Shown here in pieces: positions 1-64,000 of a DNA stretch of 64,000 nucleotides. Numbering within the stretch: position 1 is the first letter of the stretch; every line of letters starts with the position of its first letter. Made by a program: the position numbers and the translations under genes. The notes below the pieces were generated by a model. It searched no databases. It had not been told where the DNA came from and worked only from the letters and a program-made list of their open reading frames with translations. Source of the DNA: a bacterium (GTDB lineage Bacteria; Patescibacteriota; Minisyncoccia; Phycocordibacterales; UBA5272). Where the stretch lies: contig JAHFMX010000002.1 in assembly GCA_023267635.1 (NCBI GenBank), positions 21,307 to 85,306 on the forward strand, written 5' to 3'.

Positions 1-146
1 GCAGTTAATTCTCGCTTTCGAGTAAGAGGAATCAAGTCACGATTAACACGAAGTGTAGGGAAAGACCCAACTGTCATATGCAGATCAGACCCTCCCTCTT
101 TTACCAGCGACATAATAAGGTCTGCGAGCTCCGTTTCGTAGTTCAT
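1..146 (-). CDS. pilT: Type IV pilus retraction ATPase PilT, N-terminal fragment; the gene continues beyond the window start
   Basis: Minus-strand translation from the ATG at 144-146 gives MNYETELADLIMSLVKEGGSDLHMTVGSFPTLRVNRDL. This matches the PilT N-terminus (..GASDLHL..G.PP..R..G). Confidence 0.55.
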   Translation of the reverse strand, partial: MNYETELADLIMSLVKEGGSDLHMTVGSFPTLRVNRDLIPLTRKRELT

Positions 147-212
147 AGTTGAAGTATAGCAGTGTATGCAAAGCAAACAATTGTATAACTCACAGAAAGT
201 ATATTTCTATGA

Positions 213-1967
213 TTATAGTTCGTTAATTTCAGTAAATGGAATAAGCCCCTTGATTGATTTTATAATCGCATCCTCTTTCATTGTCATCATTCCATGAGAA
301 CGAGCAAGTTTCCAAATCTCTTCCTCACCCTTACTGTGGAGCACCGCCTCCTGAACATCATCTGTAAACGTTAACACCTCAAACACAGGGACACGGCCTT
401 TCATTCCTGTTGGATGTGTCGCGTCTGCTTTTGCTTGATGAAGTGGTTTATCAAGAGGTAGCAACTTTCTATATTCTTCTGGCATGTCTTTAAACTGTTC
501 CTGAATCATAGTTCTCATACTGTCCGTTTCTGGAATCTCTTCTGCACACCCTTCTGCAATTTGACGCGACAAACGCTGACCAATCGTTGCGATAATAGTC
601 GGAGCAATAAGATACGATTCAATACCCATGTCCATCAATCGTGTAACCACACCGATAGCTGTGTTGGTGTGAATGGTCGAAAATACCAAGTGACCAGTAA
701 GAGCAGCTTGAATCGCAAGACCTGCAGTTTCTGCATCTCGAATTTCTCCCACCATAATCACGTCAGGATCTTGACGCAAAATAGAACGAAGTCCTGAGGC
801 AAACGTGTACCCAATTTCTGGAAACACCTGAGATTGGTTCATCGAAGGAACGTTGTATTCGATTGGATCTTCGAGAGACACCACGTTTCTGTGTTCACGA
901 TCCAGTTCGTTCAACATGGCGTAGAGCGTTGTTGTTTTTCCAGATCCCGTTGGACCAGAAATAAGAATGATACCGTACGGACGCGCAAGAGCTTCTCGAA
1001 TTGCTGTCATCTGACGCTCATCGAATCCAAGTGTGTCCACAGGACGAACTCCTTTATAGCTATCAAGGATACGAATCACCACCTTCTCTCCATAGTAACC
1101 AGGGAATGTCGACACACGATAGTCGATATTGTGGTCTCCTAGTTTTGTACTAAAACGTCCATCCTGAGGCTTTCGTTTCTCATCAAGTTTCATCGTACAT
1201 AAAATCTTCACACGAGCAATAAGCATTGGATGCATTTTTACAGGAAGTGTTGTAATGGTTTCAAGTTGACCGTCTAATCTCACACGAGCTCGCACCGCAG
1301 TACCGATATGTTCAATGTGAATATCAGATGCTCCATTATCAATCGCATAGCGCAAGATAATACTAAACACTTCAGGAATAGTGAGCTTCGCAAGATCTTT
1401 ATCTAAAATTTGTGACACATCTGAGAGATCTATATCTTCTCCAAGATTTTCAACTTCTTTTTCTGGTTCATCTTTTGAAACATACGAAAGTTTCTCTTCA
1501 CTCACTTTGTCAGTAAGAGAAGCTTTTGGATCAGGAGTGTCCACAGTGAGTCCAAAATGTCTCTTATACGAATCGTACGGAATAAGATACACCTTGTACG
1601 CTTGATGATCTGTACCGAAAAGAAATTGAAGACTGTCCAGCACATTTCCATGTTCTGGATCAACAACTCCAACCAACAATACTCCCTCAACCATTTCTAG
1701 TGGTACTGCGAGAAATTGTTTTGATTGAACAACATTAATATAGCGAGTAAGTTCTTTATCTTCTCCAATTTCCTTTCCGTATATTGGAAGCCCATACAGC
1801 ACAGAGCGAACCTGCATAATATCCTCCCCTGTAATTTGTTTTGCTTTCAACAAGTCATCAACGAGAACATCGTCGCGCACCGAAATATCAGACTCAATAT
1901 CCTTTGCTTCGAGTTCTGTTAACTTATTTTGACTAACGAAGAGGTCGAGTAGAAGCATATGGTACAA
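213..1967 (-). CDS. pilB: Type IV pilus assembly ATPase PilB/GspE family
   Basis: 584 aa. Walker A GPTGSGKTTT, Asp and His boxes, and a GspE N-terminal domain are present. Confidence 0.85.
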   Translation of the reverse strand: MYHMLLLDLFVSQNKLTELEAKDIESDISVRDDVLVDDLLKAKQITGEDIMQVRSVLYGLPIYGKEIGEDKELTRYINVVQSKQFLAVPLEMVEGVLLVGVVDPEHGNVLDSLQFLFGTDHQAYKVYLIPYDSYKRHFGLTVDTPDPKASLTDKVSEEKLSYVSKDEPEKEVENLGEDIDLSDVSQILDKDLAKLTIPEVFSIILRYAIDNGASDIHIEHIGTAVRARVRLDGQLETITTLPVKMHPMLIARVKILCTMKLDEKRKPQDGRFSTKLGDHNIDYRVSTFPGYYGEKVVIRILDSYKGVRPVDTLGFDERQMTAIREALARPYGIILISGPTGSGKTTTLYAMLNELDREHRNVVSLEDPIEYNVPSMNQSQVFPEIGYTFASGLRSILRQDPDVIMVGEIRDAETAGLAIQAALTGHLVFSTIHTNTAIGVVTRLMDMGIESYLIAPTIIATIGQRLSRQIAEGCAEEIPETDSMRTMIQEQFKDMPEEYRKLLPLDKPLHQAKADATHPTGMKGRVPVFEVLTFTDDVQEAVLHSKGEEEIWKLARSHGMMTMKEDAIIKSIKGLIPFTEINEL

Positions 1968-2265
1968 ACGGGTCTACGCGACCACGTGTATCGTTAGTTG
2001 AAATGATTTCTGAAAAATCACGAAGCTGTCGCACAAGCGCAGAGTCCATGAAATTCGCATCAGTGAACGAAATACGATCCTGATTTACGACTTTAAGGAA
2101 AAGTACAAAATTCTGTCCAAGTAATTGTTCGTTAATTTTAGTTTCAGAAACAGAAGCTGAATCTTCACTGAAACTTGTATACAGGTAATATGCTCCAAAT
2201 AGGAAAAGAATGAGAATTGCTCCTTCTATGATAACTGTCTTTTTTTGTACGAAAAATGATTGCAT
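1933..2265 (-). CDS. Small membrane-anchored pilus-operon protein (PilP-like?)
   Basis: 110 aa with an N-terminal TM segment. It sits between the pilO-like gene and pilB and overlaps the pilB start. Confidence 0.3.
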   Translation of the reverse strand: MQSFFVQKKTVIIEGAILILFLFGAYYLYTSFSEDSASVSETKINEQLLGQNFVLFLKVVNQDRISFTDANFMDSALVRQLRDFSEIISTNDTRGRVDPFVPYASTRPLR

Positions 2266-2274
2266 ATACGTGAA

Positions 2275-2826
2275 TTATTTTATGAAGTAGGTCTCGAGTC
2301 TTACCTGGTATGCAGTAGGATCACCTTCGCGCTCAGGAGCTGCAAAGGTAACAGATTGTATAGAAAAAAGTCTTAGACTTTTTTCAAACGTATCCATAAG
2401 AACTTTAAATTTTGGGTATGTTGTTTTAACGGTAAAAGAAATACCTGCTGACCCGCGACCGTTAGCGGTTGATGGTCCCTCTGAGTACGCAAGTTCGTTA
2501 AATGGAATCCCAGCTAGTACAGAAATGTTATACACCTCACTAAGCAGTCTTACTTTATCAATACTGTCAGGCACCATCACCTTCATCTTTGCCTTTTGTT
2601 CATCGGTAACACGAGAATACTGTGAGCGAAGCGTCTCTGCTTGTGTAAAGAGATTGTCTGCTTGGTTAAGCGTCTCATTATACTGATTCTTTAGTTCTCG
2701 AAGCGACTGAACACTTTCTGCTGGCTGCCATACACCACCAACACCTTTATACACTGGACCAATCAACAAATAATACACTGCGAATGTTCCAACGATGAGC
2801 AATAAGTTTAGGAGATTTTTTGACAT
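2275..2826 (-). CDS. pilO: PilO-like pilus assembly protein
   Basis: 183 aa. N-terminal TM, then a coiled coil, then a periplasmic domain. It lies between the pilN-like gene and pilB. Confidence 0.45.
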   Translation of the reverse strand: MSKNLLNLLLIVGTFAVYYLLIGPVYKGVGGVWQPAESVQSLRELKNQYNETLNQADNLFTQAETLRSQYSRVTDEQKAKMKVMVPDSIDKVRLLSEVYNISVLAGIPFNELAYSEGPSTANGRGSAGISFTVKTTYPKFKVLMDTFEKSLRLFSIQSVTFAAPEREGDPTAYQVRLETYFIK

Positions 2827-2833
2827 AGTAGTG

Positions 2834-3631
2834 TTACCTTTTTGGTGGGGTAGTTGTTCCTGTTGAAGTTGCCTTTACTGAGGAAGTTGTTGTCCCTGTA
2901 GTAGGAAGAGTCGGCATAGTTGATGAACTTGTCCCCATAATTGGAGAGGTTGAAGCAACTCGTGCCGCTGCACCATCAGAAAGATTAATGCCCTCTGGAA
3001 GAAGTCCAGCAATCATAATAGGCATCTTAAGTGTAAAGCCAATATTCCCCGTCTCATTAGGCTGAAGTCCTTCAACGCCTATCTCCTGAATATAGGTTGT
3101 GTACGGCTTACGCTTAAGTGTGTCTACTTGTTGGGCGATACTCTTGTAGTTAGGAGCAATACCACCTAGCTGGAGAGCGTACCCTTTTGTTTGTGTATTG
3201 TATCGCAACTCAAAACGTTCATACGTTACCTGATTTTCAATACTATCTTCAACAATACGAAAGGCAACGTTTGCCGATGGGTGCTCTTTAACTAATTGAT
3301 TAATTATTTTAATTCTATTAGAAAGCTTACGCATGTCTTCAAGTGGAAGTGTTGCAAGGCGTGATTCATAGTCCGCAAGTAATGCTTTCTTCGCATCAAT
3401 TTGAGATGAGAGATAATACTGATACCCGAAAAGTCCGACAGCAATTAACACTGCAACACCAAACACTGCCATCAGAACAAGTTGAACGAGTGATTTACCA
3501 TGTTCCCCTTCTCGTGCCATAAGACTCGATACCGCAGTTCCACCAAAAGAAGCTACTGGAGTAGGTACAGGGAGCGGAGCGTCTCCACTTGGGGTAGTTT
3601 GTGATATCTCTGGTTTGAATGAAAACGGCAT
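2834..3631 (-). CDS. pilN: PilN-like pilus assembly protein with Thr/Ser-rich tail
   Basis: 265 aa. Single TM (VAVLIAVGLFGYQYYL), a coiled coil, and a Thr/Ser-rich C-terminus. It is directly downstream of pilM. Confidence 0.5.
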   Translation of the reverse strand: MPFSFKPEISQTTPSGDAPLPVPTPVASFGGTAVSSLMAREGEHGKSLVQLVLMAVFGVAVLIAVGLFGYQYYLSSQIDAKKALLADYESRLATLPLEDMRKLSNRIKIINQLVKEHPSANVAFRIVEDSIENQVTYERFELRYNTQTKGYALQLGGIAPNYKSIAQQVDTLKRKPYTTYIQEIGVEGLQPNETGNIGFTLKMPIMIAGLLPEGINLSDGAAARVASTSPIMGTSSSTMPTLPTTGTTTSSVKATSTGTTTPPKR

Positions 3632-3652
3632 ACGTAAAGTGTGTGGTGAATC

Positions 3653-4735
3653 TTAGGGAATTAATTTCTTAAGCGCGCATCCAACGGCAACAGAGTATGA
3701 TGGACCAATTCGTTCAATCATCTCATGAAGAAACGGTGGCACATCTACCTGTTCAAATGGTGTCGCGATTCTTCCTGGAATGTGTACCGTCTCATTATAT
3801 GATTCAATCACTCCAGGGAGACGAGCTCCACCACCTGATAAAATTATCCCTTCAATAGTTTGATTATACTTTCTTTCGTACATAAGAGATAGACGTGCGA
3901 CCTCTCCAAACAGTGGATAACTAGAAAGTTGCATCACATCTTTTACATACGGATTCGTTGCGTCTCCTTTATATCCAAATGTACGTTTTGTTTCTTCTGC
4001 GGTATCAATTGGAATTGAAAGTGCTTTTGATAACTGAATAGTTCCATCTTGTGAGCCGCGACTTATCACGTGCATGTCGAGTACCGTGTTGTTGTGAATC
4101 AAAGAAAGTGTTGTATATTGCGCACCAATATCTACATACAGAACCATTCCAGCACTTTTCGGAGACACACTTCGCATCATAGAGTACCCTTGAATCTCAT
4201 ACTCAACGTTAGTGAGAGAAAGTTTTTTAATAACACGATCATACGTAGTGAGTGTTTCATTTTTCACCGCAGCGAGTACAACGTTAATCATGCGTTCGTT
4301 CGCACCAATATTTACTGTTGTAGGAATATGCCACCAATCCATCTGTACTTCTGACAATGGTATCGGAATATATTTACGAGCTTCAAACGGCATCATACTG
4401 CGAAGCTCATTATCGTCAACCTTAGGAACTTTTACGAGTGACACAAAGGCAGCGGATGAATCGATAGACACAACTGCATCTCGCGCTGTAATTTTTGCCT
4501 CCTTCATAACATCCTGTATCGCTTCCACAAGTTTTTCTTCGCCGAGATGAACAGCTTGTCCAGCAACCATGCCACCATATGGACCAAGTGCTATCTCTCC
4601 ATAGGTGTCAAGAATTATTTTTTCTTTCTCACGACGAAGTTGCACAACCTTAACGGAAGCACTTCCAATATCAAGCCCAATTGCTTGACCAACGTCTTCT
4701 TTTTTAAAGATGTTGAACATATGTGTAGTATACAC
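3653..4735 (-). CDS. pilM: Type IV pilus assembly protein PilM (actin-like ATPase)
   Basis: 360 aa. N-terminal IGLDIGSASVKVVQL and an ILSGGGARLPG actin/FtsA-fold motif. Confidence 0.75.
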   Translation of the reverse strand: MYTTHMFNIFKKEDVGQAIGLDIGSASVKVVQLRREKEKIILDTYGEIALGPYGGMVAGQAVHLGEEKLVEAIQDVMKEAKITARDAVVSIDSSAAFVSLVKVPKVDDNELRSMMPFEARKYIPIPLSEVQMDWWHIPTTVNIGANERMINVVLAAVKNETLTTYDRVIKKLSLTNVEYEIQGYSMMRSVSPKSAGMVLYVDIGAQYTTLSLIHNNTVLDMHVISRGSQDGTIQLSKALSIPIDTAEETKRTFGYKGDATNPYVKDVMQLSSYPLFGEVARLSLMYERKYNQTIEGIILSGGGARLPGVIESYNETVHIPGRIATPFEQVDVPPFLHEMIERIGPSYSVAVGCALKKLIP

Positions 4736-4753
4736 TCTTGTATCGCAGAGATT

Positions 4754-5386
4754 ATGTATACACTTGAAGATATGTGGATGATTCCCTCATTTTTTCAAAT
4801 ACTTTTTCCCTCGCAGTGCTTTGGCTGCAGAAAAAACAACACACCTCTTTGCCCTCGTTGCATACGACTCACCAGAAAATCTCTTTCATCTCCCTATCCG
4901 TACATCACTTCTATCTTTGACTTCAAAGACCCACTCATTAAGCGAGTCATTCACGCCAGTAAGTACTACCACCGCAAAGACTTACTGCCTCCTCTTGTTT
5001 TTGAACTCGCACAAGAGATGAAAAGTGTTCCAGACCTACATCTCTATACGTTAGTTCCCATTCCAATGCCACGTATACGAAAACTACTTCGCGGGTACAA
5101 TCAATCAGAACTTATTGCGCAACAACTTTCTAAACTTCTATCTATCTCTGTTTCAACTTCAATACTTATACGTACTAAAACACCTCTTCGCCAAGCAGTG
5201 ACAAAAACAAGAAGCGAGCGAATAAAAAACCAACATGGGAGTTTTGGTGTTGATGGCGAAATACACAGTACACACATCATCTTGATTGACGATGTAACAA
5301 CAACAGGAGCAACACTCGAAGAAGCCAGAAACGTTCTTCTTACAAATGGTGTGCAATCTGTCATCGCTTACACACTCGCTCATTAA
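4754..5386 (+). CDS. comFC: ComF family competence protein (phosphoribosyltransferase fold)
   Basis: N-terminal CxxC..CxxC zinc finger (CFGCRKNNTPLCPRC) and C-terminal PRTase motif ILIDDVTTTGATL. The start was moved to the ATG at 4754 because upstream codons overlap pilM. Confidence 0.6.
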   Translation: MYTLEDMWMIPSFFQILFPSQCFGCRKNNTPLCPRCIRLTRKSLSSPYPYITSIFDFKDPLIKRVIHASKYYHRKDLLPPLVFELAQEMKSVPDLHLYTLVPIPMPRIRKLLRGYNQSELIAQQLSKLLSISVSTSILIRTKTPLRQAVTKTRSERIKNQHGSFGVDGEIHSTHIILIDDVTTTGATLEEARNVLLTNGVQSVIAYTLAH

Positions 5387-5387
5387 A

Positions 5388-5425
5388 AATAAAAACACCC
5401 ATTACGGGTGTTTTTATTTTATATC
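5388..5425. terminator. Bidirectional rho-independent terminator
   Basis: aaacaccc-attac-gggtgttt hairpin flanked by A and T runs. Confidence 0.5.
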
Positions 5426-5432
5426 CTCTTAT

Positions 5433-5873
5433 TTAGTTTTTCTGTCCTCCAAAAAGATTTCTGAAGAAATTCATCAACTTCTGATTTTCAAAACGAGGAG
5501 TTTCTACGGTTCCTGTTGCAGAACCTTCCACCCTCGCTTCTCTGCGCTCTTCCATATATTCCTTTCGTTCTTCTTTGATTTCCTTACGAACTTCCTTTAC
5601 GGTAGTTGTAGATCCATCTGGCCTTACAATCATCGGCTTCATATTTCCGACAATTGCTTTAATCTTAACTTCATACTCCGCTTGAATAGCTCTTATTTTT
5701 ACTTCCATCTCCTGACGAAGTGCTTTTACCTGTGCATCAATAGATGTATCTCCTGTTACTGTCACAGGACGTGCAGCTGTCGCTTGCGCACTTGCTGTTA
5801 CTGAAACATCTTGAGCACTCGCAAACGAGAGAGCTGAGAAAGCGATTATTGTTGTAGTGAATATTTTCTTCAT
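5433..5873 (-). CDS. Secreted coiled-coil protein, unknown function
   Basis: Signal peptide MKKIFTTTIIAFSALSFASAQ. The rest is heptad-rich and charged. Confidence 0.4.
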   Translation of the reverse strand: MKKIFTTTIIAFSALSFASAQDVSVTASAQATAARPVTVTGDTSIDAQVKALRQEMEVKIRAIQAEYEVKIKAIVGNMKPMIVRPDGSTTTVKEVRKEIKEERKEYMEERREARVEGSATGTVETPRFENQKLMNFFRNLFGGQKN

Positions 5874-6048
5874 ATACGTATAATTAATTTATAAGTGTCT
5901 TTCTTTAGTATACAACCATATATAGACAGAAAGAGATTTATACACACAGTGATATACATATAGATTGGATTTAGTAGTGCAAATAAGAATTTCACAAAAT
6001 ACAGAGCCACTTCCAGAAGAAAGTGACTCTGTACAATTTTCTTAGTTT

Positions 6049-8208
6049 TTACTCTACTTCTTTATCAGCAAATACCACTAATCGCTTGGAATAGCTTTTC
6101 TTAGATGGGTTCCAGACTCCATCACATGTAATGAGGTTAAGATGATTACCGTCATTAGATGTAAAAACCTCAGTGGCAACAGTATCTGGATCATACTGAC
6201 GGCTTTCCCGAACAACAAACGTGGTTATTACTCCTCTGTTATCTTCAACAAAAATTGAATCTCCTACGACTAGTTTATTCAAATCTTTAAACACTCCAGG
6301 CTTAATGACTTTTCCTCCACGAATCTGAGCAACGTGCCCAGAGATAACAGCATCACCGCGCTCACCAGGACGTTCACTCTCCTTAAACCACCCCACATCA
6401 GCAAGACCAGTAGGCCCCTCCATTTCTCCATCCAACTTACGTCCAGTATATTGAAACTTAGTATCGACTTTAATGGCTGGTATTTGTAGACGTACAGGGA
6501 ATCCGATATTTTTCGTATCCTTTTTTGTTTCTCCATGTACAACCATTCTGGTTGATTCTGTTGGGGTGCTTGACTGGCTATTGTTAACGGTTGAATCTCT
6601 CGTCTCAGGGGATTCATTCTTCTCTGTCGCCTGTAATGACGGAAGCATAGTTACATTAAACATATCTTCTGGTGCAGCATTAAAAATACTAACCACTCCC
6701 TGCCAAAGACTGCCAAACCAAGATATGATTCCCGTATTTGGTAATTTTGGAATTGTATCATTCTTCTTCGTATCATCATTCGTAATCGTACACGTTTTAT
6801 CATCACCCTTTTCTAAAACCACCTTACCATTTTCATCACAATCTCCGCCAAATGTTGCAGTGTACCCTCCAGAAAGGTCTTCGCTTACTTTGTATGTGCC
6901 TGAAGAAAGAGTGTACAAAGTTCCAGGCGCTTCAACCCCAACCGCAGGACTGCCTGCAACATCAGTCGTTTTAAAAAATGAAGAACTTTTAACGTGCATA
7001 GTAAAAAGATACGCTGTGGCAGTTCCTCCGTTGTCGTTTATGACATGTTTTATAATACGAAGTGTTGATGATGTAGCAGATGGCGTCGGAGTAGTTGTGG
7101 TCGAAGTATCATTGGGAGTGACAATTTTTCCAACGTCATCATTCGTAATCGTACACGTTTTATCATCACCCTTTTCTAAAACCACCTTACCATTTTCATC
7201 ACAATCTCCGCCAAATGTTGCAGTGTACCCTAGGAACACATCTTCACTCACAACATAGACAGCTGGTTTAAGAACATACGAAGTACCTGGGGCTTCGGCG
7301 CCAGCTGCTGGGCTTCCAACAACGTCCGCAATACCCATTCCAGTAGAACCTTTAACATGCAAAGTAAAGGAAGAGGCTGTGGTAGTGCCACCGTTGTCAT
7401 TAACAACATGCTTCACAACGTGAAGAGTTGAAGTCAAAGGAGGTGGAGGTACATCTGGCACAGAACACGTTGGTGCTGTTATAGTCACATATTTCATAAT
7501 GCCTGGATTTGTTTTAACTGCCCAATCATAAGCCAGAGCTCTACCAACCCACTTGGTACCGCCACCAACGGTAATATCAAAGTTTACAGGACCTATTGGT
7601 TGAATAACTGTTCCGATAAACTTCGTATCCGAACCGAGAGTAGTATAAGCAGAAGCTGGCGGTGCCAACTTTGGTGTCCAAAAAACATCGCAGGCAGATG
7701 CTCCGTTTTTAGCCGTAACAACCGATAGATTAGAGGTAGTTAGTGTCCCAGATGGGCGAAAGATAAAAGTTCCAACCCCATCAAGCTCAATCGTTTTACC
7801 ACCACCTATACTCATATTTCCGGGAGAGCAATATACTCCAGGTGTATAAACACCGAGGGCGCCGTGCGAAATATCAGTGGCGAGATCAACGGCACCACTG
7901 AACGTAAAGGTACACGCCTGACTATTGAGTGCAGAAAGTGCAATATGCTGATCAGTTCCCGCCTGTAAGTAGGTCGCGTTATTCATATGCGTCGCTCCAC
8001 TTATATACGCAGGCTGTCCTCCAAATACTGTATACCCAACATCTCCAAAAAGAGAAGTGCCATTAGAAATGTTTGCATTTGTAAATGTATACGAAAGAAC
8101 ACTGAATGGGTCTGCTGCGCCCAGAGATGGCGTAGTTGCTGCTTGCGCAAAATTTGCAAAACTGAATAGAGAAACCAAAAAAAATGCAACTACAAAAATA
8201 TGTTTCAT
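6049..8208 (-). CDS. Secreted fusion protein: DUF3494 (ice-binding-like) domain + 2 tandem ~121-aa repeats + LPNTG motif + TM + C-terminal sortase domain
   Basis: 719 aa. Signal peptide MKHIFVVAFFLVSLFSFANFAQA. The N-terminal domain resembles DUF3494 (YTPGVY). Two repeats begin with HVVKHVVNDNGG. LPNTG is followed by IISWFGSLWQGVVSIF. The C-terminus has sortase motifs (SGHVAQ, LNLITC) and is homologous to the sortase at 14329-14901. Confidence 0.6.
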   Translation of the reverse strand: MKHIFVVAFFLVSLFSFANFAQAATTPSLGAADPFSVLSYTFTNANISNGTSLFGDVGYTVFGGQPAYISGATHMNNATYLQAGTDQHIALSALNSQACTFTFSGAVDLATDISHGALGVYTPGVYCSPGNMSIGGGKTIELDGVGTFIFRPSGTLTTSNLSVVTAKNGASACDVFWTPKLAPPASAYTTLGSDTKFIGTVIQPIGPVNFDITVGGGTKWVGRALAYDWAVKTNPGIMKYVTITAPTCSVPDVPPPPLTSTLHVVKHVVNDNGGTTTASSFTLHVKGSTGMGIADVVGSPAAGAEAPGTSYVLKPAVYVVSEDVFLGYTATFGGDCDENGKVVLEKGDDKTCTITNDDVGKIVTPNDTSTTTTPTPSATSSTLRIIKHVINDNGGTATAYLFTMHVKSSSFFKTTDVAGSPAVGVEAPGTLYTLSSGTYKVSEDLSGGYTATFGGDCDENGKVVLEKGDDKTCTITNDDTKKNDTIPKLPNTGIISWFGSLWQGVVSIFNAAPEDMFNVTMLPSLQATEKNESPETRDSTVNNSQSSTPTESTRMVVHGETKKDTKNIGFPVRLQIPAIKVDTKFQYTGRKLDGEMEGPTGLADVGWFKESERPGERGDAVISGHVAQIRGGKVIKPGVFKDLNKLVVGDSIFVEDNRGVITTFVVRESRQYDPDTVATEVFTSNDGNHLNLITCDGVWNPSKKSYSKRLVVFADKEVE
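6773..7230. repeat. Intragenic tandem repeat: two identical 95 bp cores (6773-6867 and 7136-7230) spaced 363 bp apart
   Basis: Identical DNA runs tcatcattcgtaatcgtacacg...cagtgtaccc. They encode the repeated GGDCDENGKVVLEKGDDKTCTITNDD segment. Confidence 0.8.
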
Positions 8209-8288
8209 TACGGGTGATTAACTTAGTAAGTATCTCTATACAGTATAGCGCTGTTACTGTTCAAAATGAACCTTACCTGCCCGCACAG

Positions 8289-9029
8289 CTACGGCTTCAT
8301 CATCTCTCGTGGATATCCTATGCGTGGAGCAGTTTCTTGATTCTCGTCATACAATCTAATAGCAATGACGAAGAGGCCTGATTCTTGTTTCTGAAGAAAG
8401 AAGACCAACGAATCCCCCACTTCGTATACTGGTCTATCTTTTCTTGTTCTGTCAGAGATCATAAGCGTAACCTCATCTCCATTTGTAAGTGTAAGTTTAT
8501 ACACGTTTCCTTCTATTCCAAGAAGTGTTGCAGTGAGAATAAGTGGTGGTGCACGTTTTTTAAGCTGCATATGCATTGCTTCAATTCCTGGGAATCTCTG
8601 TGTTTGTCCAAAGCGTGCAATCTTTGATTCCTTATCAGCAATCAAAACGAGTGCGAAAAGAAACAGTGTAAAAAGTAATCCAAGCCCAAGCGTTGCGGCG
8701 ACTGGCTTCATATATGCAAATGCGAAATGACGCACCAGTACATGCAGAATAAGAAATACTGTCGTTACCAATATGATAAGTAGAAACGGTAGTGTGTAGA
8801 TAATTTCAAACACTGTCCGTGGCCCGAACGAAAGTGCTTCAAACAATAAATGCTCGCGAAGGAAGAACGCAACAAAACTTACCAAATACAAGAGCACTAG
8901 GAAAAGCGCAATCACGCCGAACACGATACCAAGCGTCATCAAGACAAAGTGCCACTTTGGTTTTTGTCGTATTGCCCCGCTTTCGATTTTCTTCAATATG
9001 AGATTGTGTATATTGTTAATGGTATTCAT
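8289..9029 (-). CDS. Putative membrane anti-sigma factor
   Basis: 246 aa multi-TM protein. Its start overlaps the ECF sigma gene stop by 14 nt, consistent with translational coupling. Confidence 0.35.
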   Translation of the reverse strand: MNTINNIHNLILKKIESGAIRQKPKWHFVLMTLGIVFGVIALFLVLLYLVSFVAFFLREHLLFEALSFGPRTVFEIIYTLPFLLIILVTTVFLILHVLVRHFAFAYMKPVAATLGLGLLFTLFLFALVLIADKESKIARFGQTQRFPGIEAMHMQLKKRAPPLILTATLLGIEGNVYKLTLTNGDEVTLMISDRTRKDRPVYEVGDSLVFFLQKQESGLFVIAIRLYDENQETAPRIGYPREMMKP

Positions 9030-9591
9030 GGATAGTTGTAGTTTCTAGTTTCACTAACTCGTACGCTTTTTTCTTCGCACGGTTAATACGCACACCAACT
9101 GACGATATAGGAATCTTGAGCACAAGAGAAATTTCTTTATATGAAAGCTCTTCAAAAAAATACAGCACAAGAATTTCTCTGTAGCTTTCAGGAAGCTTGA
9201 TAAGCACCTGTTCAATATCTTTTTTCAAAACTTCCAAATCAATCTTTTCTTCTGTCTTATCGTGATATGCAAAATATGGAACAAGAGCCTCAGGGTCAAA
9301 CCATGAGAACGGAGTAGACTTTTTCTTCTTCAAAGCGTTCAATGCTTCATTGTGAGCAATACGATACACCCACGAAGAAAATGTGTAGTTCTCATCAAAG
9401 CTTTGAATATTTATGTAGGCTTTGACAAGGACATCCTGAAGAACATCTGTAACAGCGTCATCGTCATGCAAAAATCGCCCTAGGTATCGTGTAAGCTTTG
9501 CCTCATAACGATTCATAAGCTCACCAAAGGCTTCGGTATCACCTTGTTGTACCTTTCGCACTATATCTATATCTGTGTAGGTGGCTGTCAC
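9016..9591 (-). CDS. ECF-type RNA polymerase sigma-70 factor
   Basis: Region 2 (VLQDVLVKAYINIQSF, FSSWVYRIAHNEALNALKK) and region 4 HTH (LSYKEISLVLKIPISSVGVRINRAKKK). Confidence 0.8.
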   Translation of the reverse strand: MTATYTDIDIVRKVQQGDTEAFGELMNRYEAKLTRYLGRFLHDDDAVTDVLQDVLVKAYINIQSFDENYTFSSWVYRIAHNEALNALKKKKSTPFSWFDPEALVPYFAYHDKTEEKIDLEVLKKDIEQVLIKLPESYREILVLYFFEELSYKEISLVLKIPISSVGVRINRAKKKAYELVKLETTTIHEYH

Positions 9592-9727
9592 TTCTTACAT
9601 ACTACAACAAAGAGACTTTTTTCTTACACTTTGAAATAAGATACTTTTGCACCTGTACTAGTGTATGTAAGGGACGCCTTACCAACGACACATTACTTAG
9701 CTTAATTACATTTGAACAACTACCAAT

Positions 9728-10399
9728 ATGAATAAAAAGAAAATGGCAGCAATTGCCCTCATCCCGACACTTGGTGTCGCAGCCCTCGCGGGTTCAGTAT
9801 TCGCAGCAAGTGAATCGACATCAACACCTTCTACTCATTCAGTATCGCGCCCATTCAAGGATGGACACGGTATGATGAACAACACGATCTTCACGCAAGA
9901 CCTCGCCACAGCACTTGGACTTACTGTTGCTGATGTACAAGCAAAGATTGACACTGGACAAACTCCAGATCAAATCATCACAGCAACTGGCATTTCAAAA
10001 GACACTGTTATGGCAGCAATGAAAACTGCTCGCGATACTGCAATGAAAGCAAAGCTTGCTGAAAAAGTTGCAGCAGGAACAATCACTCAGGCACAGGCAG
10101 ATGAAATGCTTACACGCATGACAGCTGCTCATGGCAAAGAAATGCGTGAACACAAAGGAGGACTTGGAGACACTAAGCACACAGAAGCATTAGCTACTGC
10201 ACTTGGTATGACAACGACAAATCTTCAAGCAGCACTTACTTCTGGTAAAACGATTGATGAAATAACCACATCTCTTGGACTTACAAAAGAAGCAGTGATG
10301 GCAAAGATGGAAGCCTCTCGCCCTAAGGACGCAGATGGTAATCCATTACATCCAACTCACGGACCACGCGGAGCAAACACAAAAACTTCTGCTCAATAA
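9728..10399 (+). CDS. Secreted protein with internal duplicated ~45-aa motif
   Basis: Signal peptide. LATALGLTVADVQAKIDTGQTPDQIITATGISKDTVMAAM is repeated as LATALGMTTTNLQAALTSGKTIDEITTSLGLTKEAVMAKM. Confidence 0.4.
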   Translation: MNKKKMAAIALIPTLGVAALAGSVFAASESTSTPSTHSVSRPFKDGHGMMNNTIFTQDLATALGLTVADVQAKIDTGQTPDQIITATGISKDTVMAAMKTARDTAMKAKLAEKVAAGTITQAQADEMLTRMTAAHGKEMREHKGGLGDTKHTEALATALGMTTTNLQAALTSGKTIDEITTSLGLTKEAVMAKMEASRPKDADGNPLHPTHGPRGANTKTSAQ

Positions 10400-10560
10400 A
10401 TAACAGAAGTTCCACATACTAAAAAGCACCTACAGGTAAGGTGCTTTTTAGTATGTCTACTATTTATTACAAAAAGATGATCAAAAATGTACAACAATTA
10501 CTTTTTCTTGAATGTAGCTACCATTGTGTATAGTTCCCATACTTTATATAATTAACACAT

Positions 10561-11619
10561 ATGGTGAACAACAAAATACAATTACAGTTTCTTGTAATAA
10601 TTCTTTCTGGAACACTTCTTTTGTCTCTCTTTATCCTAAGCCCTTTCCTGGCACCACTTGTGCTTGCGGTTGTATTTGCGGTTGTACTTCATCCAATATA
10701 TAGAAAAATAGTAAGTAGCGTCGGTAATAGAAAAGCTTTAGCTGCGGCAATTACCGTCTTTTTAAGTTTTGTTTGTATCCTTATTCCATTTATATTCTTA
10801 GGAAGTCAGATATTTAATGAAGCAGTTCAACTATACGGTTCTTTCACACAAGAAAATAACAAGCAAAATCTTATTCTTATAGTAATAGACAGTGCTGGTA
10901 AATTTTTTGAAAACGTTTTACCTGGAACTGGTAGTTTCTTTGTAAACCTTTCTGATAATCTTGATTTTTATATTAAGCAAGGACTTACTTGGCTTATCAA
11001 TCATTTGGGTGTAGCGCTATCAAGTATTTCTTCTTTACTGTTAGGTTTATTTATTTTCTTGATTTCATTTTATTATTTACTCTTAGACGGACCAAGCTTA
11101 GAGCAAGCAATCATTAAACTAAGTCCACTTAATGACGAAGATGACAAAATTGTTTTTAACCGCCTCAGTTCTGCCATTAACTCAGTTGTTAAAGGAAGCC
11201 TCCTCATCGCTCTTATACAAGGAATTTTGACAGCTATTGGTTTTACTATTTTTGGTATTCCAAATGCTGTATTGTGGGGAACAGTTGCTGTTATTGCAGC
11301 TCTTATTCCTGGTATAGGCACCTCACTTGTACTACTACCTGGGGTTATCTTTCTGTTTGTTGTAGGAAGTCCTCTTTCAGCTATTGGCCTTATTGTGTGG
11401 GGATCACTTGCCGTCGGTCTTATTGATAACACGTTATATCCAAAATTAGTTGGTAATAGTTTACAGTTACATCCATTATTTGTACTGCTATCTGTTTTGG
11501 GCGGTATCACACTATTTGGGCCAATTGGTATTTTCTTAGGACCAATAACAATAAGTTTACTGTTTGCCTTCATTTATATTTATTCAATTTTTATGAATAA
11601 TTCAAAAGTTTTAAAGTAG
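10561..11619 (+). CDS. AI-2E family transporter (PerM/UPF0118)
   Basis: 352 aa with about 8 TM segments and AI-2E family topology and motifs. Confidence 0.65.
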   Translation: MVNNKIQLQFLVIILSGTLLLSLFILSPFLAPLVLAVVFAVVLHPIYRKIVSSVGNRKALAAAITVFLSFVCILIPFIFLGSQIFNEAVQLYGSFTQENNKQNLILIVIDSAGKFFENVLPGTGSFFVNLSDNLDFYIKQGLTWLINHLGVALSSISSLLLGLFIFLISFYYLLLDGPSLEQAIIKLSPLNDEDDKIVFNRLSSAINSVVKGSLLIALIQGILTAIGFTIFGIPNAVLWGTVAVIAALIPGIGTSLVLLPGVIFLFVVGSPLSAIGLIVWGSLAVGLIDNTLYPKLVGNSLQLHPLFVLLSVLGGITLFGPIGIFLGPITISLLFAFIYIYSIFMNNSKVLK

Positions 11620-11827
11620 GAACAGATCAGAGTTTAGTGGGTAAATTTAAAGAAATATTTTTTATTCCCCTAAACAGGGAAATGGTGGCAAATAAAGATA
11701 CAGAAAAGATTGCACGAGTTACCCAAGCGTTTCTTCAGATGAAAAAGTTTGATATTAAAAAGCTGGAAGAAGCAGCTGAAGGAAAATAAGTAAGCAAATA
11801 AAATAGCTTTATTTCTTGTTTTATAAA

Positions 11828-12676
11828 CTATCTCGCGTGATTGATTCGAGGAGTATCATCTCTGTCAGAGGTGCGTTCTTCCCAAGAAAGTTTTCCTCGA
11901 ACTGCTGTCACGTCTGTTTCTTCAAGTTTCGCAAGAAATGCTGCGAGCATATCTATACTCACAACATCAATTAAGAAATATTCATTACGAGTATTTCTAT
12001 CTTTATCAATGTGGGCATAATTTACTTCTAGTTGAAATGGTTCTGTGATTCGTTCAGTTTTACCAGTGTCGTCTGCCATATCTGTTCTATAAAAGTGCTC
12101 AAATGAATTTACAACAATAATCGGATAAGGAACATATTGTAGAACTCTTTCTCGACGGTTAGCTTCAGGCGGTATTAAGTCACTTTTATTTCGATAATAA
12201 ATTAGAGCGTTAAGATTCTGGTTTATTGCTTTACTTATTAGTTCGTTTTCTTCGCTCCTACTTTTCTCTGACGAGAAGAGTTTTGCCACAGGTACATCTT
12301 CAAAATAGTGAAGACCTTGAATATTAATATTGTCATTCGGATGAGCCATCCCCGTGTCAGTCATAATGCGATCTGTGGCTCTTGCTTTGTCTTTTTTATC
12401 AAACCAAAAAACTGTTGGGGCTGTGATGTATTTACACTCAACGAAAAGTCTCACATTAAGTGTGCCTAACCAGTTGGATACAAAAGCAGTTACATCAAAT
12501 TTCTTCTCAGCAATGATGTCGAGCTCTCTCGGCTTGTCTGTAAAGTTATCACTGTAGTATGGACTAACGACGGCTGTCCATTTTTCGCCACGAAGTAGCT
12601 TTACTACACGCGAATGGAAGCCGTTCCCACTCTTCTCCATAATTTCTTCAACTGCTGTTTTTTTCTTCTTTTCCAT
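11828..12676 (-). CDS. Hypothetical protein with PD-(D/E)xK-like nuclease motif
   Basis: D..ELDIIAEKK...VECKY spacing fits a restriction-endonuclease-like fold. No other recognisable domain. Confidence 0.3.
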   Translation of the reverse strand: MEKKKKTAVEEIMEKSGNGFHSRVVKLLRGEKWTAVVSPYYSDNFTDKPRELDIIAEKKFDVTAFVSNWLGTLNVRLFVECKYITAPTVFWFDKKDKARATDRIMTDTGMAHPNDNINIQGLHYFEDVPVAKLFSSEKSRSEENELISKAINQNLNALIYYRNKSDLIPPEANRRERVLQYVPYPIIVVNSFEHFYRTDMADDTGKTERITEPFQLEVNYAHIDKDRNTRNEYFLIDVVSIDMLAAFLAKLEETDVTAVRGKLSWEERTSDRDDTPRINHAR

Positions 12677-12716
12677 ATGCTTCTTATCTCAATCTTAACA
12701 CTAAACTAAAAGGTGT

Positions 12717-12812
12717 CGTTGGTATCTTTGCGGAGGCATATTCATAGTCGCTCTTCGCTCCTTGAAATGCACTGCGCAAATTATGCCCTCGGTAACCCGA
12801 GAGGCTAATTTG
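12717..12812 (-). repeat. tRNA-3'-flanking structured element, copy 1
   Basis: Starts CTCCGCAAA at the tRNA 3' end, contains TTTGCGCAGTGCA, and ends GCCTCCGCAAAG. It holds nested inverted repeats (GCAAATTA/TAATTTGC enclosing CCTCTCGG/CCGAGGG). Confidence 0.5.
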
Positions 12813-12899
12813 CGGAGAATGTGAGATTCGAACTCACGGACCTAATAAAAGGTCGACGGTTTAGTAAACCGTTGGTTTAAACCACTCACCCAATTCTCC
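12813..12899 (-). tRNA. Type II (long variable arm) tRNA, Ser-like; the anticodon loop reads UUACUAA (apparent anticodon ACU)
   Basis: Reverse complement is GGAGAAT..ACGGT-TTACTAA-ACCGT-CGACCTTTTATTAGGTCCG-TGAGTTCGAATCTCACATTCTCC. T-arm and acceptor stem are intact. Confidence 0.55.
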
Positions 12900-12920
12900 A
12901 TATTGGTTTCTTTTTTATTT

Positions 12921-13006
12921 CCTTTGCGGAGGCAGAATGTGGTCGTGGGTACACTTGCCATTCTGCACTGCGCAAAATCTGGTCGTGCTCCGCACTCGCG
13001 ATTTTG
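12921..13006 (-). repeat. tRNA-3'-flanking structured element, copy 2
   Basis: Shares ctgcactgcgcaaaatctggtcgtg...cgcgattttgcggag with the copy at 54751-54833. It abuts the tRNA 3' end. Confidence 0.55.
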
Positions 13007-13093
13007 CGGAGACGGCGAGATTCGAACTCGCGAGGGATTTAACTCCCTGCCTCTTTAGCAAAGAGGTACGTTAGACCACTCTGACACGTCTCC
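13007..13093 (-). tRNA. tRNA-Ser (anticodon GCU)
   Basis: Reverse complement is GGAGACG..CCTCT-TTGCTAA-AGAGG-CAGGGAGTTAAATCCCTC-GCGAGTTCGAATCTCGCCGTCTCC. Long variable arm. Confidence 0.75.
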
Positions 13094-13289
13094 TAACGCC
13101 TTGTAAACTATGGTGTACCAAGTTTCCAAGTGATTTCTATACTACCATATTGAGGGTCTCTTCGCATCTGTAAGAATCCTCCTTCCTGAACGTCTCTACT
13201 GATATGAAACGACCACAAGAAGTGTTTTCTTTGTCGAGCAACTTTGCGCTGCTAACAATCATCAATTAACCATACTAACAGACATTTGC

Positions 13290-14321
13290 ATGAAAAAATT
13301 TACTAAACATTCTCTCGTGCTCGGACTTGCTCTCTCCTCAACTATCAGCTTAACAGGATTGTCCCTTTTTGCAGCAGGCCCAACGCCAGTAAATCTTTTA
13401 TCAGCAACTAACTTCGCCATTCTTGCAGGTTCAACCATAACCAACACAGGGTCAAGTGTGATTAACGGAGACATGGGATTAAGTCCTGGCACCTCTATCA
13501 CAGGGTTTCCACCTGGAACCTTAAACGGAACGCAGCATATCAATGATGCTACGGTTATACAGGCACAGAATGATTTAGTTACAGCATTTAATGCTGCCAA
13601 CCAAACACCAGTTTCTGTAGTACCTGCAGAACTTGGAGGAACAACAAAAACAACAGGCACCTACGAATCCGTAGATGGCTCATTTGCGATAACAGGAACA
13701 CTTACTCTTGATGCACAAAATGATCCTGATGCTGTCTTTATATTTAAATCAGCTTCTACACTCACTACCGCCGGGGCAAGTTCCATTGTTCTTCTTAATG
13801 GCGCACAGGCCTGTAACGTCATCTGGCAAGTTGGAAGCTCTGCGACACTTGGAACAAATTCTATTTTCAAAGGTACCATTGTTTCTTTAACATCTACTAC
13901 GATTACCACAGGAGCAAATGTTGAAGGGCGAGTGCTTGCACGTAATGGAGCTGTTACCGTAGATTCAAGCACGGTTACAAAACCAGTATGTGTTGCCGCT
14001 GTACCACCAGTCGTTACTCCAGTAGTAGTAGCGACATCCACTGTTGCCACAACAACAACAGCTACCACAACTAGTCCAGTGGTGACCACTACAGCCACAA
14101 GTACCCCTATCGTATTTGCAACCACAACAGTTGTTTTCGTTCCTCCAACAATCACACCTACAATAACTAGCCCAACGTTCACCATTTCTCCACAATTCCC
14201 AAATGCAGGAATGTCTCCTGAAGAAACGTCTCGGTACTGGGGCATCCTCAGTCTCGTTGTATCGTTATTCTCAGCTTCACTAGTAATTACACACCTCCAA
14301 AAAAGACAGCTGCTTCGCTAA
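13290..14321 (+). CDS. Secreted DUF3494 (ice-binding-like) protein with Thr/Val/Pro-rich stalk and C-terminal sorting signal (FPNAG + TM + KRQLLR)
   Basis: Signal peptide. DUF3494 signatures NFAILAGSTITNTG and GDMGLSPGTSITGF. C-terminal hydrophobic segment with a basic tail. A sortase gene lies immediately downstream. Confidence 0.6.
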   Translation: MKKFTKHSLVLGLALSSTISLTGLSLFAAGPTPVNLLSATNFAILAGSTITNTGSSVINGDMGLSPGTSITGFPPGTLNGTQHINDATVIQAQNDLVTAFNAANQTPVSVVPAELGGTTKTTGTYESVDGSFAITGTLTLDAQNDPDAVFIFKSASTLTTAGASSIVLLNGAQACNVIWQVGSSATLGTNSIFKGTIVSLTSTTITTGANVEGRVLARNGAVTVDSSTVTKPVCVAAVPPVVTPVVVATSTVATTTTATTTSPVVTTTATSTPIVFATTTVVFVPPTITPTITSPTFTISPQFPNAGMSPEETSRYWGILSLVVSLFSASLVITHLQKRQLLR

Positions 14322-14328
14322 GTCGTGT

Positions 14329-14901
14329 ATGACTACAAAAAAGATACTTCCAGTAGCCCTTATCGGAATACTCTTTCTCTCTGCTCTCTTTGTTATACAT
14401 GTTATCTCTCCACCCTCGCCCGTATCGATGACAACACGTCCTGGGACACCCACACGTCTTATTATTCCGAACATACACATTGATGCCCACATTGAGCAAA
14501 TCGGACTCACAGCAGATGGTGCAATGGACACACCCAAAGAAACAAGTAACGTCGGCTGGTTCATGTTTGGATCTCGCCCAGGAGAAATAGGCACAGCTAC
14601 TATGGCAGGACACTCTGGTTGGAAAAATAATAAGCCTGTAGTATTTGATTCACTTTCAGACTTACAAGTGGGTGATCTTGTATACGTCGAAAATACTGAA
14701 AAAATAATACATACTTTTGTTGTACGAGAAATGAGAATCTATGACGAGAACGCCGATACTATCTCTGTATTCACTTCATCTGACGGTATCCCCCATCTTA
14801 ATTTAATTACATGCAATGGAACCTGGAATGCTGAAAAGAAAAGCTATTCTAATAGAATTGTCATATTTACAGACAAACTACCAAGTACTGACATGCAGTA
14901 G
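14329..14901 (+). CDS. Sortase (transpeptidase)
   Basis: N-terminal TM, MAGHSGW histidine motif, LNLITC catalytic cysteine motif, and a downstream Arg. Confidence 0.75.
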   Translation: MTTKKILPVALIGILFLSALFVIHVISPPSPVSMTTRPGTPTRLIIPNIHIDAHIEQIGLTADGAMDTPKETSNVGWFMFGSRPGEIGTATMAGHSGWKNNKPVVFDSLSDLQVGDLVYVENTEKIIHTFVVREMRIYDENADTISVFTSSDGIPHLNLITCNGTWNAEKKSYSNRIVIFTDKLPSTDMQ

Positions 14902-14951
14902 TTTATTATAAAAATCTGAAATATACTGTACTCTTATACGTCATACATTAT

Positions 14952-15557
14952 ATGAAAAGAACAAATATACAGAACATCGCGATTATTACATTTATCGCTA
15001 TTTTAATTGGTACTGCAGGGTACCTCTTTTACGTGCGAAATGCTCCAGCTAAAATGAAGACGTACACAAACGTTACGTACGGTGTTTCTTTTGAATACCC
15101 AAAGGACTATCAACTTACTGAAACCACTCTTACTGAAGGACAGAAAGGAACAATGGTAACCATCCTTGAAAAAGGAGCTGACGTTCCAGAGGCTGGCGAA
15201 GGACCAACATCTATCTCAATCGGATTTTATGAAGGTACCGCAACCCCTGCTGCAAAAGAAAATACCCTTGATGCATGGATTAAGAATTCTCCATACTCAA
15301 ATTGGACGATTGCAAAACAAACAACCCCTGGTGTAACAGCTGTGGCTGACCAAAGCGCCCGACTCTACACATGGGACGGACTCTACCTTGGTACAACTGT
15401 TGTAACTCTCCACAAAGGAAACGTACTCATGTTTTCAGTAACATATGACGGTGAAACAGATTTAGAAAAACGTGAAGCTTTCACAAAACTTATCGCAAGC
15501 CTTAAGCTAACAGAACCAAACTCTACAGGAACTTCAACTGTTGGTGTGAGCTGGTAA
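14952..15557 (+). CDS. Membrane-anchored hypothetical protein
   Basis: 201 aa with an N-terminal TM. No recognisable motif. Confidence 0.35.
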   Translation: MKRTNIQNIAIITFIAILIGTAGYLFYVRNAPAKMKTYTNVTYGVSFEYPKDYQLTETTLTEGQKGTMVTILEKGADVPEAGEGPTSISIGFYEGTATPAAKENTLDAWIKNSPYSNWTIAKQTTPGVTAVADQSARLYTWDGLYLGTTVVTLHKGNVLMFSVTYDGETDLEKREAFTKLIASLKLTEPNSTGTSTVGVSW

Positions 15558-15631
15558 CACCTGTGTCACGCTGAAACGCAGCATGAAACAACAGAGGAAC
15601 GTTTATGGGTGTGGTATATACTAGGGGCATT

Positions 15632-15961
15632 ATGATACGAAAAAATACAAGAGAGTTTATTGAGTTTGTTCGCGAGAAAGGAGTACTCGGACTCGCAGTA
15701 GGTATTATCATGGGAGGTGCAATTACTAAGCTTGTGAATTCAATCGTAGAGAATCTTATCAATCCTTTCGTTGGAGCAATCACAGGAGCTGCAGGAAACT
15801 TAAGCGACATGTCCTACACTGTTCCCTACACAAGTATTATCTTTAAATGGGGAGCCTTTCTTTCTTCACTTATTGATTTCATAGCAATCGTAGCTGTTGT
15901 GTACTTTGTCTTTATGAAGACTCCTATTCTTTCAAAACTTGATAAGAAAAAGGAAGAATAA
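15632..15961 (+). CDS. mscL: Large-conductance mechanosensitive channel MscL
   Basis: MIRKNTREFIEFVREKGVLGLAVGIIMGGAITKLVNSIVENLINPFVG matches the MscL TM1 signature. The start was moved to the ATG at 15632. Confidence 0.75.
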   Translation: MIRKNTREFIEFVREKGVLGLAVGIIMGGAITKLVNSIVENLINPFVGAITGAAGNLSDMSYTVPYTSIIFKWGAFLSSLIDFIAIVAVVYFVFMKTPILSKLDKKKEE

Positions 15962-15974
15962 ATATCTGCCCAAA

Positions 15975-16012
15975 AATAACAAAACCGTCACTTGCGTGAC
16001 GGTTTTGTTTAC
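15975..16012 (+). terminator. Rho-independent terminator after mscL
   Basis: aaaaccgtcac-ttgc-gtgacggtttt followed by a T-run. Confidence 0.6.
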
Positions 16013-16044
16013 TCTGGTATTGAGTATGAGACGAGTGATGTTTT

Positions 16045-16650
16045 TTAATCCATATCAGTCTCAATTTTTTTCATGATAGCGAGCACTTCGTCTGGATACG
16101 ATGGAAGCACAGTTCCGTTGTAATAATACAACTTCTCTTTTGTAGTGTTTCCGGCATAGTAACGCGCGGTCTTAGGGTTTCCACCTCCAAGGTTTTTACC
16201 GAGCGCTTCAATAGCCTGTTCGTAACTTGAGAAGTTACTTAGCTTACAAGATCCCCAACCGAATGGGTTATATCCACAAGCTGCTTTACCCCCAGATGAT
16301 TCGCGAATTCCGATTGCAGGAAGAAGTCTCCAATCAAGACCGTACTTTTCAGCCACAAGAACGAATGTCATTCCTGTACCGTGAAGGGGCATTGAACGCT
16401 CCTTAAAGTATGTATTAATTGCATCTGCCTTCTGCTGTCGTAAATCTTCAACCGATATTTCTACCTTTGTTACAGGTGTCGTATCGAGTGAGCCAATATG
16501 TGAAGCTAGTGAGACACTCGGGATGGCCATAAATGGAACAAACGCGAGGATCTGGCTAACCTTATAAATGTTTTTGATCATAATTTCGGCAGTTATGCTC
16601 TGCCAACAGTACGTGGTCTGGAAAAAGAAGTGGGTAAAAATAAATACCAA
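16045..16650 (-). CDS. Secreted hypothetical protein (possible cell-wall hydrolase-like); alternative start at 16581
   Basis: Signal-like MIKNIYKVSQILAFVPFMAIPSVSLA. No confident domain. Confidence 0.35.
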   Translation of the reverse strand: MVFIFTHFFFQTTYCWQSITAEIMIKNIYKVSQILAFVPFMAIPSVSLASHIGSLDTTPVTKVEISVEDLRQQKADAINTYFKERSMPLHGTGMTFVLVAEKYGLDWRLLPAIGIRESSGGKAACGYNPFGWGSCKLSNFSSYEQAIEALGKNLGGGNPKTARYYAGNTTKEKLYYYNGTVLPSYPDEVLAIMKKIETDMD

Positions 16651-16812
16651 GCAAATATTTACTAATAAAAGACTATATTTACTCGGTATTGACTACTTCA
16701 CTCTTATGTTGCAATTGTAGCATACCTGAAACGACTTGTCAAGTAAAATACAACGATTTTGCCCTATTTGTCAAAAAATAGTCTCCAAAAAGCCTTATTT
16801 TATAAGGATTTC

Positions 16813-16840
16813 TTGCCAAAGCACCCAAAAATGCTAGAAT
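16813..16840 (+). promoter_or_regulatory. Sigma-70-like promoter (TTGCCA-N16-TAGAAT) reading toward the tRNA-Glu/GIY-YIG region
   Basis: The -35 and -10 hexamers are 16 nt apart. Confidence 0.35.
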
Positions 16841-16894
16841 AGTCAAATATTGAATCTTTTGAAGAAATTGAAGAAATGAGACCAATATGCCTTT

Positions 16895-16937
16895 GGCCCT
16901 ATCGTCCCTGCCTGCGCAGGCAGGTATCGGTTAGGAC
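16895..16937 (+). pseudogene. Duplicated 5' fragment of tRNA-Glu (acceptor + D-arm) interrupted by a perfect 18-nt palindrome
   Basis: GGCCCTATCGTC[CCTGCCTGCGCAGGCAGG]TATCGGTTAGGAC. Outside the insert it is identical to nt 1-25 of the tRNA at 17196. Confidence 0.6.
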
Positions 16938-16945
16938 AATCAACT

Positions 16946-17188
16946 ATGAATCACGTTTATTTTATTAAAAGTGAAATCAAGAATGATTGGATTTACGTTG
17001 GCTCTACTTCCAACCTGGAAAAACGACTAGAGCAACATAATAAAGGTGAAGTAAAATCAACAAAAGGACATAGACCTTTTACACTGATTTATACTGAAAC
17101 CTTTCTAACGATTGACGAAGCAAGAGCGCGAGAAAAGGAAATAAAGATGAAGAGAATTGAAAAAGAACGTATAATTAGATCACTTTAA
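16946..17188 (+). CDS. GIY-YIG nuclease family protein
   Basis: 80 aa. HVYFIKSEIKNDWIYVGSTSNLEKRLEQHNKG matches the GIY-YIG core (YIG, R, E, N). Confidence 0.7.
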   Translation: MNHVYFIKSEIKNDWIYVGSTSNLEKRLEQHNKGEVKSTKGHRPFTLIYTETFLTIDEARAREKEIKMKRIEKERIIRSL

Positions 17189-17195
17189 ATATCAT

Positions 17196-17267
17196 GGCCC
17201 TATCGTCTATCGGTTAGGACGTATCCTTCTCAAGGATAAAAGCAGAGTTCGACTCTCTGTAGGGTCA
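17196..17267 (+). tRNA. tRNA-Glu (anticodon CUC)
   Basis: GGCCCTA-TC-GTC..TATCC-TTCTCAA-GGATA..CAGAGTTCGACTCTCTG-TAGGGTC-A. The cloverleaf folds cleanly. Confidence 0.75.
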
Positions 17268-17303
17268 CCTTCAACAGCTAGCACGAGAAGGGTGCTAGAA
17301 AGT

Positions 17304-17333
17304 AAAAACAGCGTCTAAAAAACGCTGTTTTTA
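17304..17333 (+). terminator. Rho-independent terminator
   Basis: aacagcgtc-taaaaaa-cgctgtt followed by a T-run. Confidence 0.5.
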
Positions 17334-17445
17334 CTATGCTTTTTTACCTTGACTTTTTACTGCTTTTATGCTATTATTAAGTAGTCACAATCCGTGGCAC
17401 AATTGTTTCGGCAATGTAAACCGAGTTGAACTTTTACAATGGAGA

Positions 17446-18399
17446 GCTAACATCATGACGATGCTTACTCAGCAAGAAAACGCAACCGAAGGTCAGCAAG
17501 AGCAAATCACCCGTGTTGCTGTCGACGCTGTCCGCAAGGCAGTAGCCGAATACTTCACGAAGCGGACACTGACGAAGGATGGTGCTCAAGCACTTCACGC
17601 AAACGGCAACAACATCGTTGCTGGCCTGCGTGACAAGGTCTTCGCCATGTACGACGAGATCACGGTCACCGACAAGTTCGCAGACGAAGAAATCAGCTCG
17701 AGCTACGTGTACCCGAAAGAGTACCGTGGTGTGAAGCCGATCGGCGCGCAGGTGGACATCTTGGCACAGGCTTTCGGTCTGTCACTCGGTTACACGAGCA
17801 ACTGGATCGAAAAGGTCTTGCCGACCTTGACGCTCCCCGAAGGAGCAGAAGGCTGGTTTGCCATCCCCTCGGTTGAAGCGATCGCAAAACGCCACTTCCC
17901 CGAAGTGACGGATCCTGTGGATCGCTATTGCCGTGCTGTCGAGCTCATCCTCGAAAAGCTCGGCAAGTCACGGTCGTTCTACAACTATCGTGAAGGCGAA
18001 ATCACGCCCCGTCAACTGCGTCAGCACGCACGGACCATCCACGCTCTCGACATCATCGTCGAACAGCAGAAGGGTGACATCCTGATCGTGCCTGCTCAGT
18101 TTGGAATGGGTCACCGTGGTCGCTCCGTTCGCCGTGCTCGTGAATGCTTCAAGGCAAACGAGTTCGGTCTCGGCGCTCTCGCTGTCGGCTCCATGGTGCT
18201 TACCCATCCCGAACGCTTCGTTCGTTGGGAACAGCTCCACACCGACTGCGCAGGTGACGAGTTCGCTCCGGGTGCGGTTGGCGAGTTCTGGGGCGCCCCG
18301 ATCTTCAGCTTCAGTGACGGCAAGCTCGAGTTCGGCACCGACGATGTGTCGTATGCGTGCGGCTACTGCGGTTCCGCCTCGGGGTTTCTTCCGCTGTGA
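17446..18399 (+). CDS. DGR target (variable) protein; C-terminal ~44 aa encoded by the VR; high-GC foreign-looking gene
   Basis: RBS GGAGAG before the ATG at 17446. GC is about 58% against about 38% locally. The 3' end is homologous to the TR with adenine-specific mismatches. Confidence 0.7.
   Translation, partial: ANIMTMLTQQENATEGQQEQITRVAVDAVRKAVAEYFTKRTLTKDGAQALHANGNNIVAGLRDKVFAMYDEITVTDKFADEEISSSYVYPKEYRGVKPIGAQVDILAQAFGLSLGYTSNWIEKVLPTLTLPEGAEGWFAIPSVEAIAKRHFPEVTDPVDRYCRAVELILEKLGKSRSFYNYREGEITPRQLRQHARTIHALDIIVEQQKGDILIVPAQFGMGHRGRSVRRARECFKANEFGLGALAVGSMVLTHPERFVRWEQLHTDCAGDEFAPGAVGEFWGAPIFSFSDGKLEFGTDDVSYACGYCGSASGFLPL
18262..18393 (+). repeat. DGR variable repeat (VR)
   Basis: 132 bp aligned to the TR. 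Every mismatch falls at a TR adenine (e.g. TR AAC against VR GGC/AGC/GAC/TGC/TAC). The shared 3' GC-rich end is ctacggttccgcctcggggtttcttccg. Confidence 0.8.
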
Positions 18400-18454
18400 T
18401 CCTTGGATCTTGGGGACTTGATTCTTTTGTTCCCTTGATTCTTGAATCCTTGAA

Positions 18455-18484
18455 CGGCTCGCTTGCGAGCCGTTTTTCTTTTGG
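18455..18484 (+). terminator. Hairpin/terminator downstream of the VR
   Basis: gaacggctcgc-tt-gcgagccg followed by ttttc. Confidence 0.5.
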
Positions 18485-18762
18485 CCGAAGGCCTCCGCAT
18501 ATTTTATATATTTGATATACTTATTAACGAGTCTAGGTTAGTGTATAGTAGTTCACGGATTGCTATCACCGAACTCTTTCTCCTATGAGAAATCACAATC
18601 AGATTTATAGTGATTACGGTTACTATAACAGTGTTGTTGCTCTAGAGATACTGCTTACTACTCTTCAAGACAAATGAGTAATCATGTTGTCAGATAAAAT
18701 ACAGAATCATGATTCATGTGCAATATCATGTTTCGTGGTTTGTGACATAGATGGAAAGTAGT

Positions 18763-18894
18763 AAAACTCCGGATGCGGATGGCAAGTTCTGGAACGCCCC
18801 GATCTTCAACTTCAATGACGACAAGCTCAAGTTCAACACCAACGATGTGTCGAATGCGAACGACAACTACGGTTCCGCCTCGGGGTTTCTTCCG
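18763..18894 (+). repeat. DGR template repeat (TR)
   Basis: Adenine-rich counterpart of the VR (aaaactccggatgcggatggcaagttctggaacgcc...). An incidental in-frame 54-codon ORF (18751-18915) overlaps it. Confidence 0.8.
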
Positions 18895-18913
18895 AAGTAT
18901 CGATTAGCAAAGT

Positions 18914-18943
18914 AAAAGGTATCCTGTTTAGGATACCTTTTAA
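18914..18943. terminator. Bidirectional terminator between TR and avd
   Basis: aaaaggtatcc-tgttt-aggatacctttt. Confidence 0.5.
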
Positions 18944-18944
18944 C

Positions 18945-19295
18945 TTACTTAGACATACTTGATTTTATCCACCCACCAAGCATTCGACCAATCTCATCAA
19001 TTATTCCTTGAAGTAAAGTATATTTCTTCATATCAAGACTTTTATTTTCTTTCATAAGACGAATAAAAAATCTTAATATATTAAGTCTTATGCTTGCCCT
19101 CTCAAGTAGATTATTCTTCTTTTCTTTGTAAGAATAGCTCGCTTCCAAAATAAGTTCTAAGATTTCGATGATTATATTTTCTGATCGTTCATATATCGAA
19201 AACCTTTCGTGTTTTGGGACTAATAATCTATATTCGTGGAATAGTTTATAGAGTTCGTGAATCTTTCTAAGTATAGGTACATCATTATCATTCAT
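18945..19295 (-). CDS. avd: DGR accessory variability determinant (Avd)-like four-helix-bundle protein
   Basis: 116 aa. Avd-like ..LYKLFHEY...ERFSIYERSENIIIEILELILEASYS...IRLNILRFFIRLMKE..IDEIGRMLGGWIK. Confidence 0.65.
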   Translation of the reverse strand: MNDNDVPILRKIHELYKLFHEYRLLVPKHERFSIYERSENIIIEILELILEASYSYKEKKNNLLERASIRLNILRFFIRLMKENKSLDMKKYTLLQGIIDEIGRMLGGWIKSSMSK

Positions 19296-20348
19296 ATGCG
19301 AGTTTTTACTAATCTATTTTCTAATTTGGTTAATATAGAAAACCTGTTTTTTGCATGGGAAGGGTTTAAAAAAGACAAGAAGAAAAAAGAAGATATTTTA
19401 GAGTTTGAGAAAATTATGGAAACTGAGATCTTTAAACTTCATAGAGAACTAATATCTTACACCTATCGACATAGTGGGTATATTGGATTTTATATATCTG
19501 ATCCAAAACGAAGACATATACATAAAGCAATTGTTCGAGATCGTATTTTACATCATGCAGTCATGAATATTCTTTATCCCCTTTACGATAAGATTTTTAT
19601 TCATAACTCTTTTTCTTGTCGAGTGGGCAAAGGTACACATAAAGGTGTTGATGCTATGAGATCCATGCTTTTAAAAGCAAGTAATAACAATACGAAAAAT
19701 GTATTTATTTTGAAGTGCGATATACAGAAGTTTTTTGATTCAGTTGATCATAATATCTTAATTCGTATTCTTCGTGAAAGAATTAAAGACGAAAAACTTA
19801 TGAATCTTCTTATTGAGGTGATCGACAGTTTTGATGGTAGTCAATCGAATCTTTTTGAAAGAAAAGGTCTTCCAATTGGCAATCTTACTTCTCAACTCTT
19901 TGCAAATGTTTACATGGACAAATTTGATCAATATGTGAAGCATGTACTTAAAGTTAAATACTATGCTCGATATACAGACGATTTTGTTGTAATTAGTGAT
20001 AATAAAGATTACTTATTATCACTAATTACAACCATTTCACTTTTTCTGAGTCATGAGTTAAAGCTCACGATACATCCTAAAAAGATTGAGATCCGTAAAT
20101 ATTCTCAAGGTATTGATTTTCTTGGTTATGTGGTTTTCCCTTATCATACGCAGGTTCGCAAGAGAACACTAAGGAGAGTAAGGAGAAAGTTGGATATTAA
20201 GGTGAAGTTATACAGAGCAGATAAGATTGATAAAACAAAACTGGACGCCACTCTTATGTCATATTTAGGGGTTCTTTCTCACGCAAACACTTACAGGTTT
20301 TCTGAGCAGATAAAAAATGAATACTTTTTATCTGCTAACGGTAATTAG
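19296..20348 (+). CDS. DGR-type reverse transcriptase
   Basis: N-terminal ENLFFAWEGFKKDKKKK. Motif 4 LPIGNLTSQLFANVYMD is the DGR hallmark I/LGxxxSQ. YTDDFVV matches YxDD. The start is taken at 19296; an alternative ATG lies at 19257. Confidence 0.85.
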   Translation: MRVFTNLFSNLVNIENLFFAWEGFKKDKKKKEDILEFEKIMETEIFKLHRELISYTYRHSGYIGFYISDPKRRHIHKAIVRDRILHHAVMNILYPLYDKIFIHNSFSCRVGKGTHKGVDAMRSMLLKASNNNTKNVFILKCDIQKFFDSVDHNILIRILRERIKDEKLMNLLIEVIDSFDGSQSNLFERKGLPIGNLTSQLFANVYMDKFDQYVKHVLKVKYYARYTDDFVVISDNKDYLLSLITTISLFLSHELKLTIHPKKIEIRKYSQGIDFLGYVVFPYHTQVRKRTLRRVRRKLDIKVKLYRADKIDKTKLDATLMSYLGVLSHANTYRFSEQIKNEYFLSANGN

Positions 20349-20391
20349 ATAATGAATACATATAATTTGATTACTATATTTTCTAGTTACT

Positions 20392-22695
20392 CTATAACCT
20401 TTCAGAAAGTGAATCCCACCCATGAAAAGATTGAGAATATGAATATGTTTTGTTACTATTTATTTTCCACCCATTAGGACCATCCTGTACTGCAATGCCA
20501 CCAGTAAAACCTTTTTTTCCTTTTAACCATTCTTGCAGTGCTTCCGCTTTATATTTTGTATCATTGATTTCCGCAGTCGTTCCTTTTTTGGTATCTATGA
20601 TTAATATATTATTTTTTGTTTGTATTATCCAGTCAGGATAAAATAATTTCTCTCTGTTTTCATCTTTGTTGTAATATGAAATTGAAAAATATTCACTACC
20701 TGAGTCTCCGTTTTTATACCACCATAAGACATTTTTATGTTCTTCTAAAAACTTAATAAAATCTTTTTCATTATCTTCTCCTTTATATTCTTTTTCAATA
20801 TAAAATGGACTCATGGCACTTTTCTTCACTTTCATCTCTTCATATTGATCAGTAAAGAATAATGTATCTCGTGGTATTTGTATTGTCTCGATACGCTTAG
20901 CACGCTCAGACTTCTTGTTTACTTCAAGTTCACGAATTGGTCTATATTTTTCTAATGCTTTTCCAATAATAGGTGACAATATACTTGATGTCTTAATAAA
21001 ATCATTAACGATAACCCTATATGCATTTTGTCTACTAATACTTAATGACTCCATAAACCAAACATTAAGGGCAGTTTTTAATTTACCCCAAGAACGCTCA
21101 GGTGCAAACTTCTTATTTTCATCAATCTGTTTTGAAATTAGACTGAAACAATAAAGATTATAAAGTTTTTCTAAATCATTTTGAGAGATTTCCTGATCAT
21201 GACTACTTCCTTCGGAAAGCAACTCCTCTTTAAAGTTATCATAATCGTCAATTTCAACACCAACAATAAGACCATTTGTCACAGATGGGTTAGTATCAAG
21301 ATTCTTTTGTAATAATTTTTTAGAAATTGTAGATGTATTGTCTTTTTCTTTGATATCAAAATACTCGTTTGCTATTTCCTTAAATGTATTTTGGAAACTG
21401 TCACCTAAGTCGTTATAATCCGACCTGCTCATAAAAACAGATTCAAGATCAATTGGTGTAATTTCAGATTTTCTGTGACTTGGAAATATCGCAGGGCGAT
21501 TACCTCCTGGTGTCTTTGCATAACCAGTTAAAACTTCATTTCTTTTGTAATTTGTATAGAGATACCCAAGATTAAGTTCAGGTTTCGCAAAATGTGTCCC
21601 TAGTGGCATACGCAAAATTCTTCCAACTGTTTGAATTGCAAAAGTTGGATTCTTAATCTCACGAAACATTACAAGAACACTTGCTCGTGGACAGTCCCAA
21701 CCTGTTGCGGCGGCTTGTTTGAATAACAAAAACGAAACAGGTGAAGTATTATTGGTGATATCTTCAAGATTTACTTTGTCTTCTGATAACCAAATAGCAA
21801 TTTCATGATCAAATACACCTTTTTCTTTTAGAGAGTTAATAATAAAATCTTGTTTAGTGCTACCACTTGTAGTTTTGTCTGCTTTATCGTCATTAGGAAG
21901 TTGAATTAGAACAAGAGGATTGATTTCTATATTTAACTCCTTGTAAAGGGATATAATTTCATTTCTTTTGTTAAAAGCAAGAGAAACAAGTATTTCATCT
22001 TGATCTACACCTTTATAGTCTCGTGATTCGAGATCTTCTTCTGTTTGAAATATTATTTTTTCTTTTATAAGACCCGCACTTATAACCACTTCACGATTTA
22101 CTTCTACTGTTGCAAAACCTGTATTTTGAGGAGTAGCAGAAACACCTATAATAATTCTAGGTTTAATAACATTATTAATTAAGTCGCTTGCTAGAATAGT
22201 AGATGAAGCAATATGTTCCTCATCGATAATAAGTATTACCTCTCGTTTAACATTGTGAGTATTATTAAGATACTCATCAAAGGTTGTATTTGATTCTCCT
22301 TCAGTTCTTAACTTTCTATTGTCTTTTGCTTTAGAAACTAATTTTTGCCAATTAATAAAAAATATTCCATTTCTAGGAATTACCCCGTCTCTCAAATTAT
22401 TCATATCAATAATAGGGTTTTCACTTGCTCCTCCATAGTACGCAAATAGTTTTTCTTTCGATTGCATTGCCAAAGAGTCAGAGTTAGTAATCCAAACAAA
22501 GCCAACATCAGCATGAGAAAATCTTGGGTCAGATACAATGTCCCGCAAGAACTGAGCCATCATTATTGTTTTACCTGATCCTGTTGGAGATTTGAAAGTT
22601 AGATTGATATTGTGATCACCAAGTTTCCAAAGAGTTAAAAATTTTTCTTTTAACTGGGATATTGCGGTCTCTTGAAATGGTTTAAGTGTAAACAT
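20392..22695 (-). CDS. res: Type III restriction enzyme Res subunit (helicase-nuclease)
   Basis: 767 aa. Walker A KSPTGSGKT, DEEH box IIDEEH, VSATPQN motif III. It is directly downstream of mod. Confidence 0.8.
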   Translation of the reverse strand: MFTLKPFQETAISQLKEKFLTLWKLGDHNINLTFKSPTGSGKTIMMAQFLRDIVSDPRFSHADVGFVWITNSDSLAMQSKEKLFAYYGGASENPIIDMNNLRDGVIPRNGIFFINWQKLVSKAKDNRKLRTEGESNTTFDEYLNNTHNVKREVILIIDEEHIASSTILASDLINNVIKPRIIIGVSATPQNTGFATVEVNREVVISAGLIKEKIIFQTEEDLESRDYKGVDQDEILVSLAFNKRNEIISLYKELNIEINPLVLIQLPNDDKADKTTSGSTKQDFIINSLKEKGVFDHEIAIWLSEDKVNLEDITNNTSPVSFLLFKQAAATGWDCPRASVLVMFREIKNPTFAIQTVGRILRMPLGTHFAKPELNLGYLYTNYKRNEVLTGYAKTPGGNRPAIFPSHRKSEITPIDLESVFMSRSDYNDLGDSFQNTFKEIANEYFDIKEKDNTSTISKKLLQKNLDTNPSVTNGLIVGVEIDDYDNFKEELLSEGSSHDQEISQNDLEKLYNLYCFSLISKQIDENKKFAPERSWGKLKTALNVWFMESLSISRQNAYRVIVNDFIKTSSILSPIIGKALEKYRPIRELEVNKKSERAKRIETIQIPRDTLFFTDQYEEMKVKKSAMSPFYIEKEYKGEDNEKDFIKFLEEHKNVLWWYKNGDSGSEYFSISYYNKDENREKLFYPDWIIQTKNNILIIDTKKGTTAEINDTKYKAEALQEWLKGKKGFTGGIAVQDGPNGWKINSNKTYSYSQSFHGWDSLSERL

Positions 22696-22699
22696 ATAA

Positions 22700-24406
22700 T
22701 TATAGTCGATTAATTTCTTTATAAACTTCTAGTATTGGTTCAGGAATATCCTCAATCCTTATATGTTTAGTGCTATATTCATTTCGGTATTCGTTTTTAC
22801 CCCAACCAAAAATATACAAAACTATCTGAAGTTTCTTTTTCTCAAGTAATGTAATTAGTTCCTTTAGTTTCTCTTTGTTTTCTTTGAAGTAAATTGCAGT
22901 AACTTTATTGTCACCCTCAAAAATCTGCCACCATTCTGTTTTCTCAATTTCGTTTAAAGTATTTTCTTTAACGGCTATCATTTCACCAGCTTGATAAGTT
23001 ACTTTAATTTTTGCTTCATCAGATATTTTGTGTAACTTTTCAATATCTACAAGATCAGTTTTGTAATATGACAAATTACCATTAAGCCCTTCAATTTTTT
23101 CTTCCTTCTTATTCTTATACCCCTTAATTACTCGTTTAATTCTTTCATAAGTAACCTCTTCACAAATTTTATTTTCATTATTAGTACAAAGAATAAATTT
23201 ACGATTACCACCATCTTGCTTATTAAGTTCAAGAACTGCATGACCTGTTGTTCCTGATCCTGCGAAGAAATCAAGAACGGTCGAATTTTTATCTGATGTT
23301 ATTTTTAATGCATCTTGTACAGCATAAACAGACTTAGGAAAACTAAAACTATTTTTATCTAAAATTTTATCCAATAATTGTGTACCATACCTCGTAGCAT
23401 TATATTTAGGTTTTATCCAATGTGTTTTAATAATCTGCTGTTCTCTATATTTTCTATAGATAGTAGGTTTGTTATTTTCAACTAAGATGACCACATCACC
23501 ATTTTTAAGATTTTCTTCAAAAGTATCCTTACTAGTATTCCATGTTCTCTCTTGCCCGCTTTCGGTTATTGGTAATACTTCTACATATCCATTTTTCTTA
23601 TCTAAACTTATATCTTTTGTTTTAAGGTCTACATAAATTGGATACCAACCATTTGGCTTATTTATTTTTAAACTAACATCCCCACCACCTCTTCTAAGAT
23701 ATTCCTCTAGTCTATACTTACCAATATCGTCCACTAAATTAAACTTTTCTGCATCATCTTCGTCAAGGGGTATATTTTTAATTTTTCCAACTAAATCATT
23801 TTTTGAATAAAATAAATAGTATTCATTGGTTGGATTAATAGATTTTGAGAATTGGCGACCTTCTGGTTTATGTACAACCGTAACAACTCCAGTTCTGTTA
23901 TTTTCTCCAAATATTTCATCACACAATGTACCTAAATAAAATAATTCATAATGGTCAATTGCTATTATTATAAAACCTTTCTCTGATAAGAGGTTTCTTG
24001 CAAGTATCAACCTATTTTCCATGAAAGATATCCATTTACTATGTCTCCACTGATCATTTGAGTCTACATAATCATTATTATATCTCCAATCACTAGACCC
24101 AGTATTGTATGGTGGATCAATGTAAATGACATCAATCTTACCTTTGTGTGTATAATTCAAAACAGAAAGAGTGTGGTAGTTATCTCCTTCAATGAGTAAA
24201 TTATTTAAATTACTTTCACCATCTATAATCTTCTTACTTTTAACTTCTTTAAGTACTGGAATATTTTCTTTACAAGAAAAAACAACATCCTCTGGTTTTC
24301 TTTCCCAGACAAGTCCAAACTTTTTTCTAGATTTAAGATTATTATTCTCAACCTCTAATTCTTTAATACGAGCTGTTAACTCTTGTTGTGTTTTATATTG
24401 AGACAT
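22700..24406 (-). CDS. mod: Type III restriction-modification DNA methyltransferase Mod subunit (N6-adenine/N4-cytosine class)
   Basis: 568 aa. Motif IV IDPPYNT, motif I FDFFAGSGTTGHA, and an N-terminal coiled coil. Confidence 0.85.
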   Translation of the reverse strand: MSQYKTQQELTARIKELEVENNNLKSRKKFGLVWERKPEDVVFSCKENIPVLKEVKSKKIIDGESNLNNLLIEGDNYHTLSVLNYTHKGKIDVIYIDPPYNTGSSDWRYNNDYVDSNDQWRHSKWISFMENRLILARNLLSEKGFIIIAIDHYELFYLGTLCDEIFGENNRTGVVTVVHKPEGRQFSKSINPTNEYYLFYSKNDLVGKIKNIPLDEDDAEKFNLVDDIGKYRLEEYLRRGGGDVSLKINKPNGWYPIYVDLKTKDISLDKKNGYVEVLPITESGQERTWNTSKDTFEENLKNGDVVILVENNKPTIYRKYREQQIIKTHWIKPKYNATRYGTQLLDKILDKNSFSFPKSVYAVQDALKITSDKNSTVLDFFAGSGTTGHAVLELNKQDGGNRKFILCTNNENKICEEVTYERIKRVIKGYKNKKEEKIEGLNGNLSYYKTDLVDIEKLHKISDEAKIKVTYQAGEMIAVKENTLNEIEKTEWWQIFEGDNKVTAIYFKENKEKLKELITLLEKKKLQIVLYIFGWGKNEYRNEYSTKHIRIEDIPEPILEVYKEINRL

Positions 24407-24429
24407 AGGGTAGACATCTATGTATCGGC

Positions 24430-24582
24430 TATAACATTAAAAATGGGTAGCCGAGTGTCTACCCATAGGTTGGAGTCGCGAGGAGTCCAATCATGGAACT
24501 CAGCTACCCGTTTTTACCCACGATTGGTAAAACGAAGTAGCCTCGCGACTCTATTATCAAAAGAGAAACCTATGGGTAGACT
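24430..24582. repeat. Large imperfect palindrome with nested inverted repeats between mod and the recombinase
   Basis: gtctacccatagg (24457-24469) pairs with cctatgggtagac (24568-24580), and ggagtcgcgagg pairs with cctcgcgactc. Additional arms are present. Confidence 0.5.
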
Positions 24583-24621
24583 GTATGATTATATCACTTA
24601 ATTAATAATTTTTATAGGTCA

Positions 24622-25941
24622 TCACAAAATAGTAATGACCTTATTTTTAAGTGTAATTTTAGAGTTTAAACATCTTAAGAATTCTCTCTTTTCTTCTATG
24701 TCTCCTTCAACCAAAATAAACTTCGCATAGTTTCTTATATCAATATCTTTTACTGTAACTTGGGCTTTTGTGCCTAAAAGTGTCTGTTGAAATAACTTAA
24801 ATCTTTTAACTTCACTAGCGATCTTTTCTCTCATGGGTACTGTTTTAATATCAATATCGTCCATTAGGTTTTTTAATTGTTCAAGCAAATCTTCCTCGTT
24901 AATAAACCCACAAGTACAATTCTGGTCTCTGGTTTTTGTACACTTATAATAAACATATCTATGAACATTTCCATTTTGTTGATGTTTGAATTTCTCGTCT
25001 GCTGTTATACCTGACCCACAAAGTCCGCAAGTCATGATTTTAGTAAAAGCAAATTCTTTTTGTCCTGATTTTGGTTGTAAAGTTTGACTCTTTACATTCT
25101 CTTGAACTAAATCAAAGAGTTCTTTTGTGATAATTGGTTTATGTGATCCGTTATACCATTTCCCAGATTTAGCAGGAAATTCAAACCGACCATAATATAT
25201 AGGATTTTGGAGGAGCCTATAAAAGTTTCCTAAACTTAGATGTATTCCATACTCCGATTTAAAATCAATATCATATCTAAGCCAGTGCCAAACTTTCTTT
25301 CCAGACCAGCCATCGTAAGCAATCTTTTCAAACATTTGCTTAATGAAAGGTGCACGATCTTGATCAATAACTAATTCACATTTTTGATCCATTCTTTTAA
25401 ATTTTGTATATCCTGTCGGTGGGCGACATGGCCATAACCCCATCTCTACTCTTGCTCTTAGTCCACGCTTTACATTGATACTCTTGTTATCATTTTCAAG
25501 TTTTGCTTGAGAACATAAAATCATCAATAAAAATTTTTCGTTAGGAGAGTTAGAAAAAGTTTGTCCATATGTCTGTATATGAATTAATTTTCGTTGATCC
25601 ATCAAATCAACAAGCGACCCGAGGTCGCCTGCATTTCTACTTAATCTATCTGGCGCCCATGTCAGCACACCGTTAAATTTTCCTTGATCTATTTCTTGTA
25701 ATAATTGTTTATATACTGGTCGTTGACCTGAAGCTTTAGCACTATGTGATTCTCGTTTTACTTCTACCACATACAATCCTAAACGCTCTGCTATCGCACT
25801 CATTTCTTTAATTTGTGAATCAATCGACAATGCTTGCATTTCATCTGACTCAGTTGATTTTCTAGCATATAGACAATATTTAACTCTTATTGGTGAAATT
25901 GTTATATTGCTTTCAATTCGTCCAATTGTGTTTGTTTCCAT
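24622..25941 (-). CDS. Large serine recombinase (phage-type integrase/resolvase)
   Basis: N-terminal YARKSTESDEMQALSIDSQ catalytic motif. Recombinase domain, then a zinc ribbon (CGLCGSG...YYKCTK) and a C-terminal coiled coil. Confidence 0.8.
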   Translation of the reverse strand: METNTIGRIESNITISPIRVKYCLYARKSTESDEMQALSIDSQIKEMSAIAERLGLYVVEVKRESHSAKASGQRPVYKQLLQEIDQGKFNGVLTWAPDRLSRNAGDLGSLVDLMDQRKLIHIQTYGQTFSNSPNEKFLLMILCSQAKLENDNKSINVKRGLRARVEMGLWPCRPPTGYTKFKRMDQKCELVIDQDRAPFIKQMFEKIAYDGWSGKKVWHWLRYDIDFKSEYGIHLSLGNFYRLLQNPIYYGRFEFPAKSGKWYNGSHKPIITKELFDLVQENVKSQTLQPKSGQKEFAFTKIMTCGLCGSGITADEKFKHQQNGNVHRYVYYKCTKTRDQNCTCGFINEEDLLEQLKNLMDDIDIKTVPMREKIASEVKRFKLFQQTLLGTKAQVTVKDIDIRNYAKFILVEGDIEEKREFLRCLNSKITLKNKVITIL

Positions 25942-26082
25942 ATTATATTAATGACAGAAATCACTAGTTTTGCTAAGTCTATGCAAGACTTAAAAAGCGT
26001 CGCATTGTGATACTTGAAACTCGTAGCAAAATAAAGGTTTTAATGTATCACAATATTTTAGAAATTGAACTGTTGATATCTT

Positions 26083-27585
26083 TTAGTCAACATCTACATA
26101 ATCTGAATGACGAATTATATCGTCATTACTTGTTCCAGGGCCAATCCAAGCAATAAGTATAGTTCCTTCGTTTGAGTGTTTTTCGAGTGTTGCGTTAACA
26201 AGTAGAGAAAAAGCATCCGCCAAGTCATCATGTTTTTCTACACCAAAGCCAACTAATTCTCTAATTAAATCTTCACACCCTTGTCGTGGAAACTTAATAA
26301 TTCCTGACTTAATAGAGGTAGAAGTAAGTGCTAGTCTTGTTCTTTTATCACCCTTTGGTTTTATTGCTTCTGCTTGAATTCCTTGCATTTGTAACATTTG
26401 TGGTAATGCTTCTTGATATGCAACACTTTCAACGAATAACTTATCAGTACTCTTTGGCATTTGAGTAATCTTGATGTTTTTCATGAGTTCAACTTGTGCG
26501 GGAAAGTTTAGTTTCTTGGTTATAGGATTAGGTAAGATATAGATTCGTAATTTATCTCTTCTTCCGTATATACGAGCCATAACAACAGCAGTAAAGTCGG
26601 CTGAATCACTTGCAGATATTGCAAGATCAACACCCGCATAAGTTCCACGATATGCCTTATGTGTAGCAGGAGGTAATTCATCGTAAAACTTTAACCACTC
26701 TGGGTAAATAACTTGGTCATCACTTGGAATAATACGAAGTAAGTATTCTCGTTGCCATGATACCTCACTAGCAACTTTTAGTTTCTCTTCCTCGATAGCT
26801 TCTTTATTTGGATATTTACCTGACCACAAACATATATCGTTTTCATCAAGTAATGGATACTGTTTGAATGTTCCTTTTGCCTTTCCATCCTTAATTTCTT
26901 CTTTTATTCTCATAAGTAGAGAATCTTCATGAAGTAAGTTACCTATAAGAATAAGTCGTGTATTTCTGTCTCCTGTAGGAATTACTTCACCGCGTAGCCA
27001 GTTATATGTTTTGTTTCTTCCTTCTCTTGTTTTAGCAGATTGCACATCTTCCACATCGTCGCAGATTATAAGATCAGGTCTATGTTCATTATGACGAATA
27101 CCACGAATACTTTGTTCAGTAGAAGCAACACTAATTCTTGCTCCATGTTTTTTAAATACCAATGAATATGATCCCCACTCGTCAGATTCCTCTTGGAAAG
27201 GACCGAGGTCTTTCTTGAGAAGATCATTATTCTCTAACTCTTGTTTAATGTTCATCATGTGCTGTTTCGCTTGTGCTCTTGTGTGACAGAAAATTACACA
27301 AAACTTTTTCTGTTGTTTTCCAAGTATCGCCCATATCGGATAAGCAGTTGTCGCCATCGTTGATTTACCTGATCCACGAAAAGCAACGACATATAAGTTT
27401 TCGTTATTACCTTTCTCTAGGAGGTGGATTATCTCTTTCTGGAAATCAGCCGTTTCGTACTTTACATAGTGAGCATAATAGAAATGAAAGAAGTAGAAAA
27501 AACTATCTTTAGTAATGGTGGTTCTAACCAATCTATCTTTCATCATTTTGTTTAGTAATGATTTATCAATGTTGTTATTTTTCAT
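26083..27585 (-). CDS. terL: Phage terminase large subunit
   Basis: 500 aa. Walker A AFRGSGKST, Walker B-like LIICDDVED, and a C-terminal RNaseH-like nuclease region. Confidence 0.75.
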   Translation of the reverse strand: MKNNNIDKSLLNKMMKDRLVRTTITKDSFFYFFHFYYAHYVKYETADFQKEIIHLLEKGNNENLYVVAFRGSGKSTMATTAYPIWAILGKQQKKFCVIFCHTRAQAKQHMMNIKQELENNDLLKKDLGPFQEESDEWGSYSLVFKKHGARISVASTEQSIRGIRHNEHRPDLIICDDVEDVQSAKTREGRNKTYNWLRGEVIPTGDRNTRLILIGNLLHEDSLLMRIKEEIKDGKAKGTFKQYPLLDENDICLWSGKYPNKEAIEEEKLKVASEVSWQREYLLRIIPSDDQVIYPEWLKFYDELPPATHKAYRGTYAGVDLAISASDSADFTAVVMARIYGRRDKLRIYILPNPITKKLNFPAQVELMKNIKITQMPKSTDKLFVESVAYQEALPQMLQMQGIQAEAIKPKGDKRTRLALTSTSIKSGIIKFPRQGCEDLIRELVGFGVEKHDDLADAFSLLVNATLEKHSNEGTILIAWIGPGTSNDDIIRHSDYVDVD

Positions 27586-27590
27586 ATTTG

Positions 27591-27992
27591 TTATTTATTA
27601 ATTTTTCTAATAGACTTTTGTTTTGTAATTGAAGCCAGTTTAAGAGCGTGTCTTACCACTTTTGCTTGAGACGGTGAAAGTGCTTCGTTGTCTTCTTTTG
27701 TCGTTATTTCAATCCTGTCTTTGTAGTTATCATTTCTATGACGCAACCAAAAAGAGATAGCCGAGTAGTTCTTCTCTTTGATCAGAGTAAGTAACTGTGA
27801 TTCACTCATGTCATTAACAAAAGCCACCCCACTTGTAAGTGCTTCATCCATTTTCTTCTCAAATGTTTTATCTTCCTTTCTCCAACGATAGACAGAGTTG
27901 CGAGATAGCCCTGTCTTCTCACATGCAACCTGTACTATCGGCACTTTTGTAAGCTCTTCTAAAAATTGATCTTGTATCTTATTCTTTTTCAT
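27591..27992 (-). CDS. Terminase small subunit-like HTH protein
   Basis: 133 aa. N-terminal HTH (VACEKTGLSRNSVYRWRKE). It is immediately upstream of terL. Confidence 0.45.
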   Translation of the reverse strand: MKKNKIQDQFLEELTKVPIVQVACEKTGLSRNSVYRWRKEDKTFEKKMDEALTSGVAFVNDMSESQLLTLIKEKNYSAISFWLRHRNDNYKDRIEITTKEDNEALSPSQAKVVRHALKLASITKQKSIRKINK

Positions 27993-29259
27993 AGAAGTTT
28001 TTGATTATCTCTGCTTTATTGCCAGTCAGTTTTTCGTAACGACGAATTGCCAAATCACAAAATACAGGTTCAATTTCTAGTGAGTACACCCTGCGACCAA
28101 GTTGTTCTGCACAGATCATAGTGCTTGCAGATCCTGAAAAGGCGTCAAAAATAATGTCACCTGGTTTAGTACAGCGCATAATGAATTTATGATGTAATTC
28201 TGGATTCTTACTTGTAGGGTGTTCCATCTGATTTGATGGAAGTCGCTTGGTTGCCCAGAGGTTTGATATTTCTTCAAGTAACTGGTTACCTGTACTTAAA
28301 TCTTTGTTCTGTATCTCGTTAAGATTTTTAACTAAATCAGATAAGTATGGTGACCCTTTACTTCCATAAACACAAAACTCTGTACACTTGTTAAATGCAA
28401 CAGCTGGGGTCGGTGATGAGTTGTTTTTAACCCAAACATTGAGTCTTCTATTCTTAATACCCAGTTCTATGTATAGCGTTTGAAAAACCCATACCCACGC
28501 TTCATCGCACCAGAATGCTACATGCAGGTCTTCTATAGATACAGCAAGAGCAGAATTCAAGACTTGTCGAATAAATTCCACATATTCTTTTGGTGATTGA
28601 TTGTCATCAAAGGTTCCTCCATAATTGCGAGTATTTCCTACACCTTTATCATACGAAAGCCCAATATTAAATGGCGGGTCACTGTAGATAGAGGTCGCTT
28701 TATGTTCACCGAATAGTTTTTGCACTGCATGTATGTTTGTTGAACTAGCACAGAGTAATTTGTGATCACCCATAATTATGAGATCACCCTTTTGCACAAC
28801 AGGGGTTTTTATTTTCTTTAATTCTTGATCTACATTGAACTTATCGTCTTTAGTGTCTCTATCTTCATCCCAAAACTTCGCAATTTCCATATCAGAAAAT
28901 CCTGCAAACTTTATGAGATCAAGATTAAATGATCTCAACTTTTCAAAATCCCACTCACCATCATTTACATTGCTTTCGAGTGCAATCTTGGTACGCTCAT
29001 CATCTGTGAGCGCACGATCTGGAATAAGAACAGACACTTCCTTAATTGCTAATTGAGTGAGTGCTGTTTTTCTTTGATTACCTGACAAAATTGTATTGTC
29101 GGTATCAACAACAATCACACTATGAAAACCACTTTGAATGATTTTATCTTTTAACTTCTCAAGTGCAACCTTTGTTATTTTCCGTGGGTTTTCTTTCCAA
29201 GGAATAAGATCTTTGACTTCTCGATTTTCTACACGCCATTGAATTTTTTGCATAAGCAT
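27979..29259 (-). CDS. ParB-like nuclease domain fused to DNA N6/N4 methyltransferase
   Basis: N-terminal ParB/Srx fold. Motif IV SDPPFNIG and motif I FDAFSGSASTMICAEQLGRRVYSLE. Confidence 0.75.
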   Translation of the reverse strand: MLMQKIQWRVENREVKDLIPWKENPRKITKVALEKLKDKIIQSGFHSVIVVDTDNTILSGNQRKTALTQLAIKEVSVLIPDRALTDDERTKIALESNVNDGEWDFEKLRSFNLDLIKFAGFSDMEIAKFWDEDRDTKDDKFNVDQELKKIKTPVVQKGDLIIMGDHKLLCASSTNIHAVQKLFGEHKATSIYSDPPFNIGLSYDKGVGNTRNYGGTFDDNQSPKEYVEFIRQVLNSALAVSIEDLHVAFWCDEAWVWVFQTLYIELGIKNRRLNVWVKNNSSPTPAVAFNKCTEFCVYGSKGSPYLSDLVKNLNEIQNKDLSTGNQLLEEISNLWATKRLPSNQMEHPTSKNPELHHKFIMRCTKPGDIIFDAFSGSASTMICAEQLGRRVYSLEIEPVFCDLAIRRYEKLTGNKAEIIKNFYEKE

Positions 29260-29421
29260 TTTATTTAATTAATTTCTAAATAAAATGTATGAAATAGAAA
29301 ATGCCTATTTCACACACGAAATAACAGAAGTCTAAAAAACTTCAATTATCTCTTGCGCGAAATAGGCACGGTCTAGGACGGTACACTATTCAACTTTTTA
29401 CTACGCATGAATAAACTATTG

Positions 29422-29823
29422 TCAGTTACCCTTTTTCATGCCACGAGTTAACCTGCCACCATTTTTACCTTGTAGAAAATGAGTTAGATCATCACCCGCA
29501 TAAATAGGAATACCTCCTTTTGGTAATTGGATTATTACTTTTTCTCCTGCTTTTTCATATTCACCAATAAGTGACATCAACTTTGAGTCACTAGGTAGAG
29601 GTATTTGAAAAGCAACAGTGTTACCTACTGGAGGGGAAACTGTTTTGATAGAAGAGTAAATTCTACCTGGTTTACCAAATCTAAAAGCATTCCTTATTTT
29701 TTCACCAATAGAAAGCGTAGGCTTTTTATTAGAAAGATGTAACTTTATATCGGTTAATTCAATAACTCTATACTTCATACCATCACGCATTTCTGTTGGT
29801 TTTACATTAATTTGGTAATCCAT
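29422..29823 (-). CDS. Hypothetical protein
   Basis: 133 aa with no recognisable motif. It sits between the ParB-methyltransferase gene and the divergent repressor. Confidence 0.3.
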   Translation of the reverse strand: MDYQINVKPTEMRDGMKYRVIELTDIKLHLSNKKPTLSIGEKIRNAFRFGKPGRIYSSIKTVSPPVGNTVAFQIPLPSDSKLMSLIGEYEKAGEKVIIQLPKGGIPIYAGDDLTHFLQGKNGGRLTRGMKKGN

Positions 29824-29911
29824 ACTTATATTATTCCATGGGTGGTGTATAATGTCAAACGATTGTTGATAGTAACTTGCTTTTCTAATTACACTTTACT
29901 ATAATAGTAAA

Positions 29912-30550
29912 ATGCATTTAATTCAAAAACAACTAATAGACCTAATAGCGACTAATCCAAATTTCGGAAAGCTAAGCTTAAGATCAATAGCGAAAGAAGT
30001 AGGTGCTGAAGGCAAGCCACAGACCGCTAAGTACCATTTACAAGAACTGGAAAAAGCTGGGTTTATTCAAATGAATCTAAAAGAAGGAATAATTAAACTA
30101 GTTAAAAAAGGTACAAATATATCTAGTAAAAGCCCTATCTTTTCAATACCAGTAGTAGGGTCTGCTAATTGTGGTTTACCAACAATATTTGCTGAACAGA
30201 ATATAGAAAACTTTTTAAAAGTTTCTTCCAGTATGTTACCAAAAAAGAAAAGTGGCTTATTTGCACTAATTGCAGACGGCGACAGTATGAATATGTGTAA
30301 CATAAACGGTAAGAGTATAGAAAGTGGAGATTTTGTACTAGTAGATAGTGAAGATAGGGTTTACAAAGATAAAGACATTGTAGTAGCTGTCGTTGATGGT
30401 TTAGCAACAATAAAAGAGCTTCATAGAGACCTAAAGAACAACAGAATAGTCTTAAAAGCTCTTTCAACTAAAAAGTATCTACCTATTTATCTAGGTGAGG
30501 ATGATGATTTTATCATAAATGGTAAAGTCGTGGGTATTATTAAAAGTTAA
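29912..30550 (+). CDS. CI/LexA-like repressor (HTH + S24 peptidase domain)
   Basis: N-terminal HTH (LRSIAKEVGAEGKPQTAKYHLQELEKAGFI). C-terminal GDSM serine and a downstream Lys (ATIKEL). It is divergent from the upstream gene. Confidence 0.7.
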   Translation: MHLIQKQLIDLIATNPNFGKLSLRSIAKEVGAEGKPQTAKYHLQELEKAGFIQMNLKEGIIKLVKKGTNISSKSPIFSIPVVGSANCGLPTIFAEQNIENFLKVSSSMLPKKKSGLFALIADGDSMNMCNINGKSIESGDFVLVDSEDRVYKDKDIVVAVVDGLATIKELHRDLKNNRIVLKALSTKKYLPIYLGEDDDFIINGKVVGIIKS

Positions 30551-30566
30551 TTAAATAAAAAATATT

Positions 30567-30977
30567 ATGTCACATCCAAGAGTATTTATAAGTTTCGATT
30601 TTGATCACAATGAAACAGATAAGTATCTGTTTGCAGGTCAAGCAAAAAATTCAAAAACACCATTTAATATTGAAGACTGGTCTTCAAAATCTCACCTTCC
30701 ACAAAATCAATGGGAGAAGTTAATCGAAGATAAAATCAACAGATCAAATATGGTTGTTGTTCTCGTGGGCAAAAGTATGGGGTCAGCTGGCGGAGTAGTA
30801 AAAGAAATTGCTTTTGCTAACAAAAATAATGTTCCAGTTTTTGGTGTGTATGTTGATGGAGCAAACACCAATAGCACTTTGCCAACAGGACTAGCAAGAA
30901 ACCGAGTAATCAGTTGGGATTGGGTAAAAATTGCAAGTGCTATTGATCAATTAATGAATGAAGGTAAAAACAAATAA
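30567..30977 (+). CDS. TIR-like domain protein (DUF1863/ThsB-like)
   Basis: RVFISFDFDHNETDKY...MVVVLVGKSMGSAGGVVKEIAFANKNNVPVFGVYVDG fits the MTH538/ThsB-type TIR-like pattern. Confidence 0.6.
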   Translation: MSHPRVFISFDFDHNETDKYLFAGQAKNSKTPFNIEDWSSKSHLPQNQWEKLIEDKINRSNMVVVLVGKSMGSAGGVVKEIAFANKNNVPVFGVYVDGANTNSTLPTGLARNRVISWDWVKIASAIDQLMNEGKNK

Positions 30978-30979
30978 CC

Positions 30980-31921
30980 ATGAGAAAAGCACTTGTAGTC
31001 GGTATAAATAACTATACGACAGCACCTCTCAAAGGTTGTATTAACGATGCATCAGCATTTGCTACCACAATAGAGAAAAATGGTGATGGGTCTCCAAATT
31101 TTGCAGTAAGACTAGAAACTAATATTTCTACAAAATCAGAATTGAAAACAATGATTAAAGAGTTGTTTGAGGGAGATAGTGATATTGCGTTGCTATATTT
31201 TTCTGGTCATGGTTTTGTAAATGAGATTGGTGGCTACATTGTTACACCTGACCATCAACGAAACGATGAGGGTGTTTCAATGGACGAAATTCTTGTATTA
31301 GCAAATAAATCAAAAGCAAAAGATAAAGTTATTATACTTGATTGTTGTAATTCTGGTGCGTTTGGATCACCAGCAATCACAGGTAGTAATTCTGCACAAA
31401 TAATTGAAGGTGTTGTTATTTTAACAGCAAGTAGACCAGATGAAAGCGCTATAGAGATTAATGGACATGGTATGTTCACAAATCTACTCATTGATGCATT
31501 ACAAGGGGGTGCGGCAGACCTTCGTGGTCATATAACTCCAGGCAGTGTATATGCTTACATAGACCAAGCTTTAGGGGCATGGGATCAGCGACCAGTATTT
31601 AAAACAAATGTTACAAGGTTTACATCTTTGCGAACAATCAATCCACAAGTTTCAGTTGAAGTATTGAGAAAAATTACTGAATATTTTACTACTCCAGAAC
31701 AAGAATACAAGCTTGATCCAACCTATGAGTTTGATAACAAAGATATTGCAGTTCCAGAGAAAGTTGCAATATTAAAGAACTTACAAAAACTAGTCAGCAT
31801 AGGATTAGTTGTTCCTGTTGGTGAAGAGCATATGTATTATGCTGCACAGAATTCAAAAAGCTGTAAATTAACTGCTCTTGGTTACCATTATTGGAGACTG
31901 GTAAAAGAGAGTAAGATATAA
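30980..31921 (+). CDS. Caspase-like (peptidase C14) protein with uncharacterised C-terminal domain
   Basis: Catalytic dyad context LLYFSGHGF (His) and VIILDCCNSGAFG (Cys). About 130 C-terminal residues are unassigned. Confidence 0.7.
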   Translation: MRKALVVGINNYTTAPLKGCINDASAFATTIEKNGDGSPNFAVRLETNISTKSELKTMIKELFEGDSDIALLYFSGHGFVNEIGGYIVTPDHQRNDEGVSMDEILVLANKSKAKDKVIILDCCNSGAFGSPAITGSNSAQIIEGVVILTASRPDESAIEINGHGMFTNLLIDALQGGAADLRGHITPGSVYAYIDQALGAWDQRPVFKTNVTRFTSLRTINPQVSVEVLRKITEYFTTPEQEYKLDPTYEFDNKDIAVPEKVAILKNLQKLVSIGLVVPVGEEHMYYAAQNSKSCKLTALGYHYWRLVKESKI

Positions 31922-31927
31922 CTTAAC

Positions 31928-32158
31928 ATGTTCGACGATAGAAGAAACAATGGAATATTAGGATTCGTTGAGTCCATGTTTAATTTTATTGGATGGCTTT
32001 TGTATATCTTGATTTGGGTTCCAATTAGTTGGATTTTTAGTTTACTTGGTCATTTTATTAAAGATGTGGCAACTGGTGTTTACGGAAAAATCGTTCAATT
32101 GACAGTAGTTTTTGTCTTCGGTTTGTTGGTTTACTTCTTCCAAACACATCTTAAATAG
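31928..32158 (+). CDS. Small 2-TM membrane protein
   Basis: 76 aa with two hydrophobic helices. Its start is 7 nt after the caspase-like gene stop. Confidence 0.35.
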   Translation: MFDDRRNNGILGFVESMFNFIGWLLYILIWVPISWIFSLLGHFIKDVATGVYGKIVQLTVVFVFGLLVYFFQTHLK

Positions 32159-32546
32159 TTACAGTGAGGTGTAATTTTATAAGTCGAGGATGTGTCACTT
32201 TTGTCACTTTTTAATAGACGCACGAGAAGGGTTAAAATGACATACTAAAAATTACTAGAAAAGCTTTGTGGGGTAACGACCCTGCAAGGTTCTATCACGA
32301 GAACCCTCACAATATGAGAAAACCAGCCCCAAAGGCTGGTTTTCTCATATTGTGACCCGTAGGCGAATCAGCAGATTCGTGGCTTGGCCCTCCCGACTTT
32401 TTTAAACTGTATTCAGTTTGTTAAAAGTCGCAGTCCCTTTAGGGAGTCACCTATCCTGCACGGGTGGTTTTTATATTGATTTGTCTCCCGAAAAAGAATA
32501 GGCTATATAGGAGATCAGTTCCTAACAATCAACTTGGAGAAATACC

Positions 32547-33101
32547 ATGAAAACCATACTGACGGCTATTCTTTTTGCTTCCCTCCACACGGGCGCAATG
32601 AGCCAAATCCTGTACACCGTGACAGACGTTTTGGATATAAAAAGAAGTCGACTGGAAATTTGGACCGCAGAAAAGCCAAAAGACGAGAATTCTCTCTATG
32701 AAGTCGTTAAAGAAGATCCTGCAAAAAAAGAGCTCTTTGAAAAACACATCCAGAGAAACTGGTTCAGAGAAATCCACCAAGCGGGTCAATCAACCTACTT
32801 CAGAGAAAGGCTCACTCTCCACCCAACCCAGATGGAGAACGGTGAGCGGAGCTACGGGTACATTGAAGAGCGTGACAGTAAAACTGACCTCGTGGTCAAT
32901 AGCTTTCCTCTCTTTTATACCCTGGTGACATTGAACGACTGGCGACGGGCGACATTCAAGATATATCTCCCTGACGGAATCGAGGAGGTTGTGACTAGGG
33001 ATTTTTACAGGAGAACCTACTCGTTCCCTTTTTACGAAAGTCGCATTGTTAGTCAATATGGTGTAGTCCAAAGCCATCTGATTTACAAACGTGAAAATTA
33101 A
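32547..33101 (+). CDS. Secreted hypothetical protein
   Basis: Signal peptide MKTILTAILFASLHTGAMSQ. GC is higher than the local background. Confidence 0.4.
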   Translation: MKTILTAILFASLHTGAMSQILYTVTDVLDIKRSRLEIWTAEKPKDENSLYEVVKEDPAKKELFEKHIQRNWFREIHQAGQSTYFRERLTLHPTQMENGERSYGYIEERDSKTDLVVNSFPLFYTLVTLNDWRRATFKIYLPDGIEEVVTRDFYRRTYSFPFYESRIVSQYGVVQSHLIYKREN

Positions 33102-33357
33102 CGCACAAACTACGCCAACAAAAGCGCCCCTTTCACGAGGGGTGCTTTATCATATAAACATGTTAGGATACATACATATGATTACTTCAGCTACCCCTTT
33201 CAGTAGAAAATGTCTCTTCTGTAAAATCGATTTAAACACTCGAAGTGGTTTTGAAACACGTGAGGATAAGGACACAATAAAGTATTGCAGTAGTAAGTGC
33301 CGAAAAGCTGATATTAGAAACTCTGGTAAGATGCAGCGTTCAAAGGCAAAGAGATAA
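33091..33357 (+). CDS. Small zinc-ribbon protein (start uncertain)
   Basis: CLFCK...YCSSKC pairs of cysteines with a basic C-terminus. Confidence 0.3.
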   Translation: MKINAQTTPTKAPLSRGVLYHINMLGYIHMITSATPFSRKCLFCKIDLNTRSGFETREDKDTIKYCSSKCRKADIRNSGKMQRSKAKR

Positions 33358-33487
33358 TCCTTCTCAACCAAAATCCCTAAAGCCTTAGGTGAAGTAAGAT
33401 ACGAGGCGTGAGAAATTTTTATGACTAAGATGTACGAATAGTACTTCGCAGGAAGAAAAATTTTTTACAACAAAGTAGGTTACTCAC

Positions 33488-34771
33488 CTAAGGCTTTAGG
33501 AGCCATTGCTTCTCCTGACGAACAAGAACCTTTCGCGGATCATGCGTCTCAGCTAAAATCATCTTCACTGCGTATTCCATACGAACACTTTGAGATCCCT
33601 TCACATAGACCACGTCCCCTTCTTTTAGAACTTGTACCAGTTCTTTCCCTGCATCAACTGATGTATCACACTGCATAATGTTTTCATCGAGCATTTTTCC
33701 ATCGAGTGCCCCTTCTGCTATGGTTCGCGCGCGAATACCAACCGTGTACAGCTTGTGTGCAGATTTTGCCGCCTCAAGACCAATTTTATAATGCTCATCC
33801 CGTGTGAACTCACCAAGTTCAAGCATGTCTCCAAGTACAGCAATCTTTCTACCCTTAGTATCAATCTCTCCGAGTGTTGCAAGTCCATGTTCCGCCGCCT
33901 TAGGAGAAGCGTTGTACGAGTCATCGATAATAATTGATCCGTTCATTCCTTGTAGAATTCGCATACGTCCTTTTGGCTTATCTCCATCACGAAGTGCGGC
34001 ACACGCTATCTCAAGCGATACACCAAGCTCACGAGCAACGGCGAGAGCTGGAAGCGCAGAATACACAGAAGATTTACCAACCACTTCTGGAAGTACAAGG
34101 TGGTGAGATGTTCCATCAATCATCACATCGGTTTCTGTTCCATCAAGTGGAGTACCGTACATACGAACATTGTTTGCTTTAATATCAGCCTGTTCATGAA
34201 TACCTACTCCCACCTTTCGAGCCTCTGTCTTGGTAAGCAGTGTTGCTGCGTCGTGATCGTCTGCGTTGTAAATAAAAAGACCAGACTCTTTAAGTGCAGA
34301 TACAAGGTGTGCTTTTTCAGCAACTACAGCATCGCGGTCTTTGAAAAATTCAATATGTACTGGTACCTGTCCGAACTGAGTAACAACCGTGATGTCAGGT
34401 GTTAGCCAACTTGTAATTGCTTTAATATCCCCTGGTCTGTCTGCACCAATTTCAAGAATTAAGTGTGTTGGGTATTGTTTATTAAACGGAACAAGTAATC
34501 CACGTCCCAAAATCCCGGCCCAGCGTGCAGGACTACTCCATCCTGACTTCTCTCCTAAGATAGTAAGAGGTACTCCAAATTCACTATTTAAACTTTTCTC
34601 ACTACGGCGTACATGGAAACTATCTTTCATCACCGCGTAGATGGCGTCTTTGGTTGAAGTCTTTCCAAGGTTTCCTGTCACTCCGATAATAAACGGTTTC
34701 TGGCGGGCGAGGATAAGCTTTGCCTCCCATGTAAGAAGTTTAATAATGAGAGGTTTAAAGAGGTCTTTCAT
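33488..34771 (-). CDS. murF: Mur ligase family protein (MurF-like)
   Basis: ATP-binding VTGNLGKTSTK and the Mur-ligase DDSYNASP motif. 427 aa. Confidence 0.55.
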   Translation of the reverse strand: MKDLFKPLIIKLLTWEAKLILARQKPFIIGVTGNLGKTSTKDAIYAVMKDSFHVRRSEKSLNSEFGVPLTILGEKSGWSSPARWAGILGRGLLVPFNKQYPTHLILEIGADRPGDIKAITSWLTPDITVVTQFGQVPVHIEFFKDRDAVVAEKAHLVSALKESGLFIYNADDHDAATLLTKTEARKVGVGIHEQADIKANNVRMYGTPLDGTETDVMIDGTSHHLVLPEVVGKSSVYSALPALAVARELGVSLEIACAALRDGDKPKGRMRILQGMNGSIIIDDSYNASPKAAEHGLATLGEIDTKGRKIAVLGDMLELGEFTRDEHYKIGLEAAKSAHKLYTVGIRARTIAEGALDGKMLDENIMQCDTSVDAGKELVQVLKEGDVVYVKGSQSVRMEYAVKMILAETHDPRKVLVRQEKQWLLKP

Positions 34772-34881
34772 GAGGGCGAATGAAGTTTTTGACGTTAGGT
34801 CAGTTAAATTAGTACCTACTAAGAATCTGTTTATTATAACATGAGAGCGACACCGTAGGTGTCGCTCTCATGTATCTCCTA

Positions 34882-37437
34882 TTACTTTGCAGCCATCAAC
34901 TGCTGATGCTCTTCTGTGTTTATTTCTCCACACTTCTTCCACTTCTTTCCTGATCCACATGGACATTCATCATTACGTCCAATCTTTTCTTTTGTAGTAC
35001 TTGCCTCCGCTCCTCCTTGATTAGGAATAACTGGTACAAAGTTCTGAGCGGCAGCAGCTTGTGCTTGCTGTTGCGCAAAAAATCCATCTAGGTTTTCTAT
35101 AAACAAAACAAGTTCACCGCGAAGTGTTGCTTCGAGATTCTTGAATGCTCGAAGACCTTCTTTCTTGTATTCAACAAGTGGATCTCGTTGTCCGTATGCA
35201 CGAAGGTTCACTGAACTACGAAGATGTTCCATAGAATCCAAATGTTCCATCCACAATGTGTCAATAATCTGGAGCATCATAACACGCACGATGTGGTGCA
35301 CAGCTTCTTTCGAATACTTTTCTTCCTTAGCTTTAATAGTGTCAGCAAGTTCTGGTTTCTCCGCAACAAGTTCTGCAAAAATTTCTTCAACAATTCCTTC
35401 ATCTCCGTAGAGAATCTTGCGACGCTTACTGTAAATACTTGTACGCTGGTGATTCAAAACATCGTCATACTGAAGTGTGTGCTTTCGAGTATCGAAGTGG
35501 AATCCTTCGATCTTTTCCTGAGCCCCTTCAAGCGCACGAGATACAAGCTTTGAAGCAACTGGTTCATCTTCTGGAATACCGAAGCGTCCCATCATGTTTT
35601 TAATGTTTGATGAACCGAACACACGCATCAAATCATCTTCAAGTGACACGAAGAACTGTGTTTCTCCAACATCCCCCTGACGTCCTGAACGACCACGGAG
35701 CTGATTATCGATACGACGAGCTTCATGACGTTCTGTACCAATAACATACAAACCTCCATATGAAAGTACATCTTCTCGTTCTGATTCTGTAGCTGAAGGA
35801 CCACCTAACTTAATGTCCACTCCACGACCCGCCATGTTTGTAGCAATAGTTACGGCACCTTTCTTTCCAGCCTCTGCAACAATTTCTCCTTCCTTCTCAT
35901 GATTCTTCGCATTAAGAACAGCATGTGGCACACCAGCACGTTTAAGGTATTCTGAAATCTCTTCGTTCTTTTCAATTGAAATAGTACCAATAAGAACTGG
36001 TTGTCCTTTCTCATTAAGTTCCTTCACCTTTTTAGTAAGTGCTTGCCACTTACCCTTTTCTGTTTGGAAAATATAATCCTCATGATCCTTACGTCTAATT
36101 TCGTTGTGTGTTGGAACAGGTGTTACAACAAGACCATACACTTTATAGAATTCTTCCTTTGATGTTTCTGCAGTTCCTGTCATTCCAGCAAGCTTTTCAT
36201 AGAAGCGGAAGTAGTTCTGGAATGTGATAGACGCAAGTGTGCGTGACTCTTGCTCAATCTTTACTCCTTCTTTTGCTTCTACTGCCTGATGAAGCCCGTC
36301 TGACCAACGACGTCCTGGTTGCATGCGACCCGTAAATTCATCCACAATCACAACCGCACCATCACGTACCACGTATTCACGTTCACGAATAAAGAGTGCT
36401 TTTGCTTTAACAGCAGTTTCCAAATGATGCACCTGCTTTACTCCTTCTAGAGAATAGATGTTTGCTATACCGAGCGCACTTTCTGCTTTTGTAATACCAG
36501 CTTCTGTGAGAGAAATAGCTCGCTGCTTTTCATCTACTGTATAATCGTCCCCTTCAATAAGGTCGTTAGCAATGTGTGAAAACTTTTTATATAAATCACT
36601 TGATTCCTGCGCTGGTGCAGAAATAATAAGCGGAGTACGTGCTTCATCAATAAGGATTGAGTCGATTTCATCCACAATCGCATAGTGATGAGTATGCTGT
36701 GCAATAGCTTCTTTACTGTATCCGATGTTGTCGCGAAGATAATCGAATCCAAACTCGTTGTTTGTTCCATAGGTAATGTCTGCTAAGTACGCTTCCTGAC
36801 GATTACAGGTCTTAAGGAAATCATATACAACTTTGTACGACCCAACTTCATCACGAATAGCGTCTTCTTCTGTTTGAACTTTAGCACTTGAATCATACAT
36901 GAATGATGTCTGGTGGTTGATGACCGAAACAGAAAGACCGAGCGCATCATATACCTGACCCATCCATACTGCATCACGACGTGAAAGATAATCATTCACG
37001 GTAACAATGTGCACACCTCGTCCAGTGAGCGCATTCAAATACGCAGGGAGTGTCGCAACAAGTGTTTTACCTTCTCCTGTTCTCATTTCTGCAATATGTC
37101 CACGGTGAAGAAGCATTCCTCCAATAACCTGTACACGGTAGTGCATCATATGAAGTGTACGACGAGCACTTTCACGCACAAGAGCAAATGCTTCTGGAAG
37201 AACTTCATCAAGTACTTTCTTTTCAACACGCTTTAGTTCATCTCCTTTGAGACCCTCAAGCTCTTTCATAACGCGGGCTTTAAGGGCAAGACCTCTATTC
37301 TTAAGAAGCTCATCAGTGAGTCCTTTTAATTCTTCCTCATATGAAAATACCTTGTCAGCAACAGGTTGGAGAGATTTTATAAGCTTTTTTGACTCGTCTG
37401 GGAAAATAGACGCAATTCCTTTAGAAAATAGAGACAT
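34882..37437 (-). CDS. secA: Preprotein translocase ATPase SecA
   Basis: 851 aa. MRTGEGKTLVATLPAYLNAL, DEAD-like motifs, and a C-terminal zinc finger CPCGSGKKWKKC. Confidence 0.9.
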   Translation of the reverse strand: MSLFSKGIASIFPDESKKLIKSLQPVADKVFSYEEELKGLTDELLKNRGLALKARVMKELEGLKGDELKRVEKKVLDEVLPEAFALVRESARRTLHMMHYRVQVIGGMLLHRGHIAEMRTGEGKTLVATLPAYLNALTGRGVHIVTVNDYLSRRDAVWMGQVYDALGLSVSVINHQTSFMYDSSAKVQTEEDAIRDEVGSYKVVYDFLKTCNRQEAYLADITYGTNNEFGFDYLRDNIGYSKEAIAQHTHHYAIVDEIDSILIDEARTPLIISAPAQESSDLYKKFSHIANDLIEGDDYTVDEKQRAISLTEAGITKAESALGIANIYSLEGVKQVHHLETAVKAKALFIREREYVVRDGAVVIVDEFTGRMQPGRRWSDGLHQAVEAKEGVKIEQESRTLASITFQNYFRFYEKLAGMTGTAETSKEEFYKVYGLVVTPVPTHNEIRRKDHEDYIFQTEKGKWQALTKKVKELNEKGQPVLIGTISIEKNEEISEYLKRAGVPHAVLNAKNHEKEGEIVAEAGKKGAVTIATNMAGRGVDIKLGGPSATESEREDVLSYGGLYVIGTERHEARRIDNQLRGRSGRQGDVGETQFFVSLEDDLMRVFGSSNIKNMMGRFGIPEDEPVASKLVSRALEGAQEKIEGFHFDTRKHTLQYDDVLNHQRTSIYSKRRKILYGDEGIVEEIFAELVAEKPELADTIKAKEEKYSKEAVHHIVRVMMLQIIDTLWMEHLDSMEHLRSSVNLRAYGQRDPLVEYKKEGLRAFKNLEATLRGELVLFIENLDGFFAQQQAQAAAAQNFVPVIPNQGGAEASTTKEKIGRNDECPCGSGKKWKKCGEINTEEHQQLMAAK

Positions 37438-37611
37438 AAGGGTTACATTATAGCATATTTAGAGGTATTTTACCTCGTTTGTATTGATGTTTTTATTTAG
37501 ATGTTTCAGGTGCGCGACGCGGATCTAGGAGCGAAGAGCGACGAAGAGTCCCGTAGCTAGTAAGCGAAGGAACATTTGACTTCACCTTACAAAGCAAGTG
37601 GACATATAAAC

Positions 37612-37643
37612 AAAAAAGCACCCGTGGGAGTGGGTGCTTTTTT
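37612..37643. terminator. Bidirectional terminator
   Basis: aaaaaagcaccc-gtgggagt-gggtgctttttt. Confidence 0.55.
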
Positions 37644-37661
37644 GAAAATCGCAAGCGATGA

Positions 37662-37784
37662 CTATGCACGCTTTGCTGACTTCTTTGCTGACTTCTTCTT
37701 TGCAACTTTCTTAGTAGCCTTCTTTGCTGCCTTCTTGACTGCCTTCTTTGCTACTTTCTTTGCTGCTTTCTTCTTTGCTGCCAT
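37662..37784 (-). CDS. Histone H1-like lysine/alanine-rich nucleoid protein
   Basis: MAAKKKAAKKVAKKAVKKAAKKATKKVAKKKSAKKSAKRA. The start is taken at the internal Met; the longer ORF extends to 37877. Confidence 0.5.
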   Translation of the reverse strand: MAAKKKAAKKVAKKAVKKAAKKATKKVAKKKSAKKSAKRA

Positions 37785-38060
37785 AAAATTATTTTTATTA
37801 TACAAATAAGAGAGTGTTTTGTAATTTGTTTTTATGATCACGACCATGATCACTACTCTCTTATATAAGTATGACACTCATACAACTACACACAAGATAA
37901 AAAATAGTTTTATGTGTGGATAACTCAAATTATTTTTTTAGTAAAAAAAATTTAAAATAATTTTTAAAAATAAAAAGAAAATACTTGTATGTGTATACAT
38001 GCAAATGCGAAGATATTGCAAAATAAATACACGAACTACTATCTACATAAAGCGCTTATG

Positions 38061-38105
38061 TACCAATACAAAAGCGATGCTTATCGCATCGCTTTTGTAT
38101 TGGTA
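38061..38105. terminator. Perfect 20-bp stem hairpin (bidirectional terminator) downstream of the SET gene
   Basis: taccaatacaaaagcgatgc-ttatc-gcatcgcttttgtattggta. Confidence 0.55.
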
Positions 38106-38113
38106 CGTTTTTA

Positions 38114-38698
38114 TTATTTAGTTTTCTTCTCTGCTTCTTCTGTTTCGCTAACTCCTTTAGCGCCGTAAGAATGTTTTTTAGCAACACATCTACATCCGTA
38201 CGGTGAAATGTATTCTTTCACAAATTCTTCTCCATAATCATACACAATCTCATCTCCTTCTTTAATATTTTTAATTGCTGATATAAATACTCTTCCTTTT
38301 TTGATATCACTTTCAGCGTTTGCGGCTTCTTCACATGCGTGATTACAATAGCGAGCAATGTTCCATCGCACCTGTCCGTTGATTGTCTTGTTACGATTGA
38401 TCTCGAAAAGATACTGATTAGTTGTAATCTTGTCTGACTCCTCTTTATTTAAAATAATTCCAATGTACTCAATAATCAACTCCCCTTTCTTGATATTCTC
38501 TCCTGCGAAGAGCCCTAATCCTGCAAGCCCTCTTTTAACCTTAACCACTTTAAAGTGATGATCTGGTAAATTCTTAGTATTTGGTGATACTTTTTCAATC
38601 ACCTTCTTCTTTGATACAGATGCTTTCTTTAAAATCTTTGACTGTTTGTCTAACTTCTTTCCAACTGCTTTCGTGGCCGTCTTGCTTTTCTTTGTCAT
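38114..38698 (-). CDS. SET-domain protein lysine methyltransferase with Lys-rich N-terminal tail
   Basis: GELIIEYIGIIL, NHACEEAAN (NHSC-like motif), EIVYDYGEEF, and post-SET cysteines CRCVAKK. The N-terminal tail is MTKKSKTATKAVGKKL. Confidence 0.65.
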   Translation of the reverse strand: MTKKSKTATKAVGKKLDKQSKILKKASVSKKKVIEKVSPNTKNLPDHHFKVVKVKRGLAGLGLFAGENIKKGELIIEYIGIILNKEESDKITTNQYLFEINRNKTINGQVRWNIARYCNHACEEAANAESDIKKGRVFISAIKNIKEGDEIVYDYGEEFVKEYISPYGCRCVAKKHSYGAKGVSETEEAEKKTK

Positions 38699-38784
38699 AA
38701 TGCATGAAAGCATACTATATATAGACACCACACAGCAAGAAAACAGGGGTAAAAATTATAAAAAAATGATAGGATACATAGTAT

Positions 38785-40926
38785 ATGAAACAAGTTCCAG
38801 AGCAATTAACTAAACCTTTTGATGCAGCTTCTGTAGAAGCCCCTTTATACGAGATGTGGGAGAAGAGCGGATATTTCAATCCAGATAACCTTCCAGGTGA
38901 AAGAAAAGAAGCGTATACAATTGTTTTACCTCCACCTAACGTAACGGGAACACTTCACACAGGACATGCAATCATGCTTGGAATTCAGGACACACTTATG
39001 CGATACAAGCGTATGCAAGGATATAAAGCTTTGTGGCTTCCAGGAACAGACCACGCGGCAATTGCCACACAATCAGTAGTTGAAAAAAAGATTTATAAAG
39101 AAGAAGGAAAATCTCGACATGATATTGGACGTGAAGAGATGCTTGCACGTATTAATGAGTTCGCACTTGAAAGCCAGAAGACAATTCTTGCCCAAACACG
39201 TTCTATGGGAGCTTCCCTTGATTGGTCGCGACTTGCTTTTACGTTGGATGACAAGCGTAACCTTGCAGTACGTACGATGTTCAAGAAAATGTATGATGAT
39301 GGACTTATTTATCGTGGACAACGCATTGTGAACTGGGACCCAAAAGGTCAAACGACTATTAGTGATGATGAAACTGTAGCAGAAGAACGTAAAGGGACCC
39401 TCTATACGTTTAAATACAGCAAGGACTTCCCTATCGCTATTTCTTCAACACGACCTGAAACAAAAGTAGGAGACGTTGCAGTTGCTGTTCACCCTGACGA
39501 TGAACGATATAAAGAATACGTAGGAAAAGAATATTCTATGATGTTTGCTGGGTGCCCTATTACGATCAAAGTGATTGCTGATACTGCTGTTGAGAAAGAC
39601 TTTGGAACAGGAGCTCTTGGGGTAACTCCAGCGCACAGTGCAATTGACTGGGACATTAAAGAACGACACGGGTTACCTTCACGACAAGTTATCAATGAAT
39701 ATGCAAAGATGTTCGGACTTGAGAACGAAGAGCTAAACGGTAAGAAAGTTACAGAAGCACGAGAATATATCGTGGAGTGGCTTCGTACAGAAGGTCTTCT
39801 TACGAGCGAAGAGGAAGTAACACAAAATATTCCAACAGCAGAACGAACTGGTGGCGTTATTGAGCCGTTACCAAAGTTACAGTGGTTCGTTGCAGTACAT
39901 AAGACATTCAATCATTTTGGAAAGGAAACAACACTCAAGAATCTTATGATTCAGGCAGTTGAAAGCAAAGAAACTTCAATCATTCCTGATAGATTCGAAA
40001 AAGTGTACTTCCACTGGATTGAAAACTTGCGTGACTGGTGTATTAGTCGTCAGATCTGGTACGGACACCGAATCCCTGTTTGGTACAAAGGTGATGAAGT
40101 TCACTGCGGAACAGAAGCTCCTACTGGTGAAGGGTGGGTACAAGATGAAGACACGCTTGATACGTGGTTCTCTTCTGGTATGTGGACCTTCTCAACACTT
40201 GGTTGGCCAGAACAAACCAATGACATGAAAATCTACCACCCTACTTCTCTTGTTGAAACAGGTCCAGATATTATTTTCTTTTGGGTTGCTCGTATGATTC
40301 TTTTCTCAACATACGCACTTAATGAAATTCCTTTTAAGCATGTATACCTTCATGGACTTGTTCGAGATGCTCAGGGACGCAAAATGAGTAAGTCATTAGG
40401 AAATGCGCTCGACCCTCGTGAACTTTCACTTAAATACGGAACCGACTCATTACGCATGGCACTTCTTGTGGGCAATGGACCAGGGAATGATCTTAAGCTA
40501 AGCGAAGACAAGATTAAAGCCTACAAGCTTTTCTCAAACAAAATATGGAACGCCTCACGCTTTGTTCTTGATAGAACAGTTGACCTCGAATCCCCTGCTC
40601 CGCTTACAACTGAAGATACAGCACTTTACGATGCATGGAGAGTGGTACAGGCTGATATTACTTCCGATTTAGAGAATTACCGCCTCCATCTTGGATCGGA
40701 GAAAATATATGACTACTTCTGGAAGACTTTTTGTGATCAGATTATTGAAACACATAAGGTTCGTATTGCAGAAGATAAAGACAAAGCGAGTGCTCAAACA
40801 CTTCTCATGAAGCTCCTCCGTGAACAACTTATTGTACTTCATCCATTCATGCCTTTTATTTCAGAGGAACTTTGGAAGTACGTTAAAGATGATGCCGATG
40901 ATCTCTTGATGGTTACACGCTGGTAA
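38785..40926 (+). CDS. valS: Valyl-tRNA synthetase (compact form)
   Basis: HIGH region PPPNVTGTLHTGHA and KMSKS GRKMSKSLGN. 713 aa; the C-terminal coiled coil is absent. Confidence 0.7.
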   Translation: MKQVPEQLTKPFDAASVEAPLYEMWEKSGYFNPDNLPGERKEAYTIVLPPPNVTGTLHTGHAIMLGIQDTLMRYKRMQGYKALWLPGTDHAAIATQSVVEKKIYKEEGKSRHDIGREEMLARINEFALESQKTILAQTRSMGASLDWSRLAFTLDDKRNLAVRTMFKKMYDDGLIYRGQRIVNWDPKGQTTISDDETVAEERKGTLYTFKYSKDFPIAISSTRPETKVGDVAVAVHPDDERYKEYVGKEYSMMFAGCPITIKVIADTAVEKDFGTGALGVTPAHSAIDWDIKERHGLPSRQVINEYAKMFGLENEELNGKKVTEAREYIVEWLRTEGLLTSEEEVTQNIPTAERTGGVIEPLPKLQWFVAVHKTFNHFGKETTLKNLMIQAVESKETSIIPDRFEKVYFHWIENLRDWCISRQIWYGHRIPVWYKGDEVHCGTEAPTGEGWVQDEDTLDTWFSSGMWTFSTLGWPEQTNDMKIYHPTSLVETGPDIIFFWVARMILFSTYALNEIPFKHVYLHGLVRDAQGRKMSKSLGNALDPRELSLKYGTDSLRMALLVGNGPGNDLKLSEDKIKAYKLFSNKIWNASRFVLDRTVDLESPAPLTTEDTALYDAWRVVQADITSDLENYRLHLGSEKIYDYFWKTFCDQIIETHKVRIAEDKDKASAQTLLMKLLREQLIVLHPFMPFISEELWKYVKDDADDLLMVTRW

Positions 40927-41044
40927 TTTCATTTCTCTTTTCTTGTTGTTTTCTTCTGTGAGTTAGGTCTCTGTGTATAACTTCTCGCACATATTGACAG
41001 CAGTGGTTGTATACTGCACTTATACACCCCTAACAAATTTTATT

Positions 41045-41584
41045 ATGCTTAAAGAAAAGAAATCATTTTTCGAGCGACTTGCTGGCTCGATAAGCGTTGA
41101 TGATGAAGATGAGATTGACTTCATTCCTGAAGAAGATGAGGAGGAAGTTCCAATTAAACACGTAGGAAAAAGAGCTGAAGTTCCTATGCCAAAAAATCGC
41201 CAACATATTGCACATATTGAAGATCATGATGATGACGACGATACAGCAATGGAAGAAGGAGAGCTCTCAGTAGATGTGTACCAAACATCAAACGAAATTA
41301 TTATTGAAGCGATGGTTGCTGGCGTTAAACCAGAAGACCTTCACCTTTCAATAACACGAGACATGGTAACTATTAAGGGTCGCCGAGATGGTAACACTCA
41401 GGTAACGCATGACGATTACTTCTACAAAGAACTCTACTGGGGATCATTCACTCGTACTATCCTCCTTCCACATGAAGTAGAGATTGAAGAAGCAGAAGCT
41501 GTTGAGAAGCATGGACTCCTCATCATCCGTCTTCCAAAACTAGACAAAGCACGACAAGCAAAGCTTAAGGTTAAAAGTATTTAG
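41045..41584 (+). CDS. Hsp20/alpha-crystallin family small heat-shock protein
   Basis: LSVDVYQTSNEIIIEAMVAGVKPEDLHLSI alpha-crystallin domain. An acidic linker precedes it. The start was moved to 41045. Confidence 0.75.
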   Translation: MLKEKKSFFERLAGSISVDDEDEIDFIPEEDEEEVPIKHVGKRAEVPMPKNRQHIAHIEDHDDDDDTAMEEGELSVDVYQTSNEIIIEAMVAGVKPEDLHLSITRDMVTIKGRRDGNTQVTHDDYFYKELYWGSFTRTILLPHEVEIEEAEAVEKHGLLIIRLPKLDKARQAKLKVKSI

Positions 41585-41597
41585 TAAGAAATACAAA

Positions 41598-41623
41598 ATC
41601 CGCATCTAAGATGCGGATTTTGT
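41598..41623 (+). terminator. Rho-independent terminator after hsp20
   Basis: aaatccgcatc-taa-gatgcggatttt. Confidence 0.6.
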
Positions 41624-41978
41624 TATTTCATCAACTGTTTGACAATAATTAGTAAAACTATGAGATTAATTGTTTCGATCATTCTATTTTGATTACCTTG
41701 CCCAAAAGGTATTTCAAAATAGAAAATACCCTTAGAGCTGTTTTTAATAAAAAACAAACTATCTACTCGGTATTGACTACTTCACTCTTATAAATTAAAT
41801 ATAACAAACCATATCAAAATTGCAATACGGCAGGAACCACTTCGTTTTCGGTCACAAGAGCACTCGCTTCGCTCGAGAAGCTCTCGCGACCCCTATTCGA
41901 TTCCTGACACAAGTGACGCAGGTCACTTGCTCCGAGGACACAAAAAGAAAACCCCTTTCGGGGATTCTTCTTTTTGTG

Positions 41979-42048
41979 TCCTCGGCAGGAATCGAACCCA
42001 CAATAACTCCTTAGGACGGAGCAGTTATATCCATTTAACTACGAGGAC
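41979..42048 (-). tRNA. tRNA-Arg (anticodon CCU)
   Basis: Reverse complement is GTCCTCG-TA-GTT..AAC-TG-CTCC-GTCCTAA-GGAG..GGGTTCGATTCCTGCC-GAGGAC-A. A strong terminator hairpin (ggacacaaaaagaa.../...ttctttttgtgtcc) overlaps its 3' end. Confidence 0.6.
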
Positions 42049-42128
42049 CTGTCTGCGTGGCAGGCGTACAGCGATTCTAACACATTTTATCCACTGACGA
42101 ATATATGAAATAAGGTATACTAGAAACT

Positions 42129-42467
42129 ATGTCTGACCCAGATTTAACTAACCAGGAAAAGCTAGAGGAAGTATACCGTCTCACTCTTGAGAACAACCAC
42201 ATTCTTCACAAAATACAGAATCGTGATCGCATAACCATCATCATACGTATTGTGTACTGGCTAGCAATACTTGGAGCTCTTGGAGGAGCATACTACTACG
42301 TTCGCCCCTTTGTGGATTCTATTGCAGCAAGTAATTCACGAGCAGATGGGATTATTCACCAGTTTGAAAATCTCCGTTCACAATTTCCAGAAACGAAAGC
42401 ATTCCAAGAATTCTTCAATCAATTCAAAAATACTAACGAAGCAAGTTCTACGACAGCGCAAGGATAA
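42129..42467 (+). CDS. Hypothetical single-TM protein
   Basis: 112 aa with one TM (IIIRIVYWLAILGALGGAYYYV). Confidence 0.35.
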   Translation: MSDPDLTNQEKLEEVYRLTLENNHILHKIQNRDRITIIIRIVYWLAILGALGGAYYYVRPFVDSIAASNSRADGIIHQFENLRSQFPETKAFQEFFNQFKNTNEASSTTAQG

Positions 42468-42515
42468 TCGTACTTTTCTAGGTGCTTATTTTATGATAGT
42501 ATGAAAGACATACAT

Positions 42516-42591
42516 GCTTGGATAGCTCAGTTGGTAGAGCGCTTCCCTGAAGAGGAATAGGTCCCCAGTTCGAGCCTGGGTCCAAGCACCA
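42516..42591 (+). tRNA. tRNA-Phe (anticodon GAA)
   Basis: GCTTGGATAGCTCAGTTGGTAGAGCG-CTTCC-CTGAAGA-GGAAT..CCCAGTTCGAGCCTGGG-TCCAAGC-ACCA. CCA is encoded. Confidence 0.8.
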
Positions 42592-42595
42592 AAAG

Positions 42596-42627
42596 AAAAA
42601 CACCTACAATTTGTAGGTGTTTTTCTT
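42596..42627. terminator. Bidirectional terminator
   Basis: aaaaacacctacaa-tt-tgtaggtgttttt. Confidence 0.6.
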
Positions 42628-42636
42628 TACATTCTA

Positions 42637-42897
42637 TTACGCGGCAACCCCGAGAATCTTTGCCATCTGATCTGGATTAAACCCGACCATAACATCATTC
42701 TCTATTTTGATAACTGGCACTCCGAGCTGACCTGTAATTTCCACCATTTCCTTTCGCTTTTCCATGTCTTCTGCAACGTTATAGTCCGTATACGGAATAT
42801 TTTTTGCAGATAGCCACTCCTTTGCCATATGACAAAAGTGACATGTCGGCGTACTGTAAATCTCAATTAATTTATGTTCTTTAGTGTTTGTATCCAT
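42637..42897 (-). CDS. Glutaredoxin/NrdH-like thioredoxin-fold protein
   Basis: CHFC active site in a TPTCHFCHMAKEWL context. 86 aa. Confidence 0.6.
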   Translation of the reverse strand: MDTNTKEHKLIEIYSTPTCHFCHMAKEWLSAKNIPYTDYNVAEDMEKRKEMVEITGQLGVPVIKIENDVMVGFNPDQMAKILGVAA

Positions 42898-42920
42898 ATA
42901 AGTTCATTATACACTCCACA

Positions 42921-43313
42921 TTATTCTTTGGCAAAAAGTCCCTGCAAAAATACTTTTACATGCTCCCAGATAGTCATATCTGACTTTACTTCGGCAACAG
43001 AATTCTTATTTTCATCGTAAATAACAATCACACCCTCACCCTCCTTTACTACAGGATACGTAGTTCGAACGTATGTTTCAAATCCTCGCTGAGTGCTTAA
43101 GGCATCATTTTTCTCTTCAGCTCTCTTAACCTTCATTTCTAAATCTTGCCGCTCTGCCAAGGATTCTGCACGGAGTCTACTCACTTCAATACGCTTATTA
43201 TTTAACTCGACAATTGACCGTAACAACAGAACACAGAGAAGGAATAATATAACAATAGTTACTCTTGAATAGAGGATTGACCGCATCTGGTGCTTTTGTT
43301 GATATTCACGCAT
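42921..43313 (-). CDS. FtsB/DivIC-like septum formation initiator
   Basis: N-terminal TM, a coiled coil, and a short C-terminal domain. Confidence 0.4.
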   Translation of the reverse strand: MREYQQKHQMRSILYSRVTIVILFLLCVLLLRSIVELNNKRIEVSRLRAESLAERQDLEMKVKRAEEKNDALSTQRGFETYVRTTYPVVKEGEGVIVIYDENKNSVAEVKSDMTIWEHVKVFLQGLFAKE

Positions 43314-43511
43314 ATATGGGTTAGTATAAGATATACTTTAACATACCTAACATAAAGAACTATGATTTTCACAGGAAAAAACAAGAAATTAGTTACTCGT
43401 ATCTGGGCCTTCATTTCGATTCTCGCAATCATCGGCATGGTAGGATTCTCACTCGTAGCACTTATTGCATAAGTGCAGAAATAAAAAAGCGATGCTGCAA
43501 GCCTCGCTTTT

Positions 43512-45314
43512 TTATTTCTCTGTTGGCTTCATCATATTGAGGAACGTATCGTGAGAAATATGCACTTTTCCTTCACGTTCCATTCTATCCTTTCCGCGCT
43601 TCTGCTTTTCACGTAGTTTCATCTTTCGAGTAATGTCTCCTCCATACATATACCCTGTTACATCTTTCTTCATAGGTGCAATTGAACGAGACGCAACAAT
43701 TTTTCCATGAACATAGGATTGGATCTTTACACGGAATAATTCTCGAGGAAGAATCTTTTCTAGTTTCTCCACCACTTCCTCACTTTCTTCTCTCGCTCTG
43801 TATTCAGGAATAACGCGAGAAAAAGCAGATACTCGTTCTTCAGCAACATACACATCCAAACGTGTTACGTAGGCATCTTTCATTTCCCCCTTTTCATACA
43901 CAATTGAAGCGTATCCACTCGATGCTGACTTTACTTCATTAAAGAAGTTTCGCATAAGCTCACGAAGTGGCATATTAAGCGTTATCTTTACTCGGTCATG
44001 TCCCCAATCAGCAAGATCGGCAACGGTTGCTTCATGTGGTGGGAATAACTGCATTAAAGGACTCACATAATCATGAGGTGTGATGATGGTAAGAATAATC
44101 CAAGGTTCGCGAACCGATGTATACATACCATGGTCTGGAAAGTGAATCGGCGTGTACACCATTTCCACTTCTCCGTTTTTAAGTTTTACTTCATAGGTAA
44201 TAGAAGGCGTTGTAACAACAAGTTCCTGATCGAACTCACGCCGTAAACGTTCGGTCACAATTTCTAAGTGAAGCATTCCGAGGAATCCGCAACGAAATCC
44301 GCGCCCTAGAGCGCCTGACGATTCCTCCTCAAAGGTTAATGATGAATCAGAGAGCTTTAGTTTTGAGAGACTACTTCTAAGATCATCAAACTCATCTTGA
44401 GATTCAGGATAAATAGAAGCAAACACAATTGGCACAGGCTCCGCATATCCTGGGAAGGCCGCAAGCGGTCGAGACGCTGTGGTAACTGTATCTCCAACAC
44501 GTGCGATACCTGGCTCTTTGATGCCTGTCACAATGTACCCAATCTCACCCGCTCCTACCGTATCTGTTGGGCGCTTCTCTGGAGAAAATCTTCCAACCTC
44601 TCGAACAATAAATTTATGATTAGACTGTACGAACAAAAGCGTATCCCCCGCTTTAACACTTCCATCCAAAACACGTGTGTATAAAATAACACCCATGTGA
44701 TTGCTATATTCAAAGTCAAAAATAAGGGCACGAGCTTGATTCCCATCTCTATTCACAAACTCACTCTTTGGTTCTGGTACTCTCTTAATAATCTCCTCAA
44801 TAAGTTCTTGTACACCCTCTCCCGTTTTTCCAGATACTGCTAAAATTTCTGATTCATCGCAGTGAAGCAGTGCAACGATTTCTTCTTTCACATCAGCCAC
44901 ACGAGCAAGTGGACTATCAATTTTAGTTATAACAGGAATAATAGTAAGTCCAGAGTTTTTTGCCATTTCAAGAGTTGTCAGTGTCTGAGCCTGTATGCCT
45001 TGTGTAGAATCAACAAGAAGAAGCGTACCTTCTACCGCTTGAAGTGCGCGTGATACTTCGTACGAAAAATCAATATGCCCAGGAGTGTCGATGAGGTTGA
45101 GGATATACTCCTTACCATCAGAGCTTTTCCACCCCATGCGTACTGGAGTCATTTTAATGGTAATACCACGCTCTCGCTCGAGTTCCATTGAATCAAGGAC
45201 CTGTTCCTTCATGTGGCGCTTATCCACTGTTGAGGTAACCTCAAGAAGTCGATCTGCAAGAGTCGATTTACCATGATCAATATGGGCAATAATAGAGAAA
45301 TTTCGTATATTCAT
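43512..45314 (-). CDS. lepA: Elongation factor 4 (LepA)
   Basis: NFSIIAHIDHGKSTLADRLL G1 motif, DTPGHIDF, and a LepA C-terminal domain. 600 aa. Confidence 0.9.
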   Translation of the reverse strand: MNIRNFSIIAHIDHGKSTLADRLLEVTSTVDKRHMKEQVLDSMELERERGITIKMTPVRMGWKSSDGKEYILNLIDTPGHIDFSYEVSRALQAVEGTLLLVDSTQGIQAQTLTTLEMAKNSGLTIIPVITKIDSPLARVADVKEEIVALLHCDESEILAVSGKTGEGVQELIEEIIKRVPEPKSEFVNRDGNQARALIFDFEYSNHMGVILYTRVLDGSVKAGDTLLFVQSNHKFIVREVGRFSPEKRPTDTVGAGEIGYIVTGIKEPGIARVGDTVTTASRPLAAFPGYAEPVPIVFASIYPESQDEFDDLRSSLSKLKLSDSSLTFEEESSGALGRGFRCGFLGMLHLEIVTERLRREFDQELVVTTPSITYEVKLKNGEVEMVYTPIHFPDHGMYTSVREPWIILTIITPHDYVSPLMQLFPPHEATVADLADWGHDRVKITLNMPLRELMRNFFNEVKSASSGYASIVYEKGEMKDAYVTRLDVYVAEERVSAFSRVIPEYRAREESEEVVEKLEKILPRELFRVKIQSYVHGKIVASRSIAPMKKDVTGYMYGGDITRKMKLREKQKRGKDRMEREGKVHISHDTFLNMMKPTEK

Positions 45315-45316
45315 AC

Positions 45317-46612
45317 TTACTGAGAAAGCTTCTTCTTTCTACTATAAAAGAACCCAAGTAGCAAGAGATAGACGACGTTCATGGTCCAAGACGCATACAC
45401 AAGAGAGAATAATCCTTCTCCCATACTTCGTGCAGTGAGCAAGGCAACAACGCCAAGACCTGTAGCTACTACGTTGGCATAGAATAGACCCATAGTATCT
45501 TTGGTCGCACTAAATGCAGTTACGAAATAGAAACTCATAGCATACGCAGGCAAGGTAAAGGCAAGATACTTTACCATAAATGCTATATCAGCAGCACGTG
45601 GAGTATTTCCGTATAAAACATGCACAATTGTATCTCTGAAGAAAATAATAAAGGCAGCAGCAATCACTGCCATTGTAAATATAGTAATGATGTTCGTTTT
45701 TAGTATCTTAGTATAATCTTTATGTTCCCCTCGACTATGTTTATTGGCAAGCAACGGCAATGTTGCTGTAGCGGCACTCTGGACGATAACCTGTATAAAA
45801 GCTTCAATAACTCTTTGTGCAAAAAGATATACGGAGAGAGCTCCAACCCCAAGAGTTGTAGCTATCGCAGCGTACACAAGTTCACGAACTCTGGAAACAA
45901 CAGTGGATAGAGACCGAGGCACCGCAACCCTCATATGCGACATGATATGCGCCCAACTAAACATAGACAACGATAGTTTCATTTTTGCTTCGTATAAAGT
46001 ATATGACTGTATACCAAAGCTAAGAATCGCTCCAACCACCACTCCACACGCAATTCCAATCACTCCATATCGTGGATAAAGAAGTGGAATGGAAGCAATA
46101 ATAGTCAGTGTGTAAATAAGCGGAGCAGTGCTATATAGAATAAACTTATGCTTAACCTGAGCAAGCGATGAAACGAGTGCAGAGAGTCCCAAGAAAAGCG
46201 GCTGAACCATAAGAATCAAGGAAGCAATAACAAAGTAGTGACGCTGGAACTCATCAAAACCAGGAACAACATACGGCGCAACAAACGGAAGAAAAAGGGC
46301 GGTAATGATTGAAACTACAATAAGAGTAAACCCAAAAAAGAAAAACAAAGAGTTAAATTTCTCAACCAAATCTTTTTCATCTTCATGTACTGCTTTAGTA
46401 ATGAAGGGAACAACTGTTTGAGCTGAAACAACAGCGAAGAAAACGCCGTAAAGAAGATCAGGGATTCTAAACGCCGCATTATACACATCAAGCATCGGAC
46501 CAACTCCTACAACCTGTGCAAGAAGACGGTCTCGAAAAATACCTAATATAAGCGAGACTATACTGAAAAAAGCTAGAATTGCAGAGTTTCTAAGAATCAT
46601 ATGATAGAGCAA
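45317..46612 (-). CDS. murJ: Lipid II flippase MurJ/MviN-like (short form)
   Basis: N-terminal LGIFRDRLLAQVVGVGPMLDVYNAAFRIPDLLYGVF matches the MurJ signature. 431 aa, polytopic. Confidence 0.6.
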   Translation of the reverse strand: MLYHMILRNSAILAFFSIVSLILGIFRDRLLAQVVGVGPMLDVYNAAFRIPDLLYGVFFAVVSAQTVVPFITKAVHEDEKDLVEKFNSLFFFFGFTLIVVSIITALFLPFVAPYVVPGFDEFQRHYFVIASLILMVQPLFLGLSALVSSLAQVKHKFILYSTAPLIYTLTIIASIPLLYPRYGVIGIACGVVVGAILSFGIQSYTLYEAKMKLSLSMFSWAHIMSHMRVAVPRSLSTVVSRVRELVYAAIATTLGVGALSVYLFAQRVIEAFIQVIVQSAATATLPLLANKHSRGEHKDYTKILKTNIITIFTMAVIAAAFIIFFRDTIVHVLYGNTPRAADIAFMVKYLAFTLPAYAMSFYFVTAFSATKDTMGLFYANVVATGLGVVALLTARSMGEGLFSLVYASWTMNVVYLLLLGFFYSRKKKLSQ

Positions 46613-46976
46613 TTATACCATGAGAAAATACCGCCCTTGTGGGACGGTATTTTCATATATTCTTTGTCTATAAGCCGAATTCTGTGTTTGTGTAGACATG
46701 TATCTAGGATGATAGTCACCTATCACCTCAAGCGACACTCCTTTCGATTACTCAAAAGGCACGGTCTTGCACACACGTATGTATTTAGCCGTTTCAGCCG
46801 AATTAAATCGGATCGTTTCTGTTCGCAACACGGTGGTCACCCACGACGGGCATTACCCGCTACGCTTGTCATGTAAACATGACTATGTGTTCGGACTTTC
46901 CTCACGATATTACTATCGCGCGTCTACCCAACAAAGAACCTACACATACTACAACGAAAGAACCATTCTGTATAGC

Positions 46977-47495
46977 TTATTCCCCCAGCACCACGTTTGT
47001 TCCAAGATACAACCCAAACTTTTCAGCTGAACCAGCTTGGATTTCAAGTACATATTTTGCATCAGGAGAATTAATGAATGTCTGCGGAGGAACTTGATTA
47101 AAATATGACTCTGGCGTTGCGCTGTGTACAACATGTACGACGACACCTTCTTTATTTATCCAAATAATATCAATTGGAAAAAGCATGTCTTTCATCCAGA
47201 ATCCATATTTACCAGACTGTTCAAATACAAAAAGCATAGCTTCATCTTCCTTAAGACCTGTTCTCCCTGAAAGCCCTTGGGCTCGTGAAGCTGGAGTGTC
47301 CACTATTTCTGCATATACCTTTCCTTTTGGAAGATCTATCTCCTTTCCACTTCGTACAACTTTCTCAATCACAGCTAACTTACACACTTTTTGATACCCG
47401 CAGGTGTACCCATACGCAAGAATAGCGAGAGAAAAAAGTACGACAATAATAATTCCTATTTTATTTTTACGATTCATAGTAGTGAGTATCTTCAT
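46977..47495 (-). CDS. DUF192 domain protein
   Basis: N-terminal TM and a PIDIIWINKEGVVVHV DUF192-like core. Confidence 0.45.
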   Translation of the reverse strand: MKILTTMNRKNKIGIIIVVLFSLAILAYGYTCGYQKVCKLAVIEKVVRSGKEIDLPKGKVYAEIVDTPASRAQGLSGRTGLKEDEAMLFVFEQSGKYGFWMKDMLFPIDIIWINKEGVVVHVVHSATPESYFNQVPPQTFINSPDAKYVLEIQAGSAEKFGLYLGTNVVLGE

Positions 47496-47555
47496 GTATG
47501 CAGTATATATAAAAATTGACTGATTACCGTAGGATAATCAGTCAATGTTTATGAG

Positions 47556-49343
47556 TTAGCTTTTTCGTCCAGCTTTTGCACGATCACTTTCAGTAAGTAA
47601 TTGCTTTCGAAGTCGAACTGACTTTGGAGTAACTTCCAAATATTCATCCGCGTTCATGATTTCAAGTCCACGTTCAATTGAAATCTCCCACGCTGGAACA
47701 AGAACGATAGCTTCGTCCGCACCAGAAGAACGCATGTTAGAAAGCGCTTTACCCTTTGTTGGGTTTACCATCATCTCTTCACCTTTTGACGTGTTACCAA
47801 TAACCATACCTTCGTACACTTCTGTTGTAGGAAGAATATAAATCACACCACGATCTTGGAGATTCCAAAGAGAGAACGCGAGTGACTTCCCTGCTGCCAT
47901 AGATGTCATAGAACCAACAAGACGTCGCTGGATTGGACCAGCGTATGGACCAAAACGTAGGTAACGCGCTGAAAGAATTCCAAGACCCTTCGTATCGATA
48001 ACGAATTCTCCACGGTATCCGAGAAGTCCTCGTGTTGGAATCTCTGCCTTGATACGATTCACGCCGTGCTTTTCTGACATGTCAGTAATCATAGCTTTAC
48101 GTCGTCCAAGTTTTTCCATCACTGTTCCAGCTGCTTCAACTGGCACATCAATAACAAGCTCTTCATATGGCTCTTCTTTAACTCCATCTTTTTCATGGAA
48201 AATAACCTGAGGCTGTGACACCTGAAGTTCGTACCCTTCACGACGCATTGTTTCTAGAAGTACGCCGATGTGAAGTTCTCCACGTCCGTACACTAGATAC
48301 TTATCAGTATCAAAATCTACCTTAAGTCCAACGTTAATCTCCAGTTCCTTTTCTAGACGATCACGAATCTGGCGACCTGTTACGAACTTACCTTCCTTTC
48401 CTGCAAATGGAGAATCATTAACAAGGAAGTTAAGAGCAATAGTTGGTTCATCGATGTGAATCGCTTCCATTGGAGTCTGATCAGCATTCTTTACGAATGT
48501 TTCACCAATATAAATATCAGGGAATCCTGCAATCATCACAATGTCTCCAGCCTCTGCCGTTTGTGTGTCCATCTTCTGGATACCGTTGAATGTAAAGATT
48601 TTTGTAATCTTACCTTTACGAGATTCACCTGTTGGCTTCTTAACGATAATTTCTTCACCTACACGAGCAACTCCGTCGTACACGCGACATACCGCCATGC
48701 GTCCAAGGAAGTTATCGTATGCAAGGTTAAACACCTGCCCTACGAAAGGATTGTTGATATCTCCAGTAGCACGTGGAACCTTTTCGATAATAGTATCAAG
48801 AAGTGGTGTGAGATCCTTACGTTCGTCATCGAGTTCCTTCATCGCAACACCTTCGCGCCCAATAGCATACACCGTTGTAAAGTCTAATTGGTCATCTTGT
48901 GCGCCGAGTTCCATAAATAGTTCAAATACTTCGTCGTGAACTTTCTTAGGATCAGCTGCTGGCTTATCGATCTTGTTAATAACAACGATTGGCTTAAGTC
49001 CAAGCTCAAGAGACTTCTTCAATACGAAGCGAGTCTGAGGCATTGGACCTTCCTGGGCATCCACAACAAGAAGCACGCAATCAATTGATCGAAGCACACG
49101 CTCTACTTCACTTCCGAAGTCGGCGTGACCTGGTGTATCGAGGATGTTAATCTTCACTCCCTTGTACGGAACAGACGTATTCTTCGCAGTAATAGTGATA
49201 CCACGTTCTTTTTCCATCGGATTAGAGTCCATTGTTTGTCCGGCAACTCCAACTCCACACTGTTGCATAAGTGCGTCTGTAAGTGTGGTCTTTCCATGGT
49301 CCACGTGAGCGATGATAGCGATATTTCTGATTTCCTGTTGCAT
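47556..49343 (-). CDS. typA: Translational GTPase TypA/BipA
   Basis: IRNIAIIAHVDHGKTTLTDALM, DTPGHADF, NKIDKP, and a BipA C-terminus. 595 aa. Confidence 0.9.
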   Translation of the reverse strand: MQQEIRNIAIIAHVDHGKTTLTDALMQQCGVGVAGQTMDSNPMEKERGITITAKNTSVPYKGVKINILDTPGHADFGSEVERVLRSIDCVLLVVDAQEGPMPQTRFVLKKSLELGLKPIVVINKIDKPAADPKKVHDEVFELFMELGAQDDQLDFTTVYAIGREGVAMKELDDERKDLTPLLDTIIEKVPRATGDINNPFVGQVFNLAYDNFLGRMAVCRVYDGVARVGEEIIVKKPTGESRKGKITKIFTFNGIQKMDTQTAEAGDIVMIAGFPDIYIGETFVKNADQTPMEAIHIDEPTIALNFLVNDSPFAGKEGKFVTGRQIRDRLEKELEINVGLKVDFDTDKYLVYGRGELHIGVLLETMRREGYELQVSQPQVIFHEKDGVKEEPYEELVIDVPVEAAGTVMEKLGRRKAMITDMSEKHGVNRIKAEIPTRGLLGYRGEFVIDTKGLGILSARYLRFGPYAGPIQRRLVGSMTSMAAGKSLAFSLWNLQDRGVIYILPTTEVYEGMVIGNTSKGEEMMVNPTKGKALSNMRSSGADEAIVLVPAWEISIERGLEIMNADEYLEVTPKSVRLRKQLLTESDRAKAGRKS

Positions 49344-49597
49344 AAATGATATAAAAATCGGCCTTAAGCCGAAGCGGCTTGCGCCGATTACCTAACTAAT
49401 TGATGTCAAATATAATACCACAAATTAGCCTATTGTGCTAGTCGTCGAATAGGTGTAGTATCTGAAGTGCTGAGGCATCAAGTAGGTTTTAGGATCAACG
49501 TCCTCCGTACGCGCTGACACTCCATTACCGTGGAATACAAGAAGCGATGTATGTGATCTACCGCCTTAGCACCTAACACCCCTTTTGATAGGCCCTG

Positions 49598-49628
49598 GTC
49601 TATCAAAAAAGCGGCCACACGTGGTCGC
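49598..49628. terminator. Bidirectional terminator downstream of pepF
   Basis: aaaaaagcggccacacgtggtcgctttttt. Confidence 0.55.
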
Positions 49629-49636
49629 TTTTTTCT

Positions 49637-51625
49637 TTACTTAACTCCAAGCTCCTTAAGAAATGCTTTGTCTGATGGTTTGCGTCCGAGGAAGTTTGTA
49701 ATTAATTTCATTTCATCTTCTGATGAACCTTTCTCCAAAACTTCTTTTCTCCATCGCAATCCAACTTTTTCATTAGACAAACCCTCCTTTTCAAATTCTG
49801 AAAATGCGTCCTGTGCATAGACGAGTGCCCACAGGTATGAATAATACCCTGCATCATATCCAACAAGATGTCCAAATCCTGCCGCAAATAATGTTTCTTT
49901 TTGTGGGAGCTCAATACCGATATACATTTTTACCATAGCTCTCCATGCTTCATTTACATCTTTAATTTTACCCATATGAAGATCCATATCAATCTTTCCG
50001 AAAAGAACCTGACGCATAAAATGATATGCATTTTGAAACTTCTTTCCTGCAAGGATTTTTGCTCGCATTTCTTTAGACAATGATTTTCCAGTTTTCACAT
50101 GAGAAGAAAGCTTCTTTAGCATTTCATCATTCCATACCCAGTTTTCCATAATCTGTGATGGTGTTTCAACGAAATCCCATGCAACGTTTGAGCCGCCCTG
50201 AGACTCATGTCGAGAGGTCGATAGCGTCATATGAAGACCATGACCAAATTCATGGAACAATGTTTCCACTTCACGAATAGAAAGAAGCGAAGGACTCTTC
50301 TTTGAAGGGGCTGGGAAGTTACACACAATTCCTGTAATAGGCACTGTAAAGATTCCACTATTAAACCCTTCTTCGTGAGCAATAGCAGTATCGACGCACA
50401 TAGCGTGACCATACTTCCCTGTTCGTGGAAACAAATCAAAGAACATGTACCCGATAAGAGAGTTGTCTTTATTCTGCACCTCGTAGACGGTCACATCCTT
50501 ATGCCATGTCTTTATATCTTTTTGTACAAACTTAATTCCAAACAATTTACCGAAATGCTTAAGCATTTGTTCCATAACAAAACTAAGTGGAAAATGCTCC
50601 CGAATAACTTCTGGATCAGTTTCATACAGTTTCTTTTCCAAACTATTTCCAACATATGCAACATCGTAGTGTTCCAATGTTTCAATGCCAAGCGTTTTTG
50701 CATGAGCGCGAATTTCATCAATATCTTTTTTTGCAGGAACAATGAGTTTTTTAAGAAGGTCATTCTGAAACTTTTCAGCAACTTCACCTTTCTTAGCCAT
50801 TCTGTTTTCTGTTCTAAAATCTGCATGATGCGCGTATCCAAGAATTTTTGAAATCTCAGCTCTAATAGCAACAAGCTCATTAATAATTGTAAGGTTTTTC
50901 TTTCCACCCTTTTGTAGGTTCTTCTTAGCAAGTTCTTCACGTTTCTCTCGATTATGAGCAAACTGCATAAAAGGCCCAACGTGCGGATATTGCAGCGTAA
51001 CCATATACTTACCTGATTTCTCGTCCTTGGGAAGTGATTCAATAAATCGAACAGAGACCCCTTCTAACTCTTCCGCTGTACAAAGAATATAGTCACTATA
51101 GTCAGTGATATTTTTCCTAAACTGTTCACCAAGCTTTGAAGATTTTTTGAGTAATACTTTTAATCTTTTCTGAGCAGTTGCAGGCAAATCAAATCCCATG
51201 CGGCGGTATTCTCGAATAGTATCCTCAAGAAGTTTAATATCCTCTTTCTTTAAATTCTTTTTCTCGTCTCTGAAATTTCCTTCGTAGTACTCTACGAGCG
51301 AAATATAGAGATCACGGTCATATTCAATATCAACCATTTGAGATGAAATCTCAATGAGTGTTTTAGATACTGCAGTTCGAACTTCTTCTTTAGGGGAAAC
51401 CTCACCGAGAAGTGCTGCCTTTCTTAACAATTCTCCATGTGGACCTTCTGAACGCTCAAGTGCATACAGAGTGTTTTCATATGTTCTATGTTCTGGAAGA
51501 ATTTCTTTTATTTTTTTGTATACAGCTTTTTTATAGATAACAGCTTCAATTCCAGCTTTCTCTATTTGCTTCGGAGTTAATTTATGCCAATCAAAATCTT
51601 TCTGTGTATAAGGAGTTCTTTTCAT
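49637..51625 (-). CDS. pepF: Oligoendopeptidase F (M3B metallopeptidase)
   Basis: HEFGHGLH zinc motif and M3-family length (662 aa). Confidence 0.8.
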   Translation of the reverse strand: MKRTPYTQKDFDWHKLTPKQIEKAGIEAVIYKKAVYKKIKEILPEHRTYENTLYALERSEGPHGELLRKAALLGEVSPKEEVRTAVSKTLIEISSQMVDIEYDRDLYISLVEYYEGNFRDEKKNLKKEDIKLLEDTIREYRRMGFDLPATAQKRLKVLLKKSSKLGEQFRKNITDYSDYILCTAEELEGVSVRFIESLPKDEKSGKYMVTLQYPHVGPFMQFAHNREKREELAKKNLQKGGKKNLTIINELVAIRAEISKILGYAHHADFRTENRMAKKGEVAEKFQNDLLKKLIVPAKKDIDEIRAHAKTLGIETLEHYDVAYVGNSLEKKLYETDPEVIREHFPLSFVMEQMLKHFGKLFGIKFVQKDIKTWHKDVTVYEVQNKDNSLIGYMFFDLFPRTGKYGHAMCVDTAIAHEEGFNSGIFTVPITGIVCNFPAPSKKSPSLLSIREVETLFHEFGHGLHMTLSTSRHESQGGSNVAWDFVETPSQIMENWVWNDEMLKKLSSHVKTGKSLSKEMRAKILAGKKFQNAYHFMRQVLFGKIDMDLHMGKIKDVNEAWRAMVKMYIGIELPQKETLFAAGFGHLVGYDAGYYSYLWALVYAQDAFSEFEKEGLSNEKVGLRWRKEVLEKGSSEDEMKLITNFLGRKPSDKAFLKELGVK

Positions 51626-51631
51626 ATTTTT

Positions 51632-52168
51632 CTATTTTAGCATATTCCTATACACATGACATTTTGGATCATGTGAACCAGGGAGTAGACTAATACTCAT
51701 TAAAAATTCCCCGACAATTTCCCCTCCTACAAATTTGAATTGTTTCTTAAAAAGTTTCAACCATGCGGCCTTATCCTGTTTCAACTCTTTTGCCTGCATG
51801 TCCAACCACACTCTAAAACTTCCATACTCTTTTTGAATCTGTAAAATTTGTTGTGCATTATGGATGGCCGCATTAATCTTCAGACGATTACGAATAATAG
51901 AAGCGTCTGCCATAAGACGTTCAAAATCTTTTTCGCTATACCCTGCAATTTTTTTAATACTAAAATGATGATATGCCTTTCGGAATCCTTGCTCCTTCAT
52001 AAGAATGGTTCGCCATGAAAGTCCTGCTTGGTTTATCTCCATCACTAAACGACAAAAAAGTTCGTTATCATCTTCTATTCGTATCCCATAGTGATTATCG
52101 TGATACTTTTTATCAACGTTTGCTATATCGGTAAGTGTGGACACATATACACAATAAGGATGAGTCAT
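51632..52168 (-). CDS. tag: DNA-3-methyladenine glycosylase I
   Basis: Tag family ELFCRLVMEINQAGLSWRTIL...FHHFSIKKIA. The start was moved to 52168 to avoid overlap with the nudix gene. Confidence 0.65.
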   Translation of the reverse strand: MTHPYCVYVSTLTDIANVDKKYHDNHYGIRIEDDNELFCRLVMEINQAGLSWRTILMKEQGFRKAYHHFSIKKIAGYSEKDFERLMADASIIRNRLKINAAIHNAQQILQIQKEYGSFRVWLDMQAKELKQDKAAWLKLFKKQFKFVGGEIVGEFLMSISLLPGSHDPKCHVYRNMLK

Positions 52169-52172
52169 ATAC

Positions 52173-52643
52173 TTACACAACCTTAACTTCTTGCTCAGCA
52201 ATAACGTCCCCCTCCGCAAAAACAAATCTTGCTTCTACATGATTTCCTTCTAGCACTTTCGGTAACCAGAAAATATCATCAGGCCACATAGTTTCATAGG
52301 GAATAGAATCCACTGTAAACCATTCTGGCTTCATTTCTTCTGTTTCTAGAATATCTCCCTCCCACACAGAAGCAATATATACATGAACCAACTGATTCCA
52401 TTCTTCTTTATGAGGAAACTCAAATGTAAGCTCTGCATATTTTTCTACAGTATCAACAGTAACCCCGATCTCCTCTTTGGTCTCTCGTTTAACAGCATCT
52501 AGAATACTTTCTCCCTGTTCCACTTTTCCACCAGTTCCGTTATAACGCCCCACGCCAAAGCCTCGCTTCTTCATAGCTAAACAAATCTCAGTAATTACAC
52601 CGTTATCTTTTTTAACCAAAAATAAAAGGGTTGTATCTCTCAT
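52173..52643 (-). CDS. NUDIX hydrolase
   Basis: Nudix box GGKVEQGESILDAVKRETKEEIGV. Confidence 0.7.
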   Translation of the reverse strand: MRDTTLLFLVKKDNGVITEICLAMKKRGFGVGRYNGTGGKVEQGESILDAVKRETKEEIGVTVDTVEKYAELTFEFPHKEEWNQLVHVYIASVWEGDILETEEMKPEWFTVDSIPYETMWPDDIFWLPKVLEGNHVEARFVFAEGDVIAEQEVKVV

Positions 52644-52682
52644 ATAATAAGAGTATATCTAAAAATAAAAACTCATGCGCTA

Positions 52683-53153
52683 CTAAACTCCCAAAATAGA
52701 ATACACTGCAATTCCAAAGGCAATAGTTACATTCAAGGATTCTTTCGTCCCTTTCATAGGAATTTCTGCAATAACATCACATATGCCTAGGACATCTTTA
52801 GTAACACCGTCCACTTCAGATCCAATAACAAAAGCAATGTTTTCTTTTCCTTGCACATCTACAGATTTATAATCTATTGAGGTTTCACTCTGCTCTATTG
52901 CGATAGTGTAAAATTCTTCCTTATGTAAACCCCTTAAAGCTTCTACAGTTGATTCCACGTATTCCCACGCAACCGTATCCTCAGCCCCGAGTGCGACTTT
53001 CGCAAAATCTTTTCTTCGTAAACCTTTCTTGTCCAAAGGTGTAGGAGTTATGCCGCACAAAATAATCTTTTCAATCCCTACTGCATTTGCAGTACGAAAA
53101 ATAGAACCCACATTGTAGACACTTCTAATATTATCGAGTACAACAATTTTCAT
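52683..53153 (-). CDS. SpoU/TrmH-family (SPOUT) RNA methyltransferase
   Basis: VLDNIRSVYNVGSIFRTANAVGI...IAFVIGSEVDGV...LNVTIAFGIAVY. Confidence 0.7.
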   Translation of the reverse strand: MKIVVLDNIRSVYNVGSIFRTANAVGIEKIILCGITPTPLDKKGLRRKDFAKVALGAEDTVAWEYVESTVEALRGLHKEEFYTIAIEQSETSIDYKSVDVQGKENIAFVIGSEVDGVTKDVLGICDVIAEIPMKGTKESLNVTIAFGIAVYSILGV

Positions 53154-53178
53154 GCCCTCATCCTACCACGTGATCACA

Positions 53179-53976
53179 CTATGCGCGCAATTTCCACCCT
53201 GTTGTAAAAATCCAAACACAGACACTTAGAGCAAGAAGCGAAAGAGTGCCTAAAACTCCCACACCGAGAAGGAGAGATGCTTCGTGATAGCCAGTTAACG
53301 CATAACGAATTCCATCAACCACATAGAATATTGGATTGAAGTGAACAATAAACTGCCACTTCTCTGGAAGCATGGTAATTGAATAAAACGCGCCTCCTAA
53401 GAATGACAGTGGTGTAAGAATAAAGTTTGTTACAAAACCAAATTTTTCAAAATTATTATCAGCCCAAATTCCTGCAATAACACCGAGCAGTCCAAAGAGT
53501 ACGCTCGCAAGTAACACATATCCCGCAAGAACAAGTGGATGCGCTAAATCATTTACCCCAAAAGCTACAGCAACCAATGAAAGCGCAAGGGTGATTGCAA
53601 TAGCTCGAGCGACACCACCGAAGATAAGGGAGATAACTAACTCAGCATATGAAAGTGGAAGCGTTAACATATCTTCAATAGTCTTTTGGAATTTCATAAA
53701 GAAAATTGAAAATGATGTCGCAGAAAAAACTGCCATTACAAGATTCATAGCGAAAATACCAGGAAACACGAAACTGATATATTGTATTCCTTGAATGAGC
53801 TCAATCTTACTACCAATAACATACCCGAACACAAAAATATATAGAGATGCTGTTATAACTGGCGTTATAATTGCCTGACCTATCACTCGCTTTGTTCGCC
53901 CAACTTCACGACGAACGAGCGTATAAAATCCTGCCCAATTAAATGCGGCTATATTTGGTTGAATGTTTTTTTTCAT
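53179..53976 (-). CDS. ABC-2 type transporter permease
   Basis: 265 aa with 6 TM and ABC-2 topology. It is directly downstream of the ABC ATPase. Confidence 0.7.
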   Translation of the reverse strand: MKKNIQPNIAAFNWAGFYTLVRREVGRTKRVIGQAIITPVITASLYIFVFGYVIGSKIELIQGIQYISFVFPGIFAMNLVMAVFSATSFSIFFMKFQKTIEDMLTLPLSYAELVISLIFGGVARAIAITLALSLVAVAFGVNDLAHPLVLAGYVLLASVLFGLLGVIAGIWADNNFEKFGFVTNFILTPLSFLGGAFYSITMLPEKWQFIVHFNPIFYVVDGIRYALTGYHEASLLLGVGVLGTLSLLALSVCVWIFTTGWKLRA

Positions 53977-53981
53977 ATGTA

Positions 53982-54716
53982 TTAAGCGACGTGTCCTACA
54001 ACTTCTAAGTAGACCTTTTCCAAACTCTTGTCTTCGGTTAATTTCTTAACACTATCATCCATAAGAATCATTCCGTCCTTAATGATAGCCACACGTTCAC
54101 AGAGCGCTTCAACTTCTTCTAGATAGTGAGAGGTTAACAATATTGTTTTTCCGCCAGCATGAAGCTCACGGAGAAACTTCCATAGCGCGTGACGTGTTTC
54201 AACATCAACCCCTGCTGTCGGTTCATCCAAAATAAGAACATCGGGATTATGCATCATTGCCTTAGCAAGTGTTGCTCGGCGTTTAAGCCCTCCTGAAAGG
54301 AACTGAAACTTCTTATCTCGGTGAGGCACAAGATCAAACTTGTTTAGCATTTCTTCCCGACGCTCTTTCATGTCAGATCCAATGATTCCAAAAAAACCTG
54401 CTTGATAATCGAGAATTTCATCAACAGTTTGAAATGCGTCGATATTAAATTCCTGAGGAGAGAGTCCGACGCTTGCTCGTGCTGCTCGATAGTCAGTGAC
54501 CACGTCATGCCCCATCATAGTAATAGTACCTTCTGTTGGGCTTGATATTCCCGTGATACAACTAATGGTTGTCGTCTTTCCAGCGCCGTTTGGACCGAGC
54601 AATCCAAAGAATTGACCCTTTGGAATTTCTAGAGTAATACCGTGGAGAATTTCTTTATCCCCTTTCTTATCTTTATATGTCTTCTTAAGATTTTCTATAG
54701 CAATGGCGTTTTTCAT
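53982..54716 (-). CDS. ABC transporter ATP-binding protein
   Basis: Walker A GLLGPNGAGKTTT, signature LSGGLKRR, Walker B ILILDEPTAGVD. Confidence 0.85.
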   Translation of the reverse strand: MKNAIAIENLKKTYKDKKGDKEILHGITLEIPKGQFFGLLGPNGAGKTTTISCITGISSPTEGTITMMGHDVVTDYRAARASVGLSPQEFNIDAFQTVDEILDYQAGFFGIIGSDMKERREEMLNKFDLVPHRDKKFQFLSGGLKRRATLAKAMMHNPDVLILDEPTAGVDVETRHALWKFLRELHAGGKTILLTSHYLEEVEALCERVAIIKDGMILMDDSVKKLTEDKSLEKVYLEVVGHVA

Positions 54717-54750
54717 AATGATAGTTAGTATGCTAAGTATAACATATTAT

Positions 54751-54833
54751 GCGGAGGCGGAATATTGTCGTACCTCGTACTCGTATTCTGCACTACGCAA
54801 AATCTGGTCGTGAATACACTCGCGATTTTTGCG
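54751..54833 (-). repeat. tRNA-3'-flanking structured element, copy 3
   Basis: ctgcactacgcaaaatctggtcgtg...cgcgatttttgcggag is near-identical to the copy at 12921-13006. It is flanked by direct CCGCCTCCGCA repeats. Confidence 0.55.
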
Positions 54834-54890
54834 GAGGCGGAGAGATTCGAACTCTCGAAACCCTTTCGGGTTTGCCACCTTTCTCCGACA
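54834..54890 (-). pseudogene. tRNA-Ser-like 3' remnant (T-arm + acceptor + variable-arm-like hairpin only)
   Basis: Reverse complement GAGAGTTCGAATCTCTCCGCCTCC resembles the Ser(GCU) 3' half GCGAGTTCGAATCTCGCCGTCTCC. No matching 5' acceptor or anticodon arm is present. Confidence 0.5.
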
Positions 54891-54914
54891 CAAAGTAAAA
54901 GGATTGTTTTTAAA

Positions 54915-55004
54915 GCGGAGAGTGAGGGATTTGAACCCTCGAACAGGTTACCCCGTTGCTACCTTTCCAAGGTAGTGCACTAGACCACTATGCGAACCCT
55001 CCGC
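54915..55004 (-). tRNA. tRNA-Ser (anticodon GGA)
   Basis: Reverse complement is GCGGAGG..CTACC-TTGGAAA-GGTAG-CAACGGGGTAACCTGTTCG-AGGGTTCAAATCCCT-CACTCTCCGC. Long variable arm. Confidence 0.7.
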
Positions 55005-55129
55005 TTTAAAAACAAACAATACTCTACTTTGTACTGGACTGCGGCTTTAAACAAGTTGGTTACAACTTAATAAAGTCGGGAGCAATGTGGCGCACCAAAC
55101 TACTATCCGACGCTTCCGTATGTATTTAT

Positions 55130-55345
55130 TTACGCATTAGAAATCTTAGCATACTCATGTTTCTTTTCAACGAAGAAATAGATAATTCCTCCGATGAGAG
55201 GAACTCCTATAATCAATACTATCCACCAGTACTTATCCCCTTTTGCAGCATCCACCGCCATCCACAAGATAAAAGAGATTCCTAAAAGGCCTATGATGTT
55301 TGCAATAGCAAAGATAAGAACTCCAATAAAAATAGCAAGAGACAT
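55130..55345 (-). CDS. Small 2-TM membrane protein
   Basis: 71 aa with two hydrophobic helices. It is upstream of htpX. Confidence 0.3.
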   Translation of the reverse strand: MSLAIFIGVLIFAIANIIGLLGISFILWMAVDAAKGDKYWWIVLIIGVPLIGGIIYFFVEKKHEYAKISNA

Positions 55346-55382
55346 AGTAAAAAATAATTAATGTATACCTAGTAGTATATCA

Positions 55383-56303
55383 CTAAGCATTTTTACGTCC
55401 GATAAGCTTTTCGATACGTTCAGCAACGGGAGGGTGTGTCATAAACATTTTTGTAATCCAAGAAACCTTCTCGTGTTCACGTAATTCAGATTCATCATTA
55501 ACTCCAGATGGATCGGAAATAAAAAGGTGAGCAATGGCGTTATGTTGTACGCGCATTGGCTGATGAAAGTTTGCAATCTTCTGAAGCGCAGAAGCTAATC
55601 CTTCTGGATAACGTGTAATGAGTGCTCCTGTTGCATCCGCTAAGAATTCTCGTTCACGAGAAATCGCAAGCTTGATAATCGTTGCTGCAATCGGAGCTAA
55701 AATAATTGCAAAAATACCAAGCACTAAAAAGATTGGATTTTTCTTATCATCTCCCCCTCCTCCAAACATTGAAGCTCGAAGAGCAAAGTCTGCAACGAAG
55801 GAGATAAGCCCAGCAAATACTACTACTACCGTACTCACCAACATGTCTCTGTTCCCTATGTGAGAAAGCTCATGCGCGAGCACTCCTTCAAGTTCCGATT
55901 TATTAAGAAGTGGAAGAAGCCCTGTCGTAACTGCAACAACTGCTTTTTCTTTATTGCGCCCTGTAGCAAAAGCGTTTGGTGCAGGATCATCGATAACATA
56001 GAGTGCAGGCATTGGAAGTCCCGCTGTTATACAAAGATTCTCCATAGTGTTCCAAAATTCTGGGTACTGATCTTTAGATTCGATACGGGTGGCATTAGCC
56101 ATCGAAAGAACTAGCTTATCTGAAAACCAATACGCTGAAATATTAAGGAAGATACTAATGAAGATGGCAATGTAGAGCAAGTTCGGATTTCCATACAAGA
56201 ACGAAAGCGTAAATCCAATGATAATAATAAAGAGCAGGAATCCTGTTAAGAGAAACCATGTCTTTCTAATATTTGACGCCTGATGGGAATAGAGAGTAGC
56301 CAT
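55383..56303 (-). CDS. htpX: M48 zinc metalloprotease HtpX
   Basis: HELSHIGNRD HExxH motif with a downstream E. TM topology fits HtpX. Confidence 0.85.
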   Translation of the reverse strand: MATLYSHQASNIRKTWFLLTGFLLFIIIIGFTLSFLYGNPNLLYIAIFISIFLNISAYWFSDKLVLSMANATRIESKDQYPEFWNTMENLCITAGLPMPALYVIDDPAPNAFATGRNKEKAVVAVTTGLLPLLNKSELEGVLAHELSHIGNRDMLVSTVVVVFAGLISFVADFALRASMFGGGGDDKKNPIFLVLGIFAIILAPIAATIIKLAISREREFLADATGALITRYPEGLASALQKIANFHQPMRVQHNAIAHLFISDPSGVNDESELREHEKVSWITKMFMTHPPVAERIEKLIGRKNA

Positions 56304-56358
56304 AATAGGTAGAGATAACCAATAAACTAGTATCTGTAACTACTAGAATAGTTGGTGT

Positions 56359-56985
56359 TTAGAACTTTACTTCAACAGGATTGCGTGCAGACTGATCATC
56401 AGCTCCAAGTTCAAAGAATTCAGATTCTTGGAAACTAAACATCTTAGCAAAGATATTTGTAGGAACTGTCTGGACCTTTGTATTGTATTCAGTAACCACT
56501 CCGTTATAGAAACGACGAGCAGCTTGAATTTTGTTTTCAGTGTCTGACAATTCATTCTGAAGAGCAATGAAATTCTGGTTTGACTTAAGGTCAGGGTAAC
56601 TTTCTGCAAGTGCAAAGAATCCAGTGAGAGCGCCACGCATGGCCATGTCAGCTTCCCCTGCCGTTGCAGGAGTATGCGCTTCCATTCCGCGACTACGAGC
56701 CTGAATAACTTTCTCAAGCGTAGAGCTTTCGAAATTTGTTGATCCCTTTACCGTATTTACAAGGTTGGGGATAAGATCAAAACGACGCTTAAACTGAACC
56801 TCAATATCTGACCAAGCTTCCTTCACACGCATGCGCGCAGTAACAAGCCCGTTATAGATAGCAATAACGATGATAACAAGAACCGCAACGATACCAATTC
56901 CAATATATAGTGGTGACATAAATCTAAAGTAAATGTCTCCTAGCGTTCGGACGTATCTGTGTTCACGTCTAGGAGGTATATTCAT
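56359..56985 (-). CDS. lemA: LemA family protein
   Basis: N-terminal TM and LemA-family ARRFYNGVVTEYNTKVQTVPTNIFAKMF. Confidence 0.75.
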   Translation of the reverse strand: MNIPPRREHRYVRTLGDIYFRFMSPLYIGIGIVAVLVIIVIAIYNGLVTARMRVKEAWSDIEVQFKRRFDLIPNLVNTVKGSTNFESSTLEKVIQARSRGMEAHTPATAGEADMAMRGALTGFFALAESYPDLKSNQNFIALQNELSDTENKIQAARRFYNGVVTEYNTKVQTVPTNIFAKMFSFQESEFFELGADDQSARNPVEVKF

Positions 56986-57100
56986 AGTACAAAACCTGGC
57001 GCCTATGTCAAGGAAAGAAATTTAACTCCAATACTCTAGATGTGTTGAGATTTCTTGATTTACTCTTATCATAAAAAGGTTTTTCTGGTAGTATTAAAAG

Positions 57101-58855
57101 ATGTCAACTTCAACAGATTACCTATCCGCCAAGCGCCACAGCCTAGCCCACGTGCTTCTTATGGCTGTAAAGCATCATTACCCTCACGCGCTCCCTACTA
57201 TTGGCCCTGTTATTGAAAATGGTTTCTATTATGACTTTGATTTTGGAACATCCGGAAAGCCTGGATTGGAAGATTTAGAGAAAATAGAAAAAACGATGAA
57301 AGAAATCGTATCTCAAAACCTAGCCTTTCGCCATGAAGAAGTCACAGCAGACCAAGCGCGAGGATATTTTGAAGTAAACCCTTACAAGAAGGAACTTATC
57401 GACGGACTTGAGAAAGATGGGAAAACTATTACCCTCTATTACACAGGAGATGATTTCTTTGATCTCTGTGTTGGAGGTCATACAGAGACCACGGGGGAAA
57501 TTGCTGTGGGAAGTTTCAAGTTAGATAAAATTGCTGGAGCGTATTGGCGAGGAGATGAAAAAAACGCCATGCTCACTCGTATTTATGGGCTAGCATTCGA
57601 TACACAGGAAGAACTTGATGCGTACCTTGTGCAACAAGAAGAAGCAAAGAAGCGAGATCACCGTATCATTGGGCAACAGCTTAATCTTTTTATTTTTTCT
57701 CCACTTGTTGGACCTGGACTTCCATTATGGACGCCAAGAGGAACAATCCTTCGAACAGAGATAGACAACTTTGTGCAAGAGCTGCGCAAAGAGCATAACT
57801 ATGGGCGCGTAACAGTTCCTCATTTCACTAAACCTGATCTCTACATTAAAAGTCAGCACTATGAAAAATACGGAGATGACTTATTTAAAGTAAAAACACG
57901 CGACGGACATGAGCTTTGTATAAAACCGATGAACTGTCCTCATCACGCTCAAATTTACGCAAGTCAACTTCGCTCGTATAAAGAACTCCCTATACGCTAC
58001 AGTGAAACAACTATGGTGTACCGAGATGAACAATCAGGTGAACTAAATGGACTATCACGAGTTCTTTCTATAACGCAAGACGACGCTCACATCTTCTGTC
58101 GAGAGTCACAATTAAAGGAAGAAATGAATAATGTGTGGACTCTTATAGAAAGATTCTACTCTGCCTTTGGATTTAATTCACTCACTCCACGATTCTCACG
58201 TAGAAATGATGATGTAAAGTTCAAAGGAAATATTGAATTATGGGAAAAAGCTGAAGGAGCAATACGAACTCTCCTTGATGAACGAGCGGCTGGAACATGG
58301 GTAGACGGAGAAGGAGAAGCTGCTTTCTATGGACCGAAAATAGACTTCATGGCAAAAGATGCGCTTGGTAGAAGTCATCAAGTAGGAACAATTCAACTTG
58401 ATTTCGTACAGCCAACTAACTTTGAATTAGAATATGTTTCGGAAGAAGGAAAGCGTGAGATGCCTGTAATGATACATTGTGCGATCGCAGGTTCTCTTGA
58501 AAGATTCCTATCTGTGTATATTGAACACACAGCGGGTAACTTCCCTCTCTGGCTTTCACCTACTCAGATTTCTATTGTTCCAATTGCAGAGGCACATCAT
58601 GAACATGCAAAGAATGTTCATTACGTGCTGCAAGCGGCTAATATTCGTGTAGAAGCAGATATGTCAAAGGAAGGACTTGGTAAAAAGATACGTGCAGCAC
58701 GGGAAATGAAAACTCCGTACTGGGCAGTGATTGGAGATGCTGAAGTTGCAAACGGAACCGTAACACTTGAACATCGAACAGAAGGAAAGATTGGAGAAAT
58801 AAAAATCGAAGAACTACTTTCAAAACTGACAGAAGAAATAAAGAATAAGAAATAA
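57101..58855 (+). CDS. thrS: Threonyl-tRNA synthetase (lacks N-terminal TGS domain)
   Basis: IGPVIENGFYYDFD, HRIIGQQLNLF, KPMNCPHHAQIY class II motifs, and a C-terminal anticodon-binding domain. Confidence 0.9.
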   Translation: MSTSTDYLSAKRHSLAHVLLMAVKHHYPHALPTIGPVIENGFYYDFDFGTSGKPGLEDLEKIEKTMKEIVSQNLAFRHEEVTADQARGYFEVNPYKKELIDGLEKDGKTITLYYTGDDFFDLCVGGHTETTGEIAVGSFKLDKIAGAYWRGDEKNAMLTRIYGLAFDTQEELDAYLVQQEEAKKRDHRIIGQQLNLFIFSPLVGPGLPLWTPRGTILRTEIDNFVQELRKEHNYGRVTVPHFTKPDLYIKSQHYEKYGDDLFKVKTRDGHELCIKPMNCPHHAQIYASQLRSYKELPIRYSETTMVYRDEQSGELNGLSRVLSITQDDAHIFCRESQLKEEMNNVWTLIERFYSAFGFNSLTPRFSRRNDDVKFKGNIELWEKAEGAIRTLLDERAAGTWVDGEGEAAFYGPKIDFMAKDALGRSHQVGTIQLDFVQPTNFELEYVSEEGKREMPVMIHCAIAGSLERFLSVYIEHTAGNFPLWLSPTQISIVPIAEAHHEHAKNVHYVLQAANIRVEADMSKEGLGKKIRAAREMKTPYWAVIGDAEVANGTVTLEHRTEGKIGEIKIEELLSKLTEEIKNKK

Positions 58856-58885
58856 AAAAAGCCCCCGCACGCGGGGGCTTTTTCG
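58856..58885 (+). terminator. Rho-independent terminator after thrS
   Basis: aaaaaaagcccccgcacgcgggggcttttt. Confidence 0.65.
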
Positions 58886-58894
58886 ATACTGAAG

Positions 58895-59432
58895 TTAGGC
58901 AGAAATAAAAGCTGGAGCAATATCCTTTGACCATTCTTCAAGCTCTTTTCGAAGCTGATTAACTTCTTTGATCTCAGGTAGTTTCCCTCCCAAGATTTTA
59001 AAATGAGCTGTGTTCGAAATGTACTTTGGACGATGTGGATGTGGTGGTCGACACACAGGATACGTAGTACCTGGTTTACAACCCAACGGGATCACATCAA
59101 TCATAGTTCCTGATTCTTCATGCAGTAGCCATGAATGTGGCACTTGATTCATTACCACTGGGAGCGGCAATGAGTCATGCGTTCTTGAAATCAAGCTATG
59201 AGGCTTCCAATCTGAGTTCATTAAAGAGCCTGCAACCTCAGGCGCAACATCAACAAGGAATCCGTAGTGCGCCTGAAGTAACTTTGGAAACATCATTTCA
59301 AAGGCACTCACCAAAAGATGCACATTGAGATACTGTGGTAATGGTGATTCCCTGTGCTTCACATACAACCTATCAATGACCACCTGAACTTGCCCACATA
59401 GGACCTCACCTTTTTCAAGAACATTATTCATA
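58895..59432 (-). CDS. Hypothetical protein (moderately higher GC); the longer ORF extends to 59536
   Basis: ORF only. HSWLLHEESG and HPHRPKY hint at a possible metal-binding fold that could not be assigned. Confidence 0.25.
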
Positions 59433-60157
59433 CATACCTTTACAGAAAAAGTTACAACTGCCCTGATACTAATCCTTCGTATGATCACAGTCAAGCAAAA
59501 GAAAAAGCAAGCGACGAGCGCTTGCTTTGGGGACACGAGGTATCCGGTTTTTACAGACAGATTTTGCCCAACTGCTGTTGGCGCATGTTGATGTCTGACG
59601 GACCACCGCCCTGTTGCTGTTGCCTGCTAATGAGGCGAAGCACTGGCGGAACTTTTTCTGGCTGTTGAGGTGCTCGCCACGCTGTTTGAGGCAGACCACC
59701 ATCATTCGCAGCAACGGGTGCTGGTTTTTTTGCTTGAGCTTGAAGGCTCATAAGGAACTCCAATGTTTGTTTACAAGACTTACAATACTACCACATTTTT
59801 AGGTAAATGAAAAGGCCTATACATTTGCATGTGTAGGCCTTTGCTTGATTTTGATCCGTCGGATCAGTCGGGTATTTCCATATCCTTCGGCGCAGGGAGC
59901 GCTTCTGGATAGGAATGGGTTTGAATCGCACCTTGAGTGCCGAGACCTGCTTTTGACTGCGAGGTCACCGTCTTGATATTTCCCGTGTGAATACCCTCCA
60001 CAAGAGGAGAGATCGCTTTTCCAATGCGCAACCCCTTGTGCAGGTCAATATGATCATCATTTCCGATAAATACGCCCATGAACTTCTCCTTGATTGGTAA
60101 ACAAAGTTGAATAGAACTACTCTTTTATAGTACCAACTTTATTAAGTATTGTCAATA

Positions 60158-60673
60158 CTACTCCTCTATTGAATACTTTTTGTGAAGCGTGACAGGAAGC
60201 CCAGCTGCAATAGATTTATCAATAGTGTCTTGAGTCCCGGTAGAATTATTTACTTGGAACGCATACACCTCGTCTGAAATAGCAACTTCCTCGTCATGAC
60301 GAAGGTTGTAGTGATCCTGTGTGATTTCGTTCTCATGAGGCATTTCCACGAGATGATCAGGCTGAATCGTTTTTAGACGAAGAAGCAATTCCTGCAACTC
60401 AATAATGGTTGCCTTGGTAACGGGAAGCTTGCACCAGTTGGTGTTGTAATCCAGAACGTAGTTCTCGAGGTGCGTTGGAATAATCACCTTCAGCGACTTC
60501 CCTGTTGGGTCGCAAGTAAGCGCTTCATCCATCGCGAAATAATCCACGCCTGTCGCTCCGCCTGTTACGATTCCGTCCCCGCGTTCTATTACTTCACGCG
60601 CAGCAGCACGAACATCTCGTTCAACGTTTTCATCAGTTAATCTCCATGTTCCTGTAAAGAGTATCCATTTCAT
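60158..60673 (-). CDS. SLOG/DprA-like Rossmann-fold protein (YpsA-like)
   Basis: GIVTGGATGVDYFAMDEAL glycine-rich nucleotide-binding motif typical of the SLOG/DprA superfamily. 171 aa. Confidence 0.35.
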   Translation of the reverse strand: MKWILFTGTWRLTDENVERDVRAAAREVIERGDGIVTGGATGVDYFAMDEALTCDPTGKSLKVIIPTHLENYVLDYNTNWCKLPVTKATIIELQELLLRLKTIQPDHLVEMPHENEITQDHYNLRHDEEVAISDEVYAFQVNNSTGTQDTIDKSIAAGLPVTLHKKYSIEE

Positions 60674-60697
60674 ATATTTCCCTCATAAGAGGAAGAC

Positions 60698-62839
<2,142 letters not shown>

Positions 62840-62927
62840 TCAAAAAGCCTTAATTGACAAGTTACTTTTCATATTGTAGTGTTGATATTAGCCGCTCTTT
62901 ATATTTGAAGAGCTCCCCTACTTTTAG

Positions 62928-63821
62928 ATGGAGAATAAGATGACTGTTCTGAACAATACCCAGCCGACGAAGTCTGTTTCACTTTTCGGAGGAGAAGTCC
63001 GTGTTGACGCCTTTGGGTGTGAACACGGTCAAAACTTTTCCTTCAAAGGAATCGATGAGAGCAAAAACCCTCACACTACCCATGCTGCGATTTTTGCAGC
63101 ACTCGGTTCGATTTCATCGACTTCAAATTACTTTGCCCCCTCCCCGGTGCACATGAACGCTGAAGTTGTCACCCCTGATGACTTCAAATACAGCCGGTCC
63201 CATAAACAATGGACTCTGCCGTTTTCCGAAAACGCCTACTTGCACCGAGGGGTTTGTGCCGACGGACTTTCAGGGCTGAGCCCTTCACAAGGTTTTGTGA
63301 TGTCTGCCGCAGACTGTGCGCTTGTGGTGGTAAAGTGCGACGAAATAACCATTGCCGCTCACGCAGGACGAAACAGTGTTATCGATATGCTGTTTATGAA
63401 AGGCGAAGCCCAGGAGATGCGTAAAAGTGTTGTAGAAAACATCTGCGAAATCGTTTCTTCTGAAGATGGAGATCTTCAGAAACTGAAAGTATGGATTGGT
63501 TTCTCCATTTCAGCTGGACCTCATTTTCAACATGCAGTGAACAGTGCTGCATACCCGCACAACAAAAAACTGGTGGAATTTGTCTCCAGGGAATACGGTG
63601 CGGAATGCTTCGAGGATGACGGGCAGAATGGTGCTCTCGGATGGCTGGATCTCAAAAAGCTCATTCGGCGACAGTTCATTCAGTGCAAAGTCAAAGAGCA
63701 GAACATTGAACTTGATTCCGTGTGCACCCGTTCAGACATGAGGGATGGGAAACCAGTCTGGTATTCAAATGTTCGCAACGGTGTAGAGAGAAATCTCATA
63801 GCTGTTACGGTGAACAAATAA
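62928..63821 (+). CDS. pgeF: DUF152/PgeF (YfiH) family purine nucleoside/polyphenol oxidase-like protein
   Basis: [25 protein letters not shown] matches the family motif tADCxPvl....aaHAGWRG. GC is higher than background. Confidence 0.65.
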
Positions 63822-63899
63822 CCAAGGCGGTGTCGTTAGACACCGTCTTTTGTTTTGCCTCTTTTTCACGTGTATACTGACCTATACTACACCTTCTAT

Positions 63900-64000
63900 G
63901 AAATACCACTTTATTGGCATCTGCGGTGCCGGAATGAGCGCAGTAGCCAAACTTCTTGTAGACAAAGGAGAAACTGTCACCGGGAGTGATGAAGGATTCT
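63900..64000 (+). CDS. murC: UDP-N-acetylmuramate--L-alanine ligase MurC, N-terminal fragment (runs off the window)
   Basis: [34 protein letters not shown] is the MurC N-terminal signature. Confidence 0.6.

Follow-up and report, generated by a model that had tools for sequence, protein, structure and literature searches.

Does a bacterium that encodes a SET-domain protein next to a tiny Lys/Ala-rich protein use the one to modify the other? This question is raised by a 64-kb stretch of Patescibacteria DNA (the whole stretch analyzed, referred to as the window), in which both genes lie on the minus strand and the ATG of the small ORF follows 329 bp downstream of the SET stop codon. The original prediction, drawing on a chlamydial SET-domain enzyme and its histone H1-like substrates, saw here a bacterial histone-like modification pair. 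Both ORFs are present where it had placed them: a 40-aa AKK-repeat ORF lies ∼330 bp downstream of, and on the same strand as, a SET ORF with NHACE and YDYG motifs, post-SET cysteines, and a Lys-rich N-terminal tail (Table 1). For the full picture of two real and separately transcribed genes, a SET methyltransferase gene and an autonomous peptide cassette that are related as proposed below, we see an even chance.

Table 1. Features of the locus in window coordinates, with the evidence or particulars for each
Feature	Position	Strand	Particulars
SET-domain protein gene (putative protein lysine methyltransferase)	38114..38698	-	194 aa; Pfam SET, PDB, homologues, AF2
Basic N-terminal tail of SET, residues 1-45	38564..38698	-	∼32% Lys, predicted disorder
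SET catalytic core, residues 60-156	38231..38521	-	GLGLFA, ARYCNHAC, EIVYDYG; alignments, KMT2C/KMT2D residue match
Post-SET segment C169-R-C171-VAKK-H176	38171..38194	-	C-x-C-x4-H; alignments
Predicted intrinsic terminator of the SET gene	38060..38106	-	Inner stem GCGATGC/GCATCGC, then UUUUGUAUU
Conserved palindrome, consensus ATGCAAAT-GCTTCGC-ATTTGCAT	38000..38022	-	Imperfect in the window
Perfect DnaA box TTATCCACA	37915..37923	-	139 nt upstream of ATG, ∼41 nt upstream of -10
Predicted small-gene promoter	37868..37895	-	-35 TTGTGT 37890..37895, 16-nt spacer, extended -10 TGtCATACT 37868..37876
Predicted 5' leader, ∼75 nt	37785..37861	-	Alignment, RNAalifold
Small Lys/Ala-rich protein gene, unannotated	37662..37784	-	40 aa, period-4 xKKx repeats; orthologues
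Predicted small-gene intrinsic terminator	37611..37644	-	13-bp stem, loop ACUCCCAC, then U-tract

The SET-domain protein and its predicted fold

The SET ORF covers positions 38114–38731 when counted from a GTG codon on the minus strand; its likely start is ATG 38698 (194 aa, MTKKSK...) or ATG 38713 (199 aa, as in P0001). The Pfam SET model (PF00856) matched the window protein over its full model length with 78 bits, compared with a cut-off of 22.4 bits (E = 8.7e-22), which upholds the original domain assignment. The best sequence matches in the PDB are the SET domains of KMT2C, KMT2D, and MLL1 (E = 3e-14), and the identity to the best matches of the KMT2/G9a type is 29–31%. A total of 1317 homologues were retrieved at E ≤ 0.001; those that carry a name belong to Patescibacteria. 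In the AF2 model, built on a 119-sequence MSA, the mean pLDDT is 78, and most of residues 50–190 reach 82–97. When this model was submitted to Foldseek, the MLL1 SET domain ranked first (E = 3e-11, target-normalized TM 0.72), followed by G9a. The window protein is predicted by the model to carry an MLL1-like SET β-fold.

The catalytic core contains all of the expected motifs. GLGLFA represents the GxG SAM site, ARYCNHAC includes the NHxC motif (NHACE, residues 119–123), and EIVYDYG (YDYG, residues 153–156) provides Tyr-153 at the Phe/Tyr switch as well as the catalytic Tyr-155. Gly-62, Asn-119, His-120, Cys-122, and Tyr-155 are invariant in an alignment of 35 sequences that includes non-Patescibacteria; Tyr-153 is conserved to at least 90% in the same alignment and is invariant among 119 Patescibacteria sequences. 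The catalytic tyrosine and the NHxC residues, with which the original prediction stands or falls, are intact, and an active methyltransferase is very likely. By analogy to MLL1 and DIM-5, Tyr-153 at the switch position predicts mono- or dimethylation. In the post-SET segment, Cys-169 and Cys-171 are invariant in every SET alignment, whereas the invariance of His-176 extends over the 119 Patescibacteria homologues but not over the broader set of 35 sequences. Together with Cys-122, which is available, the C-x-C-x4-H motif forms a putative zinc site.

The core is preceded by the basic tail, in which residues 1–40 show pLDDT values mostly of 40–56. This tail holds a semi-conserved motif, KQSKILKKGS, and Lys-18, Ser-20, and Leu-23 are nearly invariant in the alignments. 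The disordered polybasic tail is probably a nucleic acid tether, and the protein as a whole would be a cytoplasmic MLL/G9a-like protein lysine methyltransferase with an intact SAM site. Downstream of the stop codon, the stem of the predicted terminator can be extended to a 20-bp hairpin, and 36 of the 62 related loci likewise have a terminator-like hairpin with a T-run behind the SET stop.

The small Lys/Ala-rich gene and its signals

The small ORF runs from ATG to TAG, encodes MAAKKKAAKKVAKKAVKKAAKKATKKVAKKKSAKKSAKRA (40 aa; MAAKKK...AKRA), and is the sole ORF of such Lys/Ala-rich composition within the 64-kb window. Its orthologues in 62 genome loci comprise 21–52 aa; most begin with MAAKKKA, and many end with AKRA. 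A PDB sequence search with the 40-aa peptide gave no match at E ≤ 10, and the Pfam search with the window protein gave no meaningful match even at the same permissive threshold. A phmmer-type search with the peptide in 5.8 billion proteins yielded 2019 word candidates, of which none scored, as the bias filter discards low-complexity matches. The orthologue of locus L064 scored 16.9 bits on the HC2 model, below the cut-off of 40. A winged-helix domain of linker histone H1 was matched neither in Pfam nor in the PDB, and 40 aa of xKKx repeats leave no room for one. The label “histone H1-like” is appropriate for the composition of the protein, which is Lys/Ala-rich and resembles a tail, but not for its family, as the Hc1 and HC2 Pfam models fail. 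A scan of the region for tRNA and tmRNA genes found none.

HU, SWIB, and endonuclease III proteins encoded on other contigs begin with tails of the same MAAKKKA type, which offers an analogy for DNA binding by the peptide. We consider it reasonably likely that the peptide binds nucleic acid. It would most likely serve as a nucleic acid counter-ion or compaction factor, like a C-terminal tail of H1 without the globular domain.

As judged from its sequence, the small gene forms a self-contained cassette that consists of a DnaA box, a sigma-70-type promoter, a ∼75-nt leader, the tiny ORF, and a terminator. The DnaA box is the only exact one in the 64-kb window. The identical 9-mer recurs on the same strand, 127–150 nt from the ATG, in all 63 loci (the 62 genome loci and the window). 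Among the SecA-linked metagenome loci, 18 extend far enough upstream for the comparison, and 17 of these have the box; in more distant lineages, it lies 99–203 nt from the ATG. Most SecA-retaining loci have the conserved palindrome 35–60 nt before the DnaA box, and in L060 its orientation is reversed. The possibility that the locus is oriC was rejected on the basis of the single exact DnaA box, the lack of enrichment of 1-mismatch boxes, and a monotonic cumulative GC skew.

The promoter layout (DnaA box, N13–18, TATTGT/CTTGTG, N16–17, TGnGATAAT/CATACT) is conserved in every sampled lineage. We infer a transcription start near position 37860, ∼7 nt past CATACT, so that the DnaA box would lie ∼60 nt upstream of it, an arrangement that suggests expression coupled to replication status. 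Control of this promoter by DnaA is an evenly balanced proposition.

Within the predicted leader, stem P1 is formed by GAGAGT (37855–37860) and ACTCTC (37810–37815), and P2 (GTGATCA-TGGTCG-TGATCAT, 37834–37853) presents an invariant GGTCG (37841–37845); a proximal TGTATAAT follows at 37797–37804 (minus strand). Across the alignment, 96% of the cells are paired, a value not attained by any of 500 shuffles. A-U and G-C alternate at the closing pair in 9 sequences, with G-U wobbles; this covariation, from which the leader structure is modeled, is modest. Across lineages, GGTCG is found 42–62 nt from the ATG. A universal stem beside it was discarded, as in distant lineages such a stem is significant only in some loci, and so was a GGTCG hairpin recurring upstream of other genes of the window, for which three weak candidates appeared at roughly chance level.

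The loop of the small-gene terminator is constant (CUCCCAY, with TCCCA at 37625–37629 in the window). Of 63 loci, 45 present TCCCA as the loop of a hairpin with a stem of 5 bp or more, and 33 distinct stem sequences occur. This loop was dismissed as a general terminator feature of the genome because the hairpin is the sole long one of its kind before a T-tract. No Rfam family covers the leader or the terminator at E ≤ 10. A sub-threshold match to Rfam BTnc231 lies on the opposite strand, between the small-gene terminator and secA.

Gene order and distribution

Of 80 species-level Patescibacteria loci, 62 have an orthologous small ORF, which in every case follows SET in the same orientation and never precedes it, and the pairing holds down to ∼50% SET identity. 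Such pairing is far beyond chance, and the conserved adjacency in related genomes on which the original prediction had staked its case does exist.

This synteny could be explained by a dedicated enzyme–substrate pair, in which the main job of SET would be to methylate the neighboring H1-like peptide and the adjacency would be under selection. Such a pair would account for the constant order and orientation of the genes, also in ∼19 loci that keep the adjacency without SecA in the available downstream sequence; a basic SET tail would suit the same polyanion as the peptide, and cpnSET with Hc1 and Go1-SET with MC1-α provide precedents, the first of them weakened by the failure of NUE to act on full-length Hc1. 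The organization of the locus argues against it. The SET gene ends at a terminator of its own, and the small gene starts from a separate DnaA-box promoter and closes with a second terminator, so that each gene forms a transcription unit by itself; with these signals and the 329-bp spacer, the sequence gives no indication of cotranscription or translational coupling.

The adjacency is, furthermore, one of several in a collinear housekeeping block, Hsp20-ValRS-SET-AKK-SecA. Gaps of ≤400 nt separate Hsp20 and ValRS in 55 of 61 loci, ValRS and SET in 43 of 65, and SET and AKK in 42 of 62. The SET-AKK junction is no tighter than the Hsp20-ValRS or ValRS/SET junctions, and insertions of 0.8–3.8 kb containing genes separate SET from the small gene in about one-quarter of the loci.

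Each of the two genes also occurs without the other nearby at some of the sampled loci. SecA follows the small ORF in 20 metagenome loci, and in 19 of these the available upstream sequence of 0.2–11.6 kb has no SET gene; the upstream neighbors of the small gene vary among these SecA-linked loci. Conversely, SET lacks a nearby small gene in L049, L050, and L053 and in nine loci outside the syntenic Patescibacteria block. Outside Patescibacteria, SET has no histone-like neighbor and is followed by a gene that, as judged from its ORF sequence, is S4- or pseudouridine-synthase-like. Many of the metagenome loci come from Patescibacteria at greater phylogenetic distance, most sampled lineages have the small gene without SET nearby, and the small gene is by far the more widespread of the two.

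The modification pair of the original prediction is therefore retained in part: the adjacency is conserved, but separate transcription units, the collinear block, and a cassette that is widespread without adjacent SET speak against a dedicated pair, which we regard as the less likely explanation. The cassette is old, and it is found widely across Patescibacteria, as a rule directly before secA. One clade of the Paceibacteria/Nomurabacteria type has the SET gene between valS and the cassette, and the order valS-SET-cassette would have been inherited with the rest of the collinear housekeeping block.

Alternative roles of the two genes

The peptide might instead be a polycation associated with the ribosome or RNA, equivalent to a free-standing Ala/Lys tail of the uS19 type; the leader would be autoregulatory, and any link to SET would lie in the modification of translation components. 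In Parcubacteria, uS19 carries a C-terminal region of ∼25 aa that is rich in Ala and Lys and specific to the lineage (PMC9297842). Autoregulated RNA-binding and ribosomal proteins typically have structured leaders, and in ribosomal-protein mRNAs of this kind the conserved element keeps a constant distance from the start codon, as it does here; the neighbors valS, lepA, and secA are housekeeping genes of translation and secretion. Replication-linked control is indicated, however, by the constant place of the DnaA box in the promoter, and the same tails occur on the DNA-binding proteins HU, SWIB, and EndoIII. The known tiny ribosomal proteins are Arg-rich and heterogeneous and not simple AKK repeats. 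Taken together, we consider a ribosomal role unlikely.

An alternative that concerns SET alone is that of an exported effector, through which Patescibacteria, often episymbionts, would act on proteins of the host cell in the manner of Legionella RomA/LegAS4 or Chlamydia NUE, with the small gene as a coincidental neighbor. Characterized bacterial SET proteins are mostly effectors (PMC3980110), and an NCBIfam model of Legionella AnkI/LegAS4 gave a partial match (E = 3e-9). This match reflects the shared SET domain alone, with 36 bits compared with a cut-off of 550. The SET translation contains no hydrophobic N-terminal segment, signal peptide, or recognizable secretion signal; the gene is stable inside a housekeeping block and not part of an island, and the hosts are likely to be prokaryotes, which lack H3 and H4. 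All this makes an effector function improbable.

The small ORF could also be untranslated, with a conserved non-coding RNA in its place or with the Phe/Ala-rich antisense frame as the coding strand. It is low in complexity and flanked by conserved 5' and 3' RNA elements, and the exact sequences of the 10 small proteins that were tried are missing from a collection of 15 billion proteins. Differences between orthologue pairs at codon positions 1, 2, and 3 number 290, 292, and 705, a periodicity that is not decisive alone, as one antisense frame has the same wobble positions and fits it equally. The boundaries of the ORF are more telling: ATG and stop exactly bracket the repeat in 63 of 63 loci, although the lengths vary from 21 to 52 codons. 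The codons of the C-terminal K-R-A also vary, with CGT, CGC, CGA, or AGA for arginine and GCA, GCT, or GCG for alanine, and the AGA form is synonymous in the sense frame only. The orientation of the DnaA box, the promoter, and the U-tract agrees with the sense strand in each case, and an antisense ORF would have to cross a terminator whose stem sequence is unconserved. The antisense Phe/Ala-rich ORF at 37576–37809 was excluded as a real gene by these boundaries and by the orientation of the signals. Lysine codon usage in the small ORF (AAG 16 : AAA 3) departs from that of the long ORFs of the window (411 : 623; Fisher p = 1.5e-4). The lack of a Shine-Dalgarno sequence before the small ORF is normal because the organism does not use such sequences, which precede 1 of 29 long ORFs. 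Translation of the small peptide is likely, and an untranslated ORF is very improbable.

Finally, a cis-regulatory secA leader peptide (SecM-like or a Lys-codon attenuator) without a functional protein, which would make SET irrelevant, fits the many lineages in which the ORF precedes secA by 60–400 nt and a hairpin separates the two, but can be largely dismissed given the strong intrinsic terminator followed by a -10 box of secA itself (TGCTATAAT in the window, 9 nt before the ATG; TGTGnTAATAT in other loci), the ∼19 loci that keep the cassette without SecA in the available downstream sequence, the insertions of up to 4.6 kb between cassette and secA, the absence of a signal peptide or arrest motif from the ORF, and its preference for AAG over the slippery AAA.

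Proposed mechanism and significance

Our preferred reading is that SET most plausibly methylates lysines of Lys-rich proteins bound to nucleic acid. The neighboring peptide, whose free N-terminus A-A-K-K-K is similar to A-R-T-K of H3, would be the best candidate substrate, and the KK-rich tail of SET itself, which the original prediction had likewise named, the second candidate. Methylation would then be a lineage-specific regulatory layer that the peptide does not require. An enzyme–substrate pair is plausible; that the small protein is the physiological substrate of SET is a possibility to which we lend limited credence. In its most far-reaching form, the proposal describes a mini-histone with which ultra-small Patescibacteria would package their DNA: an H1-tail-like polycation of 20–50 residues, coupled to replication through its DnaA-box promoter, tuned through a novel GGUCG element of the leader, and methyl-marked in one clade by a dedicated MLL-type SET enzyme that has a DNA-tethering tail of its own. 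We regard this form as doubtful. If true, it would represent an endogenous bacterial chromatin-modification system that is unrelated to host manipulation.

Nearly all characterized SET enzymes of bacteria are effectors injected by pathogens for the methylation of host histones, and the action of bacterial SET enzymes on nucleoid proteins of their own cell rests so far on one contested chlamydial report. The locus described here adds an MLL-like SET protein shared by hundreds of Patescibacteria species from the environment, with a polybasic tail, a housekeeping setting, and no secretion signal. The candidate substrate beside it is small enough for peptide synthesis, which makes the question directly testable in vitro. 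Irrespective of SET, the tiny gene seems to encode an overlooked and widely conserved Lys/Ala-rich small protein of Patescibacteria, and its regulation is unusually rich, with an invariant DnaA box, an invariant GGUCG leader, and a terminator of fixed loop. If the peptide is the main DNA counter-ion in such small cells, it would bear on genome compaction and replication there.

Comparison with known systems

The position of the small ORF immediately upstream of secA in many lineages recalls SecM-secA. Unlike SecM, the small ORF has a terminator and secA a promoter of its own, signal and arrest sequences are missing, and the ORF is kept where secA does not follow.

In style, the peptide matches the AKK and PAKK-type repeats, polycationic and probably disordered, that form the tails of H1, mycobacterial HupB/MDP1, Ku, and Streptomyces HupS and DdbA. 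Lys/Ala/Pro-rich tails of this kind (H1 C-terminal domain, HupB/MDP1, Ku, HupS, DdbA) raise DNA affinity and compaction. Whereas these tails are attached to other domains such as a winged helix or an HU fold, neither of which is present here, the tail is the entire protein in our case. The compositional resemblance to tails of H1 and nucleoid proteins is not homology.

The SET protein has its best matches, in sequence as well as in fold, in KMT2 (MLL1-4, SET1) and G9a/GLP. It shares with KMT2 and G9a the GxG, R-Y-x-N-H-x-C, and E-x-x-Y-D-Y motifs, and its post-SET spacing C-x-C-x4 is the same as in MLL1, including the inner “AKK,” whereas the last post-SET ligand is a histidine here and a cysteine in MLL1. 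In contrast to KMT2 and G9a, the protein lacks a Win motif, N-SET and pre-SET modules, and WRAD partners; the whole protein comprises 194 aa and carries a polybasic tail.

By description, the closest bacterial parallel is Chlamydia, which has a SET methyltransferase and in the same genome a Lys/Ala-rich histone H1-like protein. There, cpnSET reportedly bound Hc1 and Hc2 and methylated Hc1 (PMC3980110). According to Pennini et al., the Hc1 substrates given to cpnSET were truncated fragments, and NUE did not methylate full-length Hc1 (PMC2904774). The chlamydial precedent invoked by the original prediction thus holds as a reported methylation of Hc1 by cpnSET but is contested. NUE is an effector delivered through type III secretion, with H2B, H3, and H4 of the host as its targets, whereas the SET protein described here has no secretion signal and is encoded within a housekeeping block. 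The small protein (21–52 aa among orthologues) also differs from Hc1 and Hc2, as it fails both Pfam models. NUE automethylates at Lys-209 and Lys-210 (PMC2904774), two adjacent lysines, which bears on the KK-rich tail of our SET protein.

A further parallel is archaeal. Go1-SET of Methanosarcina mazei methylates the chromatin protein MC1-α (PMC3980110). In contrast to our repetitive polycation, MC1 has a defined fold, a length of ∼90 aa, and only one target lysine, and gene adjacency is not claimed for that system. It is similar in the essential point, as a prokaryotic SET enzyme that acts on an endogenous, abundant DNA-binding protein is the mechanism that we propose for this locus.

The SET Protein

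The SET gene most likely begins at either of two ATG codons, the upstream one being used in the database protein entry P0001. The PF00856 profile matched the protein with 78 bits (E = 8.7e-22), and among PDB sequences the KMT2C, KMT2D, and MLL1 SET domains matched best (E = 3e-14 to 2e-13), ahead of G9a/GLP and NSD. In an AF2 model built from a 119-sequence alignment, pLDDT averages 78, and most of residues 50–190 score 82–97. Foldseek placed the MLL1 SET domain first among PDB entries (E = 3e-11, target-normalised TM 0.72) and G9a next, so that KMT2 and G9a SET domains are nearest by both sequence and fold.

Residue-level alignment identified GLGLFA (GxG, SAM site), ARYCNHAC (R-Y-x-N-H-x-C motif), and EIVYDYG, which confirms the NHACE and YDYG motifs and post-SET cysteines of the original prediction. 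Asn-119, His-120, Cys-122, Tyr-153, Tyr-155, Cys-169, Cys-171, and His-176 are invariant among 119 close homologues; Gly-62, Asn-119, His-120, Cys-122, Tyr-155, Cys-169, and Cys-171 are invariant in a 35-sequence set that also takes in homologues from outside the syntenic Patescibacteria block. Spacing in the post-SET segment (C-R-C-V-A-K-K-H) matches that of MLL1 (C-N-C-G-A-K-K-C), with the final cysteine replaced by histidine. Tyr-153 occupies the Phe/Tyr-switch position, and the enzyme is therefore predicted, by analogy with Tyr-3942 of MLL1 and Phe-281 of DIM-5, to be a mono- or di-methyltransferase.

The lysine-rich N-terminal tail, also correctly anticipated, comprises residues 1–45, contains a semi-conserved KQSKILKKGS motif, and is predicted to be disordered from its low AF2 confidence. 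A signal peptide is absent from the sequence. We conclude that the protein is a SET-domain lysine methyltransferase of the cytoplasm that bears a polybasic tail and is very probably active as an enzyme.

The Small Gene

Both ORFs are present as predicted, separated by a spacer of 329 bp. The small one encodes MAAKKKAAKKVAKKAVKKAAKKATKKVAKKKSAKKSAKRA, and no other ORF in the 64-kb window has such a Lys/Ala-rich composition. Scanning with a regular expression recovered orthologues of 21–52 amino acids alongside SET in 62 of 80 genome loci, most with a conserved MAAKKKA start and many with an AKRA end. Same-length orthologue pairs differ 290, 292, and 705 times at codon positions 1, 2, and 3, respectively, and the terminal K-R-A codons vary (CGT, CGC, CGA, or AGA; GCA, GCT, or GCG). 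Lysine codons in the small gene are AAG over AAA by 16:3, whereas the genome favours AAA (623:411; Fisher p = 1.5e-4).

A Phe/Ala-rich antisense frame (plus-strand ORF 37576..37809) has wobble positions in common with the small ORF, so periodicity alone does not decide for sense coding. We prefer the sense frame because the repeat lies exactly between an ATG and a stop in all loci, because the directions of promoter and terminator match the sense strand, and because AGA/CGN synonymy is valid in the sense frame only. The antisense ORF, which would also have to traverse a terminator with a non-conserved stem, is disfavoured as a real gene on all these grounds.

None of 10 exact orthologue sequences occurred in a 15-billion-protein collection, and profile searches are insensitive to the small peptide. 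Pfam gave no above-cut-off match; one orthologue scored sub-threshold on HC2 (16.9 bits versus 40). The predicted term “histone H1-like” therefore holds for composition, not for homology. The resemblance to H1 C-terminal tails and to the PAKK-type tails of actinobacterial HU and Ku is likewise compositional only. A literature search found no description of the small Lys/Ala-rich protein.

MAAKKKA... Lys/Ala-rich N-terminal tails also occur on HU (metagenome loci L175 and L182), SWIB (L092, L111, and L155), and endonuclease III (L132), all on other, unrelated contigs; Pfam confirms L175, L111, L092, and L132. Such a distribution fits a generic DNA-affinity element.

Signals of the Small-gene Cassette

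Positions and strands of the SET gene, the small gene, and the signals around them
Feature	Position	Strand
SET ORF	end 38114; start ATG 38698 (194 aa) or ATG 38713 (199 aa)	-
SET intrinsic terminator	38060..38106	-
Conserved palindrome	about 38000..38022	-
A/T-rich tract	between palindrome and DnaA box	-
Perfect DnaA box, TTATCCACA	37915..37923	-
-35 element, TTGTGT	37890..37895	-
Extended -10, TGtCATACT	37868..37876	-
Predicted transcription start	near 37860	-
Leader, ~75 nt	about 37785..37861	-
Helix P1, GAGAGU with ACUCUC	37855..37860 pairing with 37810..37815	-
Hairpin P2, loop UGGUCG	37834..37853 (GGTCG 37841..37845)	-
Proximal TGTATAAT	37797..37804	-
Small ORF	37662..37784	-
Small-gene terminator, loop ACUCCCAC	37611..37644	-

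All signals were read on the minus strand. The DnaA box lies on the same strand, 127–150 nt 5' of the small-ORF ATG, in 63 of 63 loci (the window and 62 genome loci) and 99–203 nt 5' of it in more distant lineages; the layout of box, -35, and extended -10 is alignable across lineages. No second exact DnaA box occurs in the 64-kb window, boxes with one mismatch show no enrichment, and the cumulative GC skew does not turn across the window. This rules out an oriC at this site, and the box is therefore a promoter element.

In the leader, GGTCG stands 42–62 nt 5' of the ATG, whereas its distance to the -10 box ranges from 22 to 55 nt, and the steadier spacing to the ATG argues for an mRNA-level element. 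GGTCG is found in nearly all loci outside one subgroup, which reads GGTCC or GGTCA. In the close set of the leader alignment, the P2 closing pair alternates between A-U and G-C in nine sequences, with additional G-U wobbles, and 96% of P2 cells are paired, a value matched by 0 of 500 shuffles; in distant lineages the stem flanking GGTCG is significant in only some loci. The terminator has a TCCCA loop in 45 of 63 loci, carried on stems of 33 different sequences, and this loop is not general among terminators of this genome. Rfam has no family over the leader element or the terminator.

The terminator loop is constant as CUCCCAY and resembles the anticodon-loop consensus Y-U-CCC-A-Y. The only other long TCCCA-loop hairpin in the window (10 bp, tcattgccgcTCCCAgtggtaatga) lies at ~59140..59165 (minus strand), within or beside ORF 58895..59536. 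The palindrome between SET terminator and DnaA box, ATGCAAAT-GCTTCGC-ATTTGCAT, is clearer in genome loci L005–L035 and has an inverted centre in locus L060; it may serve to bind a protein or form a second hairpin.

Gene Order and Distribution

A pattern scan of species-representative genomes yielded 355 stretches encoding a SET relative, from which 80 loci were retrieved. Most Patescibacteria loci have the order Hsp20, ValRS (divergent from SET), SET, small gene, a variable insert of 0–4.6 kb, SecA, and Mur ligase, with LepA and two small genes farther upstream. Gaps of ≤400 nt were found at the Hsp20–ValRS junction in 55 of 61 loci, at ValRS–SET in 43 of 65, at SET–small gene in 42 of 62, and at small gene–SecA in 16 of 42; in 11 loci the SET–small gene gap exceeds 1 kb. 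The SET–small gene junction is conserved, though no more than those of the housekeeping neighbours.

In about 19 loci, most with 49–63% SET identity, ValRS, SET, and the small gene are retained, and SecA is absent from the 1.3–5.7 kb of downstream sequence available (>5.4 kb in about eleven). SET occurs without the small gene in L049, L050, and L053 and in nine loci outside the synteny that bear the labels Moranbacteria, Bdellovibrionales, or Alphaproteobacteria; an S4 or pseudouridine-synthase-like gene, judged from ORF sequence only, follows SET in six of these nine.

A metagenome scan with the degenerate small-gene start ATGGCAGCAAARAARAARGC returned 120 contigs, ~65 of which start a small K-rich ORF at the match. 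SecA (48–72% identical to that of the window) lies downstream in 20 of the ~65 loci, beginning 60–420 nt 3' of the small ORF in 18. The DnaA box and GGTCG recur in these SecA-linked loci, and 19 of the 20 lack SET in the 0.2–11.6 kb of available upstream sequence, the exception being L142. Upstream neighbours of the metagenome cassettes are diverse (ORF sequences: MurB-like twice, a Ddl-like protein, and others). The cassette is therefore ancient and widespread, and SET is a clade-specific neighbour. We reject a function of the small ORF as a secA leader because the terminator and secA's own -10 box lie in between and because loci with no secA in the available downstream sequence still retain the cassette.

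Among otherwise collinear loci, ValRS falls into two classes by identity to the window (~50% versus 65–85%, comparing L006, L007, L012, L014, L025, L033–L035, and L038 with the others), and SET, Hsp20, and SecA identities are similar across them; this suggests that valS was displaced by a distant homologue in some lineages. The valS–SET gap is ~640 nt in L001, the nearest relative (5343..5985; SET identity 98%), versus ~55–85 nt in the window (38699..38784), so the divergent promoter region has recently gained or lost sequence.

Genomic Setting

The genome belongs to Patescibacteria of the Parcubacteria/Paceibacteria type; the public contig nearest to it belongs to a “Candidatus Nomurabacteria” MAG (SET identity 98%). 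Overall GC is ~40%. Bacterial RNase P RNA (46655..46939, minus strand; 118 bits, cut-off 100) spans 285 nt versus 367 model positions, the sort of reduced structural RNA expected for Patescibacteria. A Shine-Dalgarno-like core precedes just 1 of 29 long ORFs. The secA -10 box lies only 6–9 nt 5' of its ATG in the window (37437..37470, minus strand) and in metagenome loci L147, L174, and L179; it reads TGCTATAAT in the window and TGTGnTAATAT in others. Initiation in this organism thus appears to be mostly leaderless or independent of SD sequences.

A low-GC island (~20000..30000; GC 0.30–0.35 versus ~0.41 elsewhere) encodes type III restriction-modification (Res helicase and N6/N4 DNA methylase), a large serine recombinase, and a terminase-like protein, and is probably an integrated mobile element or prophage remnant. 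Between small-gene terminator and secA, a GC-rich stretch (37470..37575) in otherwise AT-rich spacer overlaps a sub-threshold plus-strand Rfam match to BTnc231 (33.6 bits, cut-off 80.4); the stretch may represent a structured RNA or have no significance.

Relation of the Two Genes and Comparison with Known Systems

The small-gene cassette, comprising a DnaA box, a leader with GGUCG, an unannotated mini-protein, and a terminator with a fixed loop, is a sturdier result than the SET pairing and probably the more novel one. Its peptide would bind nucleic acid, as suggested by composition and by the MAAKKKA... module on DNA-binding proteins. Expression may be coupled to DnaA and, through it, to replication status, with the leader adding post-transcriptional control. 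The SET enzyme, possibly tethered to the same polyanion by its own tail, would methylate Lys-rich, nucleic-acid-bound proteins. The neighbouring peptide is the best candidate substrate, and the SET tail is the second by analogy with NUE, which automethylates on Lys-209/Lys-210 (PMC2904774).

A ribosome or RNA role of the peptide is a less probable alternative; uS19 of Parcubacteria has a tail of similar A/K-rich make-up (PMC9297842). RNA-binding proteins under autoregulation typically have structured leaders.

The predicted modification pair is upheld in so far as an intact SET enzyme with a basic tail and an autonomous, conserved tiny-polycation gene are collinear across the clade. Against it stand the separate transcription signals, a junction no tighter than its neighbours, and a cassette mostly found without a nearby SET. 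We consider it rather doubtful that the peptide is the SET substrate, because inherited gene order explains the adjacency equally well and because in most lineages no SET lies near the peptide gene.

A literature search found no paper joining “SET domain” with Patescibacteria. Functionally, two systems come nearest, cpnSET with Hc1 in Chlamydia pneumoniae and Go1-SET with MC1-alpha in Methanosarcina (PMC3980110). Of these, the chlamydial one is contested. NUE is secreted and targets host histones, and full-length Hc1 was not methylated by NUE (PMC2904774). Pairing of SET with a polycation joins the present locus to the already known association of prokaryotic SET enzymes with endogenous chromatin-protein candidates.
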